Part shown: positions 1 to 64,000 of the stretch, in pieces | Layout of the letters: the number at the start of each line of letters is the position of its first letter | Position numbering within the stretch: position 1 is the first letter of the stretch | Source of the DNA: Aquihabitans sp. | GTDB lineage: Bacteria; Actinomycetota; Acidimicrobiia; Acidimicrobiales; Iamiaceae | Direction of reading: 5' to 3' | Assembly (NCBI GenBank): GCA_025353965.1 | Contig: JANXNS010000003.1 | Location: 10,776-74,775 of the forward strand | DNA: 64,000 bases | Notes under the pieces: model-generated | Seen by the model: only the letters and a program-made list of their open reading frames with translations | Told to the model about the DNA's origin: nothing | Databases searched by the model: none | Position numbers and translations under genes: made by a program

Positions 1-9
1 AGATCAATC

Positions 10-864
10 GTGACCGTTCCCCGCTTCACCATCCGTGCTGCGGTCACCGCCGCCCTGGCAGAGGACCTCACCCCCCTTGGCGACCTCAGCGCGGCGCTGC
101 TCCCGCCTGAGGCCCGGGCGCAGGCCGAGTTCGTGGTCCGCACCGATGGGGTGGTGGCGGGGCTGGCCTGTGCGGACGAGACCTTTGCCCAGGTCGATCC
201 CGCCATCGCCTGCTGGTGGGCAGTGGCTGACGGCCAGGCGGTCTCGGCCCATCAGGTGCTGGCCACGGTTACCGGACCCCTCGCCTCGGTGCTCACCGCC
301 GAACGTACGGCGCTGAACTTCCTCGGGCACTTGAGCGGTATCGCCACCCAGGCCCGCTTGTTTGTGGATGCCGCCGCCCCGCTGCGGGTGTGGGATACCC
401 GCAAGACCACACCGGGCCTGCGCTCGTTGGAAAAGGCTGCGGTCCGTGCCGGCGGGGCTCGCAATCACCGTGGCAACCTCAGTGACTGGGTGATGTTCAA
501 GGACAATCACCTCACGGCGTTGGGCATTGTGGAAGCCGTGCGCCGGGCCCGCGACGTGTGGCCGGGCCGCACCGTCCACGTCGAGTGTGAACGGCTCAGC
601 CAGGTGGTGGAGGCGTTGGAGGCCGGCGCCGATGCCCTCCTGCTGGACAACATGAGTCCCGACGAAATTCGTGCATGTGTGCGCGTGGCCAACGAGCACG
701 CCGCCGCCGCGGGAACCCGTCGAGCCTTGCTCGAAGTGTCTGGCGGGATCACGCTCCAGACCGTCGGCGGCTACGCCGACACAGGGGCAGACGTAGTGTC
801 CAGCGGTTCGCTCACCAACTCCGCGCCCGTCTTGGACATCGGCCTGGACATCACCGTTCACTGA
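10..864 (+). CDS. nadC: nicotinate-nucleotide pyrophosphorylase (carboxylating)
   Basis: Motifs LTAERTALNFLGHLSGIAT, DTRKTTPGLR, NHRGNLSD, KDNH, LLLDNM, EVSGGITL. Confidence 0.96.
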   Translation: MTVPRFTIRAAVTAALAEDLTPLGDLSAALLPPEARAQAEFVVRTDGVVAGLACADETFAQVDPAIACWWAVADGQAVSAHQVLATVTGPLASVLTAERTALNFLGHLSGIATQARLFVDAAAPLRVWDTRKTTPGLRSLEKAAVRAGGARNHRGNLSDWVMFKDNHLTALGIVEAVRRARDVWPGRTVHVECERLSQVVEALEAGADALLLDNMSPDEIRACVRVANEHAAAAGTRRALLEVSGGITLQTVGGYADTGADVVSSGSLTNSAPVLDIGLDITVH

Positions 865-874
865 GGCTGACCAG

Positions 875-1717
875 ATGCTGCTGGCCATAGACATCGGCAA
901 TACCCAGACGGTGATCGGTTTGTTCCGGTCTCCGGGCACGGGAACGGGAACGGGACCCGACAATGCGCCCGATCGTCACGGCAACTTGGCCAGCGCGGCC
1001 GAGACGGATTTGGTGGACCACTGGCGGATTGCCACCTACGCCGAACGCACGTCGGACGAGCACGCTTTGGTGGTCCAGGAATTCCTTGGCTTCCACGGTT
1101 TCTCGTTCGACGACGACATCGATGGCATTGCCATTTCGTCGGTTGTGCCCCGCAGCACCGCCGCCTTCCGGGAGATGACCGAGAAATACTTCGGGTTCCG
1201 GCCGGTGGTGATCGAGCCGGGGGTGCGAACCGGCATGCCGATCCTCACGGAGAACCCGCGTGAAGTTGGTGCTGACCGGATCGCCAATGCGGTGGCGGCG
1301 TTGGACCTCTTTGGCGGCCCGGCGATCGTGATCGACTTTGGTACGGCCACCACCTATGACGCGCTATCCGCCAAGGGCGAGTACCTCGGTGGGGTGATCG
1401 CTCCCGGCGTGGAGATCAGCATGGACGCGCTCTACACGCGGGCTGCCGCTCTTCGCCGGGTCGAGTTGGTTGCGCCGCGATCGATCATCGGGCGAACCAC
1501 CATTGAGTCCATTCAGGCGGGAGCCATCTTCGGCTTTGCCGGTCAGGTCGACGGGATCTGCCAGCGCCTGACGGAGGAGCTCGGCGCGGTCACCGTGGTG
1601 GCCACCGGTGGCCTGGCTGCACTCATCGCACCGCACACGTCCAGCATTCAACGGGTGGAGCCATGGCTGACCCTCCACGGCCTGAGGCTGGTCTTCGCCC
1701 GCAACACCGTCGGTTAG
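875..1717 (+). CDS. coaX: type III pantothenate kinase
   Basis: LLAIDIGNTQTV, GADRIANA, VIDFGTATT, GGVIAPG. Confidence 0.96.
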   Translation: MLLAIDIGNTQTVIGLFRSPGTGTGTGPDNAPDRHGNLASAAETDLVDHWRIATYAERTSDEHALVVQEFLGFHGFSFDDDIDGIAISSVVPRSTAAFREMTEKYFGFRPVVIEPGVRTGMPILTENPREVGADRIANAVAALDLFGGPAIVIDFGTATTYDALSAKGEYLGGVIAPGVEISMDALYTRAAALRRVELVAPRSIIGRTTIESIQAGAIFGFAGQVDGICQRLTEELGAVTVVATGGLAALIAPHTSSIQRVEPWLTLHGLRLVFARNTVG

Positions 1718-2166
1718 AGGTCTTTCTCGTAGAGGAGGTAGCCGTCGTGGTGGGCCATCTGGTCATAGAGGCGGCGGGCGGTGGTGTTGGTGGTGTGAGT
1801 TTGCCAGTAGAGCTTGTTGGCCCCGGCGGAGGTGGCCACCCGTGCGGTGGCGTCGATGAGGCCGCGGGCCACGCCCTGGCCTCGGGCCGACGGCGCGGTG
1901 AACAGGTCTTCTAGGTAGCAGTACGAGGTGAGCGACCACGTGCTGCGATGGAACAGGTGGTGGCAGAAGCCCACGAGTTCCTCGGCGTCGGAACCGGTAA
2001 AGGCGCCGAGCGCGCCCACGGATTCGAGCGGATCGAACAGCCGCCGCCAGGTCTCGTCGGTCACCTCTGGGGCCAGGATGGTCTCGTAGAACTCGAGGTA
2101 CGCAGCCCAGAGTGGTTCCCATGCCGCTCGGTCACGGGGGAGCAGGGGCCGGATCAGGATGGTCAC
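1714..2166 (-). CDS. GNAT family N-acetyltransferase
   Basis: YLEDLFTAPSARGQGVARGLI acetyl-CoA motif; LYWQT...N..AR.LY. Confidence 0.9.
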   Translation of the reverse strand: MTILIRPLLPRDRAAWEPLWAAYLEFYETILAPEVTDETWRRLFDPLESVGALGAFTGSDAEELVGFCHHLFHRSTWSLTSYCYLEDLFTAPSARGQGVARGLIDATARVATSAGANKLYWQTHTTNTTARRLYDQMAHHDGYLLYEKDL

Positions 2167-2230
2167 GCCCGCAGTCTTGCGGGTCGAAGGGTTGGGTCCG
2201 TGGGGTGCTGACCGGGCAGGCTAGGCCGCT

Positions 2231-3655
2231 GTGACTGACCGCTCGCCCGTGCCCTATCGATTCGATCCCGATGCCACTGCGGCTGGGCTCAAGTCGGCCT
2301 ACGGGGAGTTGGGGGAGGGCGTAGAGACCGGTGACCAGGTCGTGGTGGCGGGCCGGCTCATGTTGCGCCGGGGCCAGGGCAAGTTGGTATTTGGCCAGCT
2401 GGCGGATTCCACCGGCCGGATCCAGTTGTTTGCCCCTGCCGATGTAACGCCCCGTTTCGAGGCGTTTGGCAAGTTGTCTTTGGGCGACTGGATTGGTGTA
2501 TCGGGCGAGGTCATGACCACCCGCAAGGGTGAGCTTTCCATCAAGGTGCTCGCCTGGACCGTGCTGGCCGAGACGCAGCGGCCCTTCCCTGACAAGTGGC
2601 ATGGCCTGGCCGACCCAGATACCCGGTATCGCCAGCGCTACGTGGACCTGTGGGTGACCGATGAAGCCCGTCGAGTATTCCAACTGCGGTCCAAGCTGGT
2701 GTCGCTTACTCGGCGCTGGCTCGAGGACCGCGGGTTCATGGAAGTGGAGACCCCGGTCTTCCACCCCATTCCTGGTGGGGCGTTGGCCCGGCCGTTCGTG
2801 ACCCACCACAACGCGCTCGACGTCGATGTGTACCTGCGGATCGCCCCGGAGCTGTACCTCAAGCGGCTCGTGGTGGGCGGTTTTGAGCGGGTGTTCGAGA
2901 TTGCCCGGGTCTTCCGCAACGAGGGTTTGTCGGCCCGGCACAACCCCGAGTTCACGATGCTGGAGCTCTACCAGGCCTATGCGGACTGGACCGACATCAT
3001 GAGCCTGGTGGAGGAGTTGGTCGCCCACCTCGCGGTGGAACTCACTGGCGGCACCGTGGTCACCTATCAGGGTCGTGAGCTGGATCTCACCGCGCCGTGG
3101 CGCCGAGCCAGCCTGTCTGAGCTGATCGAAGAACAGATCGGTGTGCTGGTTGGTTTGGGCACGCCAATCGACGACATGCGAGCCCTCTGCGACCAGTACG
3201 AAGTGCCATGGCAGGACAGCTACGGCGTCGGCAAGCTGTTGCTGGAGCTGTATGAGAAGACGGCCGAAGCGGCCCAGTGGAACCCCGTTTTTGCCATCGA
3301 TTACCCGGTCGAGGTGTCGCCCCTGGCCCGGCCGCATCGTGAGCTGGCGGGCATGACCGAACGGTTCGAGGCCATCGTTGCCGGCCGTGAGCTGTGCAAT
3401 GCGTTCAGCGAACTTCTCGATCCGGCCGTTCAGCGCGAGCGGTTCGAGGATCAGGCCCGCCAGGGCGAAGCCGGCGACGACGAAGCCATGGCGGTGGACG
3501 AGGACTATTTGCGAGCGCTGGACTACGGCCTCCCGCCCACCGGTGGCCTGGGTATCGGCATCGATCGGCTGGTGATGTTGCTCGCCGATGTCGGCACCAT
3601 CCGAGACGTCGTCTTGTTCCCGACGCTTCGCCCAGAGCAGGATCTGGGCGAGTAG
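2231..3655 (+). CDS. lysS: lysine-tRNA ligase (class II)
   Basis: [58 protein letters not shown]. Confidence 0.97.
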
Positions 3656-3675
3656 AGCACCAGGGGAGAGGCAGC

Positions 3676-4641
3676 ATGCGGATCCTGATCACGGGGATGG
3701 GTGGCGAGCTGGGCACGCGCGTGGCCAATCTCTTGGAAGCTGATCCGACGTTCACGGAGATCATTGGGATCGACAGCTACCCACCCCGGCGCCGGACTAC
3801 CCGAGCCGATTTCCGCCGCGTCGACCCGCGCGATCGTCGCAAGGCTGTGCATCTGGTGCGGGATTTCGACCCCGAAGTGATCCTTCACCTCGGCATCTAT
3901 GAACCGAATGCTCGGTTCGACCCCACCGAAGCTCGCCTCGGGACTGCCGCCTCGGCGGTGGCCGTGCTGGGCGCGGCCCGTTCGTGTCCGTCCCTCAAAG
4001 GCATTGTGGTCCGTTCCGGGATCGAGGTCTACGGACGTCGTCGAGGCGCGCCCTCACGGCCCGATGAACAAGCCGCGGTAGACCCCACGACCCCGTTCGG
4101 TTTGTCCATGGCTTACGTCGAACAGGTTGCGATTGAAGCCGGGCAGTTGGCCGGCGTACCCGTCACCAGCCTGCGGTGCGGTCCGATTGTGGGTCCGAGC
4201 GTGCCCAGCCCGCTCGGCCGCTACCTTCGGCTGCCGGTGGTTGCGGTGTCGCCGTTTGCCGAGTTGCCGTTCTGTCTGCTGCACCAAGAAGATGCCGCAT
4301 TGGCGGTGGTGGCTGCAGGCCTGGGGGGCCACGATGGCCCGCTCAACGTGGTGGGCCCGGGCGCGGTCACCGCCAGCCAGGCGGTGCTGCGGGGAGGCCG
4401 CCTGCCCATTCCCACCATCGGCCCGGGTTGGCTGCTGGCCGCCGCGGCCGCCGAGTTGCTGGGGGCACCGCTTCCAGCCCACACCCGGGAACTGCTGGTT
4501 CGTGGCGGCGTGGCCGATGGCGCGCTAGCCGCCGAGGTACTCGGCCTCTCGCCCCGACCCACCGACGACGTGGTCGCTCAGCTGTACCAATGGGCCACCG
4601 TGGCCCACATCACGCCCGCGGCGCGGGGCGCAGCGGCGTGA
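3676..4641 (+). CDS. NAD-dependent epimerase/dehydratase-fold protein
   Basis: N-terminal ILITGMGGELG Rossmann motif; GGAG upstream of ATG 3676; YxxxK motif appears absent (FGLSM). Confidence 0.82.
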   Translation: MRILITGMGGELGTRVANLLEADPTFTEIIGIDSYPPRRRTTRADFRRVDPRDRRKAVHLVRDFDPEVILHLGIYEPNARFDPTEARLGTAASAVAVLGAARSCPSLKGIVVRSGIEVYGRRRGAPSRPDEQAAVDPTTPFGLSMAYVEQVAIEAGQLAGVPVTSLRCGPIVGPSVPSPLGRYLRLPVVAVSPFAELPFCLLHQEDAALAVVAAGLGGHDGPLNVVGPGAVTASQAVLRGGRLPIPTIGPGWLLAAAAAELLGAPLPAHTRELLVRGGVADGALAAEVLGLSPRPTDDVVAQLYQWATVAHITPAARGAAA

Positions 4642-5276
4642 GCCCCGTGACGTTGGACTATCTCGGCCGCCGGGCCCACGGTGCCTACGACATTGATGAA
4701 TGGGGCCTGGATCCCGAGTTGGTGGCCTTAGCCAATCCCCTCTTGGCGCTGCGCTGGGATATTGAGGTCACAGGCGCGGATCGGCTTCCTGCGGTGGGCG
4801 GTGCGGTGCTGGTGTTCAACCGGCGCTTCGGTGTCAGCGAGCCTTGGGTGGTGGCCAGGGGGGTTCGTCAGGCTTGCGGTCGGTTCGTGCGTACGGTCGG
4901 CGCGCCCGATGTTGCACCCATTGGCCCGTTCCTCCGCCGGTTTGGTGGCGTGTTGGACCGCACTGATGAAATCGCCGGTCTGCTGCGGGCCGGCCAGCTG
5001 GTGGGCTTGCCCATGTCGCGGGACCTGCGCCGCCGAGATCGTGTTGGTCGCCTGGAGGTGGGGCGGTTGGAAGCGGCGCTGGCTACCGGCTCCCCCGTTG
5101 TGCCGGTTGCCTTGGTGGGCCGTGAAAGCGGCCGGGCCTGGCGCATCGTGGTGGGCGAACCGATTGCCCCGCCCGTCGGCGGGGGACCGTTGGCGTCGGC
5201 CGAGCTGGCCGAAGCCACCCGCCATGGCGTGCAGGCCATTCTCGATGACGCCCTGCCCTCATCGTGGTGGGGGTAG
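4638..5276 (+). CDS. lysophospholipid acyltransferase-like protein
   Basis: GAYDIDEWGLDP, VTGADRLPAVGGAVLVFN, GSPVVPVALVG; GTGA overlap with the upstream gene; HX4D motif not evident. Confidence 0.72.
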   Translation: MSPVTLDYLGRRAHGAYDIDEWGLDPELVALANPLLALRWDIEVTGADRLPAVGGAVLVFNRRFGVSEPWVVARGVRQACGRFVRTVGAPDVAPIGPFLRRFGGVLDRTDEIAGLLRAGQLVGLPMSRDLRRRDRVGRLEVGRLEAALATGSPVVPVALVGRESGRAWRIVVGEPIAPPVGGGPLASAELAEATRHGVQAILDDALPSSWWG

Positions 5277-5280
5277 CGCC

Positions 5281-6126
5281 ATGCCCCTTGCTGTAGCCGC
5301 CGACGGCACCCGTATTTCCTACGCCCTGGCGGGCCGTCGGGACGGTGAACCACTGCTCATGATTCAGGGCCTGGGGGCAGATTCCCGAGGCTGGACGTTT
5401 CAGAAGCGGGCACTGTCGCGGTTCCGTTTGATCCTGATCGACAATCGTGGGGTCGGCAGGTCCGATCGGCCACCTGGGCCCTACGACCTCGAGGTCATGG
5501 CGGCCGATGCGGTTGCCGTGCTGGACCACGCGGGCTATGGATCGGCCCACGTGATCGGTGCGTCCATGGGCGGGATCCTGGCTCAGATCATGGCGGTGCG
5601 GTTCCCCGATCGCATCCGCTCGCTCACCTTGGCCTGCACGGCCTGTCGCCATTTTGAGTGGCGACGGGAGCTGCTGCAGGATTGGGCGGAGCAGGCGCAA
5701 GCGCACGGGATGCGGGAGTTCGTGCGTCGCAACCTCCGTTGGATGGTTGGCCCTCGGTCCTTGCGGCGGTTGGCGCCGGCATTGGCGGTACTGGGGCCCT
5801 TGGCCTTCAGCGTGCCGGTGTCTTCGTTCGTTGCGCAGGTCCACGCCATTCTCGATATGGACGACGGACTCCGGGACGAGTTAGGCAACATTCATGTGCC
5901 CACACTGGTGTTGGTCGGCAGTCAAGACGTGCTCACCACCCAGGGAGACGCGGAGGAGATTGCCTCGTTCGTGCCGGGCGCGGAATTGGCCGTCATCCGG
6001 GGCGGAGCGCATTTGTTCCAGGTGGAGCAGGCGGCGGCCTTCAACCGAACCGTGGGTGAGTTTCTGGATCGGGTCACCGGCCGGGCGCCGGCCCGTCCGG
6101 CTCCGGCACCTGCTTCAGGAAACTGA
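5281..6126 (+). CDS. alpha/beta fold hydrolase
   Basis: IDNRGVGRS, GASMGG nucleophile elbow, VPTLVLVGSQD, GAH. Confidence 0.92.
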   Translation: MPLAVAADGTRISYALAGRRDGEPLLMIQGLGADSRGWTFQKRALSRFRLILIDNRGVGRSDRPPGPYDLEVMAADAVAVLDHAGYGSAHVIGASMGGILAQIMAVRFPDRIRSLTLACTACRHFEWRRELLQDWAEQAQAHGMREFVRRNLRWMVGPRSLRRLAPALAVLGPLAFSVPVSSFVAQVHAILDMDDGLRDELGNIHVPTLVLVGSQDVLTTQGDAEEIASFVPGAELAVIRGGAHLFQVEQAAAFNRTVGEFLDRVTGRAPARPAPAPASGN

Positions 6127-6142
6127 CCTCAGAAACCTGATT

Positions 6143-6469
6143 TCACTGCCACACCGATGCCATGTCGGTGGCCGTGGCCCGCACGTGCTTGTGGCCGATG
6201 CCCACGCTGCTCAGCCAACTCGAGGCCCGCTCTATGGCCATGGCGACGGCCGCTGAACCGGGGTCTGTGCCTGGGTGGGCGTCGGCCACGCGGGTTTCGT
6301 AGCGCACGTTGAACGACACGAGCGACGGGTCATAGGTGAAGGTGCCGTCGGTCGTGAAGGCGGACTTGAAAATGTCGTGTTCCGGGGCCTCGGCCACCAA
6401 GCGGTCACGGGTTTCCTGGTCGAGGTCGGCGAACTGACCGCGAACCACCACTCGAAAGATTTTGGCCAC
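6143..6469 (-). CDS. conserved actinobacterial hypothetical protein (DUF6204-like)
   Basis: FRVVVRGQFADL...AFTTDGTFTYD recalled from an actinobacterial family; GGAG upstream of GTG 6469. Confidence 0.6.
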   Translation of the reverse strand: MAKIFRVVVRGQFADLDQETRDRLVAEAPEHDIFKSAFTTDGTFTYDPSLVSFNVRYETRVADAHPGTDPGSAAVAMAIERASSWLSSVGIGHKHVRATATDMASVWQ

Positions 6470-6570
6470 GACCACTCCTGGGTGTTGCTCGGCGCCGGGA
6501 TACAGCAAGCGCTGCGGCAACGACGGTAGCTTCGGGGCCAATGACGCGGGGGCGCCACAGCGGGCCGGGG

Positions 6571-7598
6571 ATGGGTAAGGAGGACCGCCGGGACCGGCGG
6601 CTCGTTCTGATCGCCGCTGTTTCCGCCGCCGCCATAGGTGGGGTGTTGTGGCTGGCGGTCGCCCGCGCCGATGACGGACCAACGTCGACCGCCATCATGA
6701 GCAGCATTGCCCTGAGCACGAGCACGCCATTCACGGGCGGCCCGGCGTCGCCTGCCCGGCCGGTCACCAGACCGGGCCAGGCCATCTCTAGCTACCCGGC
6801 GTTCGGGGCCCCTGCTGAGCTGGTCGACGCGGCCAAGTCGGCGGGCTACGACGGATGTTCCAACGCGTCGAACCACAGTCTCGATCGCGGGCGGGCCGGA
6901 ATCGAGGCAACCCTCAACCGGTTCGACGCCGATGGCCTCCATCATGCGGGCATGGCCCGGACGGCCGACGAAGCCGCCACCATCACCATGTACGACGTGA
7001 AGGGCATGAAGGTCGCCCACCTCAGCTATGCCTACGGCCTCAACGGGAATAAGGCGCCAGTCGACGCGCCGTGGGCGGTCGATCACATAGACCCAGCCCG
7101 GACGACGCGGCCGCCGCCCGGGCTGCCGGCGCCAATCTGGTGGTGGTCAGCCTGCACTGGGGCACGGAGTACGACAGTGTCCCTAGTCAGTATCAGCGAG
7201 ATATCGCCGCTGAAATGTTGCCCTCGGCCGACATTGATCTGGTCATTGGCTGCCACGCCCATGTGGTGCAGCCAATCGGTCAGGTCGGTGGTACCTATGT
7301 GGTTTGGGGGATGGGCAACCAGCTGTCCAACATGACCCAGGCTCCGCGTCGTGATGGGATCACCGTGCGGGCCACCGCCGCGGTGGATGCCAGCGGCCGT
7401 TGGAAGGTTTTCGGGGTGGAGGCCATCCCGACGTGGGTGGAGGAGGGCTCGTTCCGGGTGCTGCCCGTGGTCGACACGTTGGCCGACCGCAACATTTCTG
7501 CCGGTCTCCGCGCCGAGCTCTCCGACTCTTACGACCGCAGCGCCGCCGTTGTGCTGGGCATCAAGACGCCCGGGGTGACGCTTGCCCCGAAGCTTTGA
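6571..7598 (+). pseudogene. CapA/PGA_cap family protein, frameshifted and internally deleted
   Basis: Frame 1 has YPAF, ASNHSLDRG, LSYAYGLNG; frame 3 continues with VVSLHWGTEY, GCHAHVVQP, GMGNQLS; frame switch near 7101. Confidence 0.8.
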
Positions 7599-7601
7599 GG
7601 G

Positions 7602-8591
7602 TCAGGCGCGGACCGCAGCGAGGCTTTGCAGCAAGTGGCGCGACGCGCCTTGGAGCGCAACGGCCGCTGGGCGATCCGCCAGTGGGTCCAGCCAGGCGAC
7701 CGCTTGGTCGACGTACTGGCGGGCCACGGCAACGGACTCATCTATGCCGTCGCTCTCCCGCACCAGGTTGCGGGCTCGTTCCCAGGTCTCGCCCTCGATG
7801 GGAGTGCCCAGCAAGGAACGCAGCTCAGCGCCCGACGGCCCGGCCAGCGCCCGCAACACGGGCAGGTTGTAGGCGCCTTCCACCAGATCGTGGCCTGCGG
7901 GCTTGCCCAGTTCTTCGTCGGTGGCCACCACATCGAGGATGTCGTCGACGATCTGGAAGGCCATGCCGTAGGCAGTGCCGAACTCGGTGAGCCGATCGAT
8001 CTCGGGGCGGGGCAGCCCACCCACGATCCCGCCGATTCGGCACGCCGATGACAACAACGACGCCGTTTTTCCCTCGATAGAGGCGAGGTAGGCGGTTTCG
8101 GTCCGGGTCACTTGGTAGGCGTCTTGGAGTTCCAGCACCTCGCCCTCACATAGCCGACCGATCGTGGCCGCCAAGAGGCCAGCCACCTCGGTGCCGAGCG
8201 ATGCCGCGATCTCAGATGCTTTGGCCAGCAGAAAATCTCCGGCCAGAATGGCCCGGAGGTTGCCCCAGCGCGAGTTCACGCTCTCCACGCCGCGGCGGGT
8301 GACGGCCTCGTCGATCACGTCGTCGTGGTAGAGCGACCCCAGGTGCACGAGCTCGACCGAGACGCCGCCACGCACCACGTCGAGCGAGGCGGGGCCATCG
8401 GCTCCGGCCGCGCAGGCGGCCGCCGCTACCGCGAACAACGGACGAACCCGCTTGCCGCCGGCCCCAATGAGGTGGCTTGCCATCTCCGTCAAGGCATCAG
8501 TTGGGGCACGAACCGCGGTTCGAAGTTCTTCTTCCACGCGGAGGCGATCGGCCTCGACGTGGGGGAGCGCCAGCAGGGGGTTGTCGGCCAT
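7602..8591 (-). CDS. polyprenyl diphosphate synthase
   Basis: GGKRVRP, first DDxxD (YHDDVID..RRG), AILAGD, GKTA, second DDxxD (FQIVDDILD). Confidence 0.94.
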   Translation of the reverse strand: MADNPLLALPHVEADRLRVEEELRTAVRAPTDALTEMASHLIGAGGKRVRPLFAVAAAACAAGADGPASLDVVRGGVSVELVHLGSLYHDDVIDEAVTRRGVESVNSRWGNLRAILAGDFLLAKASEIAASLGTEVAGLLAATIGRLCEGEVLELQDAYQVTRTETAYLASIEGKTASLLSSACRIGGIVGGLPRPEIDRLTEFGTAYGMAFQIVDDILDVVATDEELGKPAGHDLVEGAYNLPVLRALAGPSGAELRSLLGTPIEGETWERARNLVRESDGIDESVAVARQYVDQAVAWLDPLADRPAAVALQGASRHLLQSLAAVRA

Positions 8592-8739
8592 CCGGTGAGG
8601 CTACGGGGCCAGCAGCAGATTCTGCAGTTTACCGCATGTCACAGGGGGGTCTGCCAGGAACGCATTGACTCGCGCCGGGAGTGTTGGGTGTGGCGGTAGG
8701 ATCGAGCTACGATTTCCCGCTGATTGGGAGGCAGGACAC

Positions 8740-11274
8740 ATGTTCGAACGCTTTACAGACCGGGCTCGCCGTGTGGTGGTCTTGGCACAAGAAGAGGCTC
8801 GCCTCCTCAACCACAACTACATCGGCACGGAGCACATCCTGCTTGGGCTGATTCATGAGGGCGAGGGCGTGGCCGCCAAGGCCCTGGAATCGCTCGGTAT
8901 TTCCCTTGAGGGCGTCCGCAGCCAGGTAGAGGAAATCATTGGCCAGGGCGGCTCGTCGCCGAGCGGTCACATTCCTTTTACTCCTCGGGCCAAGAAGGTC
9001 CTGGAGCTGTCGCTCCGCGAGGCCCTGCAGCTCGGGCACAACTACATCGGTACCGAACACATCCTCCTCGGCCTCATTCGTGAGGGCGAGGGCGTGGCGG
9101 CACAGGTGCTGGTCAAGCTCGGTGCTGACCTATCGCGAGTCCGCCAGCAAGTCATTCAGCTGCTGTCGGGCTACTCCGGTTCCGGCCAGCAGGGCCAGGG
9201 CGGGCCGGGCGAGAAGGCTGGGGCTACCTCAGGTGGCGTCAGCGGCGAGACCCCATCGGGTTCGCTCGTGCTCGATCAATTCGGCCGCAACCTCACCCAG
9301 TTGGCCAAGGACAAGAAGCTCGATCCCGTGATCGGCCGCGCCCGGGAAACCGAGCGGGTCATGCAGGTGCTCTCGCGCCGTACCAAGAACAACCCCGTCC
9401 TTATTGGGGAGCCCGGTGTGGGTAAGACCGCCATTGTGGAGGGTCTGGCCCAAGCCATTGCGGCGGACAACGTCCCAGAGACCCTCACCGGCAAGCAGCT
9501 CTACACGCTCGATCTCGGTGCTTTGGTGGCGGGGTCGCGGTACCGCGGCGATTTCGAAGAGCGCCTGAAGAAGGTCCTCAAGGAAATTCGTACCCGGGGC
9601 GACATCATCTTGTTCATTGACGAGATCCACACGCTCGTTGGTGCTGGTGCCGCAGAAGGCGCTATCGACGCCGCTTCCATCCTCAAGCCCATGCTGGCCC
9701 GCGGTGAGCTGCAGACCATCGGCGCCACCACGCTGGATGAGTACCGCAAGCACCTGGAGAAAGACGCGGCCCTCGAGCGCCGTTTCCAGCCGGTCAAGGT
9801 AGAAGAGCCCACCGTGGCCCACACGATCGAGATCCTCAAGGGTCTTCGTGATCGCTACGAGTCCCATCACCGAGTCACCATCACCGATCAAGCCCTGGTG
9901 GCCGCAGCCAACTTGGCCGATCGCTACATCGCCGACCGTCACCTGCCAGACAAGGCCATCGACCTCATCGATGAGGCGGGTTCCCGCTTGCGCATCAAGC
10001 GCATGGCCACTCCTGCGGATTTCAAAGAGCTGGAGAACTCCATCGCTCAGGTCGTCCAGCAGAAGAAGGAAGCGGTCGAAGCACAAGACTTCGAAGCGGC
10101 CGGGCGCTTGCGGGACAAAGAAAAAGAACTTCTCGCGGAGAAGGAAGGCAAGGAAACCGAAATCAAGGCCTCCGGCGTAGACCTGTTCGACGAGGTAGAC
10201 GAAGAAGCCATTGCGGAGGTCCTCTCGCTGTGGACCGGCATCCCGGTCTACAAGCTCACCGAAGAAGAGACCGCCAAGCTCCTGCGCATGGAAGATGAGC
10301 TCCATCACCGGGTCATCGGTCAGGAAAACGCCGTCAAGGCTGTCAGCCAGGCCATCCGCCGTACCCGAGCTGGGCTCAAGGATCCAAAGCGCCCCAGCGG
10401 CTCGTTCATTTTCCTCGGCCCGTCGGGTGTGGGAAAGACGGAACTGGCCAAGACGCTCACCGAGTTCTTGTTCGGCGACGAATCCAGCATGATCAGCCTC
10501 GACATGTCTGAGTACATGGAGAAGCACACGGTGAGCCGCCTGGTCGGTTCGCCTCCCGGCTATGTGGGCTACGAAGAAGGCGGTCAGCTCACCGAGGCCG
10601 TGCGGCGCAAGCCGTTCTCGGTGGTGTTGTTCGACGAGATCGAGAAGGCCCACCCGGACGTGTTCAACACGCTCCTTCAGATTCTGGAGGAGGGCCGTCT
10701 GACCGATAGCCAGGGCCGTTCGGTGGATTTCCGCAACACCTTGTTGATCATGACCTCGAACCTGGGCACCGCGGATCTTCGCAAGGCAAACGTGGGCTTC
10801 GGTCGCAACGACGAAGCGGTCTCTTACGAAAAGATGAAGGAAAAGGTCAACGACGCCCTGAAGAATCACTTCCGGCCGGAGTTCCTGAACCGCATAGATG
10901 AGACCATCGTCTTCCACGAGCTTTCCAAGCCTGAAGTCACCGTCATTGTCGATCTGCTCATCAAGCGCACGAGCGTGCAGCTCGAGGCGCAGGGCATTGG
11001 CATTGAGCTAACCGATGCCGCCAAGAAGGTTCTGGTGGACCGGGGCTATGACCCCACCCTGGGGGCCCGACCGCTGCGCCGGGCCATCCAGCGCTTGATA
11101 GAAGATCCGCTGTCGGAACGCTTGCTGTACAAACAGTTCCGAGCCGGAGAAATCATCGTTGTAGACGCCGAGCCAGACCCAGAGACCGGCAAGGACGAGA
11201 TTGTCTTCCGGTCGATCGAGGGCTTCGAGCCCCCGGTCACCCCCGAGTTGGCCGAGGCCGCCCCAACAGAGTGA
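8740..11274 (+). CDS. clpC: ATP-dependent Clp protease ATP-binding subunit ClpC
   Basis: [21 protein letters not shown]; two AAA+ domains ([16 protein letters not shown]); UVR coiled coil. Confidence 0.98.
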
Positions 11275-11280
11275 ACCGCT

Positions 11281-11304
11281 CAGCCCGGGGCCATCCCCGG
11301 GCTG
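11281..11304. terminator. GC-rich hairpin after clpC
   Basis: CAGCCCGGGG-ccat-CCCCGGGCTG, a perfect 10-bp stem 6 nt after the stop; no U-tract. Confidence 0.5.
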
Positions 11305-11330
11305 TCAGACCCCCTCGTTAGGGTCCTTTC

Positions 11331-12725
11331 ATGGCCAAGGTGCGTACCGTCTTCCGCTGCTCAGAGTGCGGTGCCACCGAGCCCAAATGGACGGGTCGTT
11401 GTGGTGAGTGTGAGGCGTGGGGTTCGTTGGTGGAAGAGAGCGACGGTCTGGCGCCTAGCCAGTCCGTCGCTCTCCCGCCGACCACCCCACCCATTCCGAT
11501 CGGCGATGTAGACCCAACGGAGTTCACGCCCCGCCCCACCGGTGTCGGCGAGTTGGATCGGGTGTTGGGCGGCGGTCTGGTGCCTGGGTCGGTCACCTTG
11601 CTGGGCGGAGAACCTGGCATTGGCAAGTCCACCTTGTTGTTACAGGTTGCCGCAGAGGTGGCTGCCTCCGGCCGCAAGGTGCTCTATATCTCCGGTGAGG
11701 AATCGCCGCAGCAGATCCGCTTGCGGGCGGAGCGGCTCGGCGCCATCCACCCGCGGCTCTGGTTGGCGGCGGAGATTGGGCTGCCCCAAGTGGTCGGGGC
11801 CATAGATGCGGTGCAGCCAGATGTTGTGGTGGTGGATTCCATCCAGACGTTGCTCAACCCGGACCTGTCCTCGGCCCCGGGTTCGGTGGGCCAGGTGCGT
11901 GAGTGCAGCTACCGGCTTGTCCAAGAAGCAAAACGCCGGGGGTGCGCCATCATTTTGGTTGGTCATGTGACCAAAGATGGCTCGCTGGCCGGGCCGCGGG
12001 TCCTGGAACATGTGGTGGACACGGTTCTGGCGTTCGAGGGTGATCGTCACCATGCCTTGCGGCTGTTGCGGGTGATCAAGCACCGCTTTGGTTCAACACT
12101 GGAGTTGGGCCTCTTCGAAATGACGGAGAAGGGCCTGATCGGGGTGCCAGATCCCAGCGGGCTGTTCTTGGCGGATCGCAGGGTCGGGATCCCGGGGTCG
12201 GTGGTTGTGCCCACGATCGAGGGGCACCGACCGCTCTTGGTAGAGATCCAAGTCCTGGTGGCCAGTTCGCCGCTGCCTTCGCCCCGGCGGTCCGCCACCG
12301 GGATTGACAGCGGTCGCCTGTCGCTGCTGCTCGCGGTCCTGGAGCAGCGGGTGGGGGTGCCCACCAGCGCAGTAGATGTGTATGCGCTTGCGGTGGGAGG
12401 CGTGAAGGTGGTCGAGCCTGGGGTAGATCTGGCTTTGGGGCTGGCGGTGGTGTCGTCGCTCACGGGCAAGCCGTTGCCTGGCGATCTTGTTGCTTGTGGA
12501 GAGGTCGGGCTCGGTGGTGAATTGCGCCAGGTGGCCCACACGCCCCGTCGGCTGTCGGAGGCGGCCCGGTTGGGGTTCCGCCAAGCAGTCGTGCCCACGT
12601 CGGCCCCCAACCCGCCCAAGGGCATAGACATCCTTCGGGTTGGCACCTTGGCCGAGGCGGTGGACCGCCTCGGGCTTGGCCGCGATAGTGCGCCTGGTCC
12701 CCGTACCGGCCTCCGCTCGCTCTGA
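11331..12725 (+). CDS. radA: DNA repair protein RadA/Sms
   Basis: C4 zinc finger (CSECG..W.GRCGEC), GGEPGIGKSTL, KHRFG, Lon-like C-terminus. Confidence 0.97.
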   Translation: MAKVRTVFRCSECGATEPKWTGRCGECEAWGSLVEESDGLAPSQSVALPPTTPPIPIGDVDPTEFTPRPTGVGELDRVLGGGLVPGSVTLLGGEPGIGKSTLLLQVAAEVAASGRKVLYISGEESPQQIRLRAERLGAIHPRLWLAAEIGLPQVVGAIDAVQPDVVVVDSIQTLLNPDLSSAPGSVGQVRECSYRLVQEAKRRGCAIILVGHVTKDGSLAGPRVLEHVVDTVLAFEGDRHHALRLLRVIKHRFGSTLELGLFEMTEKGLIGVPDPSGLFLADRRVGIPGSVVVPTIEGHRPLLVEIQVLVASSPLPSPRRSATGIDSGRLSLLLAVLEQRVGVPTSAVDVYALAVGGVKVVEPGVDLALGLAVVSSLTGKPLPGDLVACGEVGLGGELRQVAHTPRRLSEAARLGFRQAVVPTSAPNPPKGIDILRVGTLAEAVDRLGLGRDSAPGPRTGLRSL

Positions 12726-12748
12726 TGGCGCTCCGGTAGCCTGGCCCC

Positions 12749-13813
12749 ATGGTCGCCCGCTATAGCCCTGTGCTCCGCGCCGCCCTGGCTCAGGTTGCCC
12801 CCGGCCGGATGTTGCGTGACGGGATAGACCGAGTCGTCCAGGCGGGCATGGGTGGCCTGCTGGTCATTGGCGATGGTCCCGAGGTGCTCAACATCTGCTC
12901 CGGCGGGTTTTTGCTTGACGCCGCTTTCAGTCCTCAACGGCTCTCTGAGCTGGCCAAGATGGACGGGGCCATCATCCTCGCCCGAGATGGCAGCCGGATT
13001 GCCCGGGCCAACGTTCACCTGGTTCCAGATTCCACTGTTTCCACCACGGAGACGGGCACTCGACACCGCACCGCCGAGCGGGTGGCCAAGTCCCTGGAGG
13101 TCCCGGTGGTCACCGTGTCGCAGCGAATGAACACCATCACGGTGTACATCGGAGACGAGAAGCACGAGATAGACGCCATCCCCCGGGTGGTCAACCGGGC
13201 CAACCAGGCGTTGTCCACGCTCGAGCGGTACCGGAACCGGCTCGATACAGATGCCGCCTCGTTGTCCACGCTGGAGATAGAGGACCTCGTCACTATCCGA
13301 GACGTGGTCAACGTGTTGCAGCGCATAGAGGGCGTGGAGCGAATCGCCAGCGAGATCCAACGCTACCTGGTGGAGCTTGGCGAAGAAGGCCGCATGGTTC
13401 GCCTTCAACTGGTGGAGCTCATGGGTGGCGTGGAACACGATCGCCGCCACATCGTGCGGGACTACCGCGGAGATGCCAAGGGCGTGAGCCTGGATTCCGT
13501 GCTGGATGCGCTGTCTGCGCTCACCACCGAAGATCTGATCGATCCGGCGGAGCTGGTACACGCATTGTGGCTCCCCACCGCCGCCTTGGACGCATCGGTT
13601 TCCCCCCGGGGCTACCGCCTGCTTTCGCGGATTCCCCGCCTGCCCGAGCAGATCACGGAAAATATCGTCGGCCGGTTCGGGAGCTTGCAGAGAATCATGC
13701 GGGCCACCATCGATGATCTCGATGATGTCGAAGGCGTTGGCGCTACCCGGGCCACCGCCATCAAAGATGGCCTGGCCCGTCTGGCCGAGTCAGCAATCTT
13801 GGACCGTTACTAA
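12749..13813 (+). CDS. disA: DNA integrity scanning diadenylate cyclase DisA
   Basis: MDGA and ETGTRHRTAER DAC motifs; C-terminal HhH; follows radA. Confidence 0.96.
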   Translation: MVARYSPVLRAALAQVAPGRMLRDGIDRVVQAGMGGLLVIGDGPEVLNICSGGFLLDAAFSPQRLSELAKMDGAIILARDGSRIARANVHLVPDSTVSTTETGTRHRTAERVAKSLEVPVVTVSQRMNTITVYIGDEKHEIDAIPRVVNRANQALSTLERYRNRLDTDAASLSTLEIEDLVTIRDVVNVLQRIEGVERIASEIQRYLVELGEEGRMVRLQLVELMGGVEHDRRHIVRDYRGDAKGVSLDSVLDALSALTTEDLIDPAELVHALWLPTAALDASVSPRGYRLLSRIPRLPEQITENIVGRFGSLQRIMRATIDDLDDVEGVGATRATAIKDGLARLAESAILDRY

Positions 13814-13825
13814 CGGCCAGCCGGG

Positions 13826-14485
13826 TTAGCGGGCTCGGCGCTCGAGTTCTTCACGGTTGGTAATCCGGTAGCGGCGGTCCTGCTGCTCAATCCAGCGGAG
13901 GCGGACGAAGCTGGCGATGGCCTTGTTGACCCGTTCGCGGGAGGCGCCGACCATGCCAGCCAGTTCCTCCTGGGTGATGGGGAGGGCGAATTCGTCGGCA
14001 TCGCCGGCCAGTTCGAGCAGGCGCTTCGCGGTGCGGCCGGTGACATCGAGGAACACGGAGTCGGCCAGGGCGGAATCTGTGTTGCGGAGGCGGCTGGCCA
14101 ACAGGCGAACCACGCTCCAGAGCAGGGCGGGGCGGGTCTCATAGACCGCCTTCAGCGGCCCATAGGGCAGTTCGACTAGCTCAGAGGGTTCGAGCGCTCG
14201 GGCTTCGGCCGAACGAACGCCGCCGTCGAACAGCCCCATTTCGCCGAAAACATCGCCTCGTTCCATGAGGGCAACCATGGACTCCCGGCCGTCAACGGAC
14301 CGTTTGGCGATCGCGATGCGGCCCGAGGCCACCACGCACAGGCGATCAGGCTCGTCCTCCTCGGCAAAAACCACGTCGCCCCGCAGGTATCGGGCCGTTA
14401 CCGCCGAGGCGGCGACGCGCGCCATCTCGTCGTCGGTGAGCTCCATAAGAAGCTCAACGTCCTGCAGAAGATCAATATCCACCAC
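13826..14485 (-). CDS. Crp/Fnr family transcriptional regulator
   Basis: cNMP-binding FGEMGLFDGGVRSA; HTH ITQEELAGMVGASRERVNKA; start codon uncertain. Confidence 0.92.
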   Translation of the reverse strand: MVDIDLLQDVELLMELTDDEMARVAASAVTARYLRGDVVFAEEDEPDRLCVVASGRIAIAKRSVDGRESMVALMERGDVFGEMGLFDGGVRSAEARALEPSELVELPYGPLKAVYETRPALLWSVVRLLASRLRNTDSALADSVFLDVTGRTAKRLLELAGDADEFALPITQEELAGMVGASRERVNKAIASFVRLRWIEQQDRRYRITNREELERRAR

Positions 14486-14605
14486 GGAGAGATCGTACCG
14501 AGTGTGGGGACCCTCGGTGGCACCGGTCACGTTTTGGCCTCCTCGGGGGTCACCGGCGTCTCCTCGTTGGGCCTCATTGTGAGGTGGTGCCGTAGCGTGC
14601 AACGG

Positions 14606-15259
14606 ATGTCCGATCTGCCTCCCACCTCAGCCGCCGCGGTGTGGGTAATCGTGGTGGCAGCGGGGACGGGCCAGCGCTTCGGCGGGGCCAAGCAGTACGC
14701 CTCGTTGGCCGGGCGCCGAGTGGTGGATTGGTCGATCGACATGGCCCGCTCCGTCGCCCATGGTGTGGTGCTCGTGGTTCCGGCCGATGCGGCCGACGAG
14801 CCCGAGCCAGCGGTCGATGCCGTGGTGGTGGGCGGAGCAACGCGCTCAGCGTCGGTGCGGGCGGGCCTGGCGGCGGTGCCGCTCGATGCCGCCGTGGTGC
14901 TGGTTCACGACGGGGCCCGGCCGCTGGCGTCGCACGCCCTCTTTCGCTCGGTGGTCGACGCCGTGCTGGCCGGTGCCGATGCTGCCGTTCCGGTGGTCCC
15001 CGTGGTCGACACCGTGTGCGATTCCCACGGCGACCCGGTGGATCGCGAGGACCTCCGAGCCGTGCAAACCCCTCAGGGGTTTGAGGGAATCGCTCTCCGC
15101 CGGGTCCACGCCGCACGCCCCGAGGCAACCGACGACGCATCGTTGGTGGTCAGCGGAGGTGGCAGGCTGCGCCTCGTGCATGGTGAGCGCTGGAACCTCA
15201 AGATCACGGAACCGTCAGACCTTGTGGTGGCAGAAGCCATTTTGGCGGCGGGGTCCTGA
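14606..15259 (+). CDS. ispD: 2-C-methyl-D-erythritol 4-phosphate cytidylyltransferase
   Basis: VVAAGTGQRFGGAKQY, LVHDGARP, VQTPQGF, TDDA, NLKITEPSDL. Confidence 0.96.
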   Translation: MSDLPPTSAAAVWVIVVAAGTGQRFGGAKQYASLAGRRVVDWSIDMARSVAHGVVLVVPADAADEPEPAVDAVVVGGATRSASVRAGLAAVPLDAAVVLVHDGARPLASHALFRSVVDAVLAGADAAVPVVPVVDTVCDSHGDPVDREDLRAVQTPQGFEGIALRRVHAARPEATDDASLVVSGGGRLRLVHGERWNLKITEPSDLVVAEAILAAGS

Positions 15260-15735
15260 TGCAGGTCCGGGTTGGGCAGGGGTTCGACGTGCACCCGTTC
15301 ATTGCCGACGCGTCACGGCCGCTCGTGTTGGGTGGCGTCACGTTCCCAAGCGAGCGGGCGCTCAAGGGCCATAGCGATGCCGACGTCATTGCCCATGCCT
15401 GCACCGATGCGTTGCTTGGGGCCGCGGGGCTCGGCGACATTGGTGAGCTCTTCCCAGACACGGATCCTGCGTGGGCCGGTGCCGACAGCTTGGAGCTGTT
15501 GGCCGAAGCCACCCGGCGCGTGCGTGAGGCAGGCTGGGAACCCGGAAATGTGGATGCCTCGGTGGTCACCGATCACCCCAAGCTGGCGCCCATGCGAGAC
15601 GAAATGCAGAGCCGATTGTCGGCCGCCGTTGGCGCGCCGGTCACGGTAAAAGGTCGCCGACCAGAAGGCCTCGGCGCCCTTGGTCGAGGAGAGGGCGTGG
15701 CCTGTTGGGCCGTCGCCGTAGTCACGAGCAGTTGA
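15259..15735 (+). CDS. ispF: 2-C-methyl-D-erythritol 2,4-cyclodiphosphate synthase
   Basis: RVGQGFDVH, GHSDADVIAHA, GLGDIGELFPD, GRGEGV. Confidence 0.97.
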   Translation: MQVRVGQGFDVHPFIADASRPLVLGGVTFPSERALKGHSDADVIAHACTDALLGAAGLGDIGELFPDTDPAWAGADSLELLAEATRRVREAGWEPGNVDASVVTDHPKLAPMRDEMQSRLSAAVGAPVTVKGRRPEGLGALGRGEGVACWAVAVVTSS

Positions 15736-15793
15736 TGGAGATCGAAATGCAGCAGGTACGCAGCCAGGCAAGTAGCACGGTCGAGGTCACCCG

Positions 15794-16819
15794 ATGAGCC
15801 CCGCTGGTGGTGGCCGCAGTGGGTCAGGGCGCGGCAAGGGTCCGGCCGCGGGCCGCGGCTCGGGCGGTCCCAAGGGTGCGCCAAAGGGCGGCACCAAGGG
15901 GCGCGCTTCGGCCGCCCCGTCGGGAGGCAAGGGTCGCGGCGCGGCTGGCAAAGAGGTGCGGGGGAGCGCCGCGCCTACGGGTCGCAAGCGTCCACCACGC
16001 CCGGGCGGCAATGCTCGCAACGCGCTCAACCCCATGGGCCCGCAGTCCAACAAGCCCCGTCAGTCGGCCAAGTCCGGCCTCGGCGGCGAGCAGGTAGAAG
16101 GTCGGCAGGCAGTCCGCGAGCTGCTGTTGGCCAACCGGCGCGACACCCGTGAGATCTGGATGGCCGACGATCTCGACCCGGCCCCGGTGCTGGACGACAT
16201 CCGCGAACTGGCGGGCGAAGCGCGCGTTCTGCTCAAGCTGGTGGGCCGAGGAAAGCTGGACGCCGCGGCGCGCACCGATGCCCCCCAAGGCGTGCTCGCC
16301 TTTGCCCGGCCCCTGCCGGATGTGCCGCTGGACGAGCTCTTGCGGACCCGCGCCGGCATGCCCGCACCGTTCATTCTGCTGAGCGATGGCATCACGGACC
16401 CGGGCAACTTGGGCGCACTGTTACGTTCCGCCGAATGCGCGGGCGTCACCGGTGTGGTGCTGCCCCAGCACCGTGCCGTGCACATCACCCCCGCGGTGAC
16501 CAAGGCGGCGGCGGGCTCGATCGAACACATCCCCATGGCCATCGTCGGCGGGCTGCCCAACGCCATCCGAGAGCTGCGCGCGCAAGGCGTGTGGGTGATC
16601 GGCCTGGACGAGCGGGCCGAGAAGCCCCTGTGGGACCTCAATCTCGGCAGCCGGGCCGTTGCTTTGGTGCTGGGGGCGGAGGGTCCTGGCGTCAGCCGCC
16701 TCGTGCGGGAGCGCTGCGACGAACTGGTCCAGATCCCCATGCGAGGCCGTCTGGCCAGCCTCAACGTCGGCACCGCTGGCGCACTGGCCTGCTTCGAGGT
16801 TGCTCGCGGTCGCGTCTGA
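15794..16819 (+). CDS. rlmB: 23S rRNA (guanosine-2'-O)-methyltransferase RlmB with G/K/R-rich N-terminal extension
   Basis: VEGRQAVRE, ITDPGNLGALLRSA, LGAEGPGV, IPMRG..SLNV SpoU motifs. Confidence 0.92.
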   Translation: MSPAGGGRSGSGRGKGPAAGRGSGGPKGAPKGGTKGRASAAPSGGKGRGAAGKEVRGSAAPTGRKRPPRPGGNARNALNPMGPQSNKPRQSAKSGLGGEQVEGRQAVRELLLANRRDTREIWMADDLDPAPVLDDIRELAGEARVLLKLVGRGKLDAAARTDAPQGVLAFARPLPDVPLDELLRTRAGMPAPFILLSDGITDPGNLGALLRSAECAGVTGVVLPQHRAVHITPAVTKAAAGSIEHIPMAIVGGLPNAIRELRAQGVWVIGLDERAEKPLWDLNLGSRAVALVLGAEGPGVSRLVRERCDELVQIPMRGRLASLNVGTAGALACFEVARGRV

Positions 16820-18453
16820 TGGCCACCGTTCACGCCCGGGATCTTTCGTTTTCCTTCGGCTCGGTACCGGTCTTGGCCGGGATTGACCTGTCCGTCTCGC
16901 CGGGCCAGCGGGTGGGGGTGGTTGGGCCCAACGGGACCGGAAAATCCACGCTGCTGCGTGTGTTGGCCGGCCAACTCGTCCCAGAATCCGGCTCGGTTGT
17001 CACCGCCCCCAAGGCGGCAACGGTGGGCTTGCTCCCACAGGAGCCGGACCGCCGGACCGACGAATCCGTGGTGGAGTTCATCGCCCGTCGGACCGGTGTG
17101 GCCGCGGCCACGACCGAAATGGATGCCGCCACGCAGGGGCTAGCCGACGGCATCCCCGGCGCCGATGATCGATACTCCGACGCGTTGGAACGGTGGCTGG
17201 CCCTGGGCGGACCGGACCTGGATTCGCGCATCGGCGCAACCATGGCGGACCTCGGGCTGGACGCTGCGGCGGCCAGCCAACCCACGGCAACCCTTTCCGG
17301 CGGGCAGGCCGCCCGGGTATCGCTGGCGGCCACCCTGCTGTCTCGCTTCGACATTTTCCTGCTCGACGAGCCGACCAACGATCTTGATTTCGCCGGCCTG
17401 GCCCGCCTCGAGGGGTTTCTCGTCGGGCTCGACGCCGCTGCCGTGGTGGTGAGCCACGATCGGGCGTTCCTCGAACGGGTGGTCACGCACGTCTTCGACC
17501 TAGACGAGCACGCCCACACGGGGTCGCTCTATGCCGGTGGGTGGATGGCCTACCTGGCGGACCGCGGTACCAACCGCCGCCACGCGGAAGAGGCGTATGG
17601 GACCTACCAAGCCAAACGTTCTGAGCTCACCGATCGAGCCAAGACCCAACGGGAATGGTCCGTCCAAGGGGTCAAGAAGTCTAAGAAATCGGGCGAGACC
17701 GACAAGAACATCAAGTTCAAGAATACTGCGGACTCCGAGAAGGTGGCCCACAAAGCCAAGGCCACCGAACGAGCGATGGAACGGCTGGAGAAGGTCGACA
17801 AGCCGTGGGAGAGCTGGGAGCTGCGCTTCGAGATCGGCATGGCCGAACGCTCGGGCGACGTGGTGGCCACCCTGTCCGGCGCCCAGGTCCAGCGAGGCCC
17901 GTTCACGCTCGGGCCCATCGATCTGGAAATTGGGTGGGCCGAGCGGGTGGCCATCCTCGGAGAAAACGGCGCCGGAAAGTCCACCCTGTTGGATGCCCTG
18001 CTCGGGCGGTCAACGCTCAGCGCCGGTGAGTCCTATCTGGGCCCGGGCGTGGTGATTGGTGAGCTCAGCCAGCGTCGGGACCGGTTCGCCACTGCCACCC
18101 CGTTGCTCGACGTGGTCCTCCAGGCCACCGGCCAACCGCTCAACGAGGTCCGGTCGTTGCTGGCCAAGTTTGGGTTGGGGGCAGACCATGTGGCCCGGCC
18201 GTCAGAGCGGTTGTCGCCCGGCGAACGGACCCGAGCCAACCTGGCCCTGTTCATGGCCGAGGGGGTCAACTGCCTGGTGCTGGACGAGCCCACGAACCAC
18301 CTTGACCTGGCGGCGATCGAGCAACTGGAACAGGCGCTGAGTCGATTCGTCGGCACCGTCTTGTTGGTCACCCACGACCGTCAGTTCCTGGACAACGTCA
18401 CCATTACCCGCCGTCTCGAACTGTCCCAAGGTCGCCTTACCCAACTCGACTAG
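16819..18453 (+). CDS. ABC-F family ATP-binding protein
   Basis: Two ABC domains (GPNGTGKST/LSGGQ/LLDEPTN and GENGAGKST/LSPGE/VLDEPTNHLD); no TM segments; TGATG overlap with rlmB. Confidence 0.93.
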   Translation: MATVHARDLSFSFGSVPVLAGIDLSVSPGQRVGVVGPNGTGKSTLLRVLAGQLVPESGSVVTAPKAATVGLLPQEPDRRTDESVVEFIARRTGVAAATTEMDAATQGLADGIPGADDRYSDALERWLALGGPDLDSRIGATMADLGLDAAAASQPTATLSGGQAARVSLAATLLSRFDIFLLDEPTNDLDFAGLARLEGFLVGLDAAAVVVSHDRAFLERVVTHVFDLDEHAHTGSLYAGGWMAYLADRGTNRRHAEEAYGTYQAKRSELTDRAKTQREWSVQGVKKSKKSGETDKNIKFKNTADSEKVAHKAKATERAMERLEKVDKPWESWELRFEIGMAERSGDVVATLSGAQVQRGPFTLGPIDLEIGWAERVAILGENGAGKSTLLDALLGRSTLSAGESYLGPGVVIGELSQRRDRFATATPLLDVVLQATGQPLNEVRSLLAKFGLGADHVARPSERLSPGERTRANLALFMAEGVNCLVLDEPTNHLDLAAIEQLEQALSRFVGTVLLVTHDRQFLDNVTITRRLELSQGRLTQLD

Positions 18454-19253
18454 GTAGCAGCCGGCTCGGTGTAGAGGTTTAGGCGGCCGGGGCGGGCGAA
18501 GCCGGCTAGGGCTATGCCGGCTCGGCGGGCCGCTTCTATGGCTAGCGACGACGGGGCGCTTACCGCGACGATGGTTCCGAAGCCGGCCGCCCACGCCTTT
18601 TGGACAATCTCGAAACTGGTGCGGCCGCTCACGAAGAGCCCCAGTTGGCTGGCCGGGAGGGTGGCGTCGAGCTTGAGGCGGCCCACCACCTTGTCGACCG
18701 CGTTGTGGCGGCCAATGTCCTCCCGGACGAGCAGGATGTCTCCGGCCAGGTCGAACGCGGCCGCGGCGTGGACTCCGCCGGTGGCCGCGAACAATTCTTG
18801 GTGGGGGTGGGCGCGGTCCGGGATAGCCATCAAGATCTCGGGGTCGAACGATGCTCGGTCAGCGAGCGGCGTGAGCCGGTCCGTCACGGCGTCTATCTCG
18901 TCGGTCCCGCACCAGCCGCACGACGACGTGGTGGTGGTCAGCCGGGGGGTGGGTGCGGGAGCTTGGCCGCCCGTATCGACGGTGACGACGTTGAACTTGG
19001 TGTCGACCGCTGAGCCCGTAGCGCAGTAGCGGACCTGCAGCACGGGCGCGCCGGCCAGCAGCCCGTCGGTGAGGCAGAAGCCGACGGCCAGCTCGTAGTC
19101 GTTGCCCGGCGTCCGCATGGTGGTGGCCACCCGCTGACCATCTAGGCGGATCTCCAGCGGCTCTTCGACGATCACGTGGTCCGGGCTGCGACCGCGGTCG
19201 CCATCGGCGAACTTTCGCACCAGTTGCGACGATGTCCGTCCGCGAGCACCCAT
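18450..19253 (-). CDS. fdhD: formate dehydrogenase accessory sulfurtransferase FdhD
   Basis: EEPLEIRL, TMRTPG, SSCGWCG, TGGVHAA, REDIGRHNAVDKVVG. Confidence 0.96.
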   Translation of the reverse strand: MGARGRTSSQLVRKFADGDRGRSPDHVIVEEPLEIRLDGQRVATTMRTPGNDYELAVGFCLTDGLLAGAPVLQVRYCATGSAVDTKFNVVTVDTGGQAPAPTPRLTTTTSSCGWCGTDEIDAVTDRLTPLADRASFDPEILMAIPDRAHPHQELFAATGGVHAAAAFDLAGDILLVREDIGRHNAVDKVVGRLKLDATLPASQLGLFVSGRTSFEIVQKAWAAGFGTIVAVSAPSSLAIEAARRAGIALAGFARPGRLNLYTEPAAT

Positions 19254-19273
19254 ACCCGCCAACCTAACGAGGC

Positions 19274-19294
19274 GGCTGGCCAGTGTGGCCAGCC
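19274..19294. terminator. hairpin between ABC-F gene and fdhD
   Basis: GGCTGGCCA-gtg-TGGCCAGCC, a perfect 9-bp stem. Confidence 0.35.
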
Positions 19295-19301
19295 ATGGCG
19301 A

Positions 19302-20957
19302 CTAGGCCACCGTCAGCGGGACGAGCTTGGCCGGTGAGAAGGGGTAGGCGGGGTCTGCGGTGATGACGTGGAGGGCGGCATCTCGGTCCAGCGCCTCTGC
19401 TACTGAGCAGTCCGCGTCCAGGATCACGAAGCGGTCGAAGCCGCGAAGGAACCAGCGGTCGTGGGTGACAGCCAGGACGGTGCCGACGAAGTCGTCCAGC
19501 GCCGCCTCCAAGGCCTCGGCCGAGGCCAGGTCGAGGTTGTCGGTGGGCTCGTCCAGCAGGAGAAGGTTGACGCCGGATAGTTCCAGGTTCAGGACCTGAA
19601 GCCGGGCTCGTTGGCCGCCGGACATGGTTTCGACTTCCCGCCGGGCGCAGTCGGCCAAGCCGTAGCGGCCGAGGGCGGCGAGCGCGGGCTGCTCGGCCAG
19701 GTCGTGGTCTCCCATGATGGCCAGCGGAGTGCGGCCGGTGAAGGCGGGGACGTCGTCGGTCTGGTGGAACAGGCCGACTTGGACCCGGGCGCCGAGGCGG
19801 AAGGCACCCTCGTGCTCGACCGACGCGTCTCCTCCGAGAAGGCGCAGCAGGTGCGACTTGCCGGTGCCGTTGGGGCCGAGGATGGCGACGCGGTCCCCGA
19901 GGTGGACCTCAAGATCGAACGCGTCGGTGAGACCCGATAGCTCGAGACCCTCGCAGCGCAGAGCGATCTTGCCGCTCTCGGCCCCGTCGAGTTTCATGCG
20001 CACGGTCCGAGCCTTGGGCGGAGGCGGTGGGGGACCGACGGCCACGTAGCGCTCCCACCGGCTCTCTGCGGCGTTGGCCTTGGCCGCGTTTCCGTCGCTG
20101 ATGGAGGCTCGCTGCTTGAGTTCTTTGAAGTAGCGGAAGAGGCGGCGCTCTTCGTCTTTCCATCGAGCCAGCGCGTCCCCGAGGGCAGCGTTGCGGGCTT
20201 GGCGGGCATCGTCGTAGGTGGCCCAGCTACCGGGGTGGGTCCAGGCGCCGGTTCCTTCGATGGTGACCACGGTGTCGGCCGCGGCGGCCAGGAGTTCTCG
20301 GTCGTGGCTGACGAGCAAGATGGTTTTGGGCGTGTGCTTCAGGCGTTCTTCCAGCCAGCGCTTGCCAGGAATGTCGAGGAAGTTGTCGGGCTCGTCCAGT
20401 AGCAGGATCTCTGCGTCGGAGGCCAGCAGCGATTCCAGCACGAGGCGTTTGCGTTCACCGCCGGACAGGCGCGAGACTGGGCGGTCGGCCACCTCCGCCA
20501 GCAGCTTGCCGAGCACCCGGGCGCAGCAGGCATCCCAGCGGCTCTCCTGGTCGTAGCCGCCGACCTCTGACCAGTCGATGACCGCGGTGGCCAACGCCAT
20601 CCCGCTTTGGTCCGTGGGTGCGGCGGCGTTGGCGGCCTCTGCCGTGGCCAGCGCTTGGCCTGCGTCTCGGATTTGGGTGGGGGCGAAGCGGACGAGGAGT
20701 TCTCGCACGGTGGTGTCGGCGTCGGCCCCGGTGCCGATGGATTGGGGCATGAGGGCCATGACGCCGTCGGCGTTGACGGAGCCCGCGAGCAGTGGGTACT
20801 CGCCGAGTACGCACCGCAGCAGCGTGCTCTTGCCCACCCCGTTGGCGCCCACGAGGGCGGCGTGCTGGCCGGAGCGGACGCGAAACGACACGTCTTCGAA
20901 TAGGGTGGACCCACCCGGGTGGGCGTAGGCCGCGCCGGAGACGTTGACGACGGCCAT
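19302..20957 (-). CDS. ABC-F family ATP-binding protein
   Basis: GANGVGKST/LSGGE/LLDEPDN and GPNGTGKS/MSGGQ/LLDEPTDNLD; start MAVVNV at 20957. Confidence 0.92.
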   Translation of the reverse strand: MAVVNVSGAAYAHPGGSTLFEDVSFRVRSGQHAALVGANGVGKSTLLRCVLGEYPLLAGSVNADGVMALMPQSIGTGADADTTVRELLVRFAPTQIRDAGQALATAEAANAAAPTDQSGMALATAVIDWSEVGGYDQESRWDACCARVLGKLLAEVADRPVSRLSGGERKRLVLESLLASDAEILLLDEPDNFLDIPGKRWLEERLKHTPKTILLVSHDRELLAAAADTVVTIEGTGAWTHPGSWATYDDARQARNAALGDALARWKDEERRLFRYFKELKQRASISDGNAAKANAAESRWERYVAVGPPPPPPKARTVRMKLDGAESGKIALRCEGLELSGLTDAFDLEVHLGDRVAILGPNGTGKSHLLRLLGGDASVEHEGAFRLGARVQVGLFHQTDDVPAFTGRTPLAIMGDHDLAEQPALAALGRYGLADCARREVETMSGGQRARLQVLNLELSGVNLLLLDEPTDNLDLASAEALEAALDDFVGTVLAVTHDRWFLRGFDRFVILDADCSVAEALDRDAALHVITADPAYPFSPAKLVPLTVA

Positions 20958-21041
20958 GGTCTGCCATCTTCGTCGACCAGCCGCCCGTCGGGCCAGCGAG
21001 TTCTTGGTGGTTTGGGGCTGGGGGCGGGTAGAACGGTCGCT

Positions 21042-23372
21042 GTGCCATCGCCTCCCCCTGCCGACGACGCCGACGACCACGACGAGGCCCACCTGCGGGT
21101 GGGCCGGCCCAAGCACTCGGCCGCCGGCATCCCCGCCTTCGTGGCCACGCTCCGCCATGCGCGAGCGCAGCTTGGACCGGTTCGCGCCGTCAAGACACTG
21201 CTGAAGATCAATCAGCCGCACGGTTTCGACTGCCCCGGGTGTGCGTGGCCGGACCCGGGCCCAACGTCTCCGTTTGAGTTTTGCGAGAACGGGGCCAAGG
21301 CGGTGGCCGAGGAGGCAACGGTTCGCCGGGTCACGCCCGGGTTTTTTGCGGGGCACCCGGTGGCGGAGTTGGCCACCCGTACCGACTATTGGTTGGGCCA
21401 GCAGGGTCGGTTGACCCACCCGATGTACCGGCCGGCGGGGGAGCAGCACTATCGGCCGGTGGCGTGGGACGACGCGTTTGAGATCGTGGCCGACGCTCTG
21501 TCGGCCTCTGGCGACCCGGATCGTGCCGTGTTCTATACGTCGGGCCGGACCAGCAATGAGGCGGCGTTTCTCTACCAACTGTTCGTCCGCAAGCTCGGCA
21601 CCAACAACCTGCCGGATTGCTCGAATATGTGTCACGAATCCAGCAGTGTGGCCCTCGGGCAGACCATTGGCATTGGCAAGGGCAGCGTGACGCTGGACGA
21701 CATGTATGACGCTGACCTGATCATCGTCATGGGCCAGAACCCCGGCACCAACCACCCGCGGATGCTCACCGCCTTGGAGAAGACCAAGGAACGGGGCGGG
21801 ACCATCGTGGCCATCAACCCGCTACGCGAGGCGGGCCTGCTGCGCTTCAAGAACCCGCAACGGCCAAGCGGGGTGGTGGGCCGGGGCACAGAGCTGGCCG
21901 ACGAGTACCTGCAGATCAAGTTGGGGGCGGACCTTGCGCTGTTCCAGTATGTGAACCGTCGGCTGGTGGAACTGGATCGCCAGCGCGGTGGGGTGCTCGA
22001 CCACGAGTTCCTGGACCGCTCGGTGGCCGGGTTCGACGAGTTGGTCACGCACCTGGACACCCTTGATCTGGACGAGCTGCTGGCGGCCACCGGGCTGGAC
22101 CGCAGCGCGGCCGAGCGGCTGGTGGATCTGGTGGCCAGCAACGATCGGATCATCGTCTGTTGGGCCATGGGCATCACCCAACATCGCCAGGCCGTGGCCA
22201 CCATTCGCGAGGTGGTCAACACCGTGTTGTTGCGGGGGAGTATTGGCAAGGCGGGTGCGGGCGTGTGCCCTGTTCGTGGCCACAGCAACGTGCAGGGCGA
22301 CCGGACTATGGGCATCTTCGAGCGGATGCCGGAGTCCTTCCTCCAGGCCCTCGGCGATGAGTTTGGTTTCGAGCCACCTCGCGAGCACGGCTTCGACACG
22401 GTGAAGGCCATCCACGCGATGCAGCGCGGTGAGGTCGACGTGTTCTTTGCGATGGGCGGCAACTTTTTGATGGCCGCGCCGGACACGCAGGCCACCGCCA
22501 AGGCCATCACCAGCTGCAAACTGACCGTGCAGGTGAGTACCAAGCTCAACCGTTCGCATGTGGTCGGTGGGCAAGCATCGCTGATTCTGCCCACGTTCGG
22601 CCGCACTGATCGTGACGTCACCGGCGGCCGGGAGCAGCGGGTGACGGTGGAAGATTCCATGACCATGGTCCACGCCTCGGTTGGCGGCCTGGAGCCGCCC
22701 TCAACCGAGCTGCGTAGCGAGGTGGACATTGTCTGCGGGCTGGCCCAACGGGTGCTGCCCGATGGAGGCGGCGGTATCGACTGGGCCTCGTTCGCCGAGG
22801 ACTACGACCGGATCCGTGACCGCATCGAGGCGGTGATCCCGGGCTTCACCGATTTCAACCGGCGCATCGACACCCCCGGTGGGTTTGCCCTGCCGCACCC
22901 ACCGCGGGACCACGGCACGTTTCCGACGCCGTCCGGTCGGGCTCACCTCACCTGCAACACGTTCGACCCAACGGTGGTGCCGGAGGGCCGGCTCCTGCTG
23001 CAGAGCCTGCGGTCGCACGACCAGTACAACACCACGATCTATGGGCTCGACGACCGCTACCGCGGCATCCACGATGGGCGTCGGGTGGTGTTCGCCTGCC
23101 GCAAGGATCTGGCCCGGTTGGGGTTCGCCGACGGGGACTACGTAGATGTGGTGAGCGAGTGGACCGATGGCGTGGAGCGTCGGGCCCCGCAGTTTCGGCT
23201 GGTGGCCTACGACGTTGCTCCCGGTACCTGCGCCGCGTATTTCCCGGAGGCCAACGTGCTCGTGCCCCTGGGGTCTGTGGCCGACGAGAGCAACACGCCC
23301 ACGTCCAAGGGTGTGGTCGTTCGTTTTGAGCAGGCGGGGAGCGTGCCCGTCGCGGCCATCGCGACGAGCTAG
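21042..23372 (+). CDS. FdhF/YdeP family molybdopterin oxidoreductase
   Basis: GFDCPGCAWPD, FCENGAKA, YTSGRTSNE, NLPDCSNMCHE, RGHSNVQGDRTMG, RSHDQYNTTIYG. Confidence 0.94.
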   Translation: MPSPPPADDADDHDEAHLRVGRPKHSAAGIPAFVATLRHARAQLGPVRAVKTLLKINQPHGFDCPGCAWPDPGPTSPFEFCENGAKAVAEEATVRRVTPGFFAGHPVAELATRTDYWLGQQGRLTHPMYRPAGEQHYRPVAWDDAFEIVADALSASGDPDRAVFYTSGRTSNEAAFLYQLFVRKLGTNNLPDCSNMCHESSSVALGQTIGIGKGSVTLDDMYDADLIIVMGQNPGTNHPRMLTALEKTKERGGTIVAINPLREAGLLRFKNPQRPSGVVGRGTELADEYLQIKLGADLALFQYVNRRLVELDRQRGGVLDHEFLDRSVAGFDELVTHLDTLDLDELLAATGLDRSAAERLVDLVASNDRIIVCWAMGITQHRQAVATIREVVNTVLLRGSIGKAGAGVCPVRGHSNVQGDRTMGIFERMPESFLQALGDEFGFEPPREHGFDTVKAIHAMQRGEVDVFFAMGGNFLMAAPDTQATAKAITSCKLTVQVSTKLNRSHVVGGQASLILPTFGRTDRDVTGGREQRVTVEDSMTMVHASVGGLEPPSTELRSEVDIVCGLAQRVLPDGGGGIDWASFAEDYDRIRDRIEAVIPGFTDFNRRIDTPGGFALPHPPRDHGTFPTPSGRAHLTCNTFDPTVVPEGRLLLQSLRSHDQYNTTIYGLDDRYRGIHDGRRVVFACRKDLARLGFADGDYVDVVSEWTDGVERRAPQFRLVAYDVAPGTCAAYFPEANVLVPLGSVADESNTPTSKGVVVRFEQAGSVPVAAIATS

Positions 23373-24190
23373 AGCAGGGCCGGGGTGGGTCGGCCGGGTT
23401 TGATCCGCTGGCCGGCGGTGGGGGTGAGCACGGCCGTGGTGGCGGCGAGTTCGGTTGCGGTGGGGCAATCGGTGCCGTCGCTGAAGAGGGTGAAGGCCCC
23501 CCAGGCCAGGCCGTACCACGTGTTGTAGCCACGGACGGCGGGGTAGGAGACCTGGACGCCGAGGGCGCAGGCCTTGAGCGGGCCTGGGTCTACCGGGCCG
23601 TTGGCCCCGGCCACCTGCTTCTCGAAGTGCAGGTGGTTGGCCGACGAGGAGCCGGTGGAGCCGACTTTGCCGATCTCGGTGTTCTGGTCCACCCACATCC
23701 CTTGGGCCGGGACCTCGACCTTGGAGAGGTGGGCGTAGAGCGAGGTCACGCCCATGCCGTGATCGATTGTGATCACGTTGCCGTAGCCGGACGACCCGCC
23801 TTGGCCGGTGGCGTTGGCGGCGAAGCCTTTGCCTGCGGCGTAGACGGGCGTGCCCGCGTCGGCGATGAGATCGAGAGCCCAGCGGCTGTGGTGGCCACGG
23901 CACTCGTAACCGAACTGCGAGCCGTGGGAGTTGTAGGTGCAGCCCACCTTGACCTCGGCGCCGTTGACATTGCGGCGGAGCGGCAGCCACTCCGGCGCGC
24001 TGTACTGGCCGGGACCTGGGCTGATGACCACGACGGGTACGGCGGGCACGGCCTCGGTGAACGCACGGGCGGACGTGGGATCGACCGGTTTGGAGGTGGC
24101 CGGGCTGGCACCCACGAAGGCGGCGCCGATGAGCAAGGTGGTGGCCAGCGCCGCGAGAGCAGAGCGCGTTGGCAGAAACTGGTTGGGCAT
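23369..24190 (-). CDS. secreted M23 family metallopeptidase
   Basis: Signal peptide; H..ALD, YGN, YAHL, TGSSSANHLHFE. Confidence 0.88.
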   Translation of the reverse strand: MPNQFLPTRSALAALATTLLIGAAFVGASPATSKPVDPTSARAFTEAVPAVPVVVISPGPGQYSAPEWLPLRRNVNGAEVKVGCTYNSHGSQFGYECRGHHSRWALDLIADAGTPVYAAGKGFAANATGQGGSSGYGNVITIDHGMGVTSLYAHLSKVEVPAQGMWVDQNTEIGKVGSTGSSSANHLHFEKQVAGANGPVDPGPLKACALGVQVSYPAVRGYNTWYGLAWGAFTLFSDGTDCPTATELAATTAVLTPTAGQRIKPGRPTPALL

Positions 24191-24239
24191 GAGCGGTGGT
24201 CTCCTCGACCGCCGTCAAGTATTCGACGAACACTTTACA

Positions 24240-24289
24240 TGACAAACGCGTGACAAACTACTCGCGGCCTTGTGTCAGAGGGGATGTCA
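24240..24289. promoter_or_regulatory. two pairs of 11-bp-periodic TGTCA direct repeats (OmpR/PhoB-type boxes)
   Basis: TGACAAAC at 24240 and 24251; TGTCAG at 24273 and 24284. Confidence 0.5.
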
Positions 24290-24307
24290 GCTTGGCGTTC
24301 CGTCCGC

Positions 24308-25585
24308 TCAGCGGCGGTCCGGGAGGATGAGGCGGAAGGTTGTGGGTGCGGTCTCGGCCACCACCAAGCGTCCGCCTTCGGCTTCGGCCAAGGAGCGAGC
24401 GAGGGCGAGCCCGAGACCATGTCGTTCGGTGCCGGGTGGGCGGCGTAGGAACAAGGTGGTGGGGTCTGCGGTCAGCTCGCCGTGGTCGGCGACCGTGACG
24501 ACGAGATGTTCGGTGTCGATCGTCTCGAAGGTAACGGTGACGGGGCCGGTGCCGTGGCGGTCGGCGTTGTCGATCAGCACGTCGAGGATCTCGTCGAGCA
24601 CCTGGGTGCTGATGCGAATCTTGGGCTGGTCTTGGCCGGTCACCGAGAGCGTGGTGTGGTGGCGAGCGAGGACCGGTTCCCAACGGGTTCGGATGCTGGC
24701 CATCACCGTGTGGACGTCGACCGGTTCGTATTCGCGAGGGAGGTCACGGGCCACGGCCAGCAATGTCGTGATGGTGGACTCCAGTCGGTCGAGGTCTGCG
24801 AGCACGTCGTGGAGGACCTCCTGATGGTCGTCGCGGGGGACAGCCAGCTCCGACTCCACGGCCAGCCGCATGCTGGTGACCGGCGTACGCAACTGGTGCG
24901 ACGCGTTGGCGGAGAACGTGCGCTCGCGTTGGAGCACGGCGTCGAGGCGGCTCGCGGTGTCGGCCAATGCATGGGAGGTTTCGTCGATCTCAGCGACACC
25001 GCTGTAGCGGGCCGCTATGGCGAAATCGCCGTACCCAAGACTGACGGCATCGTCGCGGACATCGCGGAGTGGGCGGGTCAGTCGGCCGGCGACGACTGCG
25101 CCGACGGCGGCCGCAATGGTCACGGCGAGAACGTCCACCCCGAACAGCACGAGGAGATCCCGCCGGATGTGTTTGGTGGTCTCCGACAAAGGTTCCGCCA
25201 CCCGAATAGTGGCGACCCGCTTGTCATCAATGGTGACTGGTTGGGCCAGCACCCGATCCGGCCCGACGACTCCGTCGACGGTGGCGAACCCGGGTTGGCT
25301 GGTGATGGCGTCGGCATGGGCCGGGCCCTTGCCCGCTATGCGCCGACCACTGGTGTCGTAGATGGCCACGGCGAGGCCATCTGGTTGGGGGTCAAGCTGC
25401 ACCTCGGCCCCGGGCTGGCCGATGTTGGCGTCGAGCGCCGCCGCGGTTCGTTCCGCGGCCCGGTCCAGTTCCAATACGGCCTCGGCCTGCTTGCGCTTCA
25501 CCACGATGACCCCGAGGGGCAGGGTCAGGACGGCCGTGGCCAACACCACCACGCCGATGATGGCGGTGAGAATGCGCCGCCTCAC
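24308..25585 (-). CDS. sensor histidine kinase (HAMP-HisKA-HATPase)
   Basis: Two TM segments, SHQLRTP H-box, LIDNA.RHG, GLGLALAR. Confidence 0.93.
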   Translation of the reverse strand: MRRRILTAIIGVVVLATAVLTLPLGVIVVKRKQAEAVLELDRAAERTAAALDANIGQPGAEVQLDPQPDGLAVAIYDTSGRRIAGKGPAHADAITSQPGFATVDGVVGPDRVLAQPVTIDDKRVATIRVAEPLSETTKHIRRDLLVLFGVDVLAVTIAAAVGAVVAGRLTRPLRDVRDDAVSLGYGDFAIAARYSGVAEIDETSHALADTASRLDAVLQRERTFSANASHQLRTPVTSMRLAVESELAVPRDDHQEVLHDVLADLDRLESTITTLLAVARDLPREYEPVDVHTVMASIRTRWEPVLARHHTTLSVTGQDQPKIRISTQVLDEILDVLIDNADRHGTGPVTVTFETIDTEHLVVTVADHGELTADPTTLFLRRPPGTERHGLGLALARSLAEAEGGRLVVAETAPTTFRLILPDRR

Positions 25586-26265
25586 CCGGCGGGCTCCCAG
25601 CGGTAGCCAACACCGCGCAGCGACGTGATTCGGCTGGGGTCGCCCGGTTGCTCGCCGAGGCGCCGACGAAGAGATGCCATGTGCACGTCGAGGGTCTTGG
25701 TGGAGCCGAACCAGTGCTCGTCCCAGACGTTCGACATGAGCGATTCTCGAGTCAGTGCTTGACCCTTGTGGCTCAGGAGTTCCGTGAGCAGATCGAATTC
25801 CTTGGCCCGGAGTTGGAGTTCGGTCCCGGCCAGAACGGCTCTGCGGGCGTCGAGGTCTACGGTGAGGTCCCCATCGGTGAGGGTTCGTGCGTTCGTCGTT
25901 GAGTCTGGCCGGCGGAGGTGAGCGCGCACCCGGGCCAGAAGTTCGGCGAGACGGAACGGCTTGGTGATGTAGTCGGCGGCGCCCGTATCGAGGCCGATGA
26001 CCACGTCCATCTCCTCGGTTCGCGCCGTCAGCATGAGGATCGGTAGGCCGGGCCAGCGGGCCAGGTACTCGCGGGCGACCTCGAGGCCATCGCCATCGGG
26101 CAAGCCGAGGTCGAGCAGCACGAGATCCGGCGGCTCGGTCACGGCGCGGGCGGTGGCCGCGGTGTCGACCCAGCTCACGTCGTAGCCGGCGTTGCCCAGG
26201 GCTCGTTCGAGGTTGGCGCCGATGCCCGCGTCATCTTCCACTACCAACAGGCGTGACCGGTCCAT
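25582..26265 (-). CDS. OmpR-family response regulator
   Basis: LLVVEDD, LLDLGLPDGDG, ILMLTAR, DYITKPF, winged-helix TLDVH...LRRRL. Confidence 0.95.
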   Translation of the reverse strand: MDRSRLLVVEDDAGIGANLERALGNAGYDVSWVDTAATARAVTEPPDLVLLDLGLPDGDGLEVAREYLARWPGLPILMLTARTEEMDVVIGLDTGAADYITKPFRLAELLARVRAHLRRPDSTTNARTLTDGDLTVDLDARRAVLAGTELQLRAKEFDLLTELLSHKGQALTRESLMSNVWDEHWFGSTKTLDVHMASLRRRLGEQPGDPSRITSLRGVGYRWEPAG

Positions 26266-26312
26266 GCCCTCAACGTAGGCGGGCCGGTCGTCTGGGTGCG
26301 GCAGGGTCACCT

Positions 26313-27083
26313 TTAGGCCGACTCCGGGCGGGGACTGGCCAGCGGAAGGGCGAGCAACGCAACGCTGACCGCGAGGAACCATCCGGCCACAACATCGGTT
26401 GGGTGATGGAAGCCGAGCGTCACTCGTGACATGCCAACCAACATAACGAAGCCAAGGCCCGCGAGTGCCAACTCGGTCCAGCGGCGGCCACTCGGACGCA
26501 CGAGCGTAAGTGCCGCGAGCAACGCCATGGTGTTGGAGGCGTGGCCACTGGGAAACGAATCTGATCCGACGCTCACCGGCACGGTGGCCATTCCACGCTG
26601 CAGGAGCACGACGCCCAAGTAAAGGGGAACCAGCCAAAGCGCCGCCTTGGCTGACCGGCGGCCGATAACCCACGCGGCAACAGCAATCATGGCTACAACG
26701 ATCACTAGGCGAGTCGACCCGGCGAGGGCGTAGGCCCGCTCCGGGTCCGGCAGGCGCTGACGCCCAACCAATGCCTTGGCGAAGCGATCGATGAGATGTA
26801 CCGCCGCGACCACGAAGACCACATAGCCGGCATCACGCCACCGTTGCGTAGTCGCCAGCCCTGCCAGGGCCGCGGTGAGAATGGCGGCTCGAACCGGCGC
26901 CGAGCCGAGGGTCGAGAACAGGCCCGACAACCGAAGTACCAGCGTGCTATCGACTGGCCCCTTGGCCAGCCACCTATCGAGGTTGTCCGGGTTGGTGGAC
27001 ACCGCCGTCCAGGTCAGCGCGACGAGGCCTACGAGGGACCCGACCAACACCACGCGAGCGCTGGTGGTGGTCGGATGCCGCAT
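26313..27083 (-). CDS. PAP2 family membrane phosphatase
   Basis: K...GRQR, SFPSGHA, SRVTLGFHHPTDV. Confidence 0.88.
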   Translation of the reverse strand: MRHPTTTSARVVLVGSLVGLVALTWTAVSTNPDNLDRWLAKGPVDSTLVLRLSGLFSTLGSAPVRAAILTAALAGLATTQRWRDAGYVVFVVAAVHLIDRFAKALVGRQRLPDPERAYALAGSTRLVIVVAMIAVAAWVIGRRSAKAALWLVPLYLGVVLLQRGMATVPVSVGSDSFPSGHASNTMALLAALTLVRPSGRRWTELALAGLGFVMLVGMSRVTLGFHHPTDVVAGWFLAVSVALLALPLASPRPESA

Positions 27084-27207
27084 CGTCTGAATGTATATAC
27101 GACCAGGTAAGACCCGACCCCCTCCTCGGTGAACGGACGGCAAGACGCGCCCCAGTGGCAGCTATGGTCGAGGGCACCCCCTGCCAGCTCATCGGACTCG
27201 GACGCAG

Positions 27208-28131
27208 ATGCTCATCCTCGCTGGCTCAGCTTTGCTGTACGGCCTTCGCCACGGGATCGATTGGGACCATCTCGCAGCGATCACTGACCTCACCAGTGCC
27301 CAGGATTCGCCTCGGCGTGGCCTCAAAGTGGCTTCGGCGTACGCCATCGGCCACGGGGTTGTGGTGTTGGTACTTGGCAGCGCGGCGATCTTGGGCAGCA
27401 GGCTGATCCCACCGGCCATCGACGACGTCATGGGCCGGGTTGTCGGCGTGACGTTGATCGCTCTCGCGTTGAGCGTTGTGGTGGGACTGATCCGAGATCA
27501 CCGAGGGTTCCGGTACCGGAGCCGCTGGATGCTGATCGGATCAGGGTTGTCGCAGGCCAAGACCTGGGCGCGGCGCCGCTTCGTGGAGATCCGCCATGAC
27601 CATCCCCATGACCATCCCCATGACCATCCCCACGGTGATGCTCATGGCGATGATGCCCACTGCCTCCCTGAGTTGATTGCTGATCCTGACTCTGAGCGGG
27701 GCCTTCACTTGGCCGACCGTGCGCAGATCACCATGGCTGTCCAGCATGGCCATGGCCATCGCCACATCCTGCCCGTACCGCTGGACCCGTTCGCCGTACC
27801 GGGGGTGTCCACGGCCGCGGCCATCGGGATGTTGCACGGGATCGGCGCCGAGACCCCTACCCAGGTCATTGTCTTTCTCACGGCGGCGCACGTGGCCGGT
27901 CCCGCTGCTGGTTTGGCGCTGCTCGTGTGTTTCATCGTCGGGATCTTCGTCTCCAACACCGTTGTGGCGACAGCCTCCAGTTACGGCTATCTGAACGCGA
28001 GCCGAAGCTTCCCGCTCTACGCCGCGATCGGTATCGCCAACGCGGTCGCCAGCCTCGTTGTCGGCACCATCCTCCTGTCGGGCGGAACGCTCCCAACGCT
28101 CCTGGCCTCGCGCGATCAACGTGAGGTATAA
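27208..28131 (+). CDS. high-affinity Ni/Co permease (NiCoT/HoxN-NicO-like) with His-rich loop
   Basis: GLRHGIDWDHLAAI, GHG, GMLHGIGAETPTQ; multiple TM segments; HDHPHDHPHDHPHG loop. Confidence 0.82.
   Translation: MLILAGSALLYGLRHGIDWDHLAAITDLTSAQDSPRRGLKVASAYAIGHGVVVLVLGSAAILGSRLIPPAIDDVMGRVVGVTLIALALSVVVGLIRDHRGFRYRSRWMLIGSGLSQAKTWARRRFVEIRHDHPHDHPHDHPHGDAHGDDAHCLPELIADPDSERGLHLADRAQITMAVQHGHGHRHILPVPLDPFAVPGVSTAAAIGMLHGIGAETPTQVIVFLTAAHVAGPAAGLALLVCFIVGIFVSNTVVATASSYGYLNASRSFPLYAAIGIANAVASLVVGTILLSGGTLPTLLASRDQREV
27595..27630 (+). repeat. in-frame 12-bp tandem repeat encoding (HDHP)3
   Basis: CATGACCATCCC x3. Confidence 0.9.
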
Positions 28132-28139
28132 CGCTTGCG

Positions 28140-28841
28140 GTGGACCGGGACCTGGCGTGGGACGGATGCAGAAATGTGCGGGATCTTGGCGGCATGCCAA
28201 TGGACGACGGGGGCACGACCCCGTTCGGTCGTGTCATTCGGGCGGACAACCCGTCGCGCCTGACTGCGGTTGGCTGGGAGGCGCTGCGGACCGCTGGTGT
28301 CCGCACCGTCATCACGTTGCGCACGCTCGGCACCACCGACGAGGATCCCGATCCGGCGATGGTGCCCGATGGGATCGTCATCGAGCGGGTGGACCTTGAA
28401 GACGCGACTGACCCCGAGTTCCAGCGGCGCTGCATGGACACCGGCATCTGGATGACGCCACTGGAGTGGTCCGAGATGCTCCAGTACTGGCCAGAGCGGT
28501 GCGCCGCTGCGGTTGCCGCCGTCGCCCATGCGAGAGGCGGCGTCGTGGTCATCTCGTGTGGGATTGGTCGGGACCGCACCGGACTCGTCGCGTTCCTCCT
28601 GCAGGCCGTCGTCGGTGTTACTGCTGAGGCGATCGCCCAGGACTGGTCGCACAGCACCGGTCGACTCGCGGGCGATCCGCTCGCCGGTGAGATGCCTGTG
28701 TCACACATTCTGGAGCGAGAGGGGTCCAAGGTGGAACTCGCCGTCCTGGCCGCCATGGACATGGGTGTGGAATCTCGGTTGCGCGAAGGAGGGCTGAGCG
28801 CAGCGGACCTGGCCACGGTGCGCAATCGCCTCTTGGGGTGA
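28140..28841 (+). CDS. tyrosine-protein phosphatase family protein (Y_phosphatase3-like)
   Basis: NVRDLGG, GVRTVITLR, P-loop SCGIGRDRTG. Confidence 0.85.
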   Translation: MDRDLAWDGCRNVRDLGGMPMDDGGTTPFGRVIRADNPSRLTAVGWEALRTAGVRTVITLRTLGTTDEDPDPAMVPDGIVIERVDLEDATDPEFQRRCMDTGIWMTPLEWSEMLQYWPERCAAAVAAVAHARGGVVVISCGIGRDRTGLVAFLLQAVVGVTAEAIAQDWSHSTGRLAGDPLAGEMPVSHILEREGSKVELAVLAAMDMGVESRLREGGLSAADLATVRNRLLG

Positions 28842-29041
28842 GGTCGCGGCCGAGCCGCGAGGGCGGGGGACTGCGGGAGCGGCCCGGATCCGCCTAGGGC
28901 GAGGCCAGCGCAGCTCCGGGTGGTTGACCTACCGCCGTCCTCGGTCAGATCGGTGGTCACTTTGACCCTGTTCTTGCCCAGCACGAGCCAAGTGGTGATT
29001 CATCTGGTCGGGATGTCGAAGTCGTCTTCGGCGGTGTACCG

Positions 29042-29725
29042 GTGAAGCTCTATCGACCGTCGGGCGCGGCGGCTGTCTTACTCCTCGGTCATGGAGGAGG
29101 CCACAGCAAGGACTCGCCCAGGTTCGAACGGCTTGCAAGGCGCTATGCAGACGAGACGGGCCTGGCCGTTGCTTGCATCGACGCCGTTGATCACGGGGAA
29201 CGACAGGACCTCGCGACCGGCGAAGGCATCCCGTCAGGCTGGCACTCACGGGCCATCGACCGAATGGTCGAAGACTGGCAGGCGACCGCCGCCGCCCTCG
29301 AGGCGATCGGGCCAGCCATCGCTTACGTCGGGTTCTCTATGGGTGCCATCTTCGGGTTTCCGACCACCGCAGCGATGGCAACGATCCAGGCGGCCGTGTT
29401 CGTCGCTGGAGGCATACCGAACGGCGGCGGCATCGACGATCCTCGACTCGGACCACTCATCCTTGACGCCGCATCGTCGCTCGACCACTGCCAGGTGCTC
29501 ATGTTGAACAAGACCGACGATGACATCTTCCCCATCGACGGGGTGCACGCTGTCTTCGATGCCGTACCTGGAACCACGAAGGAGCTGTTGTTCTGGGAGG
29601 GAGATCACAACGATTGGCCCCCGGACCTCATCGCCTGCTCGATCGCCTTCCTCCGGCAGCACCTCGAACAAGCTGACCGCGTGTGTCGAAACGCTGGCGG
29701 CGGAACCATGCCGGAGCAGCGGTAG
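29042..29725 (+). CDS. alpha/beta hydrolase (dienelactone hydrolase-like)
   Basis: LLGHGGG, IDAVDHGER, YVGFSMG, C-terminal D...H; 5' end uncertain. Confidence 0.72.
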   Translation: MKLYRPSGAAAVLLLGHGGGHSKDSPRFERLARRYADETGLAVACIDAVDHGERQDLATGEGIPSGWHSRAIDRMVEDWQATAAALEAIGPAIAYVGFSMGAIFGFPTTAAMATIQAAVFVAGGIPNGGGIDDPRLGPLILDAASSLDHCQVLMLNKTDDDIFPIDGVHAVFDAVPGTTKELLFWEGDHNDWPPDLIACSIAFLRQHLEQADRVCRNAGGGTMPEQR

Positions 29726-29826
29726 CGGACAGAAGCCTGGCCAGCGAGGAGCAGAGGGCCCATCAGCGGACGACACCGCTACGTTCGTCTCACGCTTGCC
29801 TCAGTCCTACCTTGCGTCGACGTCGG

Positions 29827-29849
29827 CATGCTTGCATAATGAAAGCATG
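29827..29849 (+). promoter_or_regulatory. vapBC operator/promoter, probably leaderless
   Basis: Inverted repeat CATGCTT-N9-AAGCATG enclosing a -10-like CATAAT (29835-29840) and overlapping the ATG at 29847. Confidence 0.62.
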
Positions 29850-30077
29850 CCAAACATCCTCGTACGGGACCTGCCCGACGACGTCCACGGTGCACTTCAG
29901 CAGCGGGCTGAGAAGCAGGGTCAGTCCTTGCAGCAGTACCTGACGAACGAACTCACCCGCCTGGTCGAACGCCCGACTCCGGAAGAGCTCTTCGCCCGCG
30001 TCGCACGCCGCCGCGGCGGCAATGTCGGCCTGGCGCGAGCGGTGGCTGATCTCCAGAGCGAGCGCCCTGTCTCGTGA
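29847..30077 (+). CDS. FitA-like ribbon-helix-helix antitoxin
   Basis: MPNILVRDLPDDVH..L..RA...GQSLQQYL; 4-bp overlap with the PIN gene. Confidence 0.87.
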   Translation: MPNILVRDLPDDVHGALQQRAEKQGQSLQQYLTNELTRLVERPTPEELFARVARRRGGNVGLARAVADLQSERPVS

Positions 30078-30472
30078 TCGTCGTCGATGCCTCCATCCTT
30101 GCCAACGCCTTGGCGGACGACGGCGCCGACGGCGCTACAGCTCGCCACCGCCTCACCGGCGCCTCACCGCTCGCCGCGCCGGACCTGATCGACGTGGAGA
30201 CTGTTGCGGTCCTCCGGAAGCGCTGGATCGCTGGCGATCTCACCGACCAGCGCTTCTCTGACGCGATCGAGGACCTCGAGGACCTCGATCTAACCCGCTA
30301 TCGGATGCTCCCGCTGATGCGCCGAGCATTCGAGCTACGTGCCAACGTGACGGTTTACGATGCCACCTACGTCGCCCTGGCCGAACGACTCGACTGCACT
30401 CTGCTGACTGCGGACCAACGACTTGCTACCGCGCCGACGATCGCGTGCTCGGTGGAAGTCCTGCATCCCTGA
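30074..30472 (+). CDS. vapC: VapC PIN-domain toxin
   Basis: MIVVDAS, DVE, YDATYVALAE, LLTADQRL. Confidence 0.92.
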   Translation: MIVVDASILANALADDGADGATARHRLTGASPLAAPDLIDVETVAVLRKRWIAGDLTDQRFSDAIEDLEDLDLTRYRMLPLMRRAFELRANVTVYDATYVALAERLDCTLLTADQRLATAPTIACSVEVLHP

Positions 30473-30644
30473 ACGTCGGTTGGACAGAGGGAAGTGTCCC
30501 GACCAAGGCAGGGCCGAGACCGCCGACGACGACCAGAATGGCAGTGGCCCTCAACACCAGCAGCGCCTTGCGTCCAATTGACGGCCGCTTCCCCTGCGTT
30601 TCCATCGGATTCCATCGGTCTAAAGACTGCGGTCCCTCGGCCGA

Positions 30645-31175
30645 ATGATCGGCTATGAACCTGACGAGCGGGCGGCCGATCCTTCGCTCGGCCAACGGAT
30701 GTTGGACCTGATCCTCTCCGTCGGCGACGAGACGATCCAGGCCGACCTGGACGCGACGGTCGCCGCTCTCGAGATCCCCGCCGACGAGCCTCTCGGAGTA
30801 ATCGGTTTCTATCTCGGGGCGCGAGCCGTGTTCCGAACGCTCATGCGGTTCCCGACACAGTTTGTCGTTGGTTCGATGTTGCACCCGTCGTTCCTCGTCG
30901 ACGAAACATCCGAGTCGCCTCACCTCACCGCTCCTTCGCTCGCGCAGCCGCTCTACATCGGTATCGGGACCGCCGACAAGATGCAATCGATTGCCATGCA
31001 CCAAAGGTTCTTCGACGCGGTGGAGCCGTTACCGGGTGAGGAGGTTGAGATCTTCGAGGGAGCCGACCACGGCTACACGTGGCCGGGCTGGTCGACGTAT
31101 CACCAGGCCGCATCGGACGGATCGTTCGCCAAGACCAAAGCCCTTTTTGCCCAACGCCTCGGCGCTCCGCTGTAA
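30645..31175 (+). pseudogene. 5'-truncated dienelactone hydrolase family gene
   Basis: GVIGFYLGAR (Tyr where GxCxG has the catalytic Cys), GADHGY; N-terminal part missing. Confidence 0.65.
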
Positions 31176-31207
31176 ACGGCGACCGAAGTCTCTGATCTAA
31201 GGCCCCG

Positions 31208-31257
31208 GCTTCTGACACGAGAGCGTTGCAAAACTGAACGGCTCCTGTGTCAGAAGC
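31208..31257. repeat. 11-bp perfect inverted repeat with 28-bp spacer
   Basis: GCTTCTGACAC (31208-31218) and GTGTCAGAAGC (31247-31257). Confidence 0.75.
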
Positions 31258-31305
31258 GTTCAGGGCCAGCCCCTCAGGAACCCCAGACGCTGCTGTGGTG
31301 AGGGT

Positions 31306-31745
31306 TCACCGGGCGAGCAGGTCTGCGGCTCTCGCCCAGGCTTCCGCCCGCTTGAGGTCGCCGTCGGCGCCTCGGAAGCCGCTCCACCAACCACGGTCGC
31401 CAGCCCAAAGCCCGGAGGCGACGCTGCGGGCGGTGCACCACGACGCGATCCTGGCGGCGTCAAGGCCAGTTGCCTCAGCGACGAGTCGGGTGCGGGCCGC
31501 CAGGTCTGCCGCACTCGGTACGACGGTGAGCCAATCGCCAACCTGGGTCAGCAAGGGCCACGGATCCCATGCCAGGTCGCCGTGGACGGGCTTCGGGTCA
31601 ATGGCGAGCCACTCGGTGGGCGCGTCGGCAGCGGTGGATGGGGAGTGCGTTTGGCGGAGGATGTTGCCGGGGTTGAGGTCGCCGTGGGCCAGGCCGCAAC
31701 GCTCGGCGCTCCTGGGGAGCGTGCGGAGCAGGTCTACGGCGGGCT
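31306..31745 (-). pseudogene. C-terminal fragment of an APH(6)/streptomycin-6-kinase-like phosphotransferase
   Basis: LAHGDLNPGNIL, WLAIDPKPVHGDLAWD; no N-lobe upstream; boundary approximate. Confidence 0.68.
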
Positions 31746-31749
31746 CAGC

Positions 31750-32863
31750 GCCTGACGTCGACGAGGGACTGGCCTTGGTTCGCGCTCGCCTCGCCGAACA
31801 CCCCGGCGCGCACGTTGTTGGGGCCAGACGGTGGCGGCGGCCGATACTGGTGGCTGCGGCAAGCCTTGTCCTTGTGGGGGCTGCCGCCGCGGTCATCGGT
31901 CGAAATGACGGGTCCACGATCGTCAGCACCGGCGGCGGGAATACCACGGCCTCGCTGTCGGACCCGGTGACGTTTGAGGTGTTGCGGATGGCCTCCTCGG
32001 ACGGTCAGCCCATGGGCACCCTCCGCGCCGCGACCTATCAGAATGCGTTGGACCGTCTCTGGGCCGACACCGGGACGAAAGGCCCTCCCCCGACCGTCGA
32101 CCTCGCCAAGCAGGTGGTCGTCAGCATCACCATCCCCGACGATGCCTGCCCGCCCAAGCTGGATGGCTTCGACAGACGCGGTACCGCCCTCGAACCACGC
32201 TTCGTCGAGCCCACGACTGTTTGCGAAAAACCCCTCACTCAAAGAACCTTCGTGGTCGCTATGGACTGGGCGTCCACCGGTCCCAGCTTCCGCCTGTTCT
32301 TGCCCGGCCAGCCCGTTTACGATTTTGGCGACACCTCTCTGGTCGTGACTCGCCCCGTCACGTCGCCCGCGCTCGAGGATCCAGGGGCCACCGCGCCCTC
32401 GACCACTACCCCCGATCCCACGGACTGCCATGGCCCGTCTGGCTCAGCGACGGACCTCAAAGGGCAACCAAACTGGAAGGGCTTTGCCGCTCGCCATTGG
32501 ACGGACCGCTCGGGGTGTCTGGTGCGCGTCGATGTCTTGGTGGATATGCCCGGACCCGCGCACTGCGGCTATGAGGATGCTGACGTCCTATCGATGGCTG
32601 GCAATTTGGGTGATCGGTATGGAACGGCTGGCGAGCCGGGGATCGCGTACGTCCGGGATCCGGCGGGGGTGTTCGGACTACCCGCTGTCACCGCTGCGTT
32701 CGAGCCCGACGCCAAGCTCCCCGAGTCGGCGGTCGACACCGGTTACCGCCGTGACGGCATCCGGCTTCATATCGACCCAGCCGACGCGAGCGCCGTCTGG
32801 CTCGCCTATCCCGACGGCCACGTCGAGCTCTGGCCACTCGCCGACCTGCCACTCTGCATGTGA
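31750..32863 (+). pseudogene. 5'-truncated membrane-anchored extracytoplasmic protein (ECF-partner-like)
   Basis: PDVDEGLALVRAR, basic patch, TM segment ILVAAASLVLVGAAAAVIG, Cys-containing ectodomain; no start codon or cognate sigma gene upstream. Confidence 0.55.
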
Positions 32864-33291
32864 TCACTGATGTGCTGAGCGACGTCCGGCATCACCTGAT
32901 CGAGCAGAGCCACGCAATCCTGATAACCGGCGAGCCCAAGTTCGTAGGGGTCCGGAATGCCGCCGTGGTCCGCGTTGGCGACCAGCACGCTCGCCGTGCC
33001 AGCGCCCAAGGCGGAACGGATCTCGTCGGCCTCGTCGTGGCCAACGCAAACGATCCATTGGTACTGGTTTAGATCCAGTTCGCCGATCCAGCGGCTGCGA
33101 TGGCCGCTCAGATCGACGCCCCGTTCGTGCATGCACGCGACCGAACGAGCATTGGCGGGACGGCCCGCCAACTCCTTGCTCATGCCAGCGCTTTCGACCA
33201 GGAAGGCGGTACCGAGGTGCTGCTGGAGCACCGACTGCATTATCGGGCTACGGCTGATGTTGCCAACGCAGACGCAGAGAACCCGTTCCAT
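32806..33291 (-). CDS. low-molecular-weight phosphotyrosine phosphatase / ArsC-like protein
   Basis: VLCVCVGNISRS P-loop, VESAG, IPDPY. Confidence 0.85.
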   Translation of the reverse strand: MERVLCVCVGNISRSPIMQSVLQQHLGTAFLVESAGMSKELAGRPANARSVACMHERGVDLSGHRSRWIGELDLNQYQWIVCVGHDEADEIRSALGAGTASVLVANADHGGIPDPYELGLAGYQDCVALLDQVMPDVAQHISDHMQSGRSASGQSSTWPSG

Positions 33292-33320
33292 CCGGCCGAC
33301 GCTAGGCCTCGCCGGTTGGT

Positions 33321-33971
33321 TCAACCGGGTGCGCTTTGGGACGATCCGCTGGAGACGCCCAGGACCACCGCCCCGGCCCGTTGATAGGCGCCAAGGTCGA
33401 AGTCAGGGTCCTTGACATCTTCAACGGTGAGCCAGCCGACTCCAGCAGCCCAATAGCCAATGACCGTGGTTCCGTCCCCCGGTGGATACACGGGCAGCGG
33501 CCGGACCTCTGCTTCGCGGGAGTTGAGCAGCGCCGCGTCTACCCGCCCGTACTCGCAGTTGGCTCCGCCGCCGACGAGGACCTGATCAGTTTTGTTCTCG
33601 GCGGTCGTGGGTGGCGCAGGGAGCTTGTCCTGGCTGCAGTTCTTCACTGCAGCTGCCTGCCGCTCCTGGAGTTTCTTCACCAGCGCAGCGTCGACACTGT
33701 TGTCTTTCTGGGCGGGAACCTCAGTCCCAGCCCCACGTCCGGTGGCGACATCTGTTGTATCCGCAGGGTGATTGCGAAGTGCGGCTAATCCACCTGCGGT
33801 CGCAAGGGCGAGCACGATGCCTGCTGCAGCAAGTGCCCACGGGCCACGGGTGCGGCGCTGCGTTGGTCCGGGTGCTGGTGTGAGGATGTCGTCCAGCCGT
33901 GGAGCAGCGCCAGCTTCGTCAGCAAGGGCGTGGAATCCATCTCGAAGTCGGGAATCGAGATCGTCCGTCAT
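33321..33971 (-). CDS. membrane-anchored protein downstream of ECF sigma (putative anti-sigma/partner)
   Basis: DDLDSRLRDGFHALADE N-terminus, single TM segment; 4-bp overlap with the sigma gene. Confidence 0.6.
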   Translation of the reverse strand: MTDDLDSRLRDGFHALADEAGAAPRLDDILTPAPGPTQRRTRGPWALAAAGIVLALATAGGLAALRNHPADTTDVATGRGAGTEVPAQKDNSVDAALVKKLQERQAAAVKNCSQDKLPAPPTTAENKTDQVLVGGGANCEYGRVDAALLNSREAEVRPLPVYPPGDGTTVIGYWAAGVGWLTVEDVKDPDFDLGAYQRAGAVVLGVSSGSSQSAPG

Positions 33972-34450
33972 TGGAGCTCCGTTCGTAGGTTGGCGCGTGC
34001 TCGAGCGAGGTGCTTGCGAACTGTTCCTTCGGCGATGCCGAGTTCGTCGGCGACGCCCGCCGGAGTCAGATCGGACCAATAGGTGAGGAACGTGACTGCT
34101 CGTTGCTGCATGGGAAGGGCAGCGAGCGCCGCAAGGAGCTCGGGAACTGGGTCAGGGTCATGAGCGACGGTGCGGCTGGCGGCGAAGCGTCGCTCTCGCG
34201 CCTCCCGACGCATAGCGGAGCGATAGGAAGCCTTCGCTTCGTTGACGACGGCGCGCGTGAGGTAGGCGCCGTGATTCTGGACCTGGCTCCACCCGTGGCT
34301 GTTCATCGCTCGAAGGACAGCATCGGCAACCACGTCCTCCGCGTTTGATGGGCCGACGAGCGCCGCTGCGAGCGCCATAAGTCGCGACGCGTGCGCCTCG
34401 TACGTCGAGGCCGCGAGCGCCTTCGCCTCGGGCGGGTCCTGGGTCATCAC
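33968..34450 (-). CDS. ECF RNA polymerase sigma factor (sigma70 ECF)
   Basis: AEDVVADA, AYLTRAVVN, LP.QQRAV, A.ELGIAEGTVRKHLARAR. Confidence 0.9.
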   Translation of the reverse strand: MMTQDPPEAKALAASTYEAHASRLMALAAALVGPSNAEDVVADAVLRAMNSHGWSQVQNHGAYLTRAVVNEAKASYRSAMRREARERRFAASRTVAHDPDPVPELLAALAALPMQQRAVTFLTYWSDLTPAGVADELGIAEGTVRKHLARARANLRTELQ

Positions 34451-34554
34451 GACCAGTAGACGACGCCGAGGCCCCCTCCGGGTGTCACCGCACGGAGAAA
34501 AGTGTCGGTTCAGTCAGACTGGGCAACTCTTCCACCGCGTGTCAGCCTCTGGGG

Positions 34555-35298
34555 GTGGACGAGGACGTGGAGGAACTGCACGGGGGTGTTGCGAACGCGG
34601 GCGCAGTGATCCGCGAGGGCGCCTTCGTGCTCAGGCCGGGGAACGAGCACTCAACATCCATCCTGCAGTTCCTGTTCGAACTCGAGGTGGCGGGCTTCGC
34701 GGCGGCTCCCATCCCGGTAGGGCTCGAGCCAGATGGTCGCGAACGTCTCCGCTTCATCCCCGGCGATGTGGCCATCCCGCCGTACCCGGACTGGGTGCAG
34801 GCCGACGATGCGCTGACCTCGGTCGCCGTCCTGCTGCGGTCGATGCACGACGCGTCAGAACGGATCGACACGAAAGCGATGACCTGGGGCTCCGATATGG
34901 CGGACTCGGCGGGCGGCGCTGTGGTCTGCCACAACGACGTTTGCCTGGAGAACGTCGTCTTTCGTGATGGCCGTGCGGTCGCGCTCCTCGATTTCGACTT
35001 TGCAGCTCCCGGTCGGCGCACCTTTGACCTTGCCGCATTCGCCCGCATGTGCGTCCCGGTCGACGACGACGTCAGCTCGGCCAACCTGGGATGGCTTCCA
35101 TCCGATCGCCCGCGCCGGCTGCGCCTGCTGTGCGATGCCTACGGGCTCGTCCCCGAGGAACGGGCGGAGGTCCTTCGCTGTCTGGACGAGTCGATCGAGC
35201 GCGGCGGCGAGTTCGTCCGGCGACGGGCGATGGTGGGCGGCCAACCGAACGTCATTCGACGCGGCGCTCCGGTAGGCCGCTCGTGCCAGTGCCGTTGA
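34555..35298 (+). CDS. aminoglycoside phosphotransferase-family kinase
   Basis: VCHNDVCLENVVF and LLDFDFAAPG catalytic motifs. Confidence 0.82.
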   Translation: MDEDVEELHGGVANAGAVIREGAFVLRPGNEHSTSILQFLFELEVAGFAAAPIPVGLEPDGRERLRFIPGDVAIPPYPDWVQADDALTSVAVLLRSMHDASERIDTKAMTWGSDMADSAGGAVVCHNDVCLENVVFRDGRAVALLDFDFAAPGRRTFDLAAFARMCVPVDDDVSSANLGWLPSDRPRRLRLLCDAYGLVPEERAEVLRCLDESIERGGEFVRRRAMVGGQPNVIRRGAPVGRSCQCR

Positions 35299-35403
35299 TC
35301 GCCACCCCGCCGAACGCCGTCAGGTGCGCGGCGTTGCGAGGGCTCGGGCCAGGGCGAAAGCGATCTCGCCGGCAGGGACCCCGAGGCGGCGGGCGTCGGT
35401 CAC

Positions 35404-35700
35404 CTAGGCGTCGGCCACTGCCTTGAGCTGGCGCGTGGAGGCGGCTCCCGCGTCGACGGGCTTGCTCTCCCGGACGAAGGTTCCTTTTCGGCCCCGGGTC
35501 TCGATGGCGCCGTCGGCCTCTAGCTCCCGATAGGCGCGTGCGACCGTGTTTGTTGCCAGGTCGAGGTCGGCGGCGAGCTGGCGGATCGTCGGCAGTCGGG
35601 TGGAGGGGAGCAGGGTGCTGGCGGCGATGGCAGCCAGCACCTGGATCCGGATCTGCTGGTACGGCGGCTCACGGTCGGCGGGATCGACGGCGATGATCAT
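35404..35700 (-). CDS. GntR family regulator (YtrA-like)
   Basis: PPYQQI, LPTIRQLAADL, NTVARAYRELE, GRKGTFV. Confidence 0.9.
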   Translation of the reverse strand: MIIAVDPADREPPYQQIRIQVLAAIAASTLLPSTRLPTIRQLAADLDLATNTVARAYRELEADGAIETRGRKGTFVRESKPVDAGAASTRQLKAVADA

Positions 35701-36557
35701 GCCGGCACTGCCACTGACTGCTGCAGGTAGCGCCGCCGGTACCCCCAGGTCTCCTGGCGCACAATGAGGGCCAGCACGCCGATCGAGGCCCACTGGAGGA
35801 CGAGCATCCAGGGGACCAGCAGCCAAGCCCAGGCCCCCGTCTCCGCTGGGACCGACGCCGCCGCCGCCACCCCAGCGGCGACCATCGCGGCGAGCAGCTC
35901 GGCCCCGACCGTCATGGAGACGGCGGCGGCCTTCAGCCCTTCGTCAGCGGCGAGAAGGTCGGGGTCGGTCTCTCGCTGGGGCCGCTCGACGATTCGCCGA
36001 GCAGCGATCTTGGCCAGTACCGACACCGTGAGTACGAGCGCCAGCGTGAGCGGGAGGCTGTAAGTGAGCCGCCGAGCATCGTCGACCACAGTGACCCGTA
36101 TCACCACACATGCCACGGCGATCGCGAACAGACTGAGCGACAGCGTGCGCACCCAGTTGGGTCGGTAGTCGCGGACCAGCCGGGGGACGAGCGCCGCGTG
36201 GCGCACCCCGTCGGGCCGGGTCAGCGGTCCGGTCAGCTCGGCGAGCAGCCCACCGCAGATGTAGGCGGCGAAGGCGATGGCTGGCGTGGCCAGGGCCGGG
36301 GGGAAGTCGGCGTCGACGACCCGGATGAAGGCGAGCCACCAGAACGGCAGCGACGCCACCGACCGGTAGCGGCGGACGCGGGCTAGGTGCGATCGGATTT
36401 GTTCCTCGTTGGCCGGTGTGATGGTGACGTCACACGCTTTGCCCCAGCGATTGACCTGACGCCGGTTCGGCGACCAAAAGGCCAGGATCGTGAACAGTGC
36501 CGGCACCACGATGCCTGGCACTACGAACCAGAAGACGCTCGCCATGTCCGTATCCAT
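35697..36557 (-). CDS. integral membrane protein co-transcribed with GntR
   Basis: Multiple hydrophobic segments; 4-bp overlap with the GntR gene. Confidence 0.7.
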   Translation of the reverse strand: MDTDMASVFWFVVPGIVVPALFTILAFWSPNRRQVNRWGKACDVTITPANEEQIRSHLARVRRYRSVASLPFWWLAFIRVVDADFPPALATPAIAFAAYICGGLLAELTGPLTRPDGVRHAALVPRLVRDYRPNWVRTLSLSLFAIAVACVVIRVTVVDDARRLTYSLPLTLALVLTVSVLAKIAARRIVERPQRETDPDLLAADEGLKAAAVSMTVGAELLAAMVAAGVAAAASVPAETGAWAWLLVPWMLVLQWASIGVLALIVRQETWGYRRRYLQQSVAVPA

Positions 36558-36569
36558 CCCGCTCCGGCC

Positions 36570-36594
36570 TTTGTAGCAACTGTTGTGCTACAAA
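36570..36594. promoter_or_regulatory. probable GntR operator
   Basis: TTTGTAGCA-N7-TGCTACAAA, a perfect 9-bp dyad 13 nt upstream of the membrane gene. Confidence 0.65.
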
Positions 36595-36619
36595 ATACAC
36601 GAAGCTGTCGGGTCTCCGC

Positions 36620-37117
36620 TCAGTTCGAATGGTTCGCGTATCGGACCATCGTCCAAGACGTTCCGTGCTTCTTGATCGTCACGAAGCCGGAGGACTCGTA
36701 CAGTCGACGCGCCGGATTGGCCTCGCGGACGCTGAGACTTATCGCTGGGTATCCCTGGGCAAGGCTGGCATCGAGGAGGCCGACGAGGAGCCGTCGTCCT
36801 ATTCCTTGGCCGCGACGGGAAGCGATGACGGCGATCGCCAGCTCGGGGACGTCCTCTGCGACGAAGCCATAGCCATGGCTCGCCTCGGTGAATGTGCGAT
36901 ACCAGGCCGCCCCCAACGATCCGTCTTGCTCGGCTATCAGCCCGTGGTCGCCTGGCCTCGGCCAACCGGCGAGGTACATCGCGTAGCGCGGATCTGCCAT
37001 CACCTCGTCTCCGGATGGCGTCGGCTTGTCCGGGCGCCACACGGCGGATTCACCCAGCATCGTGGCAACGAAGGGAACATCCTCGACATTGGCCGGACGG
37101 ATGCGAAGGTCTCCCAC
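36620..37117 (-). CDS. GNAT family N-acetyltransferase
   Basis: PELAIAV...RRGQGIGRRLL, ISLSV..NPARRLYE. Confidence 0.9.
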   Translation of the reverse strand: MGDLRIRPANVEDVPFVATMLGESAVWRPDKPTPSGDEVMADPRYAMYLAGWPRPGDHGLIAEQDGSLGAAWYRTFTEASHGYGFVAEDVPELAIAVIASRRGQGIGRRLLVGLLDASLAQGYPAISLSVREANPARRLYESSGFVTIKKHGTSWTMVRYANHSN

Positions 37118-37158
37118 ACCGCCCAGTCCAGCACCTCCGGCGAGGTATTGTCGGTGGG

Positions 37159-37386
37159 ATGCGACGGCAGGTGTGGGTGGTGACGTGCGCGGTCACGGCG
37201 TTGATCTTCGGACTGATGACCGTATGGGTTGTCGGGCTGAACTTGAACGACGTCGGACGCCGCCCCTTCGTTCTCCTGCCCATGGCGGCGTACGGATGGG
37301 CCTGCTTCATGTCGGTCCGTGAGCTCCGTCGTGGGATTCGTGCTCAGCGCTCCCCACATCAGGCCCCGGCGGTGAGCGTCTCCTAA
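37159..37386 (+). CDS. small two-TM hypothetical protein
   Basis: Two hydrophobic segments; its TAA stop lies inside a copy of the 17-bp site. Confidence 0.5.
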   Translation: MRRQVWVVTCAVTALIFGLMTVWVVGLNLNDVGRRPFVLLPMAAYGWACFMSVRELRRGIRAQRSPHQAPAVSVS

Positions 37387-37829
37387 CGCCGGGTTGCTGC
37401 TAGCCGTGGCGGTGGGGGGAGGCTGCTCAGGCGTTTGGACTCGATGCGATCGGTCAGGGCGAGCACCGCTGCTGCGCCCATGCATGCGGTTCCGGGGGCG
37501 ATGAAGATCCCGATGGTCAGCATGGCCGCCATGGTTGCCAAGCCGCTGATCCCGATGACCAGCGCGCCTCCCAAGAAACCCCCGAAGCGGATCAACACGA
37601 TGGCGACTGCGGCCACGATCAACGTTGCTAGAAGCACGCGCCCTGCCATAGCGGGGTTGTTCTTCAGCGCGGAGGCGGTTCGGTGGGTCTCGCTGATCAT
37701 GGCGCCGTCCGGGCCCACCGCGCGGGTTGAGATCTCGCCCCACCCCACCGATACCAGGAATGTGGCTGCCGCCAGCCATAGGACCGCGCCGAGCATGGAG
37801 AGCCAAAGGCTCCACCCTCTTAGGCTCAT
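37383..37829 (-). CDS. hypothetical membrane protein
   Basis: Hydrophobic segments; 4-bp overlap with the upstream TetR gene. Confidence 0.6.
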   Translation of the reverse strand: MSLRGWSLWLSMLGAVLWLAAATFLVSVGWGEISTRAVGPDGAMISETHRTASALKNNPAMAGRVLLATLIVAAVAIVLIRFGGFLGGALVIGISGLATMAAMLTIGIFIAPGTACMGAAAVLALTDRIESKRLSSLPPPPRLAATRR

Positions 37830-38425
37830 GAGGGAGTCCTTGCTGCTAGCAGCAGGAATAGGAACTGGCCGGCAACGGATTGGTGGTCTGCTCCGGGTGA
37901 TGGCTCGGGATCGAGCGCCGCCGACACGACCACCCCCTGTACGACCGCCACAATCAGTGACGCCATGGCAAAGGGTTCGACCCACGACGCCAGCTGTCCT
38001 GCAACAACTTGGCCTTCGATGTCTCTGGCCAGCCGGCCCCGCACATCATCCACCAGGTCCGCTAGACGAGTGCGTACTGCCGGATTGTGTGGCGCCATCG
38101 CCAATGCGGCCATGAGCGCTGGAACCCGCTGTTGGACAGTGGTGAACAAATCGTTGAGTAGCGCCACCGCATCGGTGGCACGACTGGCCGGCTCCTGCTC
38201 CGACCCCAATGCCGCCAGAACCGGTTGCACCAGATCCTCAACCTCGGCCACCAGCGCCTGGGCCAGGAGTTCGTCCTTTGAACCGAAGTGATAGCCAATC
38301 GAGGCCAGATTCGCATGTGCCCGGCCCGTCACCTCCCGCGCCGTTGCACTAGCCAAGCCCCGTTCGAGGATGACCTCACGGCTGGCCGCCAACAGATCGC
38401 TGCGAGTGTCGGGTTTCTGCGTCAC
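37826..38425 (-). CDS. TetR family transcriptional regulator
   Basis: HTH ATAREVTGRAHANLASIGYHFGSKDELL; start could be 38440. Confidence 0.88.
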   Translation of the reverse strand: MTQKPDTRSDLLAASREVILERGLASATAREVTGRAHANLASIGYHFGSKDELLAQALVAEVEDLVQPVLAALGSEQEPASRATDAVALLNDLFTTVQQRVPALMAALAMAPHNPAVRTRLADLVDDVRGRLARDIEGQVVAGQLASWVEPFAMASLIVAVVQGVVVSAALDPEPSPGADHQSVAGQFLFLLLAARTPS

Positions 38426-38432
38426 ATCCAAA

Positions 38433-38448
38433 TCATACATACGTATGA
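38433..38448. promoter_or_regulatory. probable TetR operator
   Basis: TCATAC-atac-GTATGA dyad directly upstream of the TetR gene. Confidence 0.5.
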
Positions 38449-38500
38449 CCGAATACTCGAATCGGCCCTGCATCGGTGGACTTTGAGGTTGAGGGTGGTC

Positions 38501-38545
38501 GAGAGCCCGCGGTCGGAATCGAACCGACGACCTGCCGCTTACAAG
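38501..38545. repeat. distal att site: 45-bp duplicate of the tRNA-Thr 3' half
   Basis: GAGAGCCCGCGGTCGGAATCGAACCGACGACCTGCCGCTTACAAG, identical to 53803-53847. Confidence 0.95.
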
Positions 38546-38651
38546 TTCAAGCGAGCCGATTCGCTCACCAGCGCCGAATCGCATGTGCCCAGGTCAGCGG
38601 GTACGGCGGTCGACCGTGATGGTCCGCCGCACACCCCAACAGCCCGCTCGA

Positions 38652-38671
38652 TGTCGCGCGGTTGTCGCGCA
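38652..38671 (+). repeat. putative integrase arm-type sites
   Basis: TGTCGCGCG and TGTCGCGCA with 11-bp period, resembling the TGTTGCACG repeats at 53715 and 53726. Confidence 0.55.
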
Positions 38672-38801
38672 GACCGCTGGGATTATCACCGTCTCCTACC
38701 GGCACACATCAGGGATACTGCCCTGCCCCAGCGACCGACCGCTCCGAACTCTGTGCTACCTCGGTAACCGGCGGCGGTGTTGGGTACGCAACAATCGACT
38801 C

Positions 38802-39209
38802 ATGCGAGATCGGCGGGGTCACAAAGGGGGTTCAGGGTTGAGTCGGTGGGACCGACGCAACCAGCGGAAGATGGACCGTGCCAACGAGTCCTTCGTTGAG
38901 GGGATGGCCATTAGCCGCATCGAACAGATTTCCGTCACGGCGGCCGACGGCACGGAGGTTCACGTTGAGGTTCTGCCGTCGTGGATGCCTCTTGGGCATT
39001 GGGATGAGTTGTTCCTAGTCGTCGGCCCTTGCAGCTGGCTCAGGGGACGGCTTCGCGGGTTCAACGGCTTCCAAGCGGTCGCCTGGCGCTACCGGCGAGG
39101 ACTCGGCGTGCTCCCGCACGTGCTGGAACGTCAGCGATGCATCAGCCGCGACGAAGCACGTCAGGTCGCGGCCCAACTCGCGCACAGGCTCGGCGTGGAA
39201 TCCCAGTAG
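38802..39209 (+). CDS. hypothetical protein (cassette-like unit)
   Basis: 135-aa ORF ending 14 nt before the site at 39223. Confidence 0.5.
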   Translation: MRDRRGHKGGSGLSRWDRRNQRKMDRANESFVEGMAISRIEQISVTAADGTEVHVEVLPSWMPLGHWDELFLVVGPCSWLRGRLRGFNGFQAVAWRYRRGLGVLPHVLERQRCISRDEARQVAAQLAHRLGVESQ

Positions 39210-39350
39210 CCAGCCGAAGCAACTGCCCCATACCGCCGGCTCGGGGTCACCGACCAGCACATCTGGGATAGCTCGTCGCAGCTCAGCGCACTCGCTATAC
39301 GCCGTCGCGGCGGCAAGCCATCTATGTTGATGTCTGACGAGGAGTAGCGC

Positions 39351-39536
39351 ATGGGACATGAGGCGGAAGACGCACCGCGGATCGCAGAGTCGGACCTTGA
39401 GCAGGCCGAGGTGCTCGAATCGGCTGGCATGCAGAACTCACTTGTTGTTGCAGGTCCCAGCGCCTTGTTGATGATCCCTGTGGCTTGGGTGCTCACGTCC
39501 GTTGGGCGGGTGGTTCGCCTGCTTTGGAACCGCTAG
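39351..39536 (+). CDS. small hypothetical membrane protein (cassette-like unit)
   Basis: GAGGAG RBS, C-terminal hydrophobic segment, stop 7 nt before the site at 39543. Confidence 0.5.
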   Translation: MGHEAEDAPRIAESDLEQAEVLESAGMQNSLVVAGPSALLMIPVAWVLTSVGRVVRLLWNR

Positions 39537-39872
39537 GTCCACTTGCCCCAGCACGCCCGACAGGGGCGCAGCTCCTCCCCGGCTCAGGCTGAGCCAGGGG
39601 CGCCGCCGCGGGCTGGGCTCTGAGCCCTCCTGCTCGATTCGCCATCGGCTTCTGGCTGAGCGGATCGCGTTGTCATCGCTCGCCCCGCCTCCGTACCAGC
39701 CGCTACGTCCCACCCCGCACCAGTGAGAGAACTCCGACGCATCCCGAACTGTTCGTGAGACCGTTCGCGCCTCCGGGCGATCGGGAGCATCCTGGTGGAG
39801 TTCCAGGTCGAAGCCCTGGCCCGCGAACCAGGCGACGATGTCCTCGATCGGTTCCTGCTCGGGCAGAGGCAT
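39438..39872 (-). CDS. hypothetical protein (cassette-like unit); C-terminus runs through the site at 39543
   Basis: Globular-looking N-terminal ~85 aa; tail overlaps the neighbouring ORF, so the true end is uncertain. Confidence 0.4.
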   Translation of the reverse strand: MPLPEQEPIEDIVAWFAGQGFDLELHQDAPDRPEARTVSRTVRDASEFSHWCGVGRSGWYGGGASDDNAIRSARSRWRIEQEGSEPSPRRRPWLSLSRGGAAPLSGVLGQVDLAVPKQANHPPNGREHPSHRDHQQGAGTCNNK

Positions 39873-39974
39873 CGCGAGACCCTGACATGTGTCCTCGCCA
39901 AGGGCGCCCCCAAACGCCGGGTCGTGGGCATGGTCGCCACAGCGCTCAGGAAGGGACAGTCAGGCGAGGCGGCA

Positions 39975-40301
39975 TCAGGCATCGTCGGACACGATGAGGG
40001 GGCGATTGGTTCGCCGGGTCCAGGGACCACGGCGGCGCACCAACACCTCTACGCCGGAACGAACATCGTGCTGGGCGCAAATGTCGTCGAGCAAACGGCT
40101 CCGGTCGGCGCAATCGGTCGCTACGACCTCCTGCACCACCGCTCCGGTGTCCGCGGCCAGCACGGTGATGCTCCAGCCGGATTCCAGGAGTTCGGCAAGT
40201 GCCGCGTTGCCTGTCTGTACCAGCGCAATCCCCAAAACGCCGATGACGCGTCTACGGGATGGCGGGATCTCTACCACGAGGAGGTCGACGGGATCACCCA
40301 T
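39975..40301 (-). CDS. hypothetical protein (cassette-like unit)
   Basis: GGAGGAGG RBS before MGDPVDLL; bounded by sites 39904 and 40406. Confidence 0.55.
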   Translation of the reverse strand: MGDPVDLLVVEIPPSRRRVIGVLGIALVQTGNAALAELLESGWSITVLAADTGAVVQEVVATDCADRSRLLDDICAQHDVRSGVEVLVRRRGPWTRRTNRPLIVSDDA

Positions 40302-40457
40302 GGCAGCGCCTCCTCCTCCATCTCGATGCGAAATAGGCTGAGAGGCCTGACCCGCCAACCATTGCACGTCTGCCCGAGATCTTAACGCCCGAAGTCCCGG
40401 CTCAGGTGCCCTACAACGCCGGCTCAGGGCGCAGGGATCGACCCAGACGCCTTCTCC

Positions 40458-40988
40458 TCAAGCTCGCTCGACAGGTTGTGTGGACGGCTTCCTGCGGCGA
40501 GCGCCGATCAAGAGGGAACCGATGGCTACCGCTGCCGGCGCAGACCGGAGGACGACATCGCGCGCGACGATTGTCTCCGACGAGTAGCAGGTCTGGTTCT
40601 CGTCGTAGCTGTCGACGAAGCAGCGGCGGTCCTCGCCAGGGTGACGGGCGCCGAAGCTCACCATGAGGACTGCGAGGAGAAGCCAACCCAGCACGATCCA
40701 GGGAGCTGAACGGTGGCGCTCCTTCGCCAGCACCACGAGGCTCGCAAGTAGAGCGGCGGCGATGCCGACTACCACGATGCCGATGTACAGAGTCGGGCCG
40801 TTGGGAAAGTCGGCGCCGTTGTCGCTGCTGTACTCCACGCCGAACATCCTGGGCTTCGAGCCCCAGGCAATGCTTCGGAGGCCGTAGTAGGCGAGGGCCA
40901 GGGCGTACGGGCTTGCCGTCACCAGGGCGATCGCCGTCGACGTACGAACGTGGCCGCCGCCGGCGTTGTCAATCTGCTGTTCCGCCAT
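40458..40988 (-). CDS. hypothetical membrane protein (cassette-like unit)
   Basis: About 4 TM segments; bounded by sites 40406 and 41023. Confidence 0.65.
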   Translation of the reverse strand: MAEQQIDNAGGGHVRTSTAIALVTASPYALALAYYGLRSIAWGSKPRMFGVEYSSDNGADFPNGPTLYIGIVVVGIAAALLASLVVLAKERHRSAPWIVLGWLLLAVLMVSFGARHPGEDRRCFVDSYDENQTCYSSETIVARDVVLRSAPAAVAIGSLLIGARRRKPSTQPVERA

Positions 40989-41106
40989 CGTCGTACCGTA
41001 GCTGCGCGCCGAAACGCCGCGGGTGCCCCCAAACGCCGGGATGCGGCCACGGCCACCTGGCACTTCGGGGATGGTCCGATCGACATGGAGGTCGTAGCGT
41101 CCGTGG

Positions 41107-41739
41107 ATGGCCGCCTTGGAGCATCCGGGTTCTGCGGTCGGCAGTCAGTCCGACAAGGCTGAGTCCGGCGGTGAGAGAGGACCGGTCACGTTGTCCGACG
41201 GAGCAGTCGTGCTCAGACCCTGGAAGTCCTCCGACGCCGCTTTCATGGTTGAAGCCTCGAGGGAACCGGCAATAGAGCGTTACAACGGCACGGCGCCAGC
41301 CTCGGAGGCTGACGCCGTTGCCGTCATCGAGCGCATCCAGGAGAGCTGGCGTGCCTTCGAGGTCGAGGGTCATCCGACGGGGACCGCCTTCGTGATCGTG
41401 GATGCTGCCCTGGACGAACCTGTCGGAATGTGTGGCGTCGACCACTGGTCGAGCACCGACGTAGCCCAGTTCGGTTACTGGCTGGCGGCCGGTGCAAGAG
41501 GGCGAGGGATTGCGACTCGCGCCGCAACGCTGATGACGGGTTGGTTGTTCGAGCTCGGAGCGGCCCGGGTCTTCCTGACGATTGAGACCGACAACGCACC
41601 ATCGGTTGCGGTCGCCCGTCGGGTCGGGTTCACCTGCGAGGGCACGCTTCGTGCCTTCGGCGTCTGGCAGGGGCAACGTCGAGACGTGGACGTTTTCGCC
41701 GTCCTTCCCGATGAGTGGCCTCTGGGCGGGGACCACTGA
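41107..41739 (+). CDS. GNAT family acetyltransferase (RimJ/RimL-like)
   Basis: VVLRPW, QFGYWL...ARGRGIATRA, NAPSVAVARRVGF..EG; the site at 41740 follows the stop directly. Confidence 0.9.
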   Translation: MAALEHPGSAVGSQSDKAESGGERGPVTLSDGAVVLRPWKSSDAAFMVEASREPAIERYNGTAPASEADAVAVIERIQESWRAFEVEGHPTGTAFVIVDAALDEPVGMCGVDHWSSTDVAQFGYWLAAGARGRGIATRAATLMTGWLFELGAARVFLTIETDNAPSVAVARRVGFTCEGTLRAFGVWQGQRRDVDVFAVLPDEWPLGGDH

Positions 41740-41826
41740 CTGCCCCGCAACGCCGGGTAGAGGCCGCGACCGACGGCACATCGGTGGCACCCTCGGGTGA
41801 CGTCCAGGCCCGCGGCCACCGAGTGC

Positions 41827-42210
41827 ATGATGTGGACAATGCGGATTGCGATTGCGGTTGTGTTGGTACTCGCTGCGGTGGGGTGCGGGAACATCGTCTC
41901 GGACTCCGACGCGTTAGCGGTTCGGTTCAAGAACGACCTGGGCAAGCCCGTGCGGCTTGCACTCTGCAACAGCGACCACAGCGAGAAGTGCGAGAATCCG
42001 GCCTACTCCGACCCGGTCCCTGCTGGCGGGTCGATCGAGGAGAACATCGCTCCGACCGTGCAGACGGAATGGGCTGTGCTGGACGACCGGGATCGTCCCA
42101 TGCGCTGCGTTGTCCTCTACTGGCAACATGATCCGCTCGACGAGCCAGTCATTCGGTTGTCCTCCTCGCCACGATGGGCGAACCCTTGCCCCCGTCGGTC
42201 CAACACGTAA
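41827..42210 (+). CDS. putative lipoprotein (cassette-like unit)
   Basis: Signal peptide with lipobox LAAVG-C; Cys-containing mature domain. Confidence 0.65.
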   Translation: MMWTMRIAIAVVLVLAAVGCGNIVSDSDALAVRFKNDLGKPVRLALCNSDHSEKCENPAYSDPVPAGGSIEENIAPTVQTEWAVLDDRDRPMRCVVLYWQHDPLDEPVIRLSSSPRWANPCPRRSNT

Positions 42211-42332
42211 GTCGAGTCGAGGACCCCGGGTCGCTGGCGGGTGTCCCACAACGCCGGGTCGAGGCGTGCCAGACCGGCACCTTCGGGATACTCATCATCT
42301 TCGCCAGAACTGGCTTTCCTTGGACTTCGTCG

Positions 42333-42875
42333 TCAACCCAGCTTTCGGTCGTAGCGGCGAGCCACCGCGGCGAGTAGGGCCAGAACCACACTCAGGGCCA
42401 CCACCAGGCCCGCAGCTGCGTATGGCCACGAGCGATCGAAGCCGGTCGACGACGACCCAAGGTAGGAGCCGTCGATCGCGGTGGTGCCAGCGCCGGTACC
42501 GCAGTCGCCGTGAAAGTCGTAGGCGATCTGGGAGCTGACCCCATCCCCGCCAGACTGGTTGTTCCACCCCTTCACCCGATAGGACTCCCTCGGCATGAGC
42601 TCGCCGGGCGACCCGTCGTAGCGAACCACAACGGTTCCGCCCGGTTCCGGAATCTGACCCGCCCCGAACGGGTTGTCCTGTCGCACCCTGTCCACGCGAT
42701 AGGTGATACGGGGGCCGTCCATGGAGACGATCGTGCCGTCGAAGCTGAACCTCATCGCCCCCATCGAGCATGCATCCGCTCGCACCGGTTCACCGAGTGC
42801 GCCGAACGTAGCAGCGGCTACAAGCACGACCGCAGCCACCGACCACCGCCCCGCCCGCCAGACATCCCTCGCCAT
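42333..42875 (-). CDS. secreted, C-terminally anchored protein (cassette-like unit)
   Basis: Signal peptide, ADACSM, C-terminal TM segment followed by RRYDRK. Confidence 0.62.
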   Translation of the reverse strand: MARDVWRAGRWSVAAVVLVAAATFGALGEPVRADACSMGAMRFSFDGTIVSMDGPRITYRVDRVRQDNPFGAGQIPEPGGTVVVRYDGSPGELMPRESYRVKGWNNQSGGDGVSSQIAYDFHGDCGTGAGTTAIDGSYLGSSSTGFDRSWPYAAAGLVVALSVVLALLAAVARRYDRKLG

Positions 42876-42985
42876 CGCGGCATTCTGCCACAAAGTGCCC
42901 GGACGCGCACCCGGCTCCGCGACCCCATTGAGGTGCCCCACAACGCCGGTTCCCGGCGAGGGTTGTGCTCACTTGGCAGCCGAGG

Positions 42986-43624
42986 TCACCTGCCATGGCG
43001 GTCCGGCGTGTCGTTGAGCCAGAGGTCCGCATCCGGTCGGCGTCTGCGCTTCCACCACATCGCCGCCCGGAACCGTCGCGGGATCCTGCGCGGTTCTTCG
43101 ATCCTGAGCTGGCCGATGACGTTGCCGTCGACATCGAGGACCTCCGTGCTGCGTGCGGATGCGCGGTCAACCGTCACGACCCAGCCATGCGCGGGAACGT
43201 CTCGCGTCCGACCGTCCCTCCGCATCCGGGTTGCCTCCGAGACCAGGAGCCAGAGCCCGACGCAGTCTCCGGTGCGGACGTCGCCCTGCGTCGCGCCCTC
43301 CGAACACCCGTTGTGTCCCGACGTTGATCGAGGCGGAAGCACTGGCTCGCTGAAGTCCGATGAAGGACCGATCTGATCCCACACCCACGCCCCCTCTTCG
43401 CGACGGAAGCGGTGCGCTTCGATTACGAGCCCTGTGCGCTTGCCTCGACGTGCCACGGCCACGGCGGCGAGGTCCCCTCGAACATCGAGGCCCAGGAGGC
43501 GCCACCGTTGCCGACGGCTCATCTCCTTGGGGGAGCCGAGTCCATCGGCGTCGAGTGCCGCGGCCGCGCCCGCCACAATTTCCGCCCGTTGGGCGAGGAC
43601 TCGTTCCAGGTCTGCGCGTCGCAC
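42986..43624 (-). CDS. hypothetical protein (cassette-like unit)
   Basis: ORF between sites 42933 and 43682; GTG start inferred. Confidence 0.45.
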   Translation of the reverse strand: MRRADLERVLAQRAEIVAGAAAALDADGLGSPKEMSRRQRWRLLGLDVRGDLAAVAVARRGKRTGLVIEAHRFRREEGAWVWDQIGPSSDFSEPVLPPRSTSGHNGCSEGATQGDVRTGDCVGLWLLVSEATRMRRDGRTRDVPAHGWVVTVDRASARSTEVLDVDGNVIGQLRIEEPRRIPRRFRAAMWWKRRRRPDADLWLNDTPDRHGR

Positions 43625-43696
43625 AGCGCCAACGATTGCACCTGCGCCATCAAGAGACGGCGCGAGTTCACACAGCAGCGAGTGCCCCACAACGCC

Positions 43697-44227
43697 TAAT
43701 ACATGGGTGATCCATCGGGTCTCTCGGTGTAGCTCGCTGGTGGCGGGGAGCATGCGGGGATGAGCGACTTCCCATGTCTGGTCCGATCCTCGGGCGCTGG
43801 CGGGGAGGTGCGGTTCGCGCTGGGTGATCCGCTGGTCGACTCGTATCTGGCGTTCGTGGCTGGGAGGGCTCGGCCGAACACGCTGCATGCGGTCGCACGC
43901 GATCTGAAGACCTTCTTCACTGTCGTGGCCGAGGGGCCGGCCGAGGTGAGGTCTGCGGACGTGTTCGAGTTCCTGGCGCATCAGCGCGGCGACCGGACGG
44001 TGGTGCGCATCTCCGATCGCGAGTCGGGGTTGTCGGCGCGGACGATCGCCCGGCGGCTCTCGACGGTGTCGGGGTTCTACGCGTACCTGGTCGCGCGCGG
44101 CGACGCCGGCGTAGACGCGAACCCGGTTCCTCGGGGTCTGGCCACACGTCGACGTGGCGGACGCACCCAGACGGTCCCGTTGGTCCGGGCTTGGTGGCTG
44201 GCAGCCGCCTTCTCTTGGGCCATGTAA
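43697..44227 (+). mobile_element. internally deleted tyrosine-recombinase element inserted in a 17-bp site
   Basis: Terminal inverted repeats TACATGG (43700-43706) and CCATGTA (44220-44226) around a truncated integrase. Confidence 0.6.
43760..44227 (+). pseudogene. N-terminal (SAM-like) fragment of a XerD-like tyrosine recombinase
   Basis: LVDSYLAFV..RARPNTL, LSARTIARRLSTVSGFY.YL, NPVP; catalytic domain absent. Confidence 0.82.
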
Positions 44228-44258
44228 ACCATGGGGCGTCCGCAGGCGTATCTGAGGT

Positions 44259-44762
44259 GTGGAAGTGATCGGCGAGCGCGCTTTTGACGGAGAGTTCCCC
44301 GACCTGCTCCGTGTTGCGTACCGAGCAGCCTTCCGGATCACCGGAGACGCGGCCGCTGCAGAGGACGCCGCTGCGGAGGCACTGGCGAGGGCGTCGCTGC
44401 GTTGGGAACGCATCTCCGAACGGGCCACGCCCTGGGTCGTCCGGGTCGCGTCGAACCTTGCCGTCGACCACCTCCGCCGGGCTGCTCGCCGGAACCGGTT
44501 CGCACGGGACCGCTCCGATGCCAGCCCGGGCGAACACCGCTGCACCATCGACCTCCACCGGGCTCTCCAGACCCTGCCCAGACGACAACGTGAGGTCGTC
44601 GTCCTCCGGTATTTCGGTGACCTGAGCGAAGCCGAGATCGCAGCCGAGCTCGGCGTCGCCGCCGGAACCGTGAAGAGCCACGCCAGCCGCGGCCTCGCCG
44701 CCCTCCGCCTGCTCCTCGAAGACCGTCCTGTTCCTGCCGCCCTGCAACGAGAGGCAAGCTAA
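44259..44762 (+). CDS. ECF RNA polymerase sigma factor (SigE-like)
   Basis: AEDAAAEALARA, PWVVRVASN, LPRRQREVVVLRY, GVAAGTVKSHASRG. Confidence 0.92.
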   Translation: MEVIGERAFDGEFPDLLRVAYRAAFRITGDAAAAEDAAAEALARASLRWERISERATPWVVRVASNLAVDHLRRAARRNRFARDRSDASPGEHRCTIDLHRALQTLPRRQREVVVLRYFGDLSEAEIAAELGVAAGTVKSHASRGLAALRLLLEDRPVPAALQREAS

Positions 44763-46207
44763 TGACCGAGAACCAGTCCCTCGGGCACCCTGCACAAGAG
44801 CCCGACACCGCCACCGAAGCCCGAGTCCGGGCGCGAGTCACTGCGACCGTCCGCCTACGACGGGCCCGCCGGCGTGCCATGACCGCCCTTCCCGTCATCG
44901 CCGTGATCGCTCTCGTAGCCGTAGCCGTCGCCAACACGCGGGACAACAGCACGGGCCAGGACCGCCAAGTCGTCACCGCCGGGCACGGCGACGTCGAGCT
45001 GGCGTTCGAACCGGACGTCGAATGGGACGACGCCGTCTTGTCCGCCGACGGCAAGACCCTGACGGTGACCGCCAGCCGCGTCCTGCACAACTCGAGGAGC
45101 TGCCAGCTCGACGTCCTCCACGACGTCGTCGAAACCGATGATGCGGTGACCATCGGCCTCAAGGACGCCACCGCACCCGAGGACACAACTCCGATGGCAT
45201 GCAAGGCGGTGCTCGTACCCGCCGTCGTCAAGATTCCACTCAATGAACCTCTGGGGGACCGGGCCGTCTTTGACGGTGTGCGACCCAAGGCGCGCACTGT
45301 CCTCCGGCTCGCCGAGCTCGTCCAGGTCACCTACGTCCCCGCCGGGTTCACGACCAACCCCGACGACATCCCGTCCAAAGACACGAACGTGCAGCAGACC
45401 TACAATGCCGACGGGGCCGACTGGTACTTCGCTGTCAACGAAACCAAGGCTGCGACGCCGACCGACCTCCCGGGCGCCACGTCGACACCGATCTTGGTCA
45501 ACGACATCGAAGGTGTGCGGATCACCGGTCAGATGAACAACACCATGGAGTCCATCCGCTTCCCCCTTGGCGGCCGGACGGTCACCGTGTGGGGCGAGAT
45601 GCAAGGACCGCCGACGTTCACCCACGCCGACGAGCTCCAAAAGATCGCCGAGGGCATCCGACTCCTCGAAGCGGGAGCCAAGGATCTTCCGGCGGTCACA
45701 ACTTCAGCCCCAACGGATTCCGGCCACAGCACCGGAGCCCCCAAAGGGACACCCCAGCAGCCCACCCCTCAGACCGATAGCTTCGAAATCGAAGTGTCCC
45801 CCGAGTCCCCATACGCAATCGGGATTCGAAAGGCTCTCGACTTAGGCCCAACTCCCGTCACACGGGTCACACGGGTCAACGTTGACAACAAATCGTTCGT
45901 GCACGACAGCGTCAACACGCAAGCCGATCAAGGTCTCAGCGCAACGATCTACCACGATTGCGCCCTCTTCCTGACAGAGAGGGGCGAACCCGACGCCGCC
46001 TCCTCAGGTGCCAATGTCTGGATCGGCGTCGTGAACGACGAGCTCGTGACGCTCGGCTTCTACAACCCCGAAACGGGAGTGGCACTCTCGGTGAGCTACA
46101 CAAGCGCTGACCACCGGCCCGTCACCACCGCCAGCCTGACTGCAACCGCAGCACGCTTGTCCGCCGTGCCGGCCGTGGTGGAAGAAGTCGGAGGTGGCTG
46201 TGAGTAG
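44762..46207 (+). CDS. membrane-anchored extracytoplasmic protein (putative ECF partner)
   Basis: TAATG coupling to the sigma gene, basic patch plus one TM segment, large ectodomain. Confidence 0.62.
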   Translation: MTENQSLGHPAQEPDTATEARVRARVTATVRLRRARRRAMTALPVIAVIALVAVAVANTRDNSTGQDRQVVTAGHGDVELAFEPDVEWDDAVLSADGKTLTVTASRVLHNSRSCQLDVLHDVVETDDAVTIGLKDATAPEDTTPMACKAVLVPAVVKIPLNEPLGDRAVFDGVRPKARTVLRLAELVQVTYVPAGFTTNPDDIPSKDTNVQQTYNADGADWYFAVNETKAATPTDLPGATSTPILVNDIEGVRITGQMNNTMESIRFPLGGRTVTVWGEMQGPPTFTHADELQKIAEGIRLLEAGAKDLPAVTTSAPTDSGHSTGAPKGTPQQPTPQTDSFEIEVSPESPYAIGIRKALDLGPTPVTRVTRVNVDNKSFVHDSVNTQADQGLSATIYHDCALFLTERGEPDAASSGANVWIGVVNDELVTLGFYNPETGVALSVSYTSADHRPVTTASLTATAARLSAVPAVVEEVGGGCE

Positions 46208-46701
46208 GTGTGACCGGGCCCTGCCCCCTGCCGCCGGGGCTGGACCAGCCCGGACCGCCATCTTGTTCGTGGCCAGCGCCTATTGCCATCCGGCCCAGTA
46301 CCCCGGCCAGGCCCGGCGCGTCTACTGCGTTGCGGCTGTCGTCCCGCTGGCGGGCTGAGCAGGCTCGACCGCTTCAGTCAGCGGTGATCGAGACCTCCAC
46401 CGTGTGAAGCCCCTGGGCCGATTCTGTGACCTGGGGATTACGCGAAGTCCCTGCTCAGAGGGTCCGCTTGGGCACCCCGAATTCACTCCCGTACCCCTCA
46501 GTCCATCCCGTCCGCGGGTTTCCGCGGGTTTTCTGGCCGCCGGTCAGGCTGGCCCCGGCGCTCCAAGCGGAAGCGAGAAGCCAGGGCTGAACGCTCTCGG
46601 GTATGACGCTGGGAGCGACCTTCGCCCGTCGCTAGCAGACCCGGAAAGTGTGATCGGTGTCGGCGGGGGCGTCCCTCGGTCGTTGATGTAAGTTTTGATC
46701 G

Positions 46702-47148
46702 ATGGCTGGCCTTCGGTTCGATCAGGTGAACATCGTGGTGCCTGACGTTCTCGGTGCAGCTCACTTTCTGCGTGCACTCGGAGCGGAGGTTGACGCGGTT
46801 GCGGATGAGTGGACCGAGTGGGCACCTCACCATATTGGGCTTCATGCCGTCGCCGAGGGGTTCCACGCCGACGTTGACAGTCCCGCCTTTGCGTCCCATT
46901 GGGGCGGGTTGCCCGAGGACTTTGCAGGCGTCGTCGTCAACCTTCGAGCGGACGACCGCGGCGCGGTCGATGCCGCATTCGAACGCGCGCTGGCGTTCGG
47001 AGCAGAGGTCTTGCAAGCCCCGTACGACGCCTTCTGGGGAGCCCGGTATGCCGTCGTGCGAGGCCCCGGTCCAATCGTCGTCGGGATCATGAGTCTGGCG
47101 GATCCGACGGCCCGGACAGCGGGACCGAAGCTGTCCGACTTCACCTGA
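46702..47148 (+). CDS. VOC/glyoxalase family protein
   Basis: FDQVNIVVPDV, PYDAFWGARYAVVRGPG. Confidence 0.88.
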   Translation: MAGLRFDQVNIVVPDVLGAAHFLRALGAEVDAVADEWTEWAPHHIGLHAVAEGFHADVDSPAFASHWGGLPEDFAGVVVNLRADDRGAVDAAFERALAFGAEVLQAPYDAFWGARYAVVRGPGPIVVGIMSLADPTARTAGPKLSDFT

Positions 47149-47659
47149 ACGTTCCCACCGAGTGGCTGAGGAGTCCCTCGCTTGCCTCCAACGCCCCTTG
47201 GTCGATCCCAGGCTTCGTTTCGTCTGGTTCGAGATGTTGGCGAAGGGAGGCTTCAAGAGTGTGGAAGCTGGCCCCAAGGTTCGCGAGAGAAGCTCGGCGA
47301 GGGCGAGGTTGGGGTGAAGTGAACGCAATCGCGTAGCAACCGTGTCTGCGAGGAAGCGGCAACGTTCGAGTTCAGCATTGCCAGGGTTGCGATTCGGACA
47401 GTTCCGTCACGGCCGCCTGCAGAGCTTCCACTCCGACCAATTCCTGAATGGGTTTGACTCGTTCACCCCATGTCGCCATCGCCGCCCCGTGTTGTTGACC
47501 TTGAGATCATTCCTTCTACTGCTGCCTGCTTAGCAGGGGATCACCGCGGATCGGGGAAGGTGTCCCACGCTCGCTGCCTGAGAGAGCCTGTCCTTCCGAG
47601 GTTGCGGGAGCAGGGGTTCCCCACAACACCCATCCCTTTGTACGACACCTACAGAGCCT

Positions 47660-47820
47660 CTATCTGCTGTCCGCAACCTGTTCCTGGAAGGTGATGGCTT
47701 CGGTGCTGCGCCCCGCTGAGTGGTAGCTCGCTGCCAGGTTGCCGCGGGCGTTGAGCGTGTCGGGGTGTTCGGGTCCGGAGAGGCGGTCGGTCCGTTCGAG
47801 GGTGCGGGTGGTCACGTCCA
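47660..47820 (-). pseudogene. tetratricopeptide repeat fragment
   Basis: R.SGPEHPDTLNARGNLAASYHSAGR..EAI is a TPR_10/12-type unit; isolated fragment. Confidence 0.65.
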
Positions 47821-48015
47821 CGCCGCCGGTTGCCGGCCGGTCCTCGCTGGCTAAAACGACGCCCACTTCGAACGGGCCACGAAACCAGACACTACGGCCC
47901 CGCAACGCCACAACCGCCGCCAACAAGGCCCACCACCACAACAACCACCCAAGCGTCCCCCGTGGTTCACCCTCTCGGGTCCCTGGCCTCGGAGTCGGGA
48001 CTCTACCGGTCGACG

Positions 48016-48213
48016 TCAGAACAGCCCGTGCAGCACTGTGATCGCCCCGATGAGGATGGCGAAGGGCCCCGCCAGGGACACGACGAGCGCGTCCCGTTCC
48101 TCGCCGGTAGGGAACGGTCGACGAGAGTGCCGAAGGCGATTGAGGAAGGCGATTGAGGAAGGCTTCGCCATATCGCACAAGTGCGACTCCGCCGGCGATT
48201 TCCATAAGCCCAA
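48016..48213 (-). CDS. small hypothetical membrane protein
   Basis: C-terminal hydrophobic segment; lies between degenerate sites 47895 and 48243. Confidence 0.3.
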   Translation of the reverse strand: MGLWKSPAESHLCDMAKPSSIAFLNRLRHSRRPFPTGEERDALVVSLAGPFAILIGAITVLHGLF

Positions 48214-48374
48214 GGACGACCTACGAAGGTCTCACCCTCCGAGTATCCCCTATCACCGGCAATACGGGTCCGTGGGTCACCCGTAGAACAGCGACTCTAG
48301 GAGCCCCCAGCAGCGCTCTGGTGTCGGAGCGATCACGGTGCCATCCAGGGGCGTTACGGGATAGAACTGACGGC

Positions 48375-48629
48375 ATGGGCAACCAAGTGCGGGCGGACGT
48401 GACGGAACCGACCGAGAAGGAGCAAACGGTCGGATTCATAGCCGGCTCCCTCTGGGCGGTGACTACTCTTGCTGGCGGCGCATCGCTCGCCTGGCTAAAT
48501 GACCCGGGCCGGACCATCGCAGGCGTAGTGATCGGTGTGCCCTGGCTCCTTTTCGGCGTTTGGTGGCTGATGCTGTTTCTGCGTCGCACCGGCCGGTCCT
48601 ACCGGGCCGGTTCCTCCGGGTCCGAATAG
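48375..48629 (+). CDS. small two-TM hypothetical protein
   Basis: Two hydrophobic segments, basic C-terminus. Confidence 0.5.
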   Translation: MGNQVRADVTEPTEKEQTVGFIAGSLWAVTTLAGGASLAWLNDPGRTIAGVVIGVPWLLFGVWWLMLFLRRTGRSYRAGSSGSE

Positions 48630-49007
48630 ACGCCGGAGTCGCAACTCTCTGGCCGCCACCTAACCCCGATTATGTGTGGGCCTGGTGCCGAGGACCTCGG
48701 CGGTCCGTCGAAGTCAGCGCTGGGGCGGGCTGCGGTGGCCGAAGGCCGGCTCGGGCGGGCGGTTCCGCCAGGACCGGGCGAATTGCGCCGCTAATCCCGA
48801 AGTCCGGCTTTGAGCCGAACGCCGCCCCGTCGGCGGGTGATCCGCCCTCGGTCGATACAGGTTGTCGGGCGTGCGGATGCCGTCGGCGGGGGCTGGCGCC
48901 GCAGGTCGCTGGCAGGCCGGATCTGACAGCGACCGCTCGGATCTCGCCACGGCACCACCGCCTCGGGCGGCGAGCGAAGCCTGAATCGAACTTTCCTGCG
49001 GATCTTC

Positions 49008-49039
49008 GAGACTTCTGGGCGGTCTCACTGCATAGGGGG
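49008..49039 (+). promoter_or_regulatory. conserved 32-bp motif upstream of the relaxase
   Basis: GAGA-N4-TGGG-N2-GTCTCAC-N-GCATAGGGGG, shared with 52182-52213. Confidence 0.65.
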
Positions 49040-49097
49040 ATGTGAACGACGATTTTGGACAGACGAGTGCATTGTGTCCCGGTGGGTGGTCCCGGTG

Positions 49098-51725
49098 ATG
49101 CGGGTGACGACGCTGAAGACGTCGGCCGGTGGCCTTGCTGGGTTGATCGGCTACTACGCCGGTCTGGCCGAGGACCGCACCCGTCAGGGCGCCGGGCGTG
49201 GCCCGGTGGATTACTACGTGGACCCGGACGAGCCGGCCGGCGTGTGGTGGGGATCGGGGCTCGGCGCCCTCGGCCTACGCGGCGAGGTCCAGGGTGAGGA
49301 CCTGCGTTCGTTGCTGGCGGGGGAGGACCCGGCGACAGGCTGGCCGTTGGGTCGGTCGTTCGGCGAGCGCTCGGCCCGCGGGTTTGATGCGACGTTCTCG
49401 GCGCCGAAGTCCGTCTCTGCGCTGTGGGCGCTGACGCCGGATCGGTGGGTTCGGGCCGAGGTCCTGGCCGCGCATGATGCTGCCGTGACGGCGGCCCTCG
49501 GGTGGTTCGAGGAGCACGGGGCGGTGACGCGCCGTGGCCGCGATGGTGTCGATCAGGTCGACTCGCTTGGGGTGACGGCGGCGTTGTTTCGTCAGCACAC
49601 GTCGCGGTCGATGGACCCGCAGTTACACACCCACGCGGTGATCTCGTCGAAGGTCCAAGACGCCACGGGGAAGTGGTTGGCGCTCGATGCCCGGTTCTTG
49701 AAGTTTCAGCAACGCAGCATCGGCTGGATCTACGACGCCGCCCTCCGCTCCGAGCTCACAACCCGCCTCGGCGTCACCTGGGATGCCGTCACAGCTGGAC
49801 CGGTCGACCTGGCCTGCGTTCCCGCTGAGGTGCGAGGCGTGTTGTCGAAACGGACCGGACAGATCGACGAGAAGCTCGGCGAGCTGCTCGAGCGGTGGAT
49901 GAACGAACACGACGGCGACGACCCAGACCCGGAGACGATCGCCGCGCTGGAACGCAAAGCCGTCCTCGCCTCCCGGCCAGCCAAGACGCACGGCGTCGAC
50001 GCTGGCGGGCTGCACCAGGAATGGGCGGCAGAGGCCGAGTCGGTGGGATTCGACCCGGACTCGCTGACAGCCGGTGGCATCCGGCGGCACGAGTCGCCAT
50101 CGCGAGTCGACGACCTGGCGTTGATCGAGGCTGCGATCGCTGGGGTGTCGGAGGAGTCCTCGACGTGGCTCGAAGCGGACTTGGCTCGGCACCTGGCCAC
50201 GATGCTCCCGGCCGACACCGGCCGCTCTGCGCAGGGTCTGGTCGTACTGATCGACAGCCTCGCTGCGTCGGCGGTGTCGTACTGCCGGGACATCTCCCCG
50301 GTCCCGTCTTGGGGGCCGTGTCGCAAGGACGGCCGTCCGATCGGTGAGCACGTCACGGACCACCGACTCAGCACCGATGACATCCTCGACCAAGAGCAGG
50401 ACCTGCAGGACTGGGCCCAAGCCTCCACCACCCCGCCGCCGGCCACCGATGACCCACAAGCAACCGCGGCCGGCGCCATCGCCGGGACCGACGGGCTGGT
50501 GGTGATCGTGGGCCCGGCGGGGACCGGCAAGACCACCACCATCGCCCGATCCGTCACCACCCTCCGCCACCAGCGACGGCCAGTCGTGGGCCTGGCGCCG
50601 TCGGGTAAGGCCGCCGACGTGCTCGCCACCGAGGCCGGCTGCGACAGCCTCACCCTCGCCTCGTTCCTCCAACGCCACACCGACCAGAGCCGACCGTCCG
50701 CGTGGCCGGCGGGGACGACGGTGGTGCTCGATGAGGCCGCGATGACCCGCACCGACGACCTCCACCGCCTCGTCACCCTCACCCGCCAACACCAATGGCG
50801 CCTCGTCGCCGTCGGCGACCCGGCACAACTCGGGGCCGTCGGACGCGGCGGAGTGTTCGCCCACTGGACCGCGACCGTCGCACACCACGAACTGGTAACC
50901 CCCCGGCGCTTCACCGAGCCCTGGGAAGCCGCCGCCAGCATCGCCCTGCGCGCCGGTGCCCCCGACGTCGCCGAGATCTATGCGTCGCATCACCGGCTCC
51001 ACACCACCCACCCCGCCCTCCTGGCCGCCCGCATCGCTCGTGAGGCTGCCGCTGACCTGGCGGCTGGGCTCGACATCGCCATCACCACCAAGACCGCCGA
51101 CACCGCACGGGCCATTAACCGAGCCATCCAGAACGCCCGACCCTCGGACCCCGAGCTGCACGTCGAGCTGGCGGATGGCACTTCGGCCCACGATGGTGAC
51201 CGAGTTGCCACTCGTCGCAATCGACCCGACCTCGTCACTACCGAGGGCGAGCCGGTTCGCAACCGGCACACCTGGACCGTCCGGGCTGTCGGCACCGATG
51301 GCGCGCTCACCGTCGACCACCCCAAGCGAGGCAGCGTCGTGCTGCCCGCCGACTACGTGGCCACGCAGGTCGAGCTCGGTTGGGCCGTCACTGGCTATGG
51401 GAACCAGGGCGACACCGTCGACATCGCTTACGCCATCCTCGAAGCCGGCACTGACCGCTCCGATGCCTATGTCGCGCTCACGCGCGGCCGTCACGCCAAC
51501 CACGCCTTCATCCCCGACCCCACCGGCACCCTCGACGCCGCCGAACAACTGGCCCAGACCATCAGCCACACCCCCGAACACGACTCGGCTCTCGCCTCCC
51601 ACCGGGCGCTCGTCCGCACCCACCTCAGCCACCAGAAACACGAACCGGCAGGCCCTGAGCCGATGACGGAGCCGCCCGCAAGCTCTGCCCCGTCCCACCA
51701 CGAACCGCCCGGACTGTCACTCTGA
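49098..51725 (+). CDS. MobF (TrwC/TraI-like) relaxase-helicase
   Basis: N-terminal Tyr pair (GYY), W.G.G, DATFSAPKSVS, HTSR..DPQLHTH His triad; helicase GPAGTGKTT, LDEAAM, AVGDPAQL, QG.TV, YVALTRGR. Confidence 0.95.
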   Translation: MRVTTLKTSAGGLAGLIGYYAGLAEDRTRQGAGRGPVDYYVDPDEPAGVWWGSGLGALGLRGEVQGEDLRSLLAGEDPATGWPLGRSFGERSARGFDATFSAPKSVSALWALTPDRWVRAEVLAAHDAAVTAALGWFEEHGAVTRRGRDGVDQVDSLGVTAALFRQHTSRSMDPQLHTHAVISSKVQDATGKWLALDARFLKFQQRSIGWIYDAALRSELTTRLGVTWDAVTAGPVDLACVPAEVRGVLSKRTGQIDEKLGELLERWMNEHDGDDPDPETIAALERKAVLASRPAKTHGVDAGGLHQEWAAEAESVGFDPDSLTAGGIRRHESPSRVDDLALIEAAIAGVSEESSTWLEADLARHLATMLPADTGRSAQGLVVLIDSLAASAVSYCRDISPVPSWGPCRKDGRPIGEHVTDHRLSTDDILDQEQDLQDWAQASTTPPPATDDPQATAAGAIAGTDGLVVIVGPAGTGKTTTIARSVTTLRHQRRPVVGLAPSGKAADVLATEAGCDSLTLASFLQRHTDQSRPSAWPAGTTVVLDEAAMTRTDDLHRLVTLTRQHQWRLVAVGDPAQLGAVGRGGVFAHWTATVAHHELVTPRRFTEPWEAAASIALRAGAPDVAEIYASHHRLHTTHPALLAARIAREAAADLAAGLDIAITTKTADTARAINRAIQNARPSDPELHVELADGTSAHDGDRVATRRNRPDLVTTEGEPVRNRHTWTVRAVGTDGALTVDHPKRGSVVLPADYVATQVELGWAVTGYGNQGDTVDIAYAILEAGTDRSDAYVALTRGRHANHAFIPDPTGTLDAAEQLAQTISHTPEHDSALASHRALVRTHLSHQKHEPAGPEPMTEPPASSAPSHHEPPGLSL

Positions 51726-51825
51726 GGCCCAGCGGGTCTCGGCCGGATCTTTGGGGTGAGTTACTCGACAAACCCGCCGATGAGCCAAGCGTTTCTCGAA
51801 CCGCGAACCCGCGCCGCCATCCTGC

Positions 51826-52095
51826 TCACGCCTTGCGTCGCCGTCGCCGCCGGTCCACCGTCAGCAGGGCGGCAACGGCAACCACCGGCACGACGGCGAC
51901 TGCGGCCTGACGTCGAGCGCCGCTAGGGCAGCGCGGCACACCGTTCTGGTTGCTTTCGCCGTCCCGGTAACTAGGCGACAACAGGATCAGTGCAGTCGGA
52001 TCGTCGCACTTGCTCGGCTCCGCGCTCGGCGGGATCGCCAACAATGCAACCAGGAACAGCACCGCCACCGCCATCGCGCCCCACCTGGCTGCCAT
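51826..52095 (-). CDS. small hypothetical membrane protein
   Basis: Two hydrophobic segments, Cys pair, poly-Arg tail. Confidence 0.4.
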   Translation of the reverse strand: MAARWGAMAVAVLFLVALLAIPPSAEPSKCDDPTALILLSPSYRDGESNQNGVPRCPSGARRQAAVAVVPVVAVAALLTVDRRRRRRKA

Positions 52096-52181
52096 GGCCT
52101 AGGCCTAGCAGCGGCGGACCGTCTTGTCCTGTCGGGCACTGGGCCTCAAGTCACACTTCTCCAGGTTTCTGGATCGGATTT

Positions 52182-52213
52182 GAGAGATTTGGGGTGTCTC
52201 ACGGCATAGGGGG
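52182..52213 (+). promoter_or_regulatory. conserved 32-bp motif upstream of xis-int
   Basis: Second copy of the motif at 49008-49039. Confidence 0.65.
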
Positions 52214-52241
52214 GTGACCAACCCCTACTGGAGGCTCACCT

Positions 52242-52448
52242 ATGACCACCCTGGACACCTCGCATGACGGGTCCCTCATGGACCTGCCTGCCGTTGCTGA
52301 ACGGCTCGGCGTCAACGAACGACACATCCGACGCCTCGTTGCCGAACGACGCATCCCCTATCTCAAGTGGGGCCACCTGCTCCGCTTCGACCCCACCGAC
52401 ATCGACACCTGGCTCGACCAGGCCCGCCACACCCCACGCACCGCCTGA
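52242..52448 (+). CDS. excisionase-like HTH_17 protein
   Basis: LMDLPAVAERLGVNERHIRRLV..RRIPYLKWGHLLRFD; GGAGG RBS. Confidence 0.88.
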   Translation: MTTLDTSHDGSLMDLPAVAERLGVNERHIRRLVAERRIPYLKWGHLLRFDPTDIDTWLDQARHTPRTA

Positions 52449-52527
52449 ACACCCGTACCCTGGAGCTGCACGCGTCGTCGGGGTCGCTCAACCCCCTCCT
52501 CCCACCCTGCAATCGGGAGGTCGTTCA

Positions 52528-53691
52528 ATGACGCGCCGATCCTTCGGAGCCCTACGCAAGCTCCCCTCCGGACGCTGGCAAGCCAGCTACACCGACGAAC
52601 GCACCGGCGAGCGAACCATCGCCCCGGCCACCTTCACCACCAAGACCGACGCCAACCTCTGGCTCTCCAGCATCTCCCTCGACCGCTCACGCGGCCGGCT
52701 CCTCGACCAAAAGCTCAGCCAACGACCCTTCCAGGACTGGGCAGCCGAGTGGATGGGCGGGCTCCACGTAAAGCCCAAGACCGAGGTGAGCTACGAGTCG
52801 TCACTGCGCAACCACGTCCTGCCCGTCTTCGAGGGGCGAGCGGTCGGATCGATCACGTATCGCGACGCCAAGCAGTTCGTCGCCGATCTCGCCAACAAGG
52901 GGCTGGCCCCCGGCACAATCGACGAGGCCCGCAAGATCCTTCGGATGGTGCTCCAGGAGGCACTCCGGGCCGACGCCATCAGCCGCAACCCCGCCGACGG
53001 GCTCCGGGTCCCCCGAGGCGAGCGGCAGGAGATGGTGTTCTTGACCGCCGAGCAGGTCTTCGCCCTCGCTGACGAAGTCGCTCACCCTCCACGCCCCCAG
53101 CGCCACCCGCAGCTGGAGTTTCCGAACTACGGACTGCTGGTGCGGTTCGCGGCGTTCACCGGTCTCCGAGCGGGTGAGATCGGCGCCCTCCGCATCGGAC
53201 GCATGGCTCCGGACGGTCGCTGGGTCGAGGTCGCCGAATCAGCAGAAGAGGTTCACGGCGAACTCGTCTACGGCCCTCCCAAGACCTACGCCCGGCGCCG
53301 AGTCGAAATTCCGACCGCTCTGGCGGTCGAGCTCCAAGAGCACCTGGCGACGCGGCCGGCTGCGCACGACGCGTTCGTGTTCACCGCCCCGGACGGCGGG
53401 GCCCTCCGTCACTCGAACTTCTACCGACGCCACTACAAGCCGGCGGTGGCCCGTTCGGACCTCGACCCCCGGACCCGGTTCCACGATCTCCGCCACACCG
53501 CCGCCGCGATGATGATCGGTCAGGGCGCCCACCTGCTCGTGGTCAAGGAGCGCCTCGGGCACTCCAGCATCACGGTCACCGCCGACCGGTACGGGCACCT
53601 CTACCCATCCCTATCGGCTGCGCTGACCGCCCAGCTCGAGGACGTCTACACCGCGGCCGCGGGCACCGGCAGCGCCCGCAACCGGCCGTGA
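52528..53691 (+). CDS. tyrosine recombinase/integrase
   Basis: Complete catalytic set: GLRAGE (R), FHDLRHT (HxxR), RLGHS (H), RYGH (Y); N-terminal RKLPSGRWQA arm domain. Confidence 0.96.
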   Translation: MTRRSFGALRKLPSGRWQASYTDERTGERTIAPATFTTKTDANLWLSSISLDRSRGRLLDQKLSQRPFQDWAAEWMGGLHVKPKTEVSYESSLRNHVLPVFEGRAVGSITYRDAKQFVADLANKGLAPGTIDEARKILRMVLQEALRADAISRNPADGLRVPRGERQEMVFLTAEQVFALADEVAHPPRPQRHPQLEFPNYGLLVRFAAFTGLRAGEIGALRIGRMAPDGRWVEVAESAEEVHGELVYGPPKTYARRRVEIPTALAVELQEHLATRPAAHDAFVFTAPDGGALRHSNFYRRHYKPAVARSDLDPRTRFHDLRHTAAAMMIGQGAHLLVVKERLGHSSITVTADRYGHLYPSLSAALTAQLEDVYTAAAGTGSARNRP

Positions 53692-53707
53692 GCAACCACG
53701 AGGCTCC

Positions 53708-53734
53708 TGCACGCTGTTGCACGTATGTTGCACG
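53708..53734 (+). repeat. putative integrase arm-type sites
   Basis: TGCACG (53708), TGTTGCACG (53715) and TGTTGCACG (53726). Confidence 0.6.
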
Positions 53735-53802
53735 CCGGGCCTTCGAGCGCTCTCAGCCGCCCGGATTTTGGCCTCCGGTAACGCCGTGACCTGGGGTTTC
53801 CT

Positions 53803-53847
53803 GAGAGCCCGCGGTCGGAATCGAACCGACGACCTGCCGCTTACAAG
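53803..53847. repeat. proximal att site (within tRNA-Thr)
   Basis: Identical to 38501-38545. Confidence 0.95.
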
Positions 53848-53879
53848 GCGGCTGCTCTGGCCAACTGAGCTACACGGGC
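53806..53879 (-). tRNA. tRNA-Thr(UGU)
   Basis: Acceptor stem GCCCGTG/CGCGGGC, D arm TAGCTCAGTTGGCCAGAGC, anticodon stem GCCGC-CTTGTAA-GCGGC, T loop GGTTCGATTCC; CCA not encoded. Confidence 0.96.
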
Positions 53880-54058
53880 GGGGCCGGAATCGTACGTGGG
53901 AGGAAACCCCTCCAACGTTGGCTTCCGGTTGAAGGACTAATCTAGGCGAGGGCTGTTCGGCGCCCGGGAGCCGGTTCGAGGCGCGTTCTGTTCGGTCGGA
54001 GCGGTTCAGCGGGAGGGTGGGCGCGCTCAAGCCGGCGCGAGCCTGGTGCTCAAGCCGC

Positions 54059-55021
54059 TCAGGCCGCTTGGGTGAGCGGTGGGTCGCTGCTGCGCTGCGC
54101 GTGTCGGTGCAGCGCGAGGGAGTTGACCATCAGTGCGTGGGTCAACTGGTTCAGCAGCTGCCGCTTGTGGCCGATCGAGTGCGCTCGGCGGAGCCAGAGC
54201 GTGTCGTCGAGGGCCCGGTTGATGGATTCGGCGTCGTTGCGTCGCCGGTAGAGCGCCTTGAAGTCCGGGTCCGTGGGTGGGATGGGTCGGATGTTCTCGG
54301 TGCGGTTGAACCGGCGCTTCTGGTCCTCGGCGTTGCCGCGGAGCCGCATGGAGAGGGTGCCGCCGCCGAGGTGGTCGGGTAGCCGGTAGTCGTTGGACCA
54401 GCGGTATCCGACCTTGCTGGTGTGTCGGTGGGTTCGGACCCGGGCGAGCTCGGTGAACGCCATCTCGCCGGTGTCAGTCAGCGTGGCGATGCCGAGCGCG
54501 CCGCCGCGGGCAAAGAGTGAGATTGTCTGGCTGGTTCCGGCGGGCAGTGTGATGGTGCGGTCTTCGACGTGGGTGGACTTCTCGGTGCGTTCGCCGCTCT
54601 TGCGTCGCGGCTTGGCGACGCGGGCCTTGGCCGCGATGACCTTGCTGACCGGCCGCCATCCGAGGTCTCGCAGGAGCGTCTGGTGGTGGACGCCTCGCAA
54701 GGCGGTGTCGTAGATGACTCCCTGTGCGCCAGGGCACTGGGGTGCGAGCTGAGCGAAGGATTCCATGGCCTTAGCCGCTTCGCCTCCCGGGTTTGGGACC
54801 CAGTCCACGTCGAGGATCACCCGTCCATGGATGTCGGTGGTGCGCACGGCGACGATCACGAACTTGGTGCCCCACACCATCTCGCCCGTGCCCTCGACGT
54901 GCAGCCCTGTATCGGCTTCGGCTCGCAGGTGCCTGATCTCTCCGGTCTCCTTGTTGACCTTCGTATCGCCGGGCCGGGCGCGGAACAGCGGCGTGACGAC
55001 CTTTCCGTTGGCGTACAGCAT
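54059..55021 (-). pseudogene. DDE transposase remnant (IS4/IS5-superfamily-like)
   Basis: VIYDTA and YRRRNDAESIN (Y..R...E signature); N-terminus missing; first catalytic Asp position reads ANG. Confidence 0.6.
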
Positions 55022-55389
55022 CCGGCTCAGGTGGGGTGGGTCCACGATCCGGGACCGTCGGGGTCGAGCAGCCCGAACGAGCGTCGTGCACGACTGGCGA
55101 CGACGGCACCCCGAGTTCCCCGCTCCAATCGCGAAGTTGGCCATGGGCCTGTTGTGGGCCTGGCCTGACGTGGGACGATGGGCCCGGACGACCGGTCGGC
55201 TCACCTAGCGGTCCGCACCTCGCAGCTCAGGTGCTGGAGACCGGCGCAGATGAGCCCAGCACCGCGGCATGTTCTGCGGCGCCCGCCGAGAATGCTGCAC
55301 AGCCCTGTGCTCGGGCCTGCACTGCCTTCCGGCTTCGTGAGTCCTGCTGCGACCCCCTGGTCGGACGGTGCCCGGTTGGACAGGGCCCG

Positions 55390-56205
55390 TCAGTCGTACC
55401 AGTGCAGGGTGGCTCGCATGGCGGCGTCGAAGTCCTCGAAGGACATGGCCTTCTTGGCCGCAGCAATGAGCTCGCCGTCTTGGCCGACGATGGTGCGGAA
55501 AGGGGTCGCCGGGTCCACCGCGGCACGTGCGATGGCGTCGGCCACGAGCTGAGGATCCTGCGTATCGAGGGCAGTCAGCGCTTTGCGCAGTGTGAGTGCT
55601 CGGGCCTGGTCGGCTGAGCCTTCCCAGGCCACGGGGCGGACGATGTTGCCGTGGAAACCGGTGGCCGAGAATCGGCCTGGCTCGATGAGGTGGATCCGGA
55701 TTCCGGTCCCCGAGGTCTCGAAGTGCAGCGATTCGCTCATCCCCTCGAGCGCCCACTTCGAGGCGGCGTATGCCCCGCCCCACGGCATCGCGGCGATGCC
55801 CACGACGCTGCTGACGTTGATGATGGCGCCGCTCCGGCGGGCGCGCCACGCCGGCAGGACGGCCCGGACGGTGCGCAGGGGTCCGAGCACGTTGGTGTCG
55901 AGCTGCCGTTGCATCAGCTGATCGTCGACCATCTCGATCGCGCCTTGGACCTCGAATCCGGCGTTGTTGACGATTGCGTCGATTGCGTCGGCGTCGGCGA
56001 GCGCCTCGGAGACGGACTCGGGATCACAAACGTCGAATTGACGGACCTCGATGTCGAACCCCTCAGCCCGACACTCGTCGATCAGGCTCTGGGCCTTCGA
56101 TCTGTCGCGCATCGTGGCGATGACATGGTGCCCTTGGCGGGCCAGCGTGATCGTCGCCAACCGGCCGAAGCCGCTGCTGGTGCCGGTGATGAGGATGCGA
56201 GTCAT
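55390..56205 (-). CDS. SDR family oxidoreductase
   Basis: ITGTSSGFG, VNNAG, NVSS, YAASK. Confidence 0.94.
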   Translation of the reverse strand: MTRILITGTSSGFGRLATITLARQGHHVIATMRDRSKAQSLIDECRAEGFDIEVRQFDVCDPESVSEALADADAIDAIVNNAGFEVQGAIEMVDDQLMQRQLDTNVLGPLRTVRAVLPAWRARRSGAIINVSSVVGIAAMPWGGAYAASKWALEGMSESLHFETSGTGIRIHLIEPGRFSATGFHGNIVRPVAWEGSADQARALTLRKALTALDTQDPQLVADAIARAAVDPATPFRTIVGQDGELIAAAKKAMSFEDFDAAMRATLHWYD

Positions 56206-57413
56206 ACGTGCGATCCTCGCGGTTCGGGCAGGGCGTTCGCGGCGGCGACCTCGGCGAGCCAGTGGGCGCTGGGCTTGAGGGTCCGGGCGAAGGTGGTGCG
56301 GTCGACCTGGACCAGCCCGAAGCGAGGTGCATAGCCGAACGTCCACTCGAAGTTGTCGAGCAACGACCAGCAGGTGTAGCCCCGCACGTCGACCCCGTCC
56401 GCGATCGCCCGTAGGACTCCCTCGAGCGCGGTGTGCAGGTAACGGATGCGCTGGGCGTCGTCGTCGGTGCCGATGCCGTTCTCGGTCACGAGAAGGGGTG
56501 TGCTGCCGCCTGTGTACTGCCAGGCTCGGCGCAGTGTGGCCTCGAGGGACTGGGGCCAGTACTCGTAGCCCATGATCAGGGTCTCCACGCCCTCCTCGCC
56601 GCCCACAGCACCGCTCGTGCCTACCCGGTTCCGGCTGTAGGTCTGGACCCCGATGAAGTCGTCGCCGCCGGTGGCATCGAGGAACACGTCTTCAGAGATG
56701 CGGCGCTCCTCGGCCATACGCTCATCGCCACCATCGATGGCCACCCACTCGGCCATGGAGAGGGTGAGGCCGACGGGCGTGTCCGGGGAGTTGGTGCGGA
56801 TGACGTCAACTGCGGCTCGGTGGGCGTCGACGAAGGTGGCGTTGATCTGCGCGAGTTCGCTCATGCCAAGTTGCTTGCCGGGCGGGAAGAATCCCATGAC
56901 GTATCCAGTGAACGACACGACGTTTGGCTCGTTGATGGTGCAGGCCCTCGCCATCAGGCCGTCGAGGCGTGCAGGCGCTTGATCGACAAACGCGGCGAAC
57001 CGCTCGACGATCGCGGCGTCCTCCCAACCCCCTTTCGCCGCCAGCCATTGTGGGGTGGTGAAGTGGTGGAAGGTAACTACGGGGTCGATGCCTCGCGAGC
57101 GAAGCCGCTCGCAGATCCGGGCGTAGTGGTCGAGTGCTGCCTGGGAGAACTCGCCTTCGGCGGGCTCAATGCGGCTCCACTCGAGTGAGAAGCGGTAGGT
57201 GTCGAGTCCCAACCCGGCGACGATGTCGATGTCTTCGCGCCATCGGTGATAGCTGTCGGTGGCATCGCCGCTGGACTCGACGGCGGGACTGGCCGGGTCG
57301 TGTTCGAAGGCCCACCAGTCGTTGTTGGTGTTGCCGCCCTCGATCTGGTGGGCGGCGGTCGCCGTTCCCCACGTGAACCCGTCAGGGAATCGGCTGGCGG
57401 TGGTGTCGGACAT
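56202..57413 (-). CDS. GH1 beta-glucosidase
   Basis: WGTATAAHQIEG, YRFSLEWSRI, TINEP acid/base, VTENG nucleophile, WSLLDNFEW. Confidence 0.95.
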   Translation of the reverse strand: MSDTTASRFPDGFTWGTATAAHQIEGGNTNNDWWAFEHDPASPAVESSGDATDSYHRWREDIDIVAGLGLDTYRFSLEWSRIEPAEGEFSQAALDHYARICERLRSRGIDPVVTFHHFTTPQWLAAKGGWEDAAIVERFAAFVDQAPARLDGLMARACTINEPNVVSFTGYVMGFFPPGKQLGMSELAQINATFVDAHRAAVDVIRTNSPDTPVGLTLSMAEWVAIDGGDERMAEERRISEDVFLDATGGDDFIGVQTYSRNRVGTSGAVGGEEGVETLIMGYEYWPQSLEATLRRAWQYTGGSTPLLVTENGIGTDDDAQRIRYLHTALEGVLRAIADGVDVRGYTCWSLLDNFEWTFGYAPRFGLVQVDRTTFARTLKPSAHWLAEVAAANALPEPRGSHV

Positions 57414-57416
57414 GGC

Positions 57417-58586
57417 TCAGTTTCCGTTCTGGTGGAGCAGCAGTTCATCTCGGATGGCGTTCAGGGCGGACTTCGGCCGGTAGGAGCGGTCGAAGGGGAG
57501 CGGCGCTCGGCCCGGCCCGAGGAAGTCGTCGATCCAGGTGTAGCGGTCGGTGAATCCCCAGGTCGTGACCTCTCGGCATGAGGCGTCGAGGCACTCGGCA
57601 AGGACCTGGCCGTAGACGGTGGCCTGCGCGTCGAGTGGCCGGGCGTCGCTGGATGTCGGGATGTCGAGTTCGGTGATCGCCACGGCGACGCCGAGCGACC
57701 GGAGCTCGTCGAACAGTGTCCGGAGGACGCCCGGTTCGACCGATCCGGAGATCAGGTGGCCCTGGACGCCGACGCCGTCGATCGGGGTGCCCTCGTCCAC
57801 CAGTCGCTTCACCAGTGCGATCAGTGCTCCGGCCTTCGCCGGCTGGTACTCGACGGCGGCCTCGTTCAGGAACAGGTGTGCCTCAGGGTCAGCCTCATGG
57901 GCGATCCGGAACATCTCGGCCACGTAGTCATCGCCGAGCACGTGCCGGAAGTGGTTGTCGTAGAGGCCCGATCCGACCGTGTCGAGTGGTTCATTCACCA
58001 CGTCCCACCGATCAACCTTGCCTCTATAGCGATGCATGACCGTCGTGATGTGATCGCGGATCACACGTCGGAGTTCGGCCGGGTCGTCGATCCGAAGGAC
58101 CCAGTCAGGGGTGGAGCCGATGACCTTCTGGTCCCAGATGAGGTTGTGGCCCTTGACCTGGAGATCGTTCGCTTGGGCGAAATCGACGATCTGGTCGGCG
58201 GGTCCGAAGTTCCACGTGTCGGGCGTCGGGTGGATCGAGGACCACTTCAGCTCGTTCTCCGGCGTGATGCTGTTGAAGGTCTCAAGCAGCGTGCGGCGAT
58301 AGTCCGCCTGATCCAGGTGGCTTGCGGCCACCGCCGTCCCCAGCGTCACCCCTGCCGCGTCGGCGGCCTGCCGCGTGGTGCAGGCATCGGGGCGGTGGGT
58401 ACACGACGCCCGGGTGGTCGTCGTCTGGGACGCGGGAGGAGCGACCCTCCCGGTCTCAGCGGCACCACTGCACGCCGCAAGCGACGCCGCGGCGAGTCCG
58501 ACCACTGCGGCCAGGGCGGACGCGATCGCAACGAAACGCCGCGGTCTCACGCCCGCCTCAGCAGCTTCCAGGGCAGCAGTTCGCAC
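57417..58586 (-). CDS. GH10 endo-1,4-beta-xylanase-like lipoprotein
   Basis: Lipobox LAAC, ITPENELKW, GHNLIW, WDVVNEP, GVQGH, ITELDI. Confidence 0.92.
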   Translation of the reverse strand: MRTAALEAAEAGVRPRRFVAIASALAAVVGLAAASLAACSGAAETGRVAPPASQTTTTRASCTHRPDACTTRQAADAAGVTLGTAVAASHLDQADYRRTLLETFNSITPENELKWSSIHPTPDTWNFGPADQIVDFAQANDLQVKGHNLIWDQKVIGSTPDWVLRIDDPAELRRVIRDHITTVMHRYRGKVDRWDVVNEPLDTVGSGLYDNHFRHVLGDDYVAEMFRIAHEADPEAHLFLNEAAVEYQPAKAGALIALVKRLVDEGTPIDGVGVQGHLISGSVEPGVLRTLFDELRSLGVAVAITELDIPTSSDARPLDAQATVYGQVLAECLDASCREVTTWGFTDRYTWIDDFLGPGRAPLPFDRSYRPKSALNAIRDELLLHQNGN

Positions 58587-58864
58587 ATCACGCCACCTTT
58601 CGAACCGCCGCGGTCGAAGAAGCGCATCTACGCGCTGATGAGCGGGGTTTCGCAGGTGACGAGTCGGTCCGTGGTCCCCGCACCTTGCGCGGCGCCGTTC
58701 CCGGGTTCACCGGTGGAAGTGACGGTCACGTTGTCGTAGGTCCAGGTCGATGTGGTCCCGGCGCGGCCGACGGAGGCATCGCCCCGGACCGCGTTGAGCG
58801 CGTACCTCACTGCATCTGAGTGTCGCGCGCTTAATACCTGTCCCCCTGTGACATTGTCCCTGAA

Positions 58865-58880
58865 ATAACCAACTGGTTAT
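58865..58880. promoter_or_regulatory. palindromic operator candidate
   Basis: ATAACCA-ac-TGGTTAT in an AT-rich intergenic patch upstream of the GH10-GH1-SDR genes. Confidence 0.5.
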
Positions 58881-58932
58881 AAAGCCTGGCACAGCGGTGC
58901 TGGGTTGTCGACCGCGATCGTCGTTCGTCTGG

Positions 58933-59445
58933 TCAGGCGTCTGAGGCGGCGGGCGGAAGCATCGACTGGACCATCTCCGCAAACCGACCGCCGCTCATGT
59001 ATAGCGTGTCCTCGACGCGTCGGGTGATCACCCAGCGGTCGCCGAGGCGGGTGTACTCGTCCCGGTAGATCGCCCCCACGTCCATGATCTCCGCCTCGCC
59101 CTCCCAGTCAACCCCGTTCCGGTTGAAGACGTGGACCCGGCCCGTGGCCTGGTCGGCGCCGGCGAAGCGGATCTCGTGCGTGGAGATCGAGTGCTGGCAG
59201 AACGTGAAGACCCACAGCGCGCCGGGCATCCACTGCGCCACCTCAGCTGGCGTGCCTGCGATTCCTCCAGCTGCCCGGTAGTCGACGAACCCGCCCGGCT
59301 CGAAGAGCGCCTCCCACCTGGCCCAGTCGCGGCCATCGACGGCGTATGCGTAGGCGACGGCAAGGTCTTGGATGGCGGCGATGTCGCAGAGGCGGGATGA
59401 ATCAGGAATCTTCCCATCGGTGATGGTGGGCGTGGCCTCGCTCAT
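58933..59445 (-). CDS. SnoaL/NTF2-like protein
   Basis: IQDL...YAYAVDGRDW...LF, GAIYRDEY.R.GDRW.I..R. Confidence 0.85.
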   Translation of the reverse strand: MSEATPTITDGKIPDSSRLCDIAAIQDLAVAYAYAVDGRDWARWEALFEPGGFVDYRAAGGIAGTPAEVAQWMPGALWVFTFCQHSISTHEIRFAGADQATGRVHVFNRNGVDWEGEAEIMDVGAIYRDEYTRLGDRWVITRRVEDTLYMSGGRFAEMVQSMLPPAASDA

Positions 59446-59476
59446 GGGGTGCTCCAGTTCTGATTGGGGGGCACGC

Positions 59477-60583
59477 TCAGCCGATGGCGTCGAGCGTGTC
59501 GAGGTCCAGGACGGCGGCCACGGTGCGCTCAATGTTGGCGATGGTGATCTCGGGTCCGTAGTTCTCCGGCGGACAGATGAGCCACCCGATCACCAGACCC
59601 CACAACGCGGCTCGCCGGTGCTGATCGAACGCGGCATCGAGGGTCGGTGCATCAGGTACGCCGCGGTCCGCGAGCTTTCCCAGGTACTCGTCGAGCAACG
59701 TGCGCTGGTGGGTCCGACGAACCTCGGGATCCAGGGCGGTCACCAGGAAGTAGGTGACGTCGTGGGCCCAGCTACCCCGCATCATGAGCTGCCAATCCAA
59801 CAGGCCCCCGTTGCTGCCGGGCAGCAGGTAGGTGTTGCCCACGTGCGTGTCGCCGTGCAGCAGCGTGGTCGGGGCAACCGCATGGTCTCGCTGGACGATC
59901 CAGAGCAGGTCCCAGAGCTCCCCGAGGCTCCGGCCCAACGGTGCGAGGAGCTCGGACTTGAACGGGTGCCGGGCGACCTGGTCGGCGATGAGGTCGAACC
60001 CGATCAGGTCGAACACCTCGAACATCCCGCCGCTCGTCGGGGTGGCCAGCCAGTCCAGGTCGGTATCGAAGCGAGGGCTGTTCCAGAAGGTGGCGTGGAG
60101 GGTGGCGAGGTGGTCCAGGATGGACCGCACCTCGTGCAGGGTGACGTGATCGAGCGCGGAAGGGAATCGGGCTCCGCGGTGGCTGAGGTCCTCCAGCAGG
60201 AGGCCGAACCTGCCGGTGTCGGGGTCGTAACTCGTTGCTGCTGCGAGTGGTGCTTCGATGTGCAGCCCGTCGCGCAGTTCCGTGTAGAAGCGGACCTCGT
60301 TCTCGTACATCGCGGCCGGCGCGCGCGGCGACGCCATCATCGTCTTCAGCACCAAGTGTTCGGGGAGGCCGGTTCCGGTGCCGGGTCGGTAGGTGACGTC
60401 GAGCATCACCCGGTCGGCGGTCGAGGCGACCCCTTCTCCGCATCGCTTCGTGGCCGAGACGCTCACGGTCTCCACCACCACGCCCTCCCACCGTTCCCGA
60501 AGCGCACGCTCCAGGAGTGCCGGTGTGAGGTCCGCGGGGTCACGCGGGAAGGCCGGGCTCGAGGTGGATGAAGTGGTTCTCAT
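59477..60583 (-). CDS. phosphotransferase (APH/choline-ecdysteroid kinase-like)
   Basis: LVLK, EVRFY, LLLEDL, LLHGDTHVGN, LLDWQ. Confidence 0.87.
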   Translation of the reverse strand: MRTTSSTSSPAFPRDPADLTPALLERALRERWEGVVVETVSVSATKRCGEGVASTADRVMLDVTYRPGTGTGLPEHLVLKTMMASPRAPAAMYENEVRFYTELRDGLHIEAPLAAATSYDPDTGRFGLLLEDLSHRGARFPSALDHVTLHEVRSILDHLATLHATFWNSPRFDTDLDWLATPTSGGMFEVFDLIGFDLIADQVARHPFKSELLAPLGRSLGELWDLLWIVQRDHAVAPTTLLHGDTHVGNTYLLPGSNGGLLDWQLMMRGSWAHDVTYFLVTALDPEVRRTHQRTLLDEYLGKLADRGVPDAPTLDAAFDQHRRAALWGLVIGWLICPPENYGPEITIANIERTVAAVLDLDTLDAIG

Positions 60584-60584
60584 G

Positions 60585-61238
60585 TCAGCTGCCGCCGTTC
60601 GCCAGGTCGCCGAAGCGGTCTCGGAACGCGTCGATCGTCGTGGCGAACGTGTCCTCGTCCGACAGGGTCGAGAACTGGGCCAGGCCGATGGCGAAGACGA
60701 TCCAGAACCATGTGGCGGCGTCGTCCCCGGCCGTGTCGGCGGTGGTTCCGGCGAGCCGGCGGATCACATCGAACACACCGAACCGGGGACCTTGGGTGAA
60801 CACCACCTCCAACTCCGGATGACGGCGGACCTCCACGTACATCGAGGCCAGGAAGTCAACGTAGGTGTGGTCGTTCGCCCGCAGCACCCCGATGGCGTCG
60901 AGCAGGGCGCCCGGAAGAAGTGGGCCGTTGCGCGGTGTCGACTCGGCGCGTTCGAGCTCGGCGATCAACAGGTCCTGGGCCTCGGCGAACACCGCGGTGA
61001 ACAGACCGGCTTTCGAGCTGAAGTGGTTGTAGATCGCGGTGTGGGTCAGGCCGGCCGCTTCCGCGATCGACCGGTTCGAGGTGCCGGCGTAGCCGTGGGC
61101 GGCGAACTCTTGGCGTGCCGCGGCCACGATTGCGGCGGCGGTCTGGTCGCTCGGGGTGTTGGGGGGGCGGCCTCGTCGCCTCGGCCGTGGTGCGGTGTCG
61201 GCGGCTGGTGCCCGGTGTCTCTGTGCTCGCTCTGCCAT
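60585..61238 (-). CDS. TetR family transcriptional regulator
   Basis: RRRGRP, FAAHGYAGTSNRSIAEAAGLTHTAIYNHFSSKAGLF. Confidence 0.92.
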   Translation of the reverse strand: MAERAQRHRAPAADTAPRPRRRGRPPNTPSDQTAAAIVAAARQEFAAHGYAGTSNRSIAEAAGLTHTAIYNHFSSKAGLFTAVFAEAQDLLIAELERAESTPRNGPLLPGALLDAIGVLRANDHTYVDFLASMYVEVRRHPELEVVFTQGPRFGVFDVIRRLAGTTADTAGDDAATWFWIVFAIGLAQFSTLSDEDTFATTIDAFRDRFGDLANGGS

Positions 61239-61317
61239 CGATCCGGCTTAGAAATAGACAACTGTTACTTTCTGCGCCCACGCTAGCCCCAGACCTGCCC
61301 ATCGGGCCCGGAGCGTG

Positions 61318-63612
61318 TCAGTCGCTGCGGAATGCCACGGCGGCCTGGTGTTCCAAGTCGGCGAACGACGTTGCCCCAGCCGCTTCCACCACCAGTAGTT
61401 CCAGGTCGCCGCTGAACGGGACGGTTGGGTCGTAGCCGTCGTACACCGGCAGGGGTCGGCCGACGCCGACCAAAAGGGTCGCTGACGAGTTCGGGGTCCA
61501 GAGCCCGGGCCAGGAGTGGGGGAGGACACCCGCTCCGACCGGCGCTCCGTCGGCCTCGCATCGCATCGCCATGGTGTCGCCGTCGCGCTCGCCAATCAGG
61601 CAGATCGTCTGCGCACCAATCGGTGCGGCCACGGCCAGGCGGGTCAGGTGCTCGGACACGTAGCTGCAGACGAAGACCAGGTCTCCGCTGGCAGCGTCGA
61701 GGTGCCAGACCCAGCCGCCGTTGTAGTCGCCCTGTTCGGCGATGACGCCTCGGTCGCTCGGGGCGAGAGGCGACCCGAGGTGGGCGGTGATCGCGAAACC
61801 CTGGGCGAGGCCGGGGACGTTGTCCTCGAACACCCGCTCGCCTGGGCGCACCTCCACCCGCCGGTTCCCAGACGGCCAGGGAAGCAAGAGGTGCGCAATG
61901 CGGTCGAGCACGCCGTCGCTCAGCGGGAGTACGCCGTTGCGCTCGGCCTCCTCGTACCAGCGAGCAACCAGACGGTCCCGCAGGTCTGGAAGCTCGTCGC
62001 CGAGGTCGTGGTTCTCGGCGATGTCGGCCCGTGTGTCGAACAGCGCCCAACGGTCCAGCTCGAAGTCGCTGCTGCCGGCCAGGAGCTCCCGCTCCGCGTG
62101 GGTGAGCTGGTTGACGTGATCGGTGACCACCTTCCACCCGTCTTCGTACATGGCCCGACTTCCCCAGCACTCGTAGTACTGGCTGGTGCGGGGATCGTCA
62201 GCGTTGGGGTCGTGGAGCATCGGCCCCAACGAGACCCCGTCGAGGCTCATCTGATCGACACCCCGGACCGTCTCGGGCACCTCGACGCCGGCCATCTCGA
62301 GGAGCGTCGGATACAGGTCGACCGCGTGGGCGTACTGATGGCGGATCTCACCGGCGGCGTCCAGGCCCCCGGGCCACGAGATGATCATGGGGTCGCGCAC
62401 CCCGCCCTCGAACGTGTAGCGCTTGAACCGGCGCACCGGCGTATTGCCCGCCTCCGCCCAGCCCCACGGGTAGTGGTTGTACGCCCGCTGGCCCCCGAGC
62501 TCGTCGATCCGGGCAAGGTTCAAGTCAAAGCTCTCGTCGCGACCCTGGGCGAACCGGTACTCCGAGATCGACCCATGCGGACCCCCCTCTCCCGACGCAC
62601 CGTTGTCGGACAGTAGGACCACGATCGTGTCGTCGAGCTGCCCGAGCGCCTCGATCTCGGCGATCACCCGGCCGATCTGGTCGTCGGCGTGCGACAGGAA
62701 GCCCGCGTAGACCTCCATCATCCGGGCGTACAAGCGCCGGTGGTCATCATCGAGGTCTTCCCATCGCGGCACGTGAGGCGACGGGTCGGGGAGCGCGGTG
62801 CCCGGAGGAACGATCCCGTTCTGCACCTGCCGTTCCAGCGCCCGGCGGCGCCACTCCTCCCATCCGTCGTCGAACTGGCCGCGGTAGCGATCGGACCACT
62901 CGGGTGTGACGTGGTGCGGTGCGTGGCTGGCGCCGAGTGCCAGCCAGAGCAGGAACGGCCGGTCGGCCTGGTTGCGTCGGAGTTCTCGTAGCCGGGCGAT
63001 CGACTCGTCGGCCAGGTCTTCGCTGAGGTGGTAGCCCTCGTCGGGGGTGTGGGGCGGGTCCACGTAGGTGTTGTCCCGGACGAGCTCGGGCGCCCAATGG
63101 TTGGCATCCCCGCCGAGGAATCCATAGAAGCGCTCGAACCCTCGCCCGAGCGGCCAGTTCTCGAATGGCCCTGACGGGGAGCGTTCGTCGCGTGGCGTGA
63201 GGTGCCACTTGCCGACGGCGAAGGTCGCGTAGCCGTCTGCTCGCAGCACCTCCGCCAGGGTCGCGGCCTCGGATGGGATGCGCGCCGTGTAGCCCGGGAA
63301 CCGCATCGGCAGGTCTGGAAGCATGCCGAACCCCACCCGATGGTGGTTGCGGCCCGTCAGCAGGCACGCTCGAGTCGGCGAGCACACCGCCGTGGTGTGG
63401 AAGTTGGTCAGTCGGACGCCGCGGTCGGCCAAGGCGTCGATGTTGGGGGTAGCAATGTCCGAGCCGTAGCAGCCGAGCTGGGCGAACCCCGTGTCATCGA
63501 GGACCACGACGACGATGTTGGGCGCGCTGGGTCGGAACGGCTGCGCGGTCGGAGCTGACGTGCTGCTGGAGGTGGTCAGCCCGATGACCGCACCGGTGCT
63601 CTGCTCAGACAC
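61318..63612 (-). CDS. arylsulfatase (formylglycine-dependent, AtsA-like)
   Basis: PNIVVVVLDDTG, CSPTRACLLTGR, VGKWH, SDNG, FEGGVRDP; C-terminal LamG-like region. Confidence 0.93.
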   Translation of the reverse strand: MSEQSTGAVIGLTTSSSTSAPTAQPFRPSAPNIVVVVLDDTGFAQLGCYGSDIATPNIDALADRGVRLTNFHTTAVCSPTRACLLTGRNHHRVGFGMLPDLPMRFPGYTARIPSEAATLAEVLRADGYATFAVGKWHLTPRDERSPSGPFENWPLGRGFERFYGFLGGDANHWAPELVRDNTYVDPPHTPDEGYHLSEDLADESIARLRELRRNQADRPFLLWLALGASHAPHHVTPEWSDRYRGQFDDGWEEWRRRALERQVQNGIVPPGTALPDPSPHVPRWEDLDDDHRRLYARMMEVYAGFLSHADDQIGRVIAEIEALGQLDDTIVVLLSDNGASGEGGPHGSISEYRFAQGRDESFDLNLARIDELGGQRAYNHYPWGWAEAGNTPVRRFKRYTFEGGVRDPMIISWPGGLDAAGEIRHQYAHAVDLYPTLLEMAGVEVPETVRGVDQMSLDGVSLGPMLHDPNADDPRTSQYYECWGSRAMYEDGWKVVTDHVNQLTHAERELLAGSSDFELDRWALFDTRADIAENHDLGDELPDLRDRLVARWYEEAERNGVLPLSDGVLDRIAHLLLPWPSGNRRVEVRPGERVFEDNVPGLAQGFAITAHLGSPLAPSDRGVIAEQGDYNGGWVWHLDAASGDLVFVCSYVSEHLTRLAVAAPIGAQTICLIGERDGDTMAMRCEADGAPVGAGVLPHSWPGLWTPNSSATLLVGVGRPLPVYDGYDPTVPFSGDLELLVVEAAGATSFADLEHQAAVAFRSD

Positions 63613-63643
63613 AGCTGCGTGACCCGACCAGAGAAATCACCAG

Positions 63644-64000
63644 TTGGTACATTCGGGCGATGGTATCTCGATCGACGGTGCGAAGCGCAAGGCCCGCTCG
63701 TCTCGCAACGCCGAGCTTCACGGTGCCTACGCCCGTCAGCTTCACCCGCTCGGCTCCGGCCCCTACGGCGAGGTGCACAGCGAGTTCTACGAGCGGGCGT
63801 CCAAGCTCATCGGCGGGTTCGAGCCCGAGGACGAGCTCATCGCCGAGTTAGCTAAGCGTGCCGCTGACGCGCTGATGAAGATGGCAAGGCTCGACTCCTT
63901 CGAGGCGGAGATGTCCCTGGTGACCGGCATCCCCGATGCCGACGTGAAGATGTTCTGCGGAGACCTCCAAGCCGCCGAGTTCGTCGAGATGGACATGGAG
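63644..64000 (+). CDS. partial hypothetical protein running off the window end
   Basis: Open frame with KARSSRNAELHG...ELIAELA..A....MARL..FE; start uncertain. Confidence 0.4.
   Translation, partial: MVHSGDGISIDGAKRKARSSRNAELHGAYARQLHPLGSGPYGEVHSEFYERASKLIGGFEPEDELIAELAKRAADALMKMARLDSFEAEMSLVTGIPDADVKMFCGDLQAAEFVEMDME

What the first reader, a model, noticed from the sequence alone, without database searches (positions are those of the whole stretch)
39223..46237. Integron-like gene-cassette array delimited by a novel 17-bp site
Seen: one same-strand site between essentially every adjacent ORF. Copies: CTGCCCC-ATACC-GCCGG (39223), TTGCCCC-AGCAC-GCCCG (39543), GCGCCCC-CAAAC-GCCGG (39904), GTGCCCT-ACAAC-GCCGG (40406), GTGCCCC-CAAAC-GCCGG (41023), CTGCCCC-GCAAC-GCCGG (41740), GTGTCCC-ACAAC-GCCGG (42241), GTGCCCC-ACAAC-GCCGG (42933), GTGCCCC-ACAAC-GCCTA (43682), CTGCCCC-CTGCC-GCCGG (46221). 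The first eight intervals are 320-749 bp and hold one unrelated ORF each, in either orientation. Plus-strand ORFs stop 0-30 nt before a site. Established: compact one-gene units of GNATs, lipoproteins and small membrane proteins are typical of integron cassettes, but integrons are reported as very rare in Actinomycetota and their cassettes are co-oriented with full attC hairpins. Inference: an undescribed site-specific gene capture/shuffling system riding on a mobilisable element.
Basis: partly seen in the sequence, partly recalled or inferred. Interest (0 to 1): 0.92.

Follow-up and report, generated by a model that had tools for sequence, protein, structure and literature searches.

The report
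Actinobacterial gene-cassette array with recombinase sites
A mobilisable island in an actinobacterial genome carries a row of single-gene units, each bounded by the same ~28-bp tyrosine-recombinase site; the same units turn up between the same sites in unrelated genomes, so this looks like an integron-like gene-shuffling system built from different parts.

Summary
Eight copies of GTGCCCCACAACGCCGG (≤3 mismatches) lie on the + strand between 39223 and 43698 (0.83 expected), and none elsewhere in the 64 kb. The two weaker copies also exist.

The site is longer than 17 bp. It is a ~28-30-bp dif-like core: arm TGYCCCMGAH, centre CGCCGG, arm STCGGKGRCA.

Copy 43682 is the insertion junction of a truncated 2.4-kb element that encodes two Tn554-related tyrosine recombinases. 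In about 80 other actinobacterial loci the intact element is always preceded by such a site, with the sequence switch after CGCC.

Same-strand arrays of these sites, about 680 bp apart with genes in either orientation, are common in Acidimicrobiia genomes and metagenomes (131 same-strand neighbour pairs against 3 opposite).

Cassettes recur in different arrays with breakpoints exactly at the sites. This includes two of the window's own units: 42948-43696, and the sigma/anti-sigma unit ending at site 46221.

It is not an integron: there is no IntI, no attC hairpin and no co-orientation. The most likely reading is a distinct cassette system, apparently undescribed, riding here on a tRNA-Thr integrative mobilisable element. 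Recombinase activity on cassettes is inferred, not shown.

The parts
38501..38545 (.). Distal att repeat of the integrative mobilisable element (copy of the 3' part of tRNA-Thr); left boundary of the island that carries the array
   Evidence: 45-nt exact direct repeat with 53803-53847; tRNA-Thr at 53805-53879
39222..39251 (+). Cassette site S1 (ACTGCCCCATACCGCC|GGCTCGGGGTCACC)
   Evidence: 3 mismatches to the 17-mer; 30-nt matrix score 30.2
39542..39571 (+). Probable degenerate cassette site S2
   Evidence: Matrix score 7.4, within the noise level; supported only by position, 6 nt after the stop of ORF 39351-39536
39903..39932 (+). Cassette site S3
   Evidence: score 27.2
40405..40434 (+). Cassette site S4
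   Evidence: score 25.2
41022..41051 (+). Cassette site S5
   Evidence: score 25.2
41739..41768 (+). Cassette site S6; starts at the base after the GNAT stop codon
   Evidence: score 26.7
42240..42269 (+). Cassette site S7
   Evidence: score 28.1
42932..42961 (+). Cassette site S8 (exact consensus 17-mer)
   Evidence: score 25.9; the left homology boundary of cassette C9 with L208 falls at its crossover
43681..43696 (+). Left half-site S9 (AGTGCCCCACAACGCC), interrupted at the crossover by the recombinase element
   Evidence: Junction GCC|TAATACATGG is identical in form to ~80 junctions in other loci. In L208 the orthologous site is unoccupied
43697..44189 (+). 5' remnant of the 2.4-kb two-recombinase (Tn554-related) element: left inverted repeat TAATACATGGGTGATC (43697-43712) and recombinase A truncated after about codon 143 (ORF 43760-44227). 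The catalytic domain, recombinase B and the right end are deleted
   Evidence: 84% nt identity to L002 9919-10430; Pfam finds only the N-terminal SAM-like domain; 1267 homologues; no other A or B copy in the window
44210..46235 (+). Two-gene cassette: ECF sigma factor (44259-44762) and a 481-aa anti-sigma-like protein (44762-46207). Its first ~130 bp were lost in the deletion that truncated the recombinase element
   Evidence: 84% nt identity to L083 1590-3093, where the unit is flanked by sites at 1445 and 3611 and has different upstream cassettes; Pfam
46220..46249 (+). Cassette site S10, the 3' site of the sigma cassette
   Evidence: Matrix score 12.5; positional orthologue of the strong L083 site at 3611
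38871..39209 (+). ORF of the first unit (no known family); start uncertain
39351..39536 (+). Cassette ORF, 61-aa predicted membrane peptide
39975..40301 (-). Cassette ORF, 108 aa, no known family
40458..41063 (-). Cassette ORF, membrane protein (true start probably near 40989)
41107..41739 (+). Cassette ORF, GNAT acetyltransferase
   Evidence: Pfam Acetyltransf_3, E = 4e-23
41797..42210 (+). Cassette ORF, putative lipoprotein
42333..42941 (-). Cassette ORF, secreted or anchored protein, no known family
42986..43650 (-). ORF of cassette C9 (cassette 42948-43696), no known family. The same cassette occurs in other arrays and in many metagenomes
37375..37404 (+). Candidate solitary site outside the island's left boundary
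   Evidence: Matrix score 18.9; about 1.7 hits ≥10 expected per 64 kb
48242..48271 (+). Weak candidate site
   Evidence: Score 11.3
48652..48681 (+). Weak candidate site
   Evidence: Score 13.4
49074..51725 (+). TrwC-type relaxase/helicase of the carrier island
   Evidence: Pfam TrwC, E = 1.6e-71
52264..53691 (+). Tyrosine integrase of the carrier island (acts on the tRNA att, not on the cassette sites)
   Evidence: Pfam Phage_integrase; adjacent to tRNA-Thr
53805..53879 (-). tRNA-Thr(TGT), integration target of the island

Best explanation
Window 39.2-46.2 kb is an array of small mobile gene cassettes carried as cargo on a 15.3-kb integrative mobilisable element inserted in tRNA-Thr.

Each cassette is [GGST… one or two genes with their own expression signals, in either orientation … RSTGYCCCMNAHCGCC]. 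It starts just after the crossover point of one site and ends with the left part of the next. Neighbouring cassettes are therefore separated by a complete ~28-30-bp site with tyrosine-recombinase core architecture: ~10-bp imperfectly inverted arms around an asymmetric 6-bp centre, CGCCGG.

The proposed enzyme is a heteromeric pair of Xer-like, Tn554-related tyrosine recombinases: A (~348 aa) and B (~431 aa, with a Cys-rich C-terminal tail). The pair is encoded on its own 2.4-kb cassette-like unit. When joined, the ends of that unit (GATCACCCGTATAA … TAATACACGGGTGATC) would form a 14-6-14 palindromic site with centre CGCCTA.

That unit integrates in one orientation into cassette sites. A truncated, dead copy sits in site S9 of the window.

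Recombination between two directly repeated sites would excise a cassette as a circle carrying one site. The circle could re-enter any other site. The asymmetric centre fixes the orientation, which would explain why all sites in an array point the same way.

Shown: the site, its architecture, strand coherence, the exact insertion junctions of the recombinase unit, and cassette-wise homology with breakpoints at the crossover.

Inferred: that A+B (supplied in trans here) catalyse cassette excision and integration, and that circles exist.
For: Site statistics in the window:
- 8 copies against 0.83 expected, all on one strand.

Site architecture:
- 55 sites from independent loci give RSTGYCCCMNAHCGCCGGSTCGGKGRCA.
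- The right-arm columns were not used to select the sites, yet are conserved and complementary to the left arm.

Link to the recombinase unit:
- 83 left ends of the unit are each preceded by a different instance of …TGYCCCnnAnCGC(C/T).
- Joining the two flanks of 51 intact copies rebuilds a complete site (median score 14.8 against -2 for controls; about 30 score ≥14).
- The unit has terminal inverted repeats and a constant length of ~2412-2426 bp. Both proteins keep the R…HxxR…H…Y motifs.
- The window junction GCC|TAATACATGG has exactly this form.

Arrays elsewhere:
- L063 has 15 sites; L022, L044 and L071 also have arrays.
- Motif-seeded metagenome contigs with arrays include L090, L105, L118 and L140.
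- Neighbour pairs are 131 same-strand against 3 opposite.
- 153 intervals have a median of 681 bp.

Cassette modularity, with breakpoints at the crossover:
- Window C9 against L208 and L209 (86% nt identity, different neighbours, 3' site unoccupied in L208).
- Window sigma unit against L083.
- L044 against L071; L046 against L048; L017 occupied against L166 empty.
- C9 31-mers occur in ≥14 studies, against 3 for the neighbouring cassettes. Contigs from three other environments cover C9 at 97-100% identity but not C8.

Family placement:
- B is 50% identical to the long recombinase of the pREL1 pair, which has similar inverted repeats. That pair is listed as Tn554-like by Van Houdt 2012 (PMC3414803).
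Against: - No experiment or read-level evidence of excision. Only assembled contigs were available, and no joints at sites were seen.
- The window's recombinase copy is dead, and no intact A or B lies in the 64 kb. Whether the host genome has one is unresolved.
- In 375 kb of motif-seeded metagenome contigs, no A/B gene lies next to an array. The contigs are short, but the arrays could be served by another enzyme.
- The arms of the recombinase unit's own joined site differ in sequence and spacing from the cassette-site arms. Efficient site-by-site recombination by A/B is therefore not guaranteed.
- An unrelated IS110-family element also targets the same position. Being a target does not by itself identify the cassette recombinase.
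- L208 has a different Xer-like recombinase gene next to its array.
Confidence: 0.62

Rival explanations
1. The sites are genuine recombination sites bounding mobile cassettes, but the cassette recombinase is something else: a host Xer-type enzyme, or another array-associated tyrosine recombinase such as the one beside the L208 array. On this reading the two-recombinase Tn554-like unit and the IS110 element are merely parasites that home to these sites, as IS1111-attC elements and group IIC-attC introns home to integron attC sites.
For: - No A/B gene lies within 375 kb of motif-seeded array contigs.
- An unrelated IS110-family element is inserted at the same position in two sites.
- L208 has a distant (27% identity) Xer-like recombinase gene directly after the last site of its array.
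- The arms of the unit's own site differ from the cassette-site arms.
Against: - A/B must bind and cleave cassette sites in order to integrate there. The unit itself has cassette anatomy: it starts after the crossover and ends in …AACGCC.
- Subfamilies of A/B co-vary with variants of the target, CGCC|GG against CGCT|GAYT.
- No alternative enzyme is consistently linked to arrays in the data at hand.
Confidence: 0.22
2. The motif is a REP-like or regulatory intergenic repeat (a protein-binding or terminator-like element) that accumulates in a variable region. It happens to be used as a landing pad by site-specific insertion elements, and the genes between copies are not mobile units.
For: - The sites are intergenic.
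- Solitary copies exist in chromosomes, e.g. as targets of many A/B copies and possibly at 37375 in the window.
Against: - Orientation follows the array, not the genes: 64 ORFs on the site strand against 70 opposite, while sites are 131:3 co-oriented.
- No hairpin or terminator potential (z-scores -1.4 to +2).
- Homology between arrays begins and ends at the crossover inside the site, on both sides of a unit, in at least six independent comparisons.
- The motif is absent from ~59 kb of surrounding sequence.
Confidence: 0.06
3. It is a classical integron or a CALIN (a cluster of attC sites lacking an integrase).
For: One-gene units, mostly ORFans plus GNATs and small membrane proteins; a recombinase gene reading away from the end of the array.
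Against: - No IntI. A and B score 38-46 bits against the integron-integrase models, whose cut-offs are 265 and 435.
- The sites are ~30-bp sequence-conserved duplex-type cores that do not fold better than shuffles.
- Cassettes are not co-oriented.
Confidence: 0.01

Closest known systems
Integrons (IntI / attI / attC cassette arrays, including sedentary chromosomal integrons and mobile integrons)
   Same: - Arrays of compact, mostly single-gene and mostly ORFan cassettes.
- Each cassette begins just after a crossover point and ends with its own recombination site.
- All sites are co-oriented.
- A tyrosine recombinase gene sits at the array end, reading away from it.
- Arrays are carried on mobile platforms.
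- The sites are also exploited by IS110/IS1111-type elements.
- The same cassette is found in different arrays.
   Different: - The recombinase is not IntI. It is a pair of Xer-like, Tn554-related proteins that is itself a movable unit.
- The sites are short (~28-30 bp), sequence-conserved and dif-like in layout. They are not 57-141-nt structure-conserved hairpins recombined as a single strand.
- Genes lie in either orientation, so there is no common Pc promoter logic.
- The host phylum is Actinomycetota, where integrons are rare.
Tn554 and the 'Tn554-like' actinobacterial two-recombinase transposons (Van Houdt et al. 2012, PMC3414803; e.g. the pREL1, pSCP1 and pRHL2 pairs without TnpC)
   Same: - Two adjacent, co-directional tyrosine recombinase genes, a short one followed by a longer one.
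- Site- and orientation-specific insertion without target duplication.
- Multi-copy and near-identical within genomes.
- B is 50% identical to the long pREL1 protein, and the terminal repeats share GATCACCC/GGGTGATC.
   Different: - B is 431 aa, not 611-828 aa: it lacks the long N-terminal extension.
- There is no TnpC and no cargo.
- The target is a family of repeated ~28-bp sites that bound other genes in arrays. No such cassette arrays are described for Tn554-like elements in the paper read. The pREL1 copy sits in an unrelated target.
Acinetobacter pdif modules (XerC/XerD-dependent modules on plasmids)
   Same: Small gene modules, often a single gene, bounded by ~28-bp sites of arm-6 bp-arm architecture. 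The modules are found in different contexts with breakpoints at the sites.
   Different: - pdif sites flanking a module are in inverted orientation and resemble chromosomal dif. They are thought to use host XerC/D.
- Here the sites are all direct, GC-rich and unlike dif, and are linked to a dedicated mobile recombinase pair.
SCC elements and composite SCC islands (ccrAB)
   Same: - A two-recombinase unit.
- Tandem accretion of elements separated by short direct-repeat sites.
- Non-autonomous units lacking recombinases are presumably mobilised in trans.
   Different: - Ccr proteins are large serine recombinases.
- There is a single chromosomal target (orfX).
- The elements are tens of kb, not 0.3-2 kb.

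Membership tests
Integron | IntI-type integrase (tyrosine recombinase with the IntI-specific additional domain) | tested here: not met
   Recombinases A and B, and the island integrase, score 30-40 bits against TIGR02249 (cut-off 265) and ≤24 bits against NF011946 (cut-off 435). Their best matches are the XerC/XerD/XerA models, also below cut-off. Pfam shows only generic Phage_integrase and SAM-like domains.
Integron | attC sites: imperfect hairpins of 57-141 nt, conserved in structure rather than sequence | tested here: not met
   The sites are ~30 nt and sequence-conserved. Eight window sites folded as single-stranded DNA give z-scores from -1.4 to +2.0 against shuffles. An Rfam scan of 37-49 kb shows no structured family. 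IntegronFinder's attC model itself was not available.
Integron | Cassettes promoterless and co-oriented downstream of Pc/attI | tested here: not met
   In 153 inter-site intervals, the best ORF is on the site strand in 64 and on the opposite strand in 70. In the window the split is about 5 to 5.
Integron | Cassette = unit from one crossover to the next; the same cassette occurs in different arrays | tested here: met
   This is a functional resemblance only.
Tn554-like two-recombinase transposons | Two adjacent co-directional tyrosine recombinase genes homologous to the family | tested here: met
   A (348 aa) and B (431 aa) overlap by 4 nt in L011. B is 50% identical over 96% of its length to the 611-aa protein of the pREL1 pair, which is listed as Tn554-like in PMC3414803 Table 2. 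There are weaker (24%) hits to Enterococcus and Staphylococcus plasmid integrases. Direct alignment to Tn554 TnpA/TnpB was not done.
Tn554-like two-recombinase transposons | Abnormally long second recombinase (611-828 aa) and, in Tn554 proper, TnpC | tested here: not met
   B is 428-431 aa in intact copies, and no third gene lies inside the 2.4-kb unit.
Tn554-like two-recombinase transposons | Site- and orientation-specific insertion without target duplication | tested here: met
   83 left junctions and 51 flank reconstructions rebuild a single uninterrupted site.
Xer/dif-type modules (pdif) | ~28-bp site with two ~11-bp arms and a 6-bp centre | tested here: met
   The consensus TGYCCCMGAH-CGCCGG-STCGGKGRCA has arms that are largely reverse-complementary.
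Xer/dif-type modules (pdif) | Modules flanked by inversely oriented sites | tested here: not met
   131 same-strand against 3 opposite-strand neighbouring pairs.
Xer/dif-type modules (pdif) | Sites resemble the host dif and are recombined by host XerC/XerD | not testable with these tools
   The host's dif site and Xer genes are not in the window, and whole genomes could not be read.
Integrative mobilisable element (carrier) | Integrase next to a tRNA target, direct att repeats, relaxase, no full conjugation apparatus | tested here: met
   A second, independent example with a tRNA-Val target also carries an array (L118).

The most novel reading that the evidence does not exclude
Actinomycetota (especially Acidimicrobiia) possess a second gene-cassette system, evolved independently of integrons. 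A mobile heteromeric pair of Tn554-related tyrosine recombinases would capture, excise and reshuffle promoter-bearing one- or two-gene cassettes through short duplex dif-like sites. This would build strand-coherent arrays, some of which travel on tRNA-targeting integrative mobilisable elements.
Probability: 0.5. Interest if true: 0.9.

Novelty: new variant of a known kind. Interest (0 to 1): 0.82.

Why it matters
Integrons are the textbook gene-cassette system and are almost absent from Actinomycetota.

If confirmed, a widespread actinobacterial analogue would change three things:
- It would show that cassette-based genome plasticity evolved more than once, here from different recombinases and a different kind of site.
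- It would explain part of the small-ORFan accessory genome of abundant soil and freshwater Acidimicrobiia.
- It would give a function and a target to the hitherto cryptic Tn554-like recombinase pairs.

It could also provide a compact two-protein, 28-bp-site recombination tool for high-GC bacteria.

The system is directly testable. The sites and proteins are defined. Cultured carriers of parts of the system exist: Aquihabitans sp. McL0605 has sites and a C9 homologue, and Jatrophihabitans lederbergiae DSM 44399 has the recombinase unit.

Tried and rejected
- **attC-like hairpins.** One site (42933) has a neat CACAACGCCGG…CCGGCgaggGTTGTG stem. The others do not, and none folds better than shuffles. 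Rejected.
- **Rfam scan of 37-49 kb.** Nothing relevant.
- **Island integrase or relaxase as the cassette enzyme.** The integrase's att is the 45-bp tRNA repeat, and nothing links the relaxase to the sites. Set aside.
- **Dispersed REP or chance.** Rejected.
- **Window cassettes against the 80 recombinase-seeded loci by blastn.** No hits except the recombinase remnant. The informative homologues came later, through proteins and the k-mer index.
- **Systematic test of all inter-locus blast segment ends against sites.** Not significant overall (1.9% against 1.1% random), because most shared segments are IS elements or core genes. Only curated cases are used as evidence.
- **Homologue P0123 of the 481-aa protein (L082).** Uninformative context.
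- **Search for excision joints or circles.** Only assembled contigs were available for all runs, and no joints at sites were seen.
- **Search for an intact A/B in the source community.** Many fragmentary relatives at various depths; none could be assigned to the host.
- **Within-array homogeneity of the variable site positions.** Only a modest effect (0.47 against 0.38). Not used as evidence.
- **Function of the cassette proteins.** Apart from the GNAT, sigma factor and glyoxalase, there are no hits in Pfam, NCBIfam or PADLOC.
- **Literature.** Seven full-text searches found no description of these arrays.

Full report
**1. The observation**

The region was read directly.

A search with the consensus GTGCCCCACAACGCCGG, allowing three mismatches, returns eight copies. 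All are on the + strand and all lie between 39223 and 43698. Dinucleotide-preserving shuffles give 0.83 expected, and none of 100 reaches eight. There are no hits in the rest of the 64 kb. A looser pattern also recovers 39543 and 46221.

The spacing (320-749 bp), the one ORF per interval in either orientation, and + strand ORFs ending 0-30 nt before a site are all correct (and the gene calls).

**2. Context**

- A 45-bp exact direct repeat (38501-38545 and 53803-53847) is the 3' part of tRNA-Thr(TGT) at 53805-53879.
- Between the repeats lie a tyrosine integrase (52264-53691) and a TrwC relaxase/helicase (49074-51725).
- The array therefore sits inside a 15.3-kb integrative mobilisable element, at the end far from the integrase.
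- The source is a rock metagenome. The same contig is present in several runs of one study.

**3.

ORF 43760-44227 lies directly after copy 43682. It is the N-terminal SAM-like domain of a tyrosine recombinase and nothing more.

It has more than 1200 close relatives (70-86% identity), mostly on short or frameshifted contigs. That pattern is typical of a multi-copy mobile element.

Alignment with two long contigs shows that homology starts not at the gene but at …GAGTGCCCCA(C/G)A(A/T)CGCC|TAATACA(T/C)GGGTGATCC.

Seventy-eight further loci were retrieved from one-per-species genomes. They are mostly Acidimicrobiia, but also Jiangellaceae, Jatrophihabitans, Mycobacterium, Streptosporangiaceae and Solirubrobacterales, and often there are several copies per genome. 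They show a constant 2412-2426-bp unit with these features:
- a left end TAATACACGGGTGATC;
- a right end GATCACCCGTATAACGCC, which is the inverted repeat of the left end;
- two overlapping genes, A (~348 aa) and B (~431 aa).

Both proteins are Xer-like simple tyrosine recombinases with R…HxxR…H…Y motifs. B has a Cys-rich C-terminal tail.

Joined head to tail, the ends would make GATCACCCGTATAA-CGCCTA-ATACACGGGTGATC, a classical arm-centre-arm core site.

B is 50% identical over nearly its whole length to the 611-aa member of a recombinase pair on Rhodococcus plasmid pREL1. That element has analogous ends, ATATGTGGGTGATC and GATCACCCACATAA. Van Houdt et al. list the pREL1 pair among 'Tn554-like' actinobacterial elements without TnpC (PMC3414803).

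In the window the unit is dead. Homology stops at 44189, so the catalytic half of A, all of B and the right end are missing. No other A or B copy is in the 64 kb.

**4. The motif is the recombination target of that unit**

They differ even between copies in one genome, so they belong to the target, not to the element.

Joining the left and right flanks of 51 intact copies rebuilds an uninterrupted site. The median matrix score is 14.8, against -2 for a control, and about 30 score ≥14. More divergent subfamilies use a co-varying variant, …GATCGCT|GAYT….

The window's copy 43682 (GTGCCCCACAACGCC|TAATACATGG) is exactly such a junction.

**5. Anatomy of the site**

The consensus is RSTGYCCCMNAHCGCCGGSTCGGKGRCA.

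The left arm TGYCCCMGAH and the right arm STCGGKGRCA are largely reverse-complementary around the asymmetric centre CGCCGG. This is a dif/lox-type layout of about 10-6-10. The switch of sequence always falls after CGC(C).

The sites do not fold better than shuffles as single strands (z from -1.4 to +2.0), and nothing matches Rfam. They are duplex-type, sequence-specific sites, unlike attC.

**6. Arrays are a general phenomenon**

Around recombinase copies there are long arrays. L063 has 15 sites over more than 17 kb on both sides of the inserted unit. L022, L044, L071, L011 and L033 have smaller ones.

It returned many further arrays, such as L090, L092, L105, L113, L118, L140 and L163.

Neighbouring sites within 2.5 kb are co-oriented in 131 cases and opposed in 3. 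Across 153 intervals the median spacing is 681 bp, and the best ORF is on the site strand in 64 and on the other strand in 70.

Some solitary motif hits are false positives inside nrfA coding sequence.

None of the first 80 motif-seeded contigs (375 kb) carries A or B.

L118 was retrieved by motif alone. It is a second island of the same kind: tRNA-Val, an integrase, a TrwC remnant and a nine-site array.

**7. Are the units between sites mobile?**

Six comparisons say yes.

(a) *Window cassette C9 (42948-43696).*
- Its 31-mers occur in at least 14 independent studies (rock, freshwater, sediment, soil, hot spring). The neighbouring cassettes occur in three.
- Contigs from three other environments cover C9 at 97-100% identity but give no coverage of the adjacent cassette C8.
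- Its protein homologues lie in other arrays, L208 and L209, at 86% nt identity and with entirely different neighbours.
- Homology begins at …CC|GGTTCC… and ends at …GAGTGCCCC…CC|. That is the crossover on both sides.
- In L208 the 3' site is unoccupied, where the window has the recombinase unit.

(b) *The window sigma/anti-sigma pair (44259-46207).*
- It is 84% identical to a unit in L083 that is flanked by strong sites on both sides and preceded by four unrelated small cassettes.
- It also shows that a deletion in the window fused the truncated A gene to the sigma cassette, removing about 130 bp of the latter.

(c) *L044 against L071.* 80% identity over 756 bp. The boundaries are a site on one side, and a site or the right end of the recombinase unit on the other.

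(d) *L046 against L048.* 94% identity over 595 bp, with boundaries at the crossover and different neighbours.

(e) *L017 against L166.* The same upstream cassette (96.6% identity) ends in the same site. The site is occupied by the recombinase unit in one and empty in the other, and the downstream sequence differs.

(f) *L169 against L189.* One further partial case.

A blind test over all shared blast segments was not significant, because most shared segments are IS elements or core genes. The evidence therefore rests on these curated cases.

**8. Most likely mechanism**

The cassettes are units running from one crossover to the next. Recombination between two direct sites would release a circle carrying one complete site. 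That circle could integrate at any other site, with the asymmetric centre enforcing orientation. This accounts for the strand coherence.

The A/B pair is the best candidate enzyme, for four reasons:
- It demonstrably recombines with these sites.
- Its own unit has cassette anatomy.
- It co-varies with site variants.
- It lies in or beside arrays, including this one.

That A/B act on two cassette sites, and that circles form, is inferred rather than shown. I put 0.62 on the whole statement. I would put about 0.9 on 'these are tyrosine-recombinase sites and targets of the A/B unit', and about 0.8 on 'the units are or were mobile cassettes'.

The main rival (0.22) is that another recombinase moves the cassettes while A/B and an IS110-family element merely home to the sites. 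That IS110-family element is inserted at the same position in two sites of L002. L208 has a different Xer-like gene beside its array.

**9. Comparison with known systems**

Functionally the closest is the integron, but three defining features tested here are not met: an IntI-type integrase, attC hairpins and co-oriented promoterless cassettes.

The recombinase unit is a short-B, TnpC-less relative of the Tn554-like actinobacterial pairs.

The site layout resembles Xer/pdif sites. However, the sites are direct rather than inverted, GC-rich, and linked to a dedicated recombinase pair.

Composite SCC islands are a looser analogy.

**10. Novelty and limits**

I found no description of these arrays in seven full-text searches. 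The library does not cover subscription journals, so prior description cannot be excluded.

I rate it a new variant of a known kind (site-specific cassette arrays) with high interest.

Limits:
- There are no raw reads for the relevant runs.
- Whole genomes could not be scanned.
- Whether the host genome holds an intact A/B copy is unresolved.
- The cassette proteins are almost all without known family.

Noticed in passing
L002:13846-15219 and L002:18296-19669: Two 98%-identical copies of an IS110-family (DEDD transposase) element sit at the crossover position of two cassette sites (…GGTGCCCCCGAACGCC|AGTGAGG… and …AGCATC|GG…). An unrelated class of site-specific element therefore also homes to these sites, much as IS1111-attC elements home to integron attC sites.
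   Followed up: partly
L020:2573, L039:15014-17488, L048:14465-16927, L021:9243: A second, divergent subfamily of the two-recombinase unit has the left end GGTTATACAGGTGATCCACC. Its junction keeps the full CGCC|GG centre of the cassette sites.
   Followed up: partly
L003, L049, L070, L072-L074, L079 (flanks of the recombinase unit): More divergent A/B subfamilies sit in a variant target, …(C)AGATCGCT|GAYT(A/C)YGYGC…, instead of …CGCC|GGST…. This suggests co-evolution of recombinase and site.
   Followed up: partly
L208:1-840 (minus strand): A different Xer-like tyrosine recombinase (27% identical to A and B; 122 bits to the XerC model, below cut-off) lies directly after the last site of an array that contains a homologue of window cassette C9. 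It is cut by the contig end. It is a possible alternative array-associated recombinase.
   Followed up: partly
L118:53-12128: An independent metagenome contig found by motif alone has tRNA-Val, an integrase, a TrwC relaxase remnant and a nine-site array. This is a second island of the same design as the window's carrier.
   Followed up: partly
L205 (Aquihabitans sp. McL0605, CP188252.1 1085684-1106220): 18613, 19085, 19505 minus strand; 9875-10539: A cultured Acidimicrobiia isolate has three strong co-oriented sites separated by small genes (Glyoxalase_6, TfoX_N). About 8 kb away it has a 78%-identical homologue of window cassette C9 with degenerate flanks. It could serve as an experimental host.
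   Followed up: partly
window:37375-37404: A good site match (score 18.9) on the + strand lies about 1.1 kb outside the island's left att repeat. It overlaps the stop of a minus-strand membrane-protein ORF and is followed leftwards by a GNAT gene (36620-37117). It may be a solitary chromosomal site, or a trace of an older array next to the tRNA hotspot.
   Followed up: no
window:32411-32850 and 33968-34450: Outside the island there is a second ECF sigma gene (33968-34450, minus strand). There is also a stretch 76% identical to the C-terminal part of the L083 anti-sigma-like gene, closer than the window's own cassette copy is over that part.
   Followed up: no
window:39658 and 46922 (runs X1, X3, X4): Contigs of the source study join a piece ending at 39658 to a piece starting at 46922, with 7 unmatched letters (TGGACGA) between. 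Depth is 16-30. Neither end is at a site. This is unexplained, and may be a paralogous locus.
   Followed up: no
L096, L097, L112, L124, L146, L199 (metagenome loci): The degenerate site pattern also matches a conserved stretch inside nrfA (cytochrome c nitrite reductase) coding sequence. These solitary hits are false positives, and any census should filter them out.
   Followed up: yes
window:27594-27641 and 8794-9144: There is a 12-bp tandem repeat, CCATGACCATCC, in about four copies. There is also a 126-nt direct repeat (73% identity, 225 bp apart) inside a large ORF. Neither is related to the finding.
   Followed up: no
proteins P0001-P0120: Nearly all database proteins of recombinase family A are fragments of 150-270 aa, from contig ends, frameshifts in long-read assemblies and real truncations. 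Automated annotation therefore badly under-represents the intact two-gene unit.
   Followed up: partly

Follow-up and report, generated by a model that had tools for sequence, protein, structure and literature searches.

Taken together, the evidence presented here suggests that the region between 39.2 and 43.7 kb of the window (the whole 64-kb stretch of DNA that was analyzed) holds 7-8 single-gene cassettes with co-oriented, double-stranded sites of ~30 bp, exchange taking place in a shared core, likely by a Tn554-related recombinase pair. We assign this reading a probability of about 0.7. It builds on direct observations: the sites share an anatomy and an orientation, homology breaks at them, the same cassette occurs in different arrays, and a two-recombinase element lies inside such sites. 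At roughly even odds the phenomenon is broader, and Acidimicrobiia and some other Actinobacteria carry a self-contained integron analogue whose single-gene cassettes, bounded by simple double-stranded sites, are captured and shuffled by a Tn554-related pair that is itself a movable cassette. No prior description of such arrays was found in the literature.

Within the 64-kb window, the motif GTGCCCCACAACGCCGG, which is the sites' conserved left arm, was matched eight times with up to three mismatches, always on the + strand and only between 39223 and 43698 (match starts at 39223, 39904, 40406, 41023, 41740, 42241, 42933 and 43682). Shuffles gave a chance expectation of 0.83 matches, and 0/100 shuffles gave eight. 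The seven strings quoted in a preliminary description of this DNA were all found, at 39235, 39554, 40417, 41035, 41752, 42251 and 42944. The array and its surroundings comprise:

37374..37402, + strand: strong extra site (GAGCGTCTCCTAACGCC/GGGTTGCTG), outside the tRNA-bounded element; PWM 22.7
38501..38545, no strand assigned: direct repeat of 45 nt with an identical copy at 53803-53847 (tRNA-Thr, 3' part); BLAST 100% over 45 nt
39221..39249, + strand: site 1 (AACTGCCCCATACCGCC/GGCTCGGGGTCA), left end of the array; soft PWM 27.1, motif match
39541..39565, + strand: weak or degenerate site, CGCC-CGACAGG-GGCG; PWM <8
39902..39930, + strand: site 2; PWM 26.7
40404..40432, + strand: site 3; PWM 16.8
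40458..41063, - strand: cassette 3 ORF, membrane-protein-like; GC3 0.80, no Pfam family above the curated cut-off
41021..41049, + strand: site 4, followed by the motif GGCACTTCGGGGATGG at 41055-41075; PWM 24.8
41107..41739, + strand: cassette 4 ORF, GNAT acetyltransferase; Pfam Acetyltransf_3, E 4e-23
41738..41766, + strand: site 5, directly after the GNAT stop codon; PWM 22.1
41797..42210, + strand: cassette 5 ORF, lipoprotein-like, no family
42239..42267, + strand: site 6; PWM 23.7
42333..42941, - strand: cassette 6 ORF, with a homologue adjoining array L083
42931..42959, + strand: site 7, exchange point mapped by alignment of cassette 7 with L087 and L088
42986..43660, - strand: cassette 7 ORF, with homologues in L087 and L088
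43680..43696, + strand: half site (left arm and core, GAGTGCCCCACAACGCC) joined to the recombinase element's left end; PWM 18.3 for its left half and -4.5 for the right
43697..44189, + strand: remnant of the 2.42-kb two-recombinase element, with terminal repeat TAATACATGGGTGATCC, then YR1 codons 1-143; Pfam Phage_int_SAM_1
44259..46207, + strand: ECF sigma factor (44259-44762) and 481-aa partner ORF; Pfam Sigma70_r2/r4
46219..46247, + strand: candidate site only, with weak resemblance (CCCTGCCCCCTGCCGCC/GGGGCTGG), closely following the 481-aa ORF; PWM 10.8

The window's cassette ORFs thus lie on both strands. Two of the copies in the preliminary description need qualification. The one at 39554 has a poor site score but is a real homology break point, as a contig from another metagenome matches window positions 39553-39855 at 89% and has unlike sequence upstream. 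The range had also been drawn to 46245; the array copies are strong (PWM 17-27), whereas the copy near 46235 is weak. The 45-nt repeat is one end of a ~15.3-kb integrated element containing the whole array, with the tRNA-Thr at 53805-53879.

In copies of one cassette found in different arrays, homology begins just past the core and ends in the left arm of the next site. The exchange maps between positions -5 and -4 or between -4 and -3 (CG/C/C), at the right end of the conserved arm, with informative break points coming from only about four cassette families. At site 7, the exchange point lies between 42945/42946 and 42946/42947 (ACG/C/C GG), and upstream of 42932 another sample's contig departs from the window sequence. 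Homologues of cassette 7 (80-84%) were found inside two other arrays, L087 and L088, with different neighbors and with homology limits at the sites. Thus, every site is a hybrid in which the end of one unit meets the start of the next, as had been proposed from the window. A cassette common to L066 and L069 (cassette A, 93.6%) has unlike neighboring sequence at either end in the two, with the breaks falling within the core, and a homologue of cassette 6 adjoins the site array of L083 in the same relative orientation. Homologues of cassette genes were also found away from strong sites (L082, L089). The earlier suggestion that recombination proceeds without overlap homology is doubtful, since recombining partners always share A.C(G/A)C. 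Core variants also go together, with CACC in 6/7 sites of L087 and CAC at both junctions of the element in L074. Assembled contigs contained no array variants, and no circular cassette or excision product was seen in them.

The intact two-recombinase element is 2.42 kb long and is filled over its whole length by two overlapping ORFs, both coding for tyrosine recombinases (YR1 and YR2) that retain the catalytic residues R..K..HxxR..H..Y. The two are Xer-like and Tn554-related. Among species-representative genomes, this recombinase family counts 196 relatives, most of them in Acidimicrobiia, and the element is multi-copy in Acidimicrobiia genomes, its ends being defined by comparing copies. The ends are 13-bp inverted repeats (GATCACCCGTRTA), spaced ~5 bp wider than the arms of the cassette sites. 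Insertion is site- and orientation-specific: the left flank is always left arm plus core and the right flank always GG plus right arm, and no target duplication was found in the junction profiles (71 left flanks, 40 right flanks). The right end reads TATAACGCC in 40/40 copies captured with the anchor TATAAC[GA][CT]C, and the left flank varies at -7 and -3; L074, which falls outside this set, has the right end TATAACACC. The right end bears the same core as the sites. The element ends do not vary, so that no coupling sequence travels with the element as in Tn916 or Tn554, and the junctions are precise, which speaks against the Tn916-type Int suggested in the preliminary description. Its view of the sites as tyrosine-recombinase sites is supported by the finding of this element inside them at ~70 loci, with the same junction as between the half site at 43680-43696 and the element's left end. 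The window copy (YR1 ORF at 43760-44227) is dead: its first recombinase gene is cut short after codon 143. Its homology to all related elements ends at 44189, and the ECF sigma factor and the 481-aa ORF stand in place of the remainder.

We propose that a cassette begins with a right arm and finishes with a left arm and most of the core, a division that makes every junction hybrid. Exchange would occur in the shared core, at CG/C/C, across an overlap region whose extent we infer. Two direct sites would release a cassette as a circle with one complete site, and the circle could re-enter any other site, so that arrays would grow and be shuffled. The likely enzyme is the two Xer-like tyrosine recombinases of the 2.42-kb Tn554-related element, which itself sits in such sites in the manner of a cassette. 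If the pair works as XerC/XerD does, the conserved arm may be bound by one of the proteins and the degenerate arm by its partner. Since the cassette sites are unlike the element ends, recombination at cassette sites by YR1 and YR2 is an assumption. As the window element is dead, any movement would depend on an intact copy at another place in the genome.

Similar arrays of co-oriented sites, with 300-900 bp spacing (mode 500-700 bp) and up to 13 sites, are present in related genomes. Flanking sites lay on the same strand as the element in 127 cases and against it in 22 (at PWM 12). Cassette contents are mixed small accessory functions (GNAT, MazF toxin, glyoxalase, methyltransferases), with many of the genes belonging to no family, and a crude ORF call placed 20 cassette ORFs in line with the direction of the sites and 24 opposite. 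At least four different elements, the IS110 family among them, insert at precise positions within sites. This, together with the fact that cassette circles were not seen in assembled contigs, would suit a scenario in which the sites are mere landing pads for selfish elements (two-recombinase, IS110-family and others) and the pattern arises by, for example, homologous recombination between repeats of 17-25 bp. We consider this unlikely. The same cassette appears in unrelated arrays from different samples with breaks inside the core, and strict co-orientation with units of 300-900 bp is the outcome expected of serial site-specific insertion. In addition, every unrelated cassette begins with the conserved right arm, which points to protein recognition.

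In the general site, a left arm GGTGYCCCmk and a core AWC(G/A)CC are followed by GG and by a right arm, nWCGGnG, that is weaker. On the right side of CGCC, the conserved pattern is GG-n-W-C-G-G-n-G (G+6 80-88%, W+1 89-99%, G+4 66-85%, seen in two independent site sets). The preliminary description had seen a GCC-N7-GGC dyad here. Among the seven strong complete sites of the window, this dyad is present in five (background GGC frequency, 3% per position) and GG at +5/+6 in all; the window's right arm reads GGnWnnnGGC and therefore gives an apparent dyad. However, in 147 related sites from other genomes the frequency is 6% for GCC-N7-GGC and 16% for GCC-N8-GGC, and the dyad is local to the window and no property of the site family. 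If the dyad (C)GCC-N7-GGC(G) were nonetheless the functional core, exchange would occur across the variable 7-nt spacer, with heterology tolerated, by a Tn916-type Int or IntI. Some element target sites do read CGCC-N7-GGCG (L016, L075, L079), an overlap to the right of the exchange point would cover CCGGnWn and hence part of the spacer, and the element sequence right of the exchange (CYTAATA) is unlike that of the target (CCGGnTC). We nevertheless find this quite unlikely given the rarity of the dyad in the family, the invariant element ends with no heterologous coupling sequence, and recombinases that are not IntI and not shown to be Tn916-type. Furthermore, the crossover expected in the spacer maps outside it, in the left dyad arm, 1-2 nt to the left of the spacer.

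Could real cassette sites be served by another recombinase, either host XerC/XerD or a single Xer-like enzyme, with the two-recombinase element as a site parasite? In L083, four + and three - sites, forming two inverted arrays, flank a 302-aa Xer-like gene, the single recombinase there, which is 29% identical to YR1, and the arm spacing of cassette sites differs from that of element ends. This is very unlikely in our view, as arrays co-oriented with the two-recombinase element lie around it in many genomes, the element's right end has the same core, and in L074 the element and the sites carry matching core variants.

Fold prediction for single strands of 11 sites gave structures no more stable than shuffles (z -1.75 to +1.74). 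Self inverted repeats at the sites were in no excess over swapped controls, the two ends of a cassette or junction were no more complementary than random pairs, and neither an attC-like fold nor covariation was found in the sites, leaving the attC-like reading of the preliminary description without a signal. The downstream GGCAC copies that it had noted are present (41059, 41775/41786, 42276) and are part of a recurrent motif, CGGCACyTCGGGG, 31-69 nt downstream of ~10 sites in several genomes. An integron-type process, in which the sites, like the imperfect palindromes of attC (R''-L''...L'-R'), would act when folded as single strands, recombine on one strand only and depend on replication for resolution, is highly improbable: the array logic of integrons, homology on only one side of the exchange point and a possible short hairpin at site 7 (CACAACGCCGG-TTC-CCGGCG..GTTGTG, z -1.75) would suit it, but these fold, repeat and complementarity results, the lack of an IntI-specific match and the mixed ORF orientation argue against it.

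Integrons are the main known case of cassette capture at recombination sites. If the double-stranded cassette reading is true, cassette gene capture arose independently of IntI/attC, in a phylum in which no complete integrons were found in 2016 (PMC4889954), and cassette arrays are a convergent organization of accessory genes. This second, unrelated solution would differ threefold, in having ordinary double-stranded sites, in relying on two recombinases of the Tn554 type, itself poorly understood, and in making the recombinase module one of the cassettes. Since the transposition route of Tn554 is still unresolved (PMC10214605), the arrays would be a natural substrate set for studying Tn554-type pairs. 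They would also provide a handle for mining small accessory genes of the Acidimicrobiia that abound in soil and water, and they might furnish high-GC bacteria with a new site-specific tool.

The arrays resemble integrons in being co-oriented, with mostly single-gene cassettes of 0.3-1 kb and hybrid junctions, in their small accessory genes (toxins, GNAT and glyoxalase proteins, many ORFans) and in the precise insertion of IS110-family elements in sites. They differ in having simple consensus sites with no cassette-specific palindrome or fold, ORFs in mixed orientation, where those of integrons lie mostly with the sites and are read from a platform promoter, and a recombinase module movable within the array, whereas an integron has a fixed platform with attI and Pc. 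Complete integrons were absent from all Actinobacteria genomes surveyed in 2016 (PMC4889954). We rejected YR1 and YR2 as IntI, an integrase with a specific extra domain and the other enzyme put forward in the preliminary description, as they scored 68.8 and 42.6 bits with the IntI model (NCBIfam integrase_gron), far under its cut-off of 265. The similarity to IntI4 in PDB is limited to residues 274-316.

With XerC/XerD equivalog models, scores were 103-134 bits versus cut-offs of 330-335. The site anatomy (conserved arm, short core, degenerate arm) is compatible with the two 11-bp arms, one recombinase binding each, and the 6-8 bp centre of XerC/XerD-dif. As in dif/pdif modules and IMEX arrays at dif, the recombinases are Xer-like and possibly a heteromeric pair, a short core lies between a well-conserved arm and a degenerate one, and repeated insertion would regenerate a site and give tandem arrays. 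In contrast, the recombinases described here are element-encoded, and the sites are unlike dif in sequence and all point one way, whereas pdif sites alternate in direction.

The Staphylococcus transposon Tn554 has one ordinary and one larger tyrosine recombinase, target specificity and no target duplication (PMC10214605), all of which hold for the element studied here. Unlike Tn554 (TnpA, TnpB, TnpC), the element has no third gene tnpC, its two ORFs filling 2.42 kb, and it leaves no 6-bp footprint from the donor site, which Tn554 copies out of its old left flank into its new right junction: AACGCC is constant at the right end (40/40) while the left flank varies, and L074 has AACACC. Tn554-like two-recombinase transposons of Actinobacteria combine a short and a long tyrosine recombinase without TnpC (Van Houdt et al. 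2012, PMC3414803), a paper that reports neither cognate-site arrays nor cassette arrays for this class. The pair on pREL1 of Rhodococcus erythropolis, listed as Tn554-like, is 61% (YR1) and 52% (YR2) identical to ours. The pREL1 copy has another target, and our YR2 is without the ~190-aa N-terminal extension (429 versus 611 aa). Both elements, however, have two adjacent co-directional tyrosine recombinase genes, are multi-copy, produce no target duplication, end in the same type of inverted repeats (GATCACCC..TA) and insert specifically with respect to site and orientation.

We recovered all seven strings quoted in the preliminary description, which had recognised in them a (C)GCC-N7-GGC(G) dyad of tyrosine-recombinase type after a conserved left arm, and their positions were correct. 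The conserved part of the site, GTGCCCCACAACGCCGG, has 8 matches at ≤3 mismatches, all on the + strand and all within 39223-43698, whereas 0.83 matches are expected in the shuffled window and 8 were reached in 0 of 100 shuffles. Neighbouring copies are separated by 500-750 bp, and each interval contains a single small ORF, on either strand. No terminators or promoters were found at the sites. The dyad GCC-N7-GGC occurs in 5 of the 7 strong complete sites, against a per-position background of 3%, and is thus an accurate description of the window.

These sites are unit boundaries. A 580-bp unit is common to two genomes at 93.6% identity (L066 14399-14979 and L069 18964-19544; L-numbers denote related loci or contigs from other genomes or samples), with different neighbours on both sides; identity starts at ..|CCGGGCGTGGGG and stops at ..GATCG|. 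The cassette 7 ORF (42986-43660, minus strand) has homologues, 84% and 80% identical, on two short contigs of other samples. Both are embedded in co-oriented arrays (seven or eight sites), have different neighbours and, like the window ORF, run opposite to the site orientation. In the DNA alignment of cassette 7, the window and contig L087 show an identical pattern that begins at CC GG|TTCC(C/T)GGCG and continues as far as GAGTGCCCC in the following site; beyond these limits the two are unrelated. A cassette 6 homologue adjoins another array in the same relative orientation as in the window, and freshwater-sediment contigs begin to match the window at 42932 and at 39553, with dissimilar sequence upstream. 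The contig that matches only from 39553 onward also validates the weak copy proposed earlier, at 39554. On this evidence the proposal that every site is hybrid, combining the end of one unit with the start of the next, holds.

The last copy of the array leads into a recombinase gene.

43680-43696, + strand: eighth copy of the site, left arm kept, AACGCC followed by TAATACATGGGTGATCC

Sixty bases past that point an ORF starts that encodes an N-terminal tyrosine-recombinase domain (Pfam Phage_int_SAM_1). The protein has 1267 database relatives, and 196 matches to it were found in bacterial contigs representing one genome per species, mostly Acidimicrobiia MAGs. In related loci its counterpart precedes and overlaps a second recombinase gene, the two coding for YR1 (~350 aa) and YR2 (~430 aa), and comparison of within-genome copies delimits a discrete 2.42-kb element that starts with (C/T)TAATACACGGGTGATC and ends with GATCACCCGTATAACGCC. 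The window copy is dead, since its homology with all related elements ends at 44189 and an ECF sigma factor gene and a 481-aa ORF lie beyond. Within 44185-44260, the gene is cut at 44189 inside ..GTCCCGTTGGTCCGG|GCTTGGTGG.., which is loosely site-like, and this may reflect a deletion through a pseudo-site; a terminator-like hairpin at 44193-44209 is followed by the ECF sigma factor gene. Many database relatives of YR1 are only 150-270 aa long owing to frameshifts (including those in L001 and L002), several of them in nanopore-based assemblies, where they are probably assembly errors rather than true truncations. The window copy is unlike these frameshifted relatives, as its homology is lost at 44189 in every comparison.

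The flanks of the intact elements are themselves sites. In 71 distinct junctions the left flank reads G-T-G-Y-C-C-C-m-k-A-W-C-G-C-(C/T), the left arm reported before, and in 40 distinct junctions the right flank reads GG-n-T-C-G-G-n-G-S-S. A motif search of ~1.1 Mb of flanking DNA located 127 sites on the element's strand versus 22 on the opposite one, in arrays of up to 13 sites, mostly 300-900 bp apart. The left arm and core (-17 to -1) are conserved in the site profile and the right arm is weaker (W+1 89%, G+4 66%, G+6 80%), in concordance with the independent set of right junctions. In this larger set 6% of sites contain GCC-N7-GGC and 16% contain GCC-N8-GGC. Given this rarity, the dyad is a form that the right arm takes locally rather than a defining symmetry, and does not apply generally. 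Three strong sites are present in L085, from Aquihabitans sp. McL0605. Among the fetched loci we found no empty-site orthologues of occupied sites. One locus, L083 (3843-9772), has four + sites, then one 302-aa Xer-like recombinase that shares 29% identity with YR1, a 375-aa ORF belonging to no family and three - sites, such that two inverted arrays flank this different enzyme.

To map the point of exchange, we numbered the site with CGCC at -6 to -3. The bases at -10, -9, -7 and -5 track the upstream unit, and position -3 (C or T) tracks the lineage of the inserted element; array sites of the same genomes have C. Since -5 follows the upstream unit and -3 the element, the junction lies at -5|-4 or -4|-3, that is, CG|C|C, which in site 7 corresponds to 42945|42946 or 42946|42947. 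Exchange had been placed in the variable 7-nt spacer of the dyad; it maps instead inside the left dyad arm, 1-2 bases left of that spacer. Recombination partners always have A.C(G/A)C in common, and the element ends are constant whatever the insertion site. As judged from sequence, these features and the core variants below agree better with a putative exchange inside a short core common to both partners than with one across a spacer that differs between them. The core is CACC, not CGCC, in 6 of the 7 sites of the L087 array (1000-4189), and the element copy in L074 has CAC at both junctions, its sister copies having CGC, which suggests that cores may have to match within one system.

How the array works is most likely by tandem accumulation of circular units, each of which would contribute one site. 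Recombination in the core would let units enter, leave and re-enter the array; by analogy with XerC/XerD, one recombinase would occupy the conserved arm and its partner the degenerate one, and the recombinase genes themselves would be one such unit. Neither circles nor deletions were directly seen, and no variants within the array were found among the assembled contigs of four runs containing the window (runs kept as contigs only). Cassette ORFs run in both directions relative to the sites (20 same, 24 opposite), and cassettes therefore probably bear their own promoters. Their genes code for GNAT acetyltransferases, methyltransferases, a MazF toxin, glyoxalase, HAD and SnoaL proteins, and many ORFs are without a family.

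The sites had also been likened to integron attC sites, with a downstream GGCAC able to pair with the left arm. For 11 sites, predicted DNA folding showed no gain over shuffles (z -1.75 to +1.74), and complementarity, both between the two halves of a junction and between a cassette's own two ends, equalled that of random pairs. The best inverted partner of the left arm was no better in the downstream sequence of its own site than in that of other sites (mean best match 6.93 vs 6.93 in swap controls); a hairpin of this kind, attractive in a single case (L001 20103), did not generalise. An Rfam search returned tRNA and no other known RNA family. With no fold gain over shuffles and no excess complementarity, the likeness to attC falls away. 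The GGCAC at 41059, 41775 and 42276 is real and is part of a recurrent motif, (GAC)CGGCACyTCGGGG(ATGG), found 31-69 nt downstream of ~10 sites in several genomes, a subset of sites.

Occurrences of the CGGCACyTCGGGG motif
41055-41075, window
41770-41795, window
42270-42290, window
12385, 15245, 17290 and 20145, L001
6299, L068
9505, L069
6560, L033
7805, L040

The motif is present whichever way the gene points and can also follow a stop codon that is not near a site; within L001 it belongs to a ~50-nt conserved block, GTTCGCGATCGnGGCCGAnCGGCAC.

Other elements are inserted in sites as well. L001 carries two copies, 97.8% identical, of an IS110-family insertion sequence with a DEDD transposase (13850-15225 and 18300-19675), both exactly after ..GAACGCC of two sites. 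IS1111-attC elements, which target integron attC sites, offer a parallel. In four genomes a ~1.35-kb element, which starts with ATGCTCCTATGGACTGTCAAG and encodes a 398-aa ORF of no Pfam family, interrupts a site after ..A(A/T)CG|.

Positions of the ~1.35-kb element
14979, L066
13434, L072
4232, L068
2700, L078

A cousin element with the left end TTATACAGGTGATCCACC is inserted after CGCCGG (L069 14478-17553, L019 2588 and L006 9242). Its L069 copy encodes a single 771-aa protein with two tyrosine-recombinase catalytic domains, apparently a fusion of two recombinases.

An exact 45-nt direct repeat (38501-38545 and 53803-53847), the 3' part of tRNA-Thr, bounds ~15.3 kb that include the whole cassette array, an integrase gene and a relaxase gene; these two genes and the tRNA are located as follows.

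53805-53879, - strand: tRNA-Thr
52264-53691, + strand: tyrosine integrase adjoining the tRNA
49074-51725, + strand: MobF/TrwC relaxase

This stretch looks like an integrative mobilisable element bearing the cassette array. In four runs the assembly graph is interrupted at the 45-nt repeat. A strong site (37374-37402, PWM score 22.7) lies 1.1 kb beyond this element, adjoining a 200-aa ORF without a Pfam match and a TetR gene, with a GNAT gene at 36620-37117; the chromosome itself may hold sites near the tRNA.

That the sites are recombinase sites is upheld, and YR1 and YR2 keep all catalytic residues (R, K, HxxR, H, Y). Of the solved structures, XerA, a XerC-like protein and XerD match them best, and their NCBIfam scores are far under the XerC, XerD and IntI cut-offs. 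Assignment to IntI or a Tn916-type integrase was not borne out, given that IntI score and the constant element ends. RIT elements, with three recombinases, and BIM elements, with a recombinase and a non-recombinase protein, were ruled out. The footprint model of Tn554 and strand-biased elements was also rejected, as the right end of the element hardly varies. Tn554 has a third gene and leaves a donor-derived 6-bp footprint, whereas the 2.42-kb element has neither. Rhodococcus erythropolis pREL1 encodes a pair of recombinases, one short (341 aa) and one long (611 aa), to which YR1 and YR2 are 61% and 52% identical, respectively, and the pREL1 element has ends of the same kind; Van Houdt et al. 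(2012, PMC3414803) count this pair with the 'Tn554-like elements' that lack TnpC. We found no account of such arrays in our literature searches, and complete integrons were absent from all Actinobacteria genomes analysed by Cury et al. (2016, PMC4889954). The logic of the array is like that of an integron, but of the features that define integrons, IntI, folded attC and uniform ORF orientation were tested and none was found here. The anatomy of the sites resembles that of Xer sites, and the recombinase module is a member of a known, mechanistically unstudied class, the Tn554-like pairs.

What the first reader, a model, noticed from the sequence alone, without database searches (positions are those of the whole stretch)
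43682..44239. A second tyrosine-recombinase element inserted precisely into a cassette site
Seen: site 43682 breaks off exactly after AACGCC and is followed by TAATACATGG, a truncated XerD-like gene and CCATGTAA. Removing 43697-44227 in silico gives CACA-ACGCC-ACCATGG-GGCGT, restoring the ACGCC-N7-GGCGT dyad seen at other sites. Inference: this element family targets the cassette sites, analogous to IS1111-attC elements and attC-targeting group IIC introns. Alternatively it is a relic of the recombinase that services the array.
Basis: partly seen in the sequence, partly recalled or inferred. Interest (0 to 1): 0.62.

Follow-up and report, generated by a model that had tools for sequence, protein, structure and literature searches.

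The report
Dead Tn554-like transposon in cassette site
A 493-base stump of a two-recombinase (Tn554-like) transposon sits exactly at the spot its intact relatives always choose: a 25-base palindromic site that also separates the small genes of a cassette-like array here.

Summary
The left junction is real. The site TGCCCCACAACGCC ends at 43696, and 43697 is the first base of a conserved element end (TAATACATGGGTGATCC). It is followed by codons 1-144 of a tyrosine-recombinase gene.

Intact relatives in 58 loci of Acidimicrobiia and other Actinomycetota are about 2.4 kb. They carry two tandem recombinase genes, reciprocal best matches of Tn554 TnpA and TnpB, and have no tnpC. Their ends are TAATACACGGGTGATC and GATCACCCGTATAACG.

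All 49 distinct left flanks and most of the 35 distinct right flanks fit one oriented target, tGTCCCCgAWCGCC | (CC)GGnTCnGnGCG. A matrix built only from those foreign flanks recovers the window's array sites at 14-20.7 bits. Of 10 genome-wide hits at 18 bits or more, 4 lie in this 5-kb array. So the family does target these sites.

Homology to the family stops at 44189. CCATGTAA (44220-44227) lies in a conserved ECF-sigma promoter that a homologous gene in another genome, lacking the element, also has. The "restored dyad" is coincidence.

The copy is a 3'-truncated relic, and this genome has no other copy. A weak right half-site sits at the breakpoint (44188). Whether these recombinases also move the cassettes is open.

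The parts
43683..43696 (+). Left half of the occupied target site (TGCCCCACAACGCC)
   Evidence: Scores 12.8 bits on a left-half matrix built only from relatives' flanks. Same sequence as the site at 42934.
43697..44189 (+). 493-bp 5' relic of a Tn554-related tnpA-tnpB transposon. The left terminal inverted repeat TAATACATGGGTGATCCATC is at 43697-43716.
   Evidence: blastn to 45+ relatives gives 72-85% identity. Alignments start at about 43680-43693 and end at 44189. The left-end profile hits here only, in the whole genome, at E=4e-11.
43760..44191 (+). tnpA codons 1-144: the core-binding (SAM-like) domain only, with no catalytic domain. The open frame runs on into unrelated DNA to a stop at 44225-44227.
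   Evidence: Pfam PF02899, E=1e-9. Relatives align to residues 1-143/144 only.
44188..44198 (+). Candidate right half of the original target site (GGCTTGGTGGC), at the homology breakpoint. Weak.
   Evidence: Best right-half score in 44185-44275, at 5.2 bits; the background frequency of such a score is 0.55% per position. Joined to 43683-43696 it gives an 18.0-bit site.
44211..44258 (+). Promoter region of the ECF sigma gene (-35 GTAAAC 44224-44229, 17-nt spacer, -10 CGTAT 44247-44251).
   Evidence: Aligns with the upstream region of the homologous sigma gene in G343:C360 with the same 17-nt spacing. The promoter assignment rests on general knowledge of ECF promoters.
44259..46207 (+). ECF sigma factor (44259-44762) and its partner ORF (44762-46207): the unit downstream of the occupied site
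   Evidence: Pfam Sigma70_r2 and Sigma70_r4_2
39224..42958 (+). Eight unoccupied same-strand sites of the array, 25 nt each, starting at 39224, 39544, 39905, 40407, 41024, 41741, 42242 and 42934
   Evidence: Six of them score 14-20.7 bits on the matrix derived from relatives' flanks.

Best explanation
43697-44189 is the 5' stump of a Tn554-related transposon: the left end plus the first 144 codons of tnpA. Intact members are about 2.4 kb and carry only tnpA (about 358 aa) and tnpB (about 440-460 aa), both tyrosine recombinases. They are bounded by imperfect inverted repeats, TAATACACGGGTGATC on the left and GATCACCCGTATAACG on the right.

The family inserts by site- and orientation-specific recombination into a 25-bp imperfect palindrome, tGTCCCCgAWCGCC^GGnTCnGnGCG, at the CGCC/GG step. 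The window's array is made of such sites, and one of them (43683) was hit.

A later deletion removed about 1.9 kb, from tnpA codon 144 to the right end. It probably stopped at the element's right junction, leaving GGCTTGGTGGC as the right half-site. The copy is dead, and this genome holds no other copy.

Shown: family identity, the exact left junction, target consensus and orientation, and the truncation point.

Inferred: the recombination chemistry, by homology with Tn554; that the deletion ended at the right junction; and that the ends form an attTn core in a circular intermediate.
For: Family and ends:
- Searches found 58 related loci.
- Searches show two tandem recombinase genes in the relatives.
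- Searches give conserved ends, 29 paired full-length copies of mostly 2383-2440 bp (a few up to 3.9 kb), 49 distinct left flanks and 35 distinct right flanks.
- In the left flanks, A at -6 occurs in 46/49, C at -4 in 47/49 and G at -3 in 48/49.
- In the right flanks, T at +6 occurs in 31/35, G at +9 in 29/35 and G at +11 in 28/35.

Target test:
- The matrix built from foreign flanks scores the array sites at 14-20.7 bits.
- Genome-wide there are 10 hits at 18 bits or more, against 1 in the reversed control. Four of the 10 lie in the 5-kb array, all on the + strand.

Homology with Tn554 (pWBG4 copy):
- TnpA against TnpA gives E=6e-28. TnpB against TnpB gives E=4e-26 and includes the C-terminal Cys motif. 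The cross-pairs give only 2e-9.
- The catalytic R...HxxR...H...Y blocks are conserved in both proteins.

Truncation:
- Searches place the break at 44189 and find no element-derived DNA beyond it.
- Searches find no second copy in the genome.

Literature:
- Actinobacterial Tn554-related tnpAB elements without tnpC are described in PMC3414803, including one on pREL1. The 58%-identical relative found here is on pREL1.
Against: - No empty or full-length allele of this very site could be found, so the original right flank is not seen directly.
- The right half-site at 44188 is weak: 5 of 8 specified positions, post hoc p of roughly 0.03.
- About 5 of the 29 paired relatives have non-canonical right flanks.
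- Transposition of this clade has never been observed. Mobility is inferred from multiple copies with different flanks in one genome (L040, L041, L043, L060).
Confidence: 0.85

Rival explanations
1. One reading: a complete miniature element 43697-44227 bounded by TACATGG...CCATGTA, whose precise removal restores an ACGCC-N7-GGCGT site.
For: A 7-bp inverted repeat exists, and the in-silico joint has the outer dyad.
Against: - Genuine right ends (GATCACCCGTATAACG, 40 examples) have no counterpart at 44190-44255.
- 44211-44258 is homologous to the promoter region of an ECF sigma gene in a genome without the element, with identical -35/-10 spacing.
- The right half of the joined site scores -1.1 bits.
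- A 7-mer match found by scanning about 600 bp is expected by chance.
Confidence: 0.04
2. The fragment is a relic of the recombinase pair that services the array. On this view TnpA/TnpB-type enzymes recombine site with site, excise and integrate the small gene units as an integron integrase does, and the transposon form is only one product of that activity.
For: - The enzymes must recognise the site, since it is their target.
- The site is a palindrome built like the element's own joined ends: inverted arms around an AACGCC core.
- Tight same-strand arrays occur in other genomes that also hold copies of the family: L074 has 6 sites in 5.5 kb, L077 has 4 sites, and L018 and L023 have sites on both sides of an element.
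Against: - The element is a discrete unit with its own conserved ends that differ from the sites.
- It also sits at single sites outside arrays.
- Arrays such as L074 have no tnpAB next to them, and this genome has no intact copy.
- No cassette was found in two different arrays.
Confidence: 0.15
3. Chance juxtaposition: a recombinase pseudogene that merely lies next to a repeat copy.
For: None beyond the small size of the fragment.
Against: - All 49 distinct left flanks in other genomes carry the same half-site at the same base.
- A left-half score of 12.8 bits or more occurs at about 1e-4 per position in the window.
Confidence: 0.01

Closest known systems
Tn554 of Staphylococcus aureus (tnpA, tnpB, tnpC)
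   Same: - Same gene order: tnpA, then a longer tnpB.
- Reciprocal best similarity of both proteins, including the TnpB C-terminal cysteine motif.
- Site- and orientation-specific insertion.
- The copies of the core on the two sides are not always identical, so there is no strict target duplication. For Tn554, the lack of target duplication and the carry-over of a 6-bp left-flank core are reported in PMC10214605.
   Different: - No tnpC.
- TnpB lacks about 155-240 N-terminal residues.
- No cargo genes, so the element is IS-sized at 2.4 kb.
- Clear 14-16-bp imperfect terminal inverted repeats.
- The target is a multi-copy 25-bp palindrome rather than a single att554.
Actinobacterial Tn554-related tnpAB elements without tnpC (Van Houdt et al. 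2012, PMC3414803; e.g. Rhodococcus erythropolis PR4 pREL1)
   Same: TnpA is 58% identical. The subterminal architecture is the same (CTTGACAnnGATCACCC...). Two genes only.
   Different: The Rhodococcus and G030 clade has a TnpB of about 611-626 aa. The two copies examined sit inside IS3-family transposase genes, not in the palindromic site. Targets were not defined in that paper.
IS1111-attC elements and group IIC-attC introns (from general knowledge)
   Same: Mobile elements that insert at a fixed position and orientation in the recombination sites separating the units of a cassette array.
   Different: Unrelated machinery: a DEDD transposase and a ribozyme with reverse transcriptase, respectively. 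Their target is an integron attC, which these 25-bp sites are not.
[quoted passage not shown]
   Same: [quoted passage not shown]
   Different: SEs have four core genes (intA, tfp, intB, srap), carry cargo and occur in Gammaproteobacteria.

Membership tests
Tn554-related transposons | Adjacent, co-oriented tnpA (about 360 aa) and a longer tnpB, both tyrosine recombinases | tested here: met
   In relatives: 358 aa plus 457 aa, overlapping, both matching PF00589. Catalytic blocks are conserved. The window keeps only tnpA codons 1-144.
Tn554-related transposons | Sequence orthology to Tn554 TnpA and TnpB | tested here: met
   A-A gives 6e-28 and B-B gives 4e-26, against 2e-9 for the cross-pairs, using the Tn554 copy on pWBG4.
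Tn554-related transposons | Third gene tnpC (DUF6262) | tested here: not met
   The 2.4-kb relatives are filled by the two genes. Absence of tnpC was already noted for an actinobacterial subgroup in PMC3414803.
Tn554-related transposons | Site- and orientation-specific insertion without a true target duplication | tested here: met
   One oriented target consensus was obtained from 49 left and 35 right flanks. The CGCC copies on the two sides differ in L010, L014, L018, L020, L021, L037 and L046. Carry-over of the donor core could not be tested.
Integron (IntI plus attI plus attC array) | IntI-type integrase | tested here: not met
   TIGR02249 scores 70 bits against a cut-off of 265, and NF011946 scores 43 against 435.
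Integron (IntI plus attI plus attC array) | attC sites (about 57-141 bp, with R''/L''-L'/R' boxes) | not tested
   The sites are about 25 bp. No attC model was run.
Xer/dif | XerC/XerD equivalog | tested here: not met
   TIGR02224 scores 133 bits against a cut-off of 335, and TIGR02225 scores 121 against 330.
Recombinase-in-trio (RIT) elements | Three adjacent recombinase genes ritA, ritB and ritC | tested here: not met
   Only two genes lie between the ends.
IS1111-attC group (IS110 family) | DEDD-type transposase | tested here: not met
   The element's proteins are tyrosine recombinases. The resemblance is in behaviour only.

The most novel reading that the evidence does not exclude
The 25-bp palindromic sites and the TnpA/TnpB-type recombinases together form an integron-like cassette system of Acidimicrobiia and related Actinomycetota. 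It is carried in the cargo regions of integrative mobilisable elements with TrwC-type relaxases. The recombinase module is itself mobile and docks into the array it services.
Probability: 0.15. Interest if true: 0.8.

Novelty: new variant of a known kind. Interest (0 to 1): 0.55.

Why it matters
Tn554-type transposons are known mainly as carriers of resistance genes in staphylococci. Their actinobacterial relatives have been listed, but their ends and targets had not been defined.

Here the ends, the size and a 25-bp oriented target consensus are defined for an uncultured-lineage clade. The target turns out to be the repeat that delimits small gene units in arrays on integrative mobilisable elements.

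That gives three things:
- A sequence handle (matrix plus element ends) for finding such arrays.
- A candidate enzyme pair that certainly recognises the sites.
- A simple test of whether actinobacteria, which are reported to lack integrons, have an independent cassette system.

For annotation, it shows that this ORF is a dead transposon stump, not a Xer recombinase.

Tried and rejected
- Right end at 44220-44227: rejected. There was no hit from the right-end profile, the Smith-Waterman scan or short-word blastn against full elements. The sequence is homologous to an ECF promoter elsewhere.
- Internal-deletion (MITE-like) model, in which 44190-44232 is the element's right tip: rejected by the same tests.
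- Genome-wide REP-like repeat: rejected. The motif is concentrated in one array in this genome.
- Other copies in the own genome: none found by protein, DNA or end profiles.
- Empty or full alleles: same-family genomes share the downstream unit only distantly.
- Cassette mobility: GNAT homologues at 50-62% identity in other genomes have no adjacent sites. No window cassette recurs in the fetched arrays.
- Breakpoints of seven other 5' stumps (L042, L047, L050, L059, L063, L064, L066) show no common half-site.
- A Listeria hit turned out to be a lone 302-aa recombinase ORF with no second recombinase gene beside it, probably a chromosomal Xer gene rather than Tn554.

Full report
**Observation**

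TGCCCCACAACGCC ends at 43696. TAATACATGG starts at 43697. An ORF at 43760-44227 encodes 155 aa with only the N-terminal SAM-like (core-binding) domain of a tyrosine recombinase (PF02899, E=1e-9). CCATGTAA lies at 44220-44227.

The repeat belongs to a real array. Nine copies within 3 mismatches of TGCCCCACAACGCCGG lie on the + strand between 39224 and 43683, 320-750 bp apart, with none elsewhere on that strand. In the whole 3.18-Mb assembly the motif is concentrated here. The exact dyad ACGCC-N7-GGCGT, however, occurs only once, at 42251.

**What the fragment is**

The protein has one copy in its own genome but many relatives elsewhere.
- A search of 1.84 billion representative proteins gave 781 hits at E<=1e-10. 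Alignments consistently end at query residue 144.
- A scan of GTDB genomes gave 58 loci, mostly Acidimicrobiia/Acidimicrobiales, Ilumatobacteraceae and Microthrixaceae MAGs, at 70-84% identity.
- A same-family relative (G031 = JBBSGQ010000354) has a 358-aa recombinase followed by an overlapping 457-aa recombinase.
- The catalytic arginine, HxxR and H...Y blocks are conserved in both proteins across relatives.

**Ends and size**

In the relatives, similarity starts exactly at TAATACACGGGTGATC, which corresponds to window position 43697. It ends at ...CTTGACAnnGATCACCCGTATAACG. Twenty-nine copies have both ends. Most are 2383-2440 bp, which is just the two genes. The ends are imperfect inverted repeats. 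Joined head to tail they would read GATCACCCGTAT-AACGCC-TAATACACGGGTGATC, that is, inverted arms around a short core. This is the usual build of a tyrosine-recombinase site; the reading is inference.

**Target**

Beyond the ends the flanks are unrelated between copies except for a short consensus.
- 49 distinct left flanks read tGTCCCCgAWCGCC. A at -6 occurs in 46/49, C at -4 in 47/49 and G at -3 in 48/49.
- 35 distinct right flanks read CCGGnTCnGnGCG. T at +6 occurs in 31/35, G at +9 in 29/35 and G at +11 in 28/35.
- Put together, this is the window's array site, always in the same orientation relative to the element.

As an independent test I built a 25-column matrix from those foreign flanks only and scanned the window's genome.
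- It recovers 39224 (20.7 bits), 42242 (20.3), 39905 (19.1), 40407 (18.5), 42934 (16.8) and 41741 (14.0), all on the + strand.
- Genome-wide there are 10 hits at 18 bits or more, against 1 in the reversed control. Four of the 10 lie in this 5-kb stretch.
- The occupied half-site at 43683-43696 scores 12.8 bits. Such a score occurs at about 1e-4 per position.

One genome holds at least four copies with identical ends and different flanks (L040, L041, L043, L060), which argues for recent mobility.

**Right boundary**

- blastn alignments to 45+ relatives all stop at 44189. At that point relatives continue with TGCCGCG..., while the window reads CTTGGTGG....
- The next 70 bases match no part of any full element.
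- A profile of 40 right ends and a Smith-Waterman scan find nothing there.
- Window 44211-44258 aligns with the region upstream of the homologous ECF sigma gene in a same-family genome that has no element there. The window reads TCTCTTGGGCCATGTAAACC..ATGGGGCGTCC...CGTATC. G343 reads TCTCGGGGGTCGTGTAAACCGAACGGTGCGG...CGTACC. Both have GTAAAC, a 17-nt spacer and CGTA(T/C).
- From general knowledge of ECF promoters (AAC at -35, CGT at -10), this is the sigma factor's own promoter.

So CCATGTAA is not a terminal repeat, and cutting at 44227 would cut through a promoter.

Only 44190-44210 remains unassigned. The best right-half match in 44185-44275 lies exactly at the breakpoint: GGCTTGGTGGC at 44188, 5.2 bits, with a background frequency of 0.55% per position. 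Joining it to the left half gives an 18.0-bit site.

I therefore think the deletion ran from tnpA codon 144 to the element's right junction. That would leave site-left-half | stump | site-right-half | ECF unit. This rests on a weak, post hoc match (p of roughly 0.03) and is marked as inference. Other 5' stumps in relatives, 127-912 bp long, show no common feature at their breaks.

**Family membership**

Tn554 itself was found on S. aureus plasmid pWBG4, with tnpA of 361 aa, tnpB of 630 aa, tnpC (DUF6262), ant(9)-Ia and erm(A).
- The relatives' TnpA matches Tn554 TnpA at E=6e-28, almost end to end.
- Their TnpB matches Tn554 TnpB at E=4e-26, including the C-terminal NG.C..P...C....C..C..F motif.
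- The cross-pairs give only 2e-9.
- Scores against XerC/XerD and integron-integrase models are far below their cut-offs.

Van Houdt et al. [quoted passage not shown] A copy on pREL1 is my 58%-identical relative. It has the same subterminal motif (CTTGACATCGATCACCCACAT). Like the G030 copy, it appears to sit inside an IS3-family transposase gene (Pfam-confirmed for G030, read from the flanking sequence for pREL1). Target choice is thus clade-specific, and the Acidimicrobiia clade is the one that uses the palindromic site.

**Mechanism**

By homology, insertion is conservative site-specific recombination between the joined ends and the site, at the CGCC/GG step.
- The sequence CGCC appears on both sides (...AWCGCC|TAATAC... 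and ...GTATAACGCC|GG...).
- The two copies differ in L010, L014, L018, L020, L021, L037 and L046. It is therefore not a replicated target duplication.
- This fits what is reported for Tn554 and for SEs, where a short core from the previous left flank travels to the new right junction (PMC10214605).
- I could not test carry-over directly. The AACG next to the right end is invariant and looks like part of the element.

**Arrays elsewhere, and who services them**

The site is enriched in six relatives' genomes, with 15-26 hits against 0-6 for the control. It forms tight same-strand arrays without any element in them.
- G063:C13 has six sites in 5.5 kb, scoring up to 25.8 bits.
- G066:C5 has four sites.
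- Sites lie on both sides of elements in L018 and L023.

In the window, in G063:C13 and in G064:C1 the array lies within a few kb of a TrwC-type relaxase. In the first two it also lies near an integrase; the two integrases are 35% identical. The arrays therefore seem to be cargo regions of integrative mobilisable elements.

The enzymes of the transposon must bind the site, so site-by-site recombination by them is plausible. Nothing here shows it. No cassette was seen in two arrays, arrays exist without a nearby tnpAB, and this genome has none left. I give that reading about 15%.

**Limits**

No empty or full allele of this locus was found. All relatives are MAG contigs. No transposition has been observed.

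**Verdict**

This is a real, precisely placed, but dead copy of a Tn554-related two-recombinase transposon. The family's specificity for the array's sites is newly defined. The proposed right end and the "restored dyad" are artefacts.

Noticed in passing
window 48244-48363: A unit of about 120 bp is bounded by two inward-facing left-half sites: TATCCCCTATCACC at 48244 (+, 12.8 bits) and TATCCCGTAACGCC at 48350 (-, 13.2 bits). The inner sequence CAATACGGGTCCGTGGGTCACCCGTAGAAC resembles a left end followed directly by a right end of the transposon family. It may be a second, almost completely deleted relic or a miniature derivative. The right-end profile gives only E=2.4 here.
   Followed up: partly
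window 43412-43699: An upstream ORF (95 aa, GC3 0.84) reads through the site (…PHNA) and takes its stop codon TAA from the first three bases of the inserted element. Without the insertion it would run on for about 30 more codons.
   Followed up: no
L074 (G063:C13:236000-254000), L086 (G064:C1:3674001-3694000) and window 39-54 kb: Site arrays lie next to TrwC-type relaxase genes in three unrelated genomes. In the window and in L074 they also lie near an integrase (the two are 35% identical). In L086 a family-like element sits between the sites and the relaxase. The arrays look like cargo regions of integrative mobilisable elements.
   Followed up: partly
L011 5220-5270: A site 700 bp upstream of a full element has its right half replaced by GGTTACATGGGTGATCCACC, which matches the element's left end at 16 of 18 bases. 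It appears to be a solo left-end relic of about 20 bp at a neighbouring site.
   Followed up: no
L008 7255-10215 (G030:C3) and L067 3427-6378 (pREL1): The more distant clade, with TnpB of about 611-626 aa, appears to be inserted in IS3-family transposase genes in both copies examined (Pfam-confirmed for L008, read from the flanking sequence for L067). It has 14-bp terminal inverted repeats (ATATGTAGGTGATC in L008). The paper on SEs also reports an insertion into an IS3 gene.
   Followed up: partly
L091 8715-8745 (Tn554 right end) compared with relatives' right ends: Tn554's right end reads ACTCTTGATAAGATGTA. The actinobacterial family reads CCTCTTGACAnnGATCACC. The shared CTCTTGA(C/T)A could be a conserved binding motif or coincidence.
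   Followed up: no
L018 8330-9800: One relative is 3.9 kb long because extra DNA lies between tnpB and the right end. The extra ORF starts like an IS256-type transposase (judged by eye only).
   Followed up: no
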